In this document: in pieces, positions 1-20,000 of the stretch | Layout of the letters: every line of letters begins with the position of its first letter | Numbering within the stretch: position 1 is the stretch's first letter | From: an uncultured virus (IMG/VR IMGVR_UViG_3300025000_000094) | Taxonomy: Duplodnaviria > Heunggongvirae > Uroviricota > Caudoviricetes | IMG/VR virus record: IMGVR_UViG_3300025000_000094 | Reading direction: 5' to 3' (one strand) | Length of the DNA: 20,000 nt | Position numbers and translations under genes: made by a program | The notes under the pieces: model-generated | The model's input: only the letters and a program-made list of their open reading frames with translations | Told to the model about the DNA's origin: nothing | The model's database searches: none

Positions 1-2067
1 GCCAAAGACAGATGCCCCACCGCTACCGCTTTGGACACCTACTGCGGCGATATCTCCACCAGTTGCGCCTCCATTGCCAGACATCAAAAGATCCCCGGTC
101 AGCCCTACGCCATACGGCCCGCCGTTAGTGTACTGGCCATTTCCACCGGCCGACCCACCGCTAGCAGAACAATACGAGCCAAAAGTAGACGTTCCACCAT
201 TTCCGCCAGCCGCTCCTGCCGCTCCGACTGTGTATGCTATTTGTGAGGACACCGCCACCCCATAAACGTATTTTATTGCTGTGCCTCCGCCGCCACCGCC
301 ACCGCCGGCGGCATTTGTTCCACCAGCGCCGCCGCCGCCAATGCACGTCACTTTAAACATTCCCACACCGGCAGGAACTGTCCAGGTATAGTTTCCTGCC
401 GTGGATGACACATGCACGCGCGACATAGGCCACACCCCGCTAGGCTGTGCCCCGATAGTCACGGAACTGCTGAACGTATTCGCACCCGTGAAAGTCTGCG
501 TCGAAGCAAGCACCGCGCCGCCCGACGTAGACGGCAGATTCGTCAACTGCGAACCGTCCACGGCCGGCAACTTCGACAGCGCGTCCAGTTTCACAAGCTG
601 CGACGCCCCGTTGAACGTGTTGCCCTGCAACGTCACCGAGGACGACTTCGCGCTGAACGTCGCCCCCGTCAGCGCAAGCGACACGCCGTCGGCCAGGTAG
701 GACGTGGTGGCGATATTGATGTTGGCCGAGCCGTCAAAGGCCACGCCGTTGATGTTCCGCGCCGTGGCGAGCTTGGTGGCCGTGGCCGAGTTCCCGGTAA
801 CGTCCGAGGGCTGGGCGCAAGCCGCCGCGCCCGAAGCCGCCACGCCCCGCGCAAAGTTCACCCCCGAGCAGTCCGCCGGGTCAGCCGCCAGCGCCGTCGC
901 CGTCGCCGCGTTGCCGGTGGTGTTCTGGTTGAGCGTGGGGAAGCTCGTCAGCGAAGCCGCCGAGCCGTTGGTGTCCAGCTTGCCGGATAGCGCAGTAGTC
1001 ACCGTGGACAGATTCACGGCCGACTGCGGCACGCTCACTATCGTAGCCGCCGCCGCGCCAGGCCCGGAAGCCGTCACGGCCCCCGTCAGCGAGGTGATGT
1101 AGTTCCCCGTGGCCTGCTTGCCCGCCAGCGCCGTGGTGACGGTCGAGAGGTCCACCAGCGTGGCCGGCACGGTGGCCGTGTTGGACAGCTTCCCCGCCAG
1201 CGCCGTAGTCACGGTCGAAAGGTTGACCGCCGTCTGCGGCACCGAGACAATGGTGACCGCCGCCGCGCCCGGGCCGCTGGCCGTAGCCGCGCCGGTAAGG
1301 GACGTTATGTAGTTGCCGGTGTCCTGCTTGCCGGAAAGGGCGGTAGTCACGGTGGACAGGTTCACCGCGCTCTGCGGCACGGACACGATGGTGGCCGCCA
1401 CGGAGCCGGGACCGCTGGCTGTTACGTTGCCCGTCAGCGCCGTAATATAGTTGCCGGCCGCCTGCTTGCCGTTGAACGTGCTCCAATCGGTGGAGGTCAG
1501 GAAGCCCTTTGCGCCCGAGCCGGCCGCCTGGCCGTTGGTGTAGTCCAGGGATACCACGCCCGCCGCCACGTTGAAGTCGTTGGCCGTCAGGTCGGCCTCC
1601 TTAACAATGGTCGCGTCGGCGGTCTCCTTGCCGGCCAGCGCGGTGGTCACCGTGGACAGGTCTATCTTGGCCGTGGCCAGGCTGGTGATCCAGGCCGGGT
1701 TGGCGTAGGAGCCGCTGGTGTAGACCCCGTTGGTCACCGTGCCGGCGTTGCCGGTAATGGAGTGCGGATAGGTGCCGGTCGCGGTGGACTGGATGATGCC
1801 GGTGAGGTTTGAGCCGGAGCCGTAGAAGCCCGTGGCCGAGATGGTGGACACGCTCGCGCCGTCGCGCACGGTCAGCTGCTTGTTGATGCCGTCGAGCATT
1901 ATGGCCGGCGCGGCGGCCGCGCTGGTGGTGCTCGGGTATATCTTCAGCACGCCCGACAGGTAGCCGGTGCCGTAGGGCGTGGTGCTCACCATGGGCGGCA
2001 TCCAGGTGGGGACGCCGGCCTGGGCGGCGCTGGTCAGGAACAAGAGAATGGTCAGTATGGTCTTCAT
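1..2067 (-). CDS. Tail-fibre-like / adhesin-like repeat protein with N-terminal signal peptide and C-terminal glycine-rich domain (3'-truncated by window, >=689 aa; absent from ORF track)
   Basis: Manual translation: ATG at 2067 after GGAGGG RBS, open for 689 codons to base 1. Starts MKTILTILLFLTSAAQA-GVPTW. Contains fibre-type motifs GFLTSTDWSTFNGKQ, repeated LSTVTTAL(A/S)GK, GNSATATKLATARNINGVAFDGSANINI, KLPAVDGSQLTNLP, then YTWTVPAGV..KVTCIGGGGAGG Gly-rich domain. Sits in the fibre position after the hub gene. Confidence 0.88.
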   Translation of the reverse strand, partial: MKTILTILLFLTSAAQAGVPTWMPPMVSTTPYGTGYLSGVLKIYPSTTSAAAAPAIMLDGINKQLTVRDGASVSTISATGFYGSGSNLTGIIQSTATGTYPHSITGNAGTVTNGVYTSGSYANPAWITSLATAKIDLSTVTTALAGKETADATIVKEADLTANDFNVAAGVVSLDYTNGQAAGSGAKGFLTSTDWSTFNGKQAAGNYITALTGNVTASGPGSVAATIVSVPQSAVNLSTVTTALSGKQDTGNYITSLTGAATASGPGAAAVTIVSVPQTAVNLSTVTTALAGKLSNTATVPATLVDLSTVTTALAGKQATGNYITSLTGAVTASGPGAAAATIVSVPQSAVNLSTVTTALSGKLDTNGSAASLTSFPTLNQNTTGNAATATALAADPADCSGVNFARGVAASGAAACAQPSDVTGNSATATKLATARNINGVAFDGSANINIATTSYLADGVSLALTGATFSAKSSSVTLQGNTFNGASQLVKLDALSKLPAVDGSQLTNLPSTSGGAVLASTQTFTGANTFSSSVTIGAQPSGVWPMSRVHVSSTAGNYTWTVPAGVGMFKVTCIGGGGAGGTNAAGGGGGGGGTAIKYVYGVAVSSQIAYTVGAAGAAGGNGGTSTFGSYCSASGGSAGGNGQYTNGGPYGVGLTGDLLMSGNGGATGGDIAAVGVQSGSGGASVFG
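985..1470 (-). repeat. In-frame tandem repeats in the fibre gene: three 138-bp (46-aa) units plus one 72-bp (24-aa) partial unit
   Basis: Units start (minus strand) at 1470, 1332 and 1122: GKQxxGNYITxLTGxxTASGPGxxAxTIVSVPQxAVNLSTVTTAL(S/A). A 24-aa GKLSNTATVPATLVDLSTVTTALA unit starts at 1194. A further LSTVTTALAGK occurs near 1628-1660. Confidence 0.92.
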
Positions 2068-2083
2068 GGTATTTATCCCTCCG

Positions 2084-2362
2084 TTAGGAAATTGTCTCCC
2101 AGCTCGCCAGCGTTACGAAGCCGTCGGCGTTCTGCCCCGCCGTGGCCACGCCGGTATAAATCATCAGCGCCGGCAGGTCCGACGGGATGCACAGGAAGGC
2201 CACCGTGGGCGCTGCCGCCGCGGCAACCTTCAGCTGCGCCATCGTGGAGCCGGTCTTGATGCCGGCGCCGCCCGCCACCAGGGCCAGCACGTAGTCGAAA
2301 TTCGCCTGCACTTTATCGCCGTCAGGATCTCCGCCGTTGGCTATCGTGTTCGGGTACACCAT
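2084..2362 (-). CDS. Small tail protein, possible fibre/spike anchor or adaptor (92 aa)
   Basis: ATG directly follows the stop of the hub gene. N-terminal NG..D.DKVQANF motif resembles N-terminal attachment segments of tail fibres/spikes. Function inferred. Confidence 0.6.
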   Translation of the reverse strand: MVYPNTIANGGDPDGDKVQANFDYVLALVAGGAGIKTGSTMAQLKVAAAAAPTVAFLCIPSDLPALMIYTGVATAGQNADGFVTLASWETIS

Positions 2363-4780
2363 TTAAACCACCTCCACCAGGTCAAAGATTGTCGCCCACC
2401 GCTTCCACCATTCCAGCTCTATGCCCTCAATGCGCATCACCGTCTTCCAGAAAGAGATGCGCAGCGCCTTGGTGGTGTCATTCCAGTACTCAATATCTGG
2501 GTCGCCCCATTTAACATGTGTGTCGCCCCACTTCCAGGGCTTCAGGGCTGTGGGCTCCTCATAGGACAGACGCACCGTGTCGGCCAGTTCCAGGTGGGGC
2601 AGGAAGATGGTCTCCGCCTGGCACCGCCGACGCTTCACCTTTACGTAGGCCAGGATGGTGGGCGCGATGGCCTCGGCCAGGTAGACATTCTCCTCAGGCA
2701 AGAGCGAGCTGGACTGCACTTTGTACTTTATCTTGCGGCCGTTAAGGCCGTAGATGCCGGGCGTATTGGCGCTGTCGTCTGATATTTTGGTGTAGTCTCC
2801 GTAGACGGCCTCCACGTAGTTGCTCAGCCGGTCGGTGCCGTCCGTCACGTTGCGCACGTCAATCACGTTGAGCGCGCTGGTAAGGTCCATCACCGGAGTG
2901 AGCGTGGTGCTGCGCGGCTGGAACAAGAATTTTCCCTCCGCGTTGAAGCCCATCTCGTAACAGCATTTCTCGGCAAGGTCCTTTAAAAGCTGCAGGCAGT
3001 TCATGCCGGTCAGGTTGACCAGGGAGATAGTTGTGTTAGACGTGTAATATTTGAAGGTGAGCTGGTCCAGTATGGGAGAATAGGCCCCAAGCGTGTCAGA
3101 ATAAAGCAGACAGCGTATCTGGATATAGCGTTTTGCCGTAAGGTGCGCCGGCAGGCCGGTATTAAGGACCGCCAACCAGTCCCCCCAGGTGGAGTTATCG
3201 TCAGAGTTGCGGGTCTCTATCACGTAAGACGTACCGGCCGGCAGGGTCTGAATGGGGGTTATAGCGCCGTAGCTGGCCACAGCAATGCTGGTATCTATGC
3301 TGCCGAAAGTTAGGCTGCCGGCGGCAACGTAGCGGGCCGTTATTGAACCCACCATACAGTCAAAGGTGTTGTTCTGTTCCACGTACAAGGTGATGTAGTT
3401 TAGGTCTGAGTAATAGGACAGGCCGTCCATGGTGCCCAGGAGAACATCGTTCTTGTAGAAGTTCAGCTTATTATCGCTGGTGGTCTCCATGCGGAAAGAT
3501 GCCAGAGAGAAACCCGGGCTCACCAAGCCGAGGTCCAGCACTTCGTGAGTGGTATTCGGAGGTGTGTCATAGCCGTTACACACATACACGTGACCGTTCG
3601 GCTTGAACTTAAAGAAAAGGCCGGAACCCACAGAGCCGTCGGACGTGCTGGTAAGGCCCAAATAAGCCGTGCGCACTGTGCCGTCTATTAGCGACCCCAT
3701 GGCCGTGGTGATCTCGAACACACCCATAAAGCGCGTGGGTCGGGAACATTTGTTCACCCCCACGGACAGAGGACGCCAGTACGGTGCGTCCATTCCCCAG
3801 CCGCTATTGTAGGTCCAGCCATCCTCTATCACGCCGGCGATAGCGGCAGAGTCAAGCAACGCGGAGCCAGAATAGCGCACCGTATCTATATTGGATTTTG
3901 TGCTGGCGTCCCAGTCTGCCTTGCTGGTATAGGTCACCAGGTTCAGGATACTGTTCGAATATACCGCCGGAGAGATGGCATAGCTGGTAATGCCGCACAA
4001 CGTCATCACGCGCTGCACAACATCTTCCAGCGGCTTATCCTGGAACCAGTAGCTGTAAGCGCCATAGAGATTTTCTCCGGCGGTCAGCGCGTCCACCAGG
4101 GTTATGGTGGCGCCGGCGGTCTTAACGTTCAGGCCGGTGACAGAATAATCTATCTTTGGAATGAGCGCGGCGGCGGTCTCATAAGTGCTGCCGCGGCGTA
4201 CGTCCCATATACGGCCCACGCCGCCCATACCGCCCACCGTGAACTCTGAGCCAGAGTCCTCTCCGAATATGACGTAAGCAGACGGCGGGTGTGCTTCCAC
4301 TGTGGTGGAGATATCCTCGGCGTTAAACTGCTCGAAGAACGACATGGCGCCGGACACGGTAATGACGGCGGTCTTCTTCTTCAGGCTGCAGACCGGGTCA
4401 GTATTGATGTAGCCCAGGAAGACGTATGGCTTCTCGTAGGTGCCGTCGGCCAGCTGCGCGCCTACCTTTATGCGGATCTTGCTGCCGCGCAGAACATAGC
4501 TGCCGGAGAAGTAGCCTTTTGTGTTGCCAGGCTTCCACTGCTGCCGGTCGTTGCGCATGGTCAGCGTGGTGTTGTCTATGGTCCAGGAGTTGAAGGCCTC
4601 CTTGTCGAACTTCCACATGATCTTGCCGGCGTCTATGATCTGAGCCGTGATGTCCACCGGGGTAGCGTCGAAGGTATAGGACGTGCCGTTCCAGATGCGG
4701 CGATAAAGTTCCACGGTCTTGGAGTAGACCGGGTTCTGGCGAGCCAGAGAGGCTTTAAGGTTATCTGTTGCGGCTGGCAT
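2363..4780 (-). CDS. Tail tip / baseplate hub (Tal-like) protein with central inserted beta-rich domain(s) (805 aa)
   Basis: Size and position two genes after the tape measure. Hub-like N- and C-terminal segments (KIRIKVG..., LPHLELADTVRLSY..., MRIEGIE) flank a Ser/Thr/Tyr-rich lectin-like insert. Confidence 0.72.
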   Translation of the reverse strand: MPAATDNLKASLARQNPVYSKTVELYRRIWNGTSYTFDATPVDITAQIIDAGKIMWKFDKEAFNSWTIDNTTLTMRNDRQQWKPGNTKGYFSGSYVLRGSKIRIKVGAQLADGTYEKPYVFLGYINTDPVCSLKKKTAVITVSGAMSFFEQFNAEDISTTVEAHPPSAYVIFGEDSGSEFTVGGMGGVGRIWDVRRGSTYETAAALIPKIDYSVTGLNVKTAGATITLVDALTAGENLYGAYSYWFQDKPLEDVVQRVMTLCGITSYAISPAVYSNSILNLVTYTSKADWDASTKSNIDTVRYSGSALLDSAAIAGVIEDGWTYNSGWGMDAPYWRPLSVGVNKCSRPTRFMGVFEITTAMGSLIDGTVRTAYLGLTSTSDGSVGSGLFFKFKPNGHVYVCNGYDTPPNTTHEVLDLGLVSPGFSLASFRMETTSDNKLNFYKNDVLLGTMDGLSYYSDLNYITLYVEQNNTFDCMVGSITARYVAAGSLTFGSIDTSIAVASYGAITPIQTLPAGTSYVIETRNSDDNSTWGDWLAVLNTGLPAHLTAKRYIQIRCLLYSDTLGAYSPILDQLTFKYYTSNTTISLVNLTGMNCLQLLKDLAEKCCYEMGFNAEGKFLFQPRSTTLTPVMDLTSALNVIDVRNVTDGTDRLSNYVEAVYGDYTKISDDSANTPGIYGLNGRKIKYKVQSSSLLPEENVYLAEAIAPTILAYVKVKRRRCQAETIFLPHLELADTVRLSYEEPTALKPWKWGDTHVKWGDPDIEYWNDTTKALRISFWKTVMRIEGIELEWWKRWATIFDLVEVV

Positions 4781-4781
4781 T

Positions 4782-5540
4782 TTAGCGTTCCTGCAACTCC
4801 AGGCTTATCTCGTAAAGGCCCGTTTTACGGTTGATGTCGCGCCTGGGCGCATTGACTATGGCGCACTCAAAGCAATCCTCGGGCGCGTGGTCCTCGTAGA
4901 AAACGATGGTAATGAACTCAGCCGCCTTCATGTAGGGCAGCAGCAGGTCGTGGTCGGCCTTGGCTACGTCGTAGAGCTGACCTGATGCGGCGAACTTGGT
5001 CCACTCCCGGTAGAATACCAGGCGGCCGTCGCCGGTACGCTCGTAGCCGGAGCGCTGCTCGTCCTGCCGGGGCAGGGAACTACGCCACAGCTGGGTGCCG
5101 TCCAGGATTGACAGGCAGAACTTAAGCTCGCCGATGAACTTCTGCGCGTTGGCTGTCTGGGTGGTGCTCAGGCGCATACGCACACGAGAAGCGCTGATGG
5201 CGCTGGCAACCGAGACATACTTATAGGCCGTGGTCTCCGCAGTCATGGCGGCTTCCGGGATGGCTACCCAGGCGCTGCCGTTCCAATAGTCCGCGCCGCC
5301 GGACTTAACGTTGTGGTTAAGCATTATGATGCGGTCGAAGGTGCGCGAGATCTCCGTGCCCTGCCAGTTCTTGAAGATAATCTCTATGGTCTCTTCGGTG
5401 GCGTCGTCAGAGCCGGAGCTGGAATACTTGGTCTCCTGGTTCTGGTCGTAAAGATACGCCTTCAGCGCGTCGCCGCTAAGGCAGGTGATAGCGCAGTTCT
5501 CGTCCAGCCAGTTCTGCGAGTATATTTTTAAGCCGTTCAT
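4782..5540 (-). CDS. Distal tail (Dit-like) protein, N-terminal half possibly a discoidin/galactose-binding-like fold (252 aa)
   Basis: Directly follows the tape measure gene (ATGA overlap). Beta-rich N-terminal half (FDRIIMLNHN, YWNGSAWV, RVRMRLS, IGELKF) and C-terminal GLYEISLELQE end typical of Dit-like proteins. Confidence 0.6.
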   Translation of the reverse strand: MNGLKIYSQNWLDENCAITCLSGDALKAYLYDQNQETKYSSSGSDDATEETIEIIFKNWQGTEISRTFDRIIMLNHNVKSGGADYWNGSAWVAIPEAAMTAETTAYKYVSVASAISASRVRMRLSTTQTANAQKFIGELKFCLSILDGTQLWRSSLPRQDEQRSGYERTGDGRLVFYREWTKFAASGQLYDVAKADHDLLLPYMKAAEFITIVFYEDHAPEDCFECAIVNAPRRDINRKTGLYEISLELQER

Positions 5541-7429
5541 AGTGCGGTGTTCCCCGCTTTCATCCCACCGACCTTGCTGACAACGTTGGACAGCTCGCCT
5601 GCGGCCCGGTCACCCTGGCGCGCGGACTCGGAGATCCTGTCGCAGAGTGCGTCCACGCTGTCCACTATACCGGAGATGTAGAAGTTGTTGATAACACTGC
5701 CGCCCCCTCCGCCGGCCGCCGAAGCACCGGCAAAGGCAGGCGCGAGAGACGGGGCAGGGCGGCCTTTCATCAGGTTGCTGGTGGTGTCAGCGTCCAGCAC
5801 AAACTCGCCGCGGTGGACCACGCCGGCCACCTCGTTGGGGTCGCCGTCCCCGGTGTAACCGCCCTGGGAGAAACCCAGGAACTTCAGCAAGCCGCCGCCT
5901 TTGTTGCTGAACATGGAGAAGATGCCGTAAACGGCCGCCTTGGCCAGCATCTCCTCGGCCATGTCCAGGAAGGCTTTCAGGATACCGTTAAAGACCTTCT
6001 TGGCCAGCGCTTCGAGGTTCAAGAAATCCTTGCTGCTGGAGGTGAAGAAGTCGTGGAAGGCGGCCTTAGCCGGCCCCACGGAGCCGCCGATGACCTTCAG
6101 CCAGTTATCCCTGAAGTTCTCGGTCTTTTCGTGCATCACTATCAGCGCCTGCTGCAGGCCGCCGGAAATAGACTGCGAACCCTCTTCCCAGGCTACCTGC
6201 ATCTCTTCGACCGTAGCCTTGTTCTTCTGCTCGGCGTCTTTCCAGTTTCGCTCTATCTGCTTCCAGGTCTCGGTGTTCACCCTGGCGCGCAGCTCTTCGG
6301 TGGGGCGGATGGCGCTGACAAACGTGGCGCTATGCCCGGCCCAGGCGGTATAGTAATCCTGCATGGCCCGGTTGTTGCGCAACCAGGCTACGGTGGCCGT
6401 GTCTATTTCGCCGGCCTGCTTGGGCATGTTGATCTGAGTATTCTCCGGGGTGGTGTCCCCGGGCGGAGTGGTGGTGCCGCCGCCGCCCTGCCCCATCTTA
6501 GCCTTGAGCAGATCTATCTGCACCATCAGGCTGTGGATATCCTTCTTGGCCAGATTGATGGCCGCGGGGCTGCGGTCCAGCCAGTCAAAAAAACCGCTCT
6601 TGGGGCTTTCCAGTTTCTTCAGGTGGACCTGTATACGCTCAAGCATTTCCTCAAGAGCTTTAACCCGGTGCTCCTTCGTCTCCGGGCCCAGCACGGAAAG
6701 CGCCCTGGTCACCTTGGTCAGGGCCGTCACCACAAGTGTGGCTGCCGGAGTAAGGCGCTCGCCCCAGGTCTTTACCAGGTCGTCCCATTCCAGCCCAAGC
6801 AGATGCACCTGCCCGGAGTAGCCCTTCATCTCGGCCGCGGCCGCTCCGGAGAAGCGCGCCTGGATCTGCTTGTGGACTTCCGCGAAGATCTGCGCCTTGG
6901 GCAGGCTTTCGTCTATCTGAATGCCGAGCAGATTAAGGCCCTTGGTCTGTCCCTGGAAGGCTTTGCCCAGAATGTCGGCCGCGCTGGCCAGGTCCCCGGT
7001 CTTGGTGCGCAGATCCAGGGAGTCCCGGATGGCCTGCTTAAGCGCGTCACCCCACAGGCCGCGCTGCACCAGGGAGCGCTCGGCCGCTATAATCTCTTCA
7101 TCCGTGGCCATGCTCACGCGCGCCTGGGCCTTGGCGAACTCCACCAGGTCCTGCGTGACGGCCCTGTTGGTGATCCCCAAGTTGGCTAACGCATTGGAAA
7201 GCTGGTTAATGCTTTTCTCTTCCTCGGCGAACGCCTGCACGGCGTCCTTGGCGAAGGTGTAAATGCCGGCCCCGATGCCGCCGGCGCCCAGGAGCCCCAT
7301 GAACTTGGTCATGCCGCGGCTGACGCGGCCCACTTCCCGGTCTATGGAGTTGACCGAGTTAATGGCCGCGTCTACGCTTTTGGCGTCTACGTTGAAACCG
7401 AAGGATGTAACAAGTTTTTGAAGGCTCAT
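5537..7429 (-). CDS. Tape measure protein (630 aa)
   Basis: Ala/Leu-rich helical protein after the chaperone gene. TMP motifs DLASAADILGKAFQGQTKGLNLLGI, RFSGAAAAEMKGYSGQ and C-terminal GFSQGGYTGDG..VAGVVHRGEFVL. GAGGT RBS. Confidence 0.93.
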   Translation of the reverse strand: MSLQKLVTSFGFNVDAKSVDAAINSVNSIDREVGRVSRGMTKFMGLLGAGGIGAGIYTFAKDAVQAFAEEEKSINQLSNALANLGITNRAVTQDLVEFAKAQARVSMATDEEIIAAERSLVQRGLWGDALKQAIRDSLDLRTKTGDLASAADILGKAFQGQTKGLNLLGIQIDESLPKAQIFAEVHKQIQARFSGAAAAEMKGYSGQVHLLGLEWDDLVKTWGERLTPAATLVVTALTKVTRALSVLGPETKEHRVKALEEMLERIQVHLKKLESPKSGFFDWLDRSPAAINLAKKDIHSLMVQIDLLKAKMGQGGGGTTTPPGDTTPENTQINMPKQAGEIDTATVAWLRNNRAMQDYYTAWAGHSATFVSAIRPTEELRARVNTETWKQIERNWKDAEQKNKATVEEMQVAWEEGSQSISGGLQQALIVMHEKTENFRDNWLKVIGGSVGPAKAAFHDFFTSSSKDFLNLEALAKKVFNGILKAFLDMAEEMLAKAAVYGIFSMFSNKGGGLLKFLGFSQGGYTGDGDPNEVAGVVHRGEFVLDADTTSNLMKGRPAPSLAPAFAGASAAGGGGGSVINNFYISGIVDSVDALCDRISESARQGDRAAGELSNVVSKVGGMKAGNTAL

Positions 7430-7436
7430 GATAACC

Positions 7437-7694
7437 TCAGCCCAGGCCCCAACTTCGAAGTTTATCCGCTTGTTTCTGGGGGGCGGGCGGCCCGGAATTT
7501 ATCCCTTGCGCCAGGCGCACCATGGTATCGCGCTTAATGGCCTGTTTGACGGCCCAGCGAATCCACCTCGGACTTTTATCTAAAAGGGCTTCAAAAGTAT
7601 AAGCTGGGAACACTGACGCTATGAGAGCTAAGGCACTGGAAAGTGCGTCTTCTATTTCTTCGGCTTGGACAGTTCCAGTACCCTTATGAAATTT
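7437..7694 (-). CDS. -1 frameshift extension of tail assembly chaperone (lambda gpT-like portion of a G-T fusion, ~196 aa total)
   Basis: Heptamer A AAT TTC (X XXY YYZ, + strand gaaattt 7688-7694) lies in the correct phase near the chaperone end. The -1 frame is closed by TGA four codons upstream, then open (..HKGTGTVQAEEIEDALSSALALIASVFPAYTFEALLDKSPRWIRWAVKQAIKRD..) to TGA at 7437-7439, just before the TMP start. Confidence 0.8.
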   Translation of the reverse strand, partial: KFHKGTGTVQAEEIEDALSSALALIASVFPAYTFEALLDKSPRWIRWAVKQAIKRDTMVRLAQGINSGPPAPQKQADKLRSWGLG

Positions 7695-8026
7695 GAGAAT
7701 ATCTCACCGAAGTCGTTGGTCTCACAGATGGCCACGGCCAGGCGAGAAAGTTCTCCCAGACTCACCTCTGATGTTACTTCAGGAGGCAGGCCGGTAATGA
7801 TGGCTACCAGGTCCCCCACGTTTTCATCCAGGTCCTGGAATATTTTGAGCACGAAATCCGCGTCAGAGCCTACCGGCCCCTGCGAAATTTTAACGGCGCT
7901 AAGCTGCAAAAACTTAAGGGCGCGGTTCAACCGCTTGCAGGATAATTCTCCGATCTCTACCTTGTGCCTCTGGATGACCACTATTCTGGTCACTGGATCA
8001 ATAACTTGCATAGCTGATGGTTCCAT
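7652..8026 (-). CDS. Tail assembly chaperone (lambda gpG-like, 124 aa)
   Basis: Lies between major tail and tape measure genes. Start revised to ATG 8026 (MEPSAMQ) behind AAGGAGGG RBS. Slippery site near the 3' end. Confidence 0.8.
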   Translation of the reverse strand: MEPSAMQVIDPVTRIVVIQRHKVEIGELSCKRLNRALKFLQLSAVKISQGPVGSDADFVLKIFQDLDENVGDLVAIITGLPPEVTSEVSLGELSRLAVAICETNDFGEIFSNFIRVLELSKPKK

Positions 8027-8043
8027 TGTTCCCTCCTTATTAT

Positions 8044-8072
8044 CCCCGGCGGCCGCCACTGCACCGCCGGGG
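8044..8072 (-). promoter_or_regulatory. GC-rich hairpin between major tail and chaperone genes (no U tract; possible mRNA stabiliser/attenuator)
   Basis: CCCCGGCGG-N11-CCGCCGGGG perfect 9-bp inverted repeat in the intergenic gap, just upstream of the chaperone RBS. Confidence 0.5.
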
Positions 8073-8087
8073 TTACTGCGCGCCTCT

Positions 8088-8957
8088 TTAGGCGGTGACG
8101 CTGAACTGCTCTATCTTCGGGGCCGCCAGCCGGTTGCCCGCTTTGTCCTTCAGGCCGGTGCTGATGATGGCCTGCAGGCTGTCCGAGGCCGTCCAGTTGG
8201 CGGTCGGGGTGAACAGTATCTTCTTGGTGGCCGCGTTGTAGCTTATGGCGCCGGCAACCAGGGCCGCCGCTGCGGGCACGGTGGTGTTGATTATCTGCAC
8301 GGTGTCGCCGTACACTATGCTGTTCTCGTCCATCGGGTTGGCCTCGGTGATGGTCCACTCCACGGTGGTCTTGGCGTCCTTGACTACGGTGCCGCCGTCA
8401 ACGGGCGAGCTCAGGGCCACGGTAGGCGGGGTTGTGTCGCTGGTGCCGGGGTCGAAGTGGCCGAAGCGCTGCTCGTCGGTCTTGGTGGTATCCACCAGCA
8501 CATCGAACTCCACGTCTATGACGGTTTCCTTGCCCTTGGTGTAGGCCGGGCTGGTCTTGCCGGTGGGCACGCACTTCCAGATGGTCAGCTTGGCGTTGCC
8601 GCCGCCGATGCCCTTGGGGTTGATGAAAAGGGTGCGCTCCGTCACGCTGGTCTTGCCGCCGAAGTAGAACACCCCGTCCACTACGGCGGTGGTCGGATAG
8701 CCGAACGCCAATGCCATCTTGGCCGCGGTGATCTCTATCATAGAGAGCGTGATCTTCATGCCCTCGTCCGTGATGAACTTCTTCACGGTGCCTATCACCT
8801 GGTCCGGCTTAACGTCGTACTGCGTCTCTTCGTGTGAGATCTTAACGCCGCCCGTTATAAAGCCCACGTCCACCGCGTCCGCCTCAACGGCGCCGTAGTT
8901 GCCCACCTTAAGGCTGTTCGCCGCCTGCAAACCCACTACTATGTTTTCCGCGTCCAT
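8088..8957 (-). CDS. Major tail tube protein with C-terminal Ig-like (Big_5/SbsA-like) domain (289 aa)
   Basis: N-terminal tube motifs (DVGFITGGVKISHE, DVKPDQ, KITLSM.E, YTKGKETVIDVEF). C-terminal DTTPPTV.LSSP.DG...FTPTANW....ISTGLKDKAGN.L pattern. AGAGGAG RBS. Confidence 0.88.
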   Translation of the reverse strand: MDAENIVVGLQAANSLKVGNYGAVEADAVDVGFITGGVKISHEETQYDVKPDQVIGTVKKFITDEGMKITLSMIEITAAKMALAFGYPTTAVVDGVFYFGGKTSVTERTLFINPKGIGGGNAKLTIWKCVPTGKTSPAYTKGKETVIDVEFDVLVDTTKTDEQRFGHFDPGTSDTTPPTVALSSPVDGGTVVKDAKTTVEWTITEANPMDENSIVYGDTVQIINTTVPAAAALVAGAISYNAATKKILFTPTANWTASDSLQAIISTGLKDKAGNRLAAPKIEQFSVTA

Positions 8958-8970
8958 GGTTATTCTCCTC

Positions 8971-9375
8971 TTACTTGAGTTTGAACTTAAAGGCGAACAT
9001 CGCCGCCCTGTGATACTCTCGCGGCTTCTCCGCGAAATTGGAAACCCCGCCCACGTGCTTGCCCCAGAATATCCGGTGCGTGGTAGACGGGATGGAAATC
9101 TCGTCCTGCTTGTCGAGCATGGCCTTCAGCCTGTTGATAATATTATTGGCTGCCACCTGCTCGAACTCGCCTACGAAGACGGAGACCTGGATGGTCATTT
9201 TGTCCATGACCTCTTCCATGCTGCCCTCGGAGACCGGGCCGAAGATCAGGTAGGGCGCCGCGGTGTCCGGAGGCGCCTCCTCGGGGTAGATGCGCGGATC
9301 TAAAACGGTAGCGCCGGCTATAAGGCCGCGCAGGGTGGCGTCTCCCGCCAGGTAAGCGTAAAAATCGGTCAGCAT
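8971..9375 (-). CDS. Tail completion/terminator protein (DUF3168/gp17-like, 134 aa)
   Basis: L.GD.TL.GLI....RIYPEEAP.D...PYLIF...S and IQVSVF motifs. Immediately precedes the major tail gene. Confidence 0.8.
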   Translation of the reverse strand: MLTDFYAYLAGDATLRGLIAGATVLDPRIYPEEAPPDTAAPYLIFGPVSEGSMEEVMDKMTIQVSVFVGEFEQVAANNIINRLKAMLDKQDEISIPSTTHRIFWGKHVGGVSNFAEKPREYHRAAMFAFKFKLK

Positions 9376-9376
9376 G

Positions 9377-9985
9377 TCATTCTTTCCCGAAAGGCTTAAA
9401 GTCGTACTGCTGCTCGAACTTGTCTATCTTTGCGCCGGTGTAAGGGTCATAGTTGTACTGCTTGGCGTATTTGCTTAAAACCTTCTCGATGGCTATCTCC
9501 ACCTTGATGGGCGCTTTGGCCCAGAAGGCCTCCAGGGTGTCCCAGAACCACGGACGGGGCAGCACGCGCGCCTCATTAGTCTGCACGTCCTGCAGGCGGT
9601 CGTACTTGTACTCGCGGTTCCCAGCGAAGTTGGTGCCCTTCTTTACGAAGCGCGTTCGGTGCTTCTTGGTGCCGTACTCGAGCATGAAAGCGTAAAAGGC
9701 TTTCGTGGCGAAGCCCACGGTCAGCAGGATCTCTTTGCCTAGGTGCTTGGGCTCCAGCTTGGCGTAGATGCTGGAGCGCAGCGTGCCGCTTTGGGAGTTG
9801 GGCGCCTCACCCGGCTCGGACGAAAAACCGTTTCCGTCCTGTACCTGGGCCCGGAGTGCCGCCTGCGCCTCTTTGCCCACGTTCTTTAAGACGTCCTCTA
9901 CGCTGCTCTCAACGTCCAGGCCGATACCCTGCAGCTGGGAGATAAGCTCGTCCTTGCCCTCAAGGCGAAAGTAGGTCTCGTTCAT
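9377..9985 (-). CDS. HK97 gp10-like neck/tail-completion protein (202 aa)
   Basis: Start revised to ATG 9985 (ATGA overlap, GGAGG RBS). S.PGEAP...SGTLRSSI, YAFMLEYGTK and PRPW motifs. Confidence 0.85.
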   Translation of the reverse strand: MNETYFRLEGKDELISQLQGIGLDVESSVEDVLKNVGKEAQAALRAQVQDGNGFSSEPGEAPNSQSGTLRSSIYAKLEPKHLGKEILLTVGFATKAFYAFMLEYGTKKHRTRFVKKGTNFAGNREYKYDRLQDVQTNEARVLPRPWFWDTLEAFWAKAPIKVEIAIEKVLSKYAKQYNYDPYTGAKIDKFEQQYDFKPFGKE

Positions 9986-10326
9986 GACCCGGCCTCCATG
10001 ATCTCCTTGCACATTAAGTCCAGGAAGATCTTGCGCATTTCGGGGTCTATCACGGAAACGATAACGAAGTACCTCGGGGAGGTGGTTCCCCAAGCCACGC
10101 GCCAGCCCGGCCGCACGCCGGCGTGATAGCGTATCCGCACCTTCACGTCCACAACGGAGAGCATCTGCTGGCCAGCCAGGTACTGATCGCCGCGCAGCGG
10201 GCGGATCTCCGCGCGCACGTTGGAGAACTGCGTGGTCCAGGTGTTCGCGGGCGCGCCCAGCGAATTAGGGCCGGTGGAGACCGGCTTCTGCAGGACCACA
10301 ACGTGGCGGAGGGCGCCCGCGTGCAT
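9982..10326 (-). CDS. Head-tail adaptor / head closure protein (SPP1 gp16-like, 114 aa)
   Basis: MxAGxLRHVVVLQ, AEIRPLRG, KVRIRY..GV..GWRV, I.SVIDP motifs and synteny. Confidence 0.9.
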   Translation of the reverse strand: MHAGALRHVVVLQKPVSTGPNSLGAPANTWTTQFSNVRAEIRPLRGDQYLAGQQMLSVVDVKVRIRYHAGVRPGWRVAWGTTSPRYFVIVSVIDPEMRKIFLDLMCKEIMEAGS

Positions 10327-10925
10327 TAGTCCCCCCTCTGGTACATGTCTATCTGACTCAGGATATCCTGCAGGGTGAGCGGTAACTGCTTTATGTCGGT
10401 GTTTCCTACCGCGCCGGCGGTGGCGTCACGGTTCTCGTACCAGTAGGAGGCCAGCATGTTGACCGCCAGCCTTACCTCTTCAGGCACGGCCGCTGCGGCG
10501 CCGTAGCCCGCAGTAAACTCTATGTCTACGCCGTTGACCTCCTTGAGGTCGTCGGAAGGCCAGGCGTACCCGTCCTTTAGCTTTATGCGGGCCGGCAGGG
10601 ATACCAAGTCGGTTACATAGCTGCTCGCGGCCAGGGTCCGCACGTTTCCCTCAACGTCGGTGTACTTAACACTGGACACAGCCGACACAGGGCCTATCGG
10701 CAGCTTTACCACGTCCGCGGCCGGGAACTCATCCAGGTAGTAGTTCCATGTCTGGGTCACCATGCGTATGCCGGTCACCCCCTCTATCCAGCGCCGGGCG
10801 GCCTTAACCAGGGCGCCTATAAGCGTGTCGTCTTCGCTTATGTCCACGCGCATGTGGGCCTTGGCCTCCGCGGTGGTCACAGGTTCCGCCGCCGGTGCTG
10901 TCTTAAGATAGAGGGTTCCTTTCAT
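10326..10925 (-). CDS. Head-tail connector protein (HK97 gp6 / phiE125 gp8-like, 199 aa)
   Basis: PAAEPVT.AEAKAHMRVD..EDD.LI..L..AAR, TQTW, FTAGYG...AVP, YWYENR motifs. Confidence 0.92.
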   Translation of the reverse strand: MKGTLYLKTAPAAEPVTTAEAKAHMRVDISEDDTLIGALVKAARRWIEGVTGIRMVTQTWNYYLDEFPAADVVKLPIGPVSAVSSVKYTDVEGNVRTLAASSYVTDLVSLPARIKLKDGYAWPSDDLKEVNGVDIEFTAGYGAAAAVPEEVRLAVNMLASYWYENRDATAGAVGNTDIKQLPLTLQDILSQIDMYQRGD

Positions 10926-10934
10926 GGCGGTCTC

Positions 10935-11252
10935 TTACTCCTGCGCGGGCTTCTCCAGCAGGGCCTTCATGGCGGCTTTGGCCTCGGCCACGGCTTTACC
11001 GGCGGCAGCCTTCTCCTGCTTGTTGCCGGCCTTTTTAAGGGCTTCCTGGGCATCGGCCAGCACCTTCTCGGCGGCCACTACCTCCGGGGCTTTGGCGGCC
11101 TCTTCGGGCGCCGGCGCGGGCTTCTCCTGCACGGGCGCGGCGTAGCCGCCGTCTATGAAGGCTTTAGCCTCGGCTTCGGGCAGGTTGTACTCCTGCCCGG
11201 CCAGCAGCACGCCGGCGGGACCGGCGGCAAGGGTTATCATTTTTACTTTCAT
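10935..11252 (-). CDS. Small head-module protein with Ala/Lys/Glu-rich tail (105 aa)
   Basis: AAGGAG RBS. MKVKM.T..AGP.GV...GQEY.LPE.EAKAFI.GGYA.PV pattern common in small ORFs between capsid and connector genes. Confidence 0.7.
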   Translation of the reverse strand: MKVKMITLAAGPAGVLLAGQEYNLPEAEAKAFIDGGYAAPVQEKPAPAPEEAAKAPEVVAAEKVLADAQEALKKAGNKQEKAAAGKAVAEAKAAMKALLEKPAQE

Positions 11253-11264
11253 GGTGTTGTCTCC

Positions 11265-11849
11265 TTACTGTGCCCCAACCTTAACCCAAGACTGATCCCC
11301 GGCCGGAGCCTCGGTAGAGATGTAGAGCGCATTGTCGCTGGTGAGCACGGCCAGGCAGTTCTTGGCATAGCCGCTGGCCGGCAGGGCCGCCACGGCGCCT
11401 ATCAGGCAGAAGGACTGCGAAGATGTGACGGACGTGGACACTGTGACGGTAGCCGCGGTATGGGTAACAGCCCCGGTAAAAGCGGCGGTAGTGCTGATAA
11501 GGCCGCCGTTAAAGGTGGCCACGCCGGTCCACGCCTGCGCGCCGCTAGCCGCGGTAAACGTGGATTTGTAGTTGGACGCGCCGTAGTAGGCGTTGCCGGT
11601 CTGGGTAAGCACGCCAGACTGCGTTAAGGCCGCGGCGTTGGTAAACACGGCGCCGGCCTGGATGTCCAGGATGGCCCCGCTCAGCAACTCCATCTCGCCG
11701 CCGCTGGTTATCACTTTCTTGGCGCCGCCCTGCTCCGTGTATATCTTGGTGTTATACTGGGCGAACACCGGCGAAGCGGCGGCCATGATCCCGATTATAA
11801 GCACCACCACCAGCAGCTCTAAAAACGTAAATCCTTTTCTGATGTTCAT
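11265..11849 (-). CDS. Head-fibre-like protein with type IV prepilin-type N-terminal leader (~194 aa)
   Basis: Start revised to ATG 11849 (or 11852) behind AAGGAGG; the longer ORF-track start runs through a terminator. MNIRKG|FTFLELLVVVLIIGIMAAASPVFA followed by QYNTKIYTEQGGAKKVI.SGG, resembling the N-terminus of phage head-fibre proteins, then a Thr/Ala/Gly-rich shaft. Confidence 0.75.
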   Translation of the reverse strand: MNIRKGFTFLELLVVVLIIGIMAAASPVFAQYNTKIYTEQGGAKKVITSGGEMELLSGAILDIQAGAVFTNAAALTQSGVLTQTGNAYYGASNYKSTFTAASGAQAWTGVATFNGGLISTTAAFTGAVTHTAATVTVSTSVTSSQSFCLIGAVAALPASGYAKNCLAVLTSDNALYISTEAPAGDQSWVKVGAQ

Positions 11850-11867
11850 CATTCCTCCTTGGTTAGT

Positions 11868-11902
11868 AAAAAGGCCCCGGCCATGTTTCAGACCGGGGCC
11901 TC
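11868..11902 (-). terminator. Rho-independent terminator after capsid and decoration genes
   Basis: Minus strand GAGGCCCCGGTC-TGAAACAT-GGCCGGGGCCTTTTT: GC stem plus U tract in the 11850-11922 intergenic gap. Confidence 0.8.
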
Positions 11903-11922
11903 CGGTCATTTAGCAGTTCCGC

Positions 11923-12372
11923 TTAGGCGGTGCCCTCGGCGGGGCCCACGTGCTGCTCGCTACCGTCCACGTTGGCGGGCTGGGTGACGGGCAGTTTCCT
12001 GGAACCGAACTTGATCACCAGGATGCTGTCTATCTCCACGTTCTGCGCGGCGCGGGTGGCGATGAGCTTCAGGTAGCGCTTGCCGGGGTTTATCACCTCG
12101 ATAGCCTGCACCTTCTCGGCGGCTTCGTCGCCGGAGTTCACCAGCGAGGTGCCTTCCAGGTCGCCGTAGGCGTCCGCGGAGCCGTCGTCCGAGGACTGCT
12201 GCACCTTGCAGGTGTTGGTGCCGCCCGACACTATGGCGCCCAGTTCCACCAGGAACAGCGCGCCCTCGTAGCCGGCCATGTCCACGGGGTCCGAGGTGAC
12301 AGCCCCGGTGCCCGCGGCCTGGCTGACTTTTATGCGGTCCACGACCGCGTTGCTAAGCAGTGACTTAATCAT
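11923..12372 (-). CDS. Putative capsid decoration/cement protein (149 aa)
   Basis: Directly after the major capsid gene and before the terminator, AAGGAG RBS. Beta-sandwich-like pattern (VDMAGYEG..F.V..G, KVQQS.D, KRYLKL). Function inferred from position. Confidence 0.6.
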   Translation of the reverse strand: MIKSLLSNAVVDRIKVSQAAGTGAVTSDPVDMAGYEGALFLVELGAIVSGGTNTCKVQQSSDDGSADAYGDLEGTSLVNSGDEAAEKVQAIEVINPGKRYLKLIATRAAQNVEIDSILVIKFGSRKLPVTQPANVDGSEQHVGPAEGTA

Positions 12373-12399
12373 CTTGTTTTCTCCTTTTCTCCGGTATCG

Positions 12400-13596
12400 T
12401 TACGCGCCCATCTTTATGCGGGCGAAGGCCTCTTCCAGCACAGGCATACCGTCCACTTCCTGCCGGCCGATAAAGCCCACCTTGTTGTTGCGGGCGTTCA
12501 GTTCGTTCAGGCGCTGCACGCTGTAGTTCTGTCCGTCGGCGATCCAGTAGTTGGACAGGTCGCCATACAGGCCGACGTACTGGTTGGCGGTCATGGTGCT
12601 GGGGCAGTACTCGCTCATGTCCACCGGCTTGTTGAGCAGCATGTCCGTCTCCGGGTCCCAGATGTACTTGCCGTCGGCGTACTTCAGCAACGCGATGGCG
12701 GCCAGGATGTCGCGGTGGATCATCCAGCGGCAGTTCTTCTGGTACTGCTGCTTGACGGAGAACTTCACCTTCTTGAGGTTATCGAAGGAGATAACCGTGG
12801 CCGTGTTGTGCGTGGCGATGTCGCGGGTGGTGCTGATGCCCTGGGCGGACGCGGTGAACAGGCCCAGCGGCTGGCCGTTGCCGGTGCCGGTCAGGAAAGC
12901 TTTCTCCTGCGGCAGGGCGAACTTATAGGCCAGGCGGTCCATCACCAGGTTCTCCACCGGGAGGGCGCTGATGCGCAGCAGCTTCATGCTGACCTGCACT
13001 TCTTTGGACAGCAGGTGCGGCTTCAGGTCGCGGCCGCCGAACTTCATGGCCGTGTCGGAGTTAACCGCGCCCACCTCGGCGGTCCAGTCCGCGTCGGACG
13101 GGTCGCTTTCGATAGTGGGGCAGCCCAGGCTGTCGCTCTCGGTGACGGGGATCACCGTGGCGTGCTGGCGCACGAACAGCAGGTCGTCGAGCTTCTTGAT
13201 CAGGCGTGTCAGCGCCTGGGCCGGGGTCACTATGTACCCGCCGGACTCGGGGGCGTCGGCCTGCAGGGTGCGCAGCTCGGGGGCCAGGCGGCCGGTCTTA
13301 AGGTACGTGCGGTAGGCCACCAGTTCTTTCTCGGTGTCCTTGTTAGCGGGGGCGGGCGCGGCGCCGCCGGCGGTCTCCACCTTGCCGTCCGCGGTGCGCA
13401 GCTCGGTTTCCAGGAGTTCCATCTTCTCCAGCCGGTCTATGGACGTGCGGGTTTCCTTCACGTCGTTCATCATGGTGTCGTACTTGGCCTTCTGCTCGTC
13501 GTTAAACTTGCCGTCGGCGGCGTTGTCCAGCATGGAGCGGGCTTCGTTTACGGTGCGCACCATGGTGGCGCGCAGTTTGGCAATCTTCTCTTTCAT
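12400..13596 (-). CDS. Major capsid protein, HK97 family, with N-terminal coiled-coil (delta/scaffold) region (398 aa)
   Basis: GGYIV.P, W.AE, AFLTGTGNGQPLG, LKYADGKYIW, YGDLSNY.I.D, VGFIG..EVDG.PV..EAF motifs. GGAGG RBS. Confidence 0.97.
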   Translation of the reverse strand: MKEKIAKLRATMVRTVNEARSMLDNAADGKFNDEQKAKYDTMMNDVKETRTSIDRLEKMELLETELRTADGKVETAGGAAPAPANKDTEKELVAYRTYLKTGRLAPELRTLQADAPESGGYIVTPAQALTRLIKKLDDLLFVRQHATVIPVTESDSLGCPTIESDPSDADWTAEVGAVNSDTAMKFGGRDLKPHLLSKEVQVSMKLLRISALPVENLVMDRLAYKFALPQEKAFLTGTGNGQPLGLFTASAQGISTTRDIATHNTATVISFDNLKKVKFSVKQQYQKNCRWMIHRDILAAIALLKYADGKYIWDPETDMLLNKPVDMSEYCPSTMTANQYVGLYGDLSNYWIADGQNYSVQRLNELNARNNKVGFIGRQEVDGMPVLEEAFARIKMGA

Positions 13597-13598
13597 GT

Positions 13599-14366
13599 TT
13601 ACAGTCCTCCGTTAATTTCAATTTCTACCAGGTCCAGTCTCTTCCTCAGCACCTCTACCGAGTGCCTGACTTCAGGCGGCTTGGGGGCTTCGGAGTGGGC
13701 GGGGCCCGGCTCCGGCGGTTTCAACTGTTTCTGCAGGTTTCCTGCAAAATCCATCAGCAGGGCGCGTTCCTCGTCGCGCAGTTCCTCGCCGCGCTTGAGG
13801 CGCATCAGCGCCTTAAAAAGGGTCTCGTCCGTCTTGCCGGCCACGTCTGTGGCGGCCTGCGCTATGGCGCGGGCGGACACGCTGGTGCCCTCGTAGGCGG
13901 GGAAGGTGGCCGGAGAAACTTCCAGCAGGCGCACTTCAAGCAGCTCGCGGCACAGCACGCCGCCCTGGGCGTCGTCTATAAACCAGTTGTCTTTGATGGT
14001 GCGGAAGCGGAAAGAGGACTGGTTAACGTCGCCGCGCTTAACGCTCTCGCAGCAGTCGTTGCCTGCGGTGCTGTTGGGCAGGTCTATGTCGTAGGCCAGG
14101 CCCTGCTCGTCCTCGGCCAGGCGCAGCGTGCCGGCCTTGTTGCGGCCAAGCACCATGTCGGAGTTGTGGTTCCACAGGGCGCGGATGTCTGACTCTTTAA
14201 GGGTCTTGGTGAAAGCGCCCGGCCGAATGACCTCCATGAACCCCAGATCAGGGGAGGAGTACATGTTGAAGACCGCGGCGTAGCCGGAAAGTTTGCGCTC
14301 TGCCATCTTGGCCGAGCCTGCCTTGGCCACGCGGAACTCTATGCTGTCCAGGATGGGCTTTTTCAT
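13599..14366 (-). CDS. Prohead maturation protease, HK97 family (255 aa)
   Basis: GYAAVFN, E.IRPGAF, ALWNHN..VLGR, L.L.ED.GL, SSF.F, L.EVS..TFPAY motifs. Confidence 0.96.
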   Translation of the reverse strand: MKKPILDSIEFRVAKAGSAKMAERKLSGYAAVFNMYSSPDLGFMEVIRPGAFTKTLKESDIRALWNHNSDMVLGRNKAGTLRLAEDEQGLAYDIDLPNSTAGNDCCESVKRGDVNQSSFRFRTIKDNWFIDDAQGGVLCRELLEVRLLEVSPATFPAYEGTSVSARAIAQAATDVAGKTDETLFKALMRLKRGEELRDEERALLMDFAGNLQKQLKPPEPGPAHSEAPKPPEVRHSVEVLRKRLDLVEIEINGGL

Positions 14367-15568
14367 TTCTTGTGTTCTCCTTGCGGCCCGTTGATAGGGG
14401 CCAGGTTAAGGGCTTTGTAGTACTGCTCGCCGCCCTCCACTTCGTTCATGTCTTCCATGCGGCGCACGTCGTTGACGCACAGGAAGCCGCGGTCCAGGCC
14501 CACGCCGTAGGCGTCGTAGCGGGTCTTTATGTCTCCCCTCAGCAGGCCGCTCACCAGGAACTTGGCGAAGATCTCTTTGCGCTCGTACTGCGGCACCACG
14601 CGGCGCAGGATGGCCTGCTCGTACTTCACCACCCAGGGGAGTATGCAGTGCGTCAGGAACTCTATGCTCAGGTGCTCGATGTTGCTGAAAGTGGCGCGGT
14701 CCAGGTCGCCTATGATATGCGGCGGCACCCGGAACATGCGCGCTATGTCGTTAACCGAGAACTTGCGCTCCTCAAGGAGCTGCGAGTCCTGCGGGGAAAG
14801 GCCCATCTTGTCGGGCTTGATGCCGTCCTGCAACAGCAGAATGCGGAACTTTTTATCAAGGCCGGAGCGCATTTCCTCTATCTCGCTCTTCATGCGGTCG
14901 TGAGCTTCTTTGCCCAGGCGCCCAGGGTGAGAGAGAATAAGGCCGCCGCTGGCGTCGTGTTTAAAGTAGCGCCCGCCGTGTTCTTGCGTGGCCAGGGCCA
15001 TGCCGAAGGCCTCCCGGCTCTTCTGTATGGGGGTTATGCCCTCAATGCCATTAAAGGACAGGCCCGGCACGTGAAAGATGCGGTCCGCCGGCAGGCGGGC
15101 AGTCTTGGTGTCCAGGTACACGTCGTAGAAAAGTTCCTTGCCTATCAGCTTGGGCTTTACGCGGCTGGCGTGGATGGGCCAGAAGGCCAGCGGCCGACCG
15201 GCATTGTCGAACTCTATCTCGGCGTAGCCGTTGCCCCAGGTCAGGACGTTGGTCATGATGGTTTCCTGGAACGTGGCCGGCAGGATATTGGGGTTGGGGT
15301 TGTCGTGCAGGAGGTCGTACAGGTAATGCTTGGGGAAACGTTCTTTTCCGTTACCCACGCGCTTGTACAGGATCACCGGCAGGGAGCCAATGGTCTGGGC
15401 TATAGCGTTGACGCAGGCGTAAACCACCGACAGGCTATAAACGCTCTCCTCGTCCACGTTGACGCCGGTGATGGTGGACTCCCCGGAGCGTATCCACCGC
15501 GAGAACTTCTCGCTGAAGATAAGTTTGCGCATGGCGCTTTTAATTTTTGCTTTAGCCGTTTCAAACAT
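14363..15568 (-). CDS. Portal protein, HK97 family (401 aa)
   Basis: VYACV..IA..I.SLP, LLHD.PN, GNGYA.I, IFHV.G...NG..G..PI, IAR.FRVPPH.IG....ATFSNIE, LLRGD.KTRY motifs. Confidence 0.97.
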   Translation of the reverse strand: MFETAKAKIKSAMRKLIFSEKFSRWIRSGESTITGVNVDEESVYSLSVVYACVNAIAQTIGSLPVILYKRVGNGKERFPKHYLYDLLHDNPNPNILPATFQETIMTNVLTWGNGYAEIEFDNAGRPLAFWPIHASRVKPKLIGKELFYDVYLDTKTARLPADRIFHVPGLSFNGIEGITPIQKSREAFGMALATQEHGGRYFKHDASGGLILSHPGRLGKEAHDRMKSEIEEMRSGLDKKFRILLLQDGIKPDKMGLSPQDSQLLEERKFSVNDIARMFRVPPHIIGDLDRATFSNIEHLSIEFLTHCILPWVVKYEQAILRRVVPQYERKEIFAKFLVSGLLRGDIKTRYDAYGVGLDRGFLCVNDVRRMEDMNEVEGGEQYYKALNLAPINGPQGEHKK

Positions 15569-17188
15569 TTATAAAGCCTGTACCGAAGACCCGCTGTCTG
15601 CCGGAGTGTCCGGCATTCTTAAAACCCTGTCCTGCGCTATGATCAGCGAAACCACGCCGTCTATCCTCTTCTGTTTGCCCGCGGCCTCTTTGGGCTTGTT
15701 GGGCGCCACTACTCCGTTGGGGCCGTGCCGCACTTCAATGTTGTCAGCGTTCCAGTTAAGAGCTGAGTTGTTAGGATGCGCGAATGTTCCCGCCATCCAG
15801 CGCCGCTCCATTTCTTTGGTGGGCTGGCTGATGGTGCTGAAGTTCTGCGACACAGGCACCATTTTTATTCCCAGCGCTTCCGCTTTCTGCACCGCCATGG
15901 TGGCGTTGTAGGGGTCGTACCCTACTTCCTGAAGGCTGAACAGTTTACTGGCTTCCTCCATCTTGCCCACCACCGCGGCGTAGTCCACCACGTTGCCGGG
16001 GGTGGCTATTATGTGCCCCTCGGCTACCCAGCGGCTGTAAGGCACCTTGTCGCGCTCCTCGGCCAGGGCCACGCGGTCAGCCGGCATGAACAGGTAAACC
16101 CAGGCGTACAGCATGTCAGGCTCCGGAAACAGCAGGCCAAAGGCCGTAAGGTCCAGCGTGCTCGACAGGTCCAGGCCGCCGTAGGCTATCTTGCCGCGCA
16201 GATCCGCTTCGGTGTACCTGCGCGCAGCGGCGGCCCATTTCTCGCTCGGTATCCAGCGTGTTACCTGGCTGGTCCACAAGTTAAGACGCAGACGCTTGAA
16301 CAAGTTCTCCTGGCGCGGTATCTTCTTGGCCTTCTCACATTCTTGCGCCAGGTCGTACTCTTTAAGCGTTATGCCCAGGCTGGGGTTCACCTTCGCCCAC
16401 ACGCGGGGGTCGCGCCAGTCGTCGCCTTTCTCCGGTTCAAAGATCACCGCCAGGGTTTGCTCGTCCACCTTCTCGTTGGCCAACACAGTCTTGGCATGTT
16501 CGTATTCCTCGTAGCAGATGCTGTTCTTGTCGGCGCCGGCCGTGGTGATGGTGATCTGCAAGGGCTGGTTGCGCGCCGCGCCCGAGCCGCTGGTCATTAC
16601 CTCGTACAGCTCAGGGTCCTTCAGCGCGTGCAACTCGTCGAAGATAACGCAGTGCGCGTTGATGCCGTGGCGGCCCTTGGTCTCTTTGGATACCGGGATA
16701 AAGCTCGCCTTCATCTCCGGCACCGAGATCAGGTGCTTGCCTTCCACCACCTTAAACACCTCCGAGAGTTCCTCGGACATGTCTATGATGGTGCGGGCTT
16801 CCTCGTGCACCATGTCGGCCTGCTCTTTCTCCGTGGCAGCGCAGTACACCTTGGCGCGGAACTCGCCGTCCATGCCGGTCATGTAAAGGCCCACGCCGCC
16901 GCACATGGTGGTCTTGCCGTTCTTCTTCGGTATGAAGATGAACGCCTTGCGGAACCGGCGGTAGCCATCGTCCTTGCGCTTCCAGCCGAACAGCGGACGC
17001 AGTACCAGGTCCTTCTGCCAGTCCATCAGCCTGATGGGCGTGCCGGCCTTGTCACCGACCGTGTAGACTACATAGGTTTCAAAGAACTCTACTGCGCGGT
17101 CCGCGGCTTCGCGGTCGTAGTAGTATTTCCCGTTGCAGTCAGTAATGACCTGTTGCGGGCAGGACTTAACTTCCTTTCTGCTGGCCAT
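15569..17188 (-). CDS. terL: Terminase large subunit (539 aa)
   Basis: Walker A IPKKNGKT, Walker B VIFDELH, ITTAG, W.KVNPSLG, nuclease GGLDLSSTLD, YDPYNA, RIDGVVS. Confidence 0.98.
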   Translation of the reverse strand: MASRKEVKSCPQQVITDCNGKYYYDREAADRAVEFFETYVVYTVGDKAGTPIRLMDWQKDLVLRPLFGWKRKDDGYRRFRKAFIFIPKKNGKTTMCGGVGLYMTGMDGEFRAKVYCAATEKEQADMVHEEARTIIDMSEELSEVFKVVEGKHLISVPEMKASFIPVSKETKGRHGINAHCVIFDELHALKDPELYEVMTSGSGAARNQPLQITITTAGADKNSICYEEYEHAKTVLANEKVDEQTLAVIFEPEKGDDWRDPRVWAKVNPSLGITLKEYDLAQECEKAKKIPRQENLFKRLRLNLWTSQVTRWIPSEKWAAAARRYTEADLRGKIAYGGLDLSSTLDLTAFGLLFPEPDMLYAWVYLFMPADRVALAEERDKVPYSRWVAEGHIIATPGNVVDYAAVVGKMEEASKLFSLQEVGYDPYNATMAVQKAEALGIKMVPVSQNFSTISQPTKEMERRWMAGTFAHPNNSALNWNADNIEVRHGPNGVVAPNKPKEAAGKQKRIDGVVSLIIAQDRVLRMPDTPADSGSSVQAL

Positions 17189-17672
17189 TTCTCAGGCCTC
17201 GTAGCATGAAATCCGATATCTTCTTGCCGGGGCCGCCCTTTTCGCCCACCAGCCGGCCGCGCGAGCTGGGCGTAAGGCCAAGGGCCTCGGCGTACTTTAT
17301 CTGCAAACCCATACGCTGGTTTAATGTGGTCTGCTCCGGGCGGGGCTGCTGGTGGCCGGAAGGCGTCATAGTGTTGTATTTGTCCTGTCCGGCGGCGGCC
17401 ACGTCTTTCAGGCGGGTGTTAAGTTCGTCTATGGACTCGCAGATACTGCAATAGTTTTTGAGGGTTTCTCGGTCGGTCTTCTTGAGCACGCCGGTGTTGC
17501 GTAGCTCGGAATAGATAAGCCGCCATACCTGGCGGCCGTATTCCCCCAGGGTGGCCGGGGGCTTGGGATTCTTGTCGGAAGAAAACTCGGGGGCCGCCTC
17601 GTTAATGCGCGAGGGGCGTACGCCTTCCAGCTTTTTAAGCTCGTTAGGTTTTGCTTTTCTTCCCTGGCTCAT
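17166..17672 (-). CDS. terS: Terminase small subunit, P27-like (168 aa)
   Basis: GRK.KP..LK.LEG, PP..L, D...L..YC, LGLTPSSR motifs. Directly upstream of terL. Confidence 0.93.
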   Translation of the reverse strand: MSQGRKAKPNELKKLEGVRPSRINEAAPEFSSDKNPKPPATLGEYGRQVWRLIYSELRNTGVLKKTDRETLKNYCSICESIDELNTRLKDVAAAGQDKYNTMTPSGHQQPRPEQTTLNQRMGLQIKYAEALGLTPSSRGRLVGEKGGPGKKISDFMLRGLRNGQQKGS

Positions 17673-18034
17673 TTTAAATTTCCGAATCCTCCGTTTTCCG
17701 TTGCGGTCTTCCGCGAGTGGCAGCTATGGCACAGGCCCTGGTGGTTTGTGGGCTCCCAGAACAGCGGGTCTTCCGGGCCGCGCACCGCGGTTATATGGTC
17801 CACGTCGGTGGCCGCTCGCCGGCATTCCTGGTTGGCGCAGATCGGGTGCTCCGCTAGGAACCCCCGCCTGTACCGCGCCCACCTGGCGCCGTAGCCTCGC
17901 TGCGCCGCCGTGCCGCGCCGGTCCTGCTCGTTATCGGCGAACTGCCGGGCGTGGCGCGTGCAGTACTTGGCGTCTTCCGCCCGGTACTCCCGGCAGCCCG
18001 GGATTGCGCATGACTTGGCTGGCGCGTATGGCAT
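17669..18034 (-). CDS. HNH endonuclease (HK97 gp74-like packaging-associated, 121 aa)
   Basis: C..PGC, RGY..RW...R..FL.EHPIC, ATDVDHI, LFW..TN.Q.LC.SCHS.KT motifs. ATGA overlap with terS. Confidence 0.95.
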   Translation of the reverse strand: MPYAPAKSCAIPGCREYRAEDAKYCTRHARQFADNEQDRRGTAAQRGYGARWARYRRGFLAEHPICANQECRRAATDVDHITAVRGPEDPLFWEPTNHQGLCHSCHSRKTATENGGFGNLK

Positions 18035-18182
18035 AGTTCAGAGATCTGCACCGGTTTCCCGGTGATGGGTAGACTTTGCTACCGCGTATATCGGTGGTTC
18101 CTGGTCTGGCTCCGACCCCGAAGTACTGCTTGCCGGTTAAGCACCGTTTTCACCGAAATCTTATTTTCAACGTCGGGGAAAT

Positions 18183-18210
18183 AAAAAAGCCCCGGCCAAA
18201 TGACCGGGGC
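18183..18210 (-). terminator. Rho-independent terminator-like hairpin 2 upstream of HNH
   Basis: Minus strand GCCCCGGTC-ATTT-GGCCGGGGC-TTTTTT. Confidence 0.75.
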
Positions 18211-18214
18211 GAAT

Positions 18215-18246
18215 AAAAGCCCCGCTCAACCCTTGAGCGAGGCTTT
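18215..18246 (-). terminator. Rho-independent terminator-like hairpin 1 upstream of HNH
   Basis: Minus strand AAAGCCTCGCTCAA-GGG-TTGAGCGGGGCTTTT. Confidence 0.65.
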
Positions 18247-18254
18247 ATGCTTCT

Positions 18255-18299
18255 AGTTTAACAGACGCATCACCTTTTGTGAAGTGACAAAAGGTGACA
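18255..18299 (-). promoter_or_regulatory. Candidate late promoter: TGTCAC direct repeats / 11-bp inverted repeat plus extended -10
   Basis: Minus strand TGTCAC-CTTT-TGTCAC (18299-18284), overlapping a perfect IR TCACCTTTTGT-N6-ACAAAAGGTGA (18270-18297), then TG-T-TAAACT (18263-18255). No consensus -35. Confidence 0.55.
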
Positions 18300-18476
18300 T
18301 TTTTTTAGCCGCTTCAAAATCCGCTTGTAGTCCTCGGGGTGTTCCCTGCGAAACCGCGAGATGCGCTGCTTGGCGCAGTCCGGGCTCATGCACTTCTTAG
18401 TCAACAACGCCTTTAACTTTCCCTTGCACTGCGCCGTCACAATCTCCACCGTCTCGTTATAGGTTGCGGTTTTCAC
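18270..18476 (-). CDS. Small basic hypothetical protein, possible late transcriptional regulator (68 aa)
   Basis: GTGA overlap with upstream ORF and GGAGG RBS. Lys/Arg-rich with an HTH-like MSPDCAKQRISRFRR segment. Last gene before the packaging operon. Confidence 0.5.
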   Translation of the reverse strand: MKTATYNETVEIVTAQCKGKLKALLTKKCMSPDCAKQRISRFRREHPEDYKRILKRLKKCHLLSLHKR

Positions 18477-18682
18477 TCCATGCCTCCCTTTTCAATTTCC
18501 GAGATATCTATTTTCCTCCCGCAGCAGCGAAGCAGCACCTGTGACGGAATTTCCGGCATGTTGTTACTTTCGAACAGTATCTCAAACATGGCGCATTTTA
18601 ATCCGCACAACTGACAATAATTCCCGCAGGAGCAATCTTCTCCCTGAGAATTTTTAAGCCTTCCGTCTTTTGATATTTTCAT
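18473..18682 (-). CDS. Cys-rich hypothetical protein (69 aa)
   Basis: ATGA overlap, AAGGAG RBS. CSCGNYCQLCGLKCAMF and LRCC motifs suggest metal binding. Confidence 0.6.
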   Translation of the reverse strand: MKISKDGRLKNSQGEDCSCGNYCQLCGLKCAMFEILFESNNMPEIPSQVLLRCCGRKIDISEIEKGGME

Positions 18683-19467
18683 TTCGTAATCTCCTTTTTG
18701 GTGATTTGCTTCATCCGAGTTTTAATTATTTCCCCTTTTTCCGTGGTATATACCCGGAGTCTAAAATCTGCTGCCTGATCTATGCGCAAGCCTGGGACCT
18801 TCCCCGCCCGCACCCAATTCCCGAAGCTGGACCTGGCACAAGCGTCATTGGAGTAGTGGTGAGAAATATTCTCCATGAGTTCTTTCAGAAACACTCCCTC
18901 ATGCTCCGCCACGTATCGCTGCGCATCACGGCATGTCCGCTTGAACGGGCTCCAAAAATCGCTTTCATTATTCCCAGCTTTAGCGCCCCATTTTTTAAGT
19001 TCATCTGACAGCAGGGGGAGCGTCCACTTTTTTATAGTCTTGCTGTCCCTGTTAAGCCTCGGCGCAAGAATCATATTTGCCCGGTTGTATTCTACGTGAT
19101 ATGTATCGCCTATTTTAATGTTAGTAGGATTGTCTTTTTGCGCCACTTCAATAATCCCAATGCCGCAGTTCTCGCAGACCTGTTTGGCGAGATTCCTCCC
19201 ACGGGAGTTGCTACCTCTCTGAATAGCCGGTACGGCTATTAGGGCACCATGAACCCAGAACTGCCAGTTTTTTGCCTGAGCGATAACCTCGAAGGTCAAA
19301 GACTTCTTAACCTCCACGGCCCATATAAGTTCACCGCGCTTGCACATGATATCTGCACGGCTATCACCCCTGCTGAAAAGAACCTCCTCGTAAACGTCCC
19401 ACCCGTCATCGGCAAGAAATTCACAAACCTTTTTCGCAATATCGGCCTCACTATTAATAGGTTTCAT
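18679..19467 (-). CDS. PD-(D/E)XK nuclease-superfamily protein (MmcB/DUF2161-like, 262 aa)
   Basis: Start revised to ATG 19467, one base after the methyltransferase C-terminal stop. E...A, VYEEV, RADI, AVEVKK.L, QA motifs and a helical C-terminal domain. Confidence 0.7.
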   Translation of the reverse strand: MKPINSEADIAKKVCEFLADDGWDVYEEVLFSRGDSRADIMCKRGELIWAVEVKKSLTFEVIAQAKNWQFWVHGALIAVPAIQRGSNSRGRNLAKQVCENCGIGIIEVAQKDNPTNIKIGDTYHVEYNRANMILAPRLNRDSKTIKKWTLPLLSDELKKWGAKAGNNESDFWSPFKRTCRDAQRYVAEHEGVFLKELMENISHHYSNDACARSSFGNWVRAGKVPGLRIDQAADFRLRVYTTEKGEIIKTRMKQITKKEITK

Positions 19468-19468
19468 G

Positions 19469-20000
19469 TCACGTCCTTGGTTTAATCCACAAAACTTCCG
19501 TGCGCTCGCGCGCCATACACGCAAAAGCTTTTCTCTCTACTCTTTGCCAGCCGCGGTAAAGATCTTCATATAGCGAACTGGGATATCCACTAAGGATTAC
19601 CCCCCCCCCGCAAGGAATGGAGTTGGTTAGCAAGGACCACGTGCCCCGCCTTCCTGGAATCCATGACATAGGGCGGGTCCACGTAGTGAAGCGTCTCGGG
19701 TGAATCGTATTTCTCCAAAACGCCCAGCGCGTCCATGCTCTCGATAACCACGCCCTGAAACCTATCTATAATGCGGCGCAGAACTTCAGGATAGGAAGCC
19801 CAGTCATGGGACGGGGTGGACCCCGACCTATTCACGTTTCCGCGAAATCCGTTTTGACGGTAAAGGCTATCGGAGCCGTGCCCCATGTTCGCTTTCACAA
19901 TGGTGCGCCGGGCCTGTTCTACCGCGTCCACGTTGTGGTTATAGGCTTCCAGCATTTCTTGCCGGGAAAACGGCGTCAAAGAGATCCTGCGCAGTAATTC
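19469..20000 (-). pseudogene. Dam-like (D12-class) N6-adenine DNA methyltransferase, 5' end outside window, frameshifted at a G10 run
   Basis: Frame open from 20000 (ELLRRISLTPFSRQE..GVVIE.MDA..YDSPETLHYVDPPY) stops at 19590-19592. The conserved C-terminus VILSGY.S.LY..LY.GW..RTEVLWI continues in another frame to 19469. The junction is C10 at 19600-19609. Confidence 0.85.

What the first reader, a model, noticed from the sequence alone, without database searches (positions are those of the whole stretch)
1..11852. Both virion fibre-like proteins carry export signals: candidate phage system that routes fibres through the host secretion pathway
Seen: the head-fibre-like gene (11849-11265) begins with a prepilin-type hydrophobic leader ending in PVFA|Q, and the tail-fibre-like gene (2067 to <1) begins with a Sec-type signal ending in AQA|G. 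Each also has a Cys pair with 16 residues between (11355-11408; 817-870). No other structural gene here has such a leader. Established: tailed-phage structural proteins normally fold and assemble in the cytoplasm without signal peptides, and disulfides form mainly in the periplasm. Inference: the fibres may be exported, matured and disulfide-bonded in the envelope and added to particles at or after lysis. Alternatively they may be displayed on the lysogen surface as adhesins or receptor blockers. Two independent leaders in one operon argue for selection rather than accident.
Basis: partly seen in the sequence, partly recalled or inferred. Interest (0 to 1): 0.85.

Follow-up and report, generated by a model that had tools for sequence, protein, structure and literature searches.

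The report
Phage fibre proteins carrying export signals
An uncultured tailed phage and all its known relatives put bacterial secretion signals on their tail fibre and on a fibre-like head-region protein, which suggests that these parts leave the cytoplasm, where phage particles are built, before they act.

Summary
Observation confirmed and extended. The window is the late operon of an uncultured HK97-type siphophage. Its last tail gene (fibre, 728 aa in full) starts with a 17-residue Sec-type leader. The 194-aa gene after the capsid genes starts with a canonical prepilin-type leader (Pfam and NCBIfam above cut-off). Its textbook cut is G6|F7, not PVFA|Q, though PVFA|Q aligns with the Sec cleavage sites of its homologues.

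Both leaders look selected:
- All 13 fibres sharing the N-domain carry a leader, including 9 of 9 syntenic fibres of related phages (GC 34-60%).
- All 7 close relatives and 120 of 140 relatives in all of the 194-aa protein carry one. Here a Sec leader was swapped for a pilin-type one.
- Its Cys pair covaries (63 both, 65 neither, 5 one).
- A leaderless 92-aa neighbour co-varies with the fibre's N-domain.

In cultured Cellulophaga phage phi10:1, four leader-bearing distal-tail proteins are annotated as MS/MS-detected structural proteins.

Export is well supported. Joining the particle after export is plausible but unproven. This scan has noted leader-bearing phage fibres on other DNA before. 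SignalP, complex prediction and the window's own genome were not available.

The parts
1..2067 (-). Distal tail fibre gene, first 689 of 728 codons (full protein = P0008)
   Evidence: ORF and RBS. PHROG tail-fibre families phrog_863, 21412, 1833. Full length. Last gene of the Dit-Tal-small-fibre block, as in 9 of 9 relatives.
2017..2067 (-). Sec-type leader of the fibre, residues 1-17 (MKTILTILLFLTSAAQA, then GVPTW)
   Evidence: Basic n-region, uncharged hydrophobic core, A-Q-A at -3..-1. A leader is present in 13 of 13 N-domain homologues.
1783..2016 (-). Conserved N-domain of the mature fibre, residues 18-95
   Evidence: Alignment A7. Residues 18-60 are 71% identical among six type-A fibres, against 43% for the leader. 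Co-varies with the 92-aa protein.
817..870 (-). C-x16-C module of the fibre (C400, C417; ADPADC...C)
   Evidence: phrog_1833 matches residues 415-459.
1..402 (-). Glycine-rich tip domain of the fibre (residues 556 onward; runs off the window)
   Evidence: PF21722 Gly_rich_2, 32.1 bits against cut-off 24.3; covers residues 556-728 in P0008.
2084..2362 (-). Leaderless 92-aa protein, candidate adaptor or partner of the fibre
   Evidence: Conserved just before the fibre in 9 of 9 relatives, with inserted genes beside it in L100 and L103. Identity matrix correlates with the fibre N-domain, rho 0.74, Mantel p 0.0002. Model pLDDT 80.3 with no clear fold match.
2363..4780 (-). 805-aa tail-tip protein (called Tal here by position)
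   Evidence: Follows the tape measure and the 252-aa protein. 36-47% identical homologues in 9 related viral contigs. No named family.
4782..5540 (-). 252-aa protein (distal-tail position)
   Evidence: Position after the tape measure protein; conserved in relatives. No family hit.
11265..11849 (-). 194-aa leader-bearing, fibre-like protein of the head module (P0001)
   Evidence: ORF and RBS. 7 close homologues and 138 profile hits. Syntenic in L003 and L008.
11760..11849 (-). Leader region, residues 1-30: prepilin-type motif MNIRKG|FTFLE plus hydrophobic helix, then SPVFA|Q
   Evidence: PF07963 and TIGR02532 above cut-offs. Residues 7-24 helical in the model. The junction aligns with the Sec sites of homologues.
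11268..11459 (-). Conserved C-terminal beta domain, residues 131-194, with C148 and C165
   Evidence: pLDDT 87-98. Found in 138 proteins of 59-1914 aa, at the C-terminal end of nearly all. Cys covariation 63/65/5. No Pfam, PHROG, NCBIfam or PDB sequence match.
11865..11903 (-). 13-bp GC-rich hairpin followed by UUUUU, between the 149-aa gene and the leader-bearing gene
   Evidence: MFE -29.4 kcal/mol, z -3.35, 0 of 200 shuffles as stable. Hairpins at the same place in L003, L008 and L101.
11923..12372 (-). 149-aa protein (phrog_5707, function unknown) between capsid gene and hairpin
   Evidence: A homologue precedes the leader-bearing gene in L008 and L101.
12400..13596 (-). HK97-type major capsid protein
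   Evidence: PF05065, E 1.2e-55.

Best explanation
The window is the late (virion) operon of an uncultured HK97-type siphophage. Two of its late proteins are made as secretory pre-proteins.

The distal tail fibre has four parts. A 17-residue Sec/signal-peptidase-I leader comes first. A conserved N-domain of about 75 residues follows, then a modular shaft with a C-x16-C module, then a glycine-rich tip.

The 194-aa head-region protein belongs to a large family of leader-bearing, fibre-like proteins. They end in a small conserved beta domain with a covarying Cys pair. In this phage the family's usual Sec leader has been replaced by a prepilin-type leader, while the old cleavage junction (VFA|Q) is kept.

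Most likely both proteins cross the cytoplasmic membrane late in infection and fold and oxidise in the envelope. The fibre then docks on the tail tip when cytoplasm and periplasm mix at lysis, probably through the co-evolving leaderless 92-aa protein.

Shown: the leaders exist, are conserved across the lineage, and were replaced by a non-homologous export leader; the two Cys covary; the fibre and the 92-aa protein form one module.

Inferred: export, cleavage, disulfide formation, and above all late attachment to the particle.
For: 1. Context. HNH, TerS, TerL, portal, S78 protease, HK97 capsid, connectors, Ig-tagged major tail, tape measure, then 252 aa, 805 aa, 92 aa and the fibre, all on one strand.

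2. Fibre leader is lineage-wide.
- Of the 120 listed hits of a search with fibre residues 1-130 (405 hits in all), 5 align from their own residue 1-2, and all 5 have leaders. The other 115 match internally.
- In 9 of 9 viral contigs with a Tal homologue and downstream DNA (GC 0.34-0.60, Tal identity 36-47%), the fibre after the small gene starts with a leader.
- All 13 aligned leaders are 16-21 residues with a net positive n-region. 11 of 13 have Ala at the aligned -1.

3. The leader behaves like a signal, not like a folded part. It is 43% identical, against 71% for the next 43 residues, among the six type-A fibres.

4. The start is not downstream. There is no conserved internal Met. In 4 of 9 relatives the leader's ATG overlaps the stop of the small gene before it, and in a fifth that of an inserted HNH gene.

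5. Real fibre tips sit behind the leaders: Gly_rich_2, Gp53-like_C and Peptidase_S74.

6. The 194-aa family.
- 7 of 7 close homologues have leaders. 5 are Sec-type and 2 prepilin-type.
- 120 of 140 family proteins examined start with a hydrophobic leader.
- The gene sits in the same head-module slot in L003 and L008.

7. Cys pair: both present in 63, both absent in 65, one only in 5, gap at a column in 7, of 140.

8. Partner. The identity matrices of the 92-aa protein and the fibre N-domain correlate (rho 0.74, Mantel p 0.0002). Tal against the N-domain gives 0.05.

9. Precedent. The record of cultured Cellulophaga phage phi10:1 annotates gp091-gp094 as 'structural protein, experimental MS/MS'. 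All four start with Sec-type leaders.
Against: - No predictor such as SignalP could be run, and no experiment bears on this phage. Export, cleavage and disulfides are inferred.
- The host and the window's genome are unknown, so the presence of a prepilin peptidase cannot be checked.
- A class III leader normally leaves the protein anchored in the inner membrane until a pilus machine extracts it. That does not fit simple release into the periplasm.
- The proposed partner (92 aa) has no leader, so the two could meet only after lysis. No such assembly step is known for tailed phages.
- The co-variation could reflect co-inheritance of neighbouring genes.
- A fibre of 728 residues is probably longer than a periplasm is wide.
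- The phi10:1 annotation comes from another phage family, and material that co-purifies with particles could give the same MS result.
- About ten apparently complete family members, such as P0260 and P0250, lack a leader, so the C-terminal domain is not tied to export.
- The head-region slot holds unrelated leader-bearing proteins in L097, L098 and L103 and none in L105 and L106. This looks more like accessory cargo than a fixed virion part.
Confidence: 0.45

Rival explanations
1. Exported, but not virion parts. The fibre and the 194-aa protein act in or on the envelope of the infected (or lysogenic) cell. They might mask or destroy receptors so that progeny are not lost on debris, exclude superinfecting phage, or serve as adhesive surface fibres in the way Bdellovibrio uses its phage-like MAT fibres.
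For: - MAT fibres share the architecture of signal peptide, conserved N-domain, trimeric shaft and variable tip, with S74 on 13 of 21 (PMC10769870, passages read). One member of the C-terminal-domain family (P0155) matches the MAT N-domain model NF053851 at E 8.9e-11, below its cut-off.
- Leader-bearing proteins occupy varying slots in structural modules. They are found after the capsid gene, between major tail and tape measure (L009), between capsid and tail tube A of a podophage (L011), and twice in L008. That mobility is typical of accessory genes.
- Small exported proteins inside structural operons are known: lambda Lom, T5 Llp, Cor, HK97 gp15 (recalled, not checked here).
Against: - The fibre holds the receptor-binding position at the end of the tail module in 10 of 10 phages of the lineage. 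It has a conserved N-domain and variable tips, the pattern of a particle-docking fibre.
- In L105 and L106 no other fibre gene lies between it and the endolysin.
- It is co-transcribed, and often translationally coupled, with tail genes.
- Its N-domain co-varies with a leaderless neighbour.
- phi10:1 leader-bearing tail proteins are annotated as found in virions.
Confidence: 0.3
2. For the 194-aa protein only: it is a modular minor pilin. The host prepilin peptidase cuts it at G6|F7. It is then built into the host's type IV pilus or type II secretion pseudopilus, displaying the fibre-like module or blocking the machine (for instance a pilus used as a phage receptor).
For: - The class III motif is complete: a short basic leader ending in Gly, then F+1, E+5 and about 20 hydrophobic residues. 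PF07963 and TIGR02532 are both above cut-off.
- A predicted helix spans residues 7-24.
- Modular pilins with grafted modules exist (PMC8179133, abstract seen in a search listing only).
Against: - Only 2 of 140 family members (P0001, P0002) have this motif. The others use plain Sec leaders, so the family's shared function does not need a pilus.
- The Sec-type junction VFA|Q is retained and aligns with the homologues' sites.
- No pilin-like globular fold follows the helix in the model.
Confidence: 0.1
3. The leaders are not export signals. They are uncleaved hydrophobic N-terminal helices with a structural role. They might tether fibres to the inner membrane during assembly, pack into the tail tip, or insert into the host membrane on infection.
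For: No predictor was run and no cleavage is shown. The hydrophobic stretch of the 194-aa protein (about 20 residues) is long enough to span a membrane.
Against: - Leaders keep the n/h/c layout and a small residue at -1 while their sequence drifts faster than the adjoining domain.
- A non-homologous export leader replaced the Sec one at the same junction.
- The fibre leaders have hydrophobic cores of only about 10-13 residues, short for a membrane span.
Confidence: 0.1
4. Artefact: wrong start codons or chance hydrophobic N-termini.
For: Starts were inferred from ORFs and ribosome-binding sites only.
Against: - Strong ribosome-binding sites precede both starts.
- Leaders are conserved in frame in all homologues, several with start-stop overlaps.
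- Independent gene callers gave the same starts for P0001 and P0008.
Confidence: 0.03

Closest known systems
Leader-bearing 'structural proteins' gp091-gp094 of cultured Cellulophaga phage phi10:1 (KC821618)
   Same: It is an HK97-type siphophage. The proteins sit at the distal end of the tail module, before membrane-protein (lysis-like) genes. All start with Sec-type leaders ending in A/G|Q. The record annotates them as structural on experimental MS/MS.
   Different: No sequence similarity to the window's proteins: tblastn of P0001 and of fibre residues 1-120 found nothing in 50,697 phage records. The host is a Bacteroidota. No prepilin-type leader. The leaders are not remarked on in the record. 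I did not read the paper behind the record.
Bdellovibrio bacteriovorus MAT (mosaic adhesive trimer) chimeric fibre proteins (PMC10769870)
   Same: Phage-tail-fibre-like trimers with a signal peptide, a conserved N-domain directly after it, and swappable C-terminal tips including S74 chaperone domains. They are exported and surface-displayed (passages read). This works like what I propose for export.
   Different: They are chromosomal genes of a predator, not genes of a phage tail operon. The window's fibre does not match the MAT N-domain model NF053851. The MAT N-domain is about 130 aa, here about 75. MATs are not parts of a virion.
Exported accessory proteins inside phage structural operons: lambda Lom and Bor, T5 Llp, Cor of phi80/N15, HK97 gp15
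   Same: Signal-bearing or membrane proteins encoded among head or tail genes, acting in the envelope. L009 carries its family member between the major tail and tape measure genes.
   Different: Those are small, sporadic, often separately transcribed, and not fibre-like. Here the leader sits on the lineage's conserved 346-952-aa fibre at the receptor-binding position.
Type IV pilins and pseudopilins, including modular pilins (PF07963/TIGR02532; PMC8179133, abstract only)
   Same: The 194-aa protein has the complete class III leader and hydrophobic alpha-1 segment, above both curated cut-offs.
   Different: The rest of the protein is homologous to Sec-leader proteins of phage structural modules and shows no pilin head fold. 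It is encoded in a phage head module.
Coat proteins pIII and pVIII of filamentous phages (recalled)
   Same: Virion proteins made with Sec-type leaders and assembled outside the cytoplasm.
   Different: A different virus realm and an extrusion-type assembly. No precedent for tailed phages.
PblA/PblB of Streptococcus mitis phage SM1 (recalled)
   Same: Phage tail or fibre proteins that also end up on the bacterial surface.
   Different: They have no leaders. They reach the surface after phage-mediated lysis.

Membership tests
Prepilin-type (class III) signal / type IV pilin-like proteins (PF07963, TIGR02532) | Short basic leader ending in Gly, then Phe+1, Glu+5 and about 20 hydrophobic residues; profile score above curated cut-off | tested here: met
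   MNIRKG|FTFLELLVVVLIIGIMAAA. PF07963 27.0 bits against 21.2; TIGR02532 27 bits against 16.3.
Prepilin-type (class III) signal / type IV pilin-like proteins (PF07963, TIGR02532) | Globular pilin head (alpha-beta roll) packed on the N-terminal helix | tested here: inconclusive
   The AF2 model has a helix at 7-24, a poorly ordered middle and a small all-beta C-terminal domain. That domain is shared with Sec-leader homologues. No pilin among the fold matches.
Prepilin-type (class III) signal / type IV pilin-like proteins (PF07963, TIGR02532) | Processing by a host prepilin peptidase and assembly by a pilus or T2SS machine | not testable with these tools
   The window's own assembly is not held. 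The host is unknown.
Sec / signal peptidase I substrates (fibre leader) | Positive n-region, uncharged hydrophobic h-region, small residues at -3 and -1 | tested here: met
   MK / TILTILLFLTS / AQA|G. The same layout holds in 13 of 13 homologues. Rule-based only.
Sec / signal peptidase I substrates (fibre leader) | Call by a trained predictor (SignalP 6) and experimental cleavage | not testable with these tools
   No such predictor is among the tools.
Phage tail fibre / receptor-binding protein | Encoded at the distal end of the tail module; fibre-type domains; conserved N-terminus and variable C-terminus | tested here: met
   Position. phrog_863, 21412, 1833 and Gly_rich_2. Gp53-like_C and Peptidase_S74 tips in relatives. 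N-domain conserved, tips vary.
Phage tail fibre / receptor-binding protein | Physical presence on the virion | not testable with these tools
   No proteomics exist for this phage. The only analogy is the phi10:1 annotation.
Bdellovibrio MAT fibre family (NF053851 Bdello_MAT_N) | Conserved MAT N-domain of about 130 aa directly after the signal peptide | tested here: not met
   No NCBIfam hit for P0008 or P0001 at E up to 0.01. Only family member P0155 matches, at 41.8 bits against a cut-off of 60.
Moron (autonomously expressed accessory gene in a late operon) | Own promoter upstream and terminator downstream | tested here: not met
   Fibre: a 16-nt gap to the gene before it, and start-stop overlaps in relatives. 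194-aa gene: a hairpin and U-run lie upstream with no room for a promoter, and only 12 nt separate it from the next gene. The consensus scan found no promoter upstream of either gene. Its best hit (11823-11794) lies inside the leader-coding region.

The most novel reading that the evidence does not exclude
A whole lineage of tailed phages, and probably several others, builds its particles in two compartments. Heads and tails assemble in the cytoplasm. The host-recognition fibres are sent through the Sec pathway (here once through a prepilin-type leader), fold and form disulfides in the envelope, and are picked up by the tail tip through a small leaderless adaptor only when lysis mixes the compartments. 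This would be a morphogenetic route not described for Caudoviricetes.
Probability: 0.4. Interest if true: 0.9.

Novelty: new variant of a known kind. Interest (0 to 1): 0.72.

Why it matters
Tailed-phage particles are taken to assemble wholly in the cytoplasm. If the fibres that choose the host mature in the periplasm, several things follow:
- Fibre folding, disulfides and perhaps glycosylation would depend on host envelope machinery.
- Host range could be limited by secretion compatibility. The swap from a Sec to a prepilin-type leader seen here would then be an adaptation to a host.
- Heterologous production of such fibres, and engineering of phage host range, would need export signals.

It would also link phage fibres to exported bacterial fibres such as the Bdellovibrio MAT proteins.

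The question is directly testable in a cultured system, Cellulophaga phage phi10:1, whose leader-bearing tail proteins are already annotated as found in virion preparations.

Tried and rejected
- **Complex prediction.** The job (92-aa protein x3 with fibre residues 18-150 x3) was not available. Binding is untested.
- **Own genome.** It is not held. The nearest record, G001, is a 12.9-kb fragment without the fibre.
- **Extending the window past its left end.** An exact 50-base pattern found nothing in viral contigs.
- **Host inference failed.**
  - megablast of 12.4 kb against phage records found nothing.
  - The best TerL matches are about 41% identical.
  - The capsid protein's nearest named relatives, at 47-48% identity, are in assorted Proteobacteria and Desulfobacterales.
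- **Genome-contig scan for the 194-aa family.** It gave one 3.6-kb contig labelled as a Nanoarchaeota MAG, which I do not trust as a host. The metagenome scan added only copies of known loci.
- **Fold of the C-terminal domain.** Matches are weak only.
  - Foldseek found nothing at E up to 0.001.
  - A trimerisation ('foldon-like') or glycan-binding role is a lead, not a result.
- **ESM Atlas.** Only scores below 0.9.
- **Trimeric autotransporter idea for the C-terminal domain.** Dropped: no Pfam family matched it, and a disulfide-linked domain of about 60 residues is not a membrane anchor.
- **Fibre Cys pair.** The motif occurs in 4 of the 120 listed hits: 3 complete proteins, all with leaders, and 1 fragment. 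These are too few to weigh.
- **Literature.** Searches on signal peptides on tailed-phage fibres or virion proteins gave no paper on the subject. Two papers opened on that hope (PMC5723332 and PMC8143477, passages only) only list SignalP as a method or count signal peptides. Subscription journals are not covered.

Full report
**What the window is.** All long ORFs lie on the minus strand and form a textbook late operon of an HK97-type siphophage. In order they are:
- a split DNA methyltransferase (19469-20000);
- a 281-aa protein, then a terminator-like hairpin (18210-18189);
- HNH, TerS, TerL, portal and S78 protease;
- the major capsid protein (12400-13596) and a 149-aa protein (phrog_5707);
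- the 194-aa gene of the finding (11265-11849) and a 105-aa protein;
- head-tail connector, head completion, a gp10-like protein and a tail completion protein;
- a major tail protein with a Big_5 Ig domain, chaperones and the tape measure;
- a 252-aa and an 805-aa tail-tip protein, a 92-aa protein, and the fibre (2067 to beyond position 1).

The window's own assembly is not held. No deposited phage is close.

**The observation.** Both leaders, both Cys pairs and their coordinates are as stated. Among 24 ORFs of the operon, the two proteins have the most hydrophobic N-termini (3.71 and 2.49; all others are at most 2.05).

MNIRKG|FTFLELLVVVLIIGIMAAA is a complete prepilin-type motif, above the curated cut-offs of PF07963 and TIGR02532. 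The canonical cut for that class is after G6.

**The 194-aa protein and its family.** A word-indexed search found 7 proteins at E up to 0.001 among 1319 candidates.
- All 7 start with a hydrophobic leader.
- Only the window's protein and an 82% identical one (P0002) have the prepilin motif.
- The other five have ordinary Sec-type leaders. The leaders of the three closest (P0003-P0005) end in AMA|Q, GVA|Q and GMA|Q, in register with SPVFA|Q of the window.

So a Sec leader and a pilin-type leader replace one another at the same junction. That is hard to explain unless export itself is what selection keeps.

A profile search of 1.84 billion representatives found 138 proteins at E up to 0.001 (83 at 1e-10). 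They range from 59 to 1914 aa and nearly all match by their C-terminal end.

Of 140 family proteins inspected, 120 begin with a hydrophobic leader. Nine or so of the other 20 are fragments that do not start with Met. About ten look complete and leaderless, for example P0260, which has a classical fibre N-terminus.

Its two Cys are both present in 63 proteins, both absent in 65, and present singly in 5 of 140. This is what a disulfide would give, though relatedness inflates such counts.

**Where the family sits.** In two related phages the gene is in the same slot between capsid and connector genes: L003, with a Sec leader, and L008, with two copies.

In other viral contigs, family members sit in three other places:
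- between the major tail and tape measure genes (L009, L010);
- between the capsid and tail-tube-A genes of a podophage (L011);
- after a capsid-like gene (L013).

Further relatives of the window's phage carry unrelated leader-bearing proteins in the head slot: a family of about 130 aa in L097, L098 and L103, and a 189-aa one in L101. L105 and L106 carry none.

A GC-rich hairpin precedes the gene in the window (with a U-run) and in L003, L008 and L101.

This mobility makes the head-region protein look like exported accessory equipment rather than a fixed capsid part. 'Head fibre' is not established.

**The fibre.** A search with residues 1-130 gave 405 hits, of which the best 120 are listed. 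Only 5 of the 120 are colinear from their own first residues, and all 5 have leaders. The other 115 share shaft motifs internally, and most have ordinary leaderless fibre N-termini.

Using the 805-aa protein to find relatives gave 9 viral contigs with downstream DNA (two pairs of them near-identical). GC is 0.34-0.60 and identity 36-47%.
- In 9 of 9 the order is: protein of about 250 aa, protein of about 810 aa, a small protein of 79-91 aa, then the fibre. Single genes are inserted in L100 and L103.
- In 9 of 9 the fibre begins with a leader.

The 13 aligned leaders are 16-21 residues, all with a net positive start. 11 have Ala at the aligned -1. They diverge faster than the domain behind them: 43% against 71% identity among six type-A fibres.

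In 4 relatives the leader's start codon overlaps the stop of the small gene before it, and in a fifth that of an inserted HNH gene.

Behind the conserved N-domain the proteins vary in length (346 to 952 aa). They end in known fibre tips: Gly_rich_2 in the window, Gp53-like_C in L097, and the S74 chaperone in L105.

In L105 an M15 endolysin lies two genes downstream.

This is the pattern of a lineage's own docking fibre, not of a sporadic insert.

**A leaderless partner.** The pairwise identities of the small protein and of the fibre N-domain correlate across the 9 phages: rho 0.74, Mantel p 0.0002; without a near-duplicate, 0.80. The small protein against its other neighbour gives 0.33, and Tal against the fibre N-domain 0.05.

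The two therefore travel as a unit, by interaction or merely by linkage. The complex prediction that could have tested binding was unavailable.

**Comparison with what is known.** Earlier notes of this scan hold the same kind of observation on other DNA (55 notes matched my words). They pointed to cultured Cellulophaga phages.

I checked one. The record of phi10:1 (KC821618), also an HK97-type siphophage, annotates gp091-gp094 at the distal end of its tail module as 'structural protein, annotation based on experimental MS/MS proteomics'. All four, and the pectate lyase gp095, start with Sec-type leaders. I read the record, not the paper behind it.

The Bdellovibrio MAT fibres show that phage-type trimeric fibres can be exported. 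They have a signal peptide, a conserved N-domain and swappable tips (PMC10769870, passages). The window's fibre is not a member of that family.

Five literature searches found no paper that treats secretion signals on tailed-phage fibres. Subscription journals are outside the library.

**Verdict.** That both proteins are secretory pre-proteins is well supported (I put it near 0.8). What happens after export is open.

I favour late docking of the fibre on the tail tip (0.45 for the whole chain). An envelope or surface role without virion incorporation comes next (0.3). For the 194-aa protein the accessory reading is at least as likely as a virion role, and display on a host pilus is a further option.

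The Sec-to-prepilin leader swap is, to my knowledge, a new detail.

Noticed in passing
window 19469-20000 (minus strand): The DNA methyltransferase is split into two overlapping ORFs (19590-20000 and 19469-19669). Both match phrog_56 and phrog_1996. This may be a frameshift or a broken gene.
   Followed up: no
window 18189-18210 and 11870-11903: Two terminator-like hairpins share nearly the same stem sequence (GCCCCGGTC...GGCCGGGGC). One lies before the HNH/terminase block, the other after the capsid and 149-aa genes.
   Followed up: partly
window 7437-8059: A 135-aa ORF and a following 58-aa ORF sit between the major tail and tape measure genes. This is the usual place of the tail assembly chaperone pair made by programmed frameshifting. 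I did not examine it for a slippery site.
   Followed up: no
L097 4100-6757: A related phage carries an extra 885-aa leader-bearing fibre-like protein between the major tail gene and the chaperone. It has the same ADPADC...C module as the window's fibre.
   Followed up: partly
L097 950-1363, L098 3848-4237, L103 2594-2986: A separate family of leader-bearing proteins of about 130 aa, with two conserved Cys, fills the head-module slot in three relatives. No Pfam family matched the one member scanned, from L097.
   Followed up: partly
L103 11364-11591 and L100 3268-3966: Single genes are inserted into the conserved tail-tip block. An HNH endonuclease lies between the small gene and the fibre in L103. 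A zinc-finger (zf-FCS) protein lies between Tal and the small gene in L100.
   Followed up: partly
L104 13727-15811: A 694-aa Kelch-repeat protein without a leader follows the leader-bearing fibre in one low-GC relative. It may be a second host-recognition protein.
   Followed up: no
L011 7578-8159: In a T7-like podophage contig, a minimal family member consists only of a leader, a Pro-Val-Pro-rich linker and the conserved C-terminal domain. It lies next to a second leader-bearing protein of 202 aa.
   Followed up: partly
window 11794-11823 (minus strand): The best sigma-70-like match in the window (10 of 12) lies inside the leader-coding part of the 194-aa gene. It is probably a by-product of the AT-richer codons of the hydrophobic helix.
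   Followed up: no
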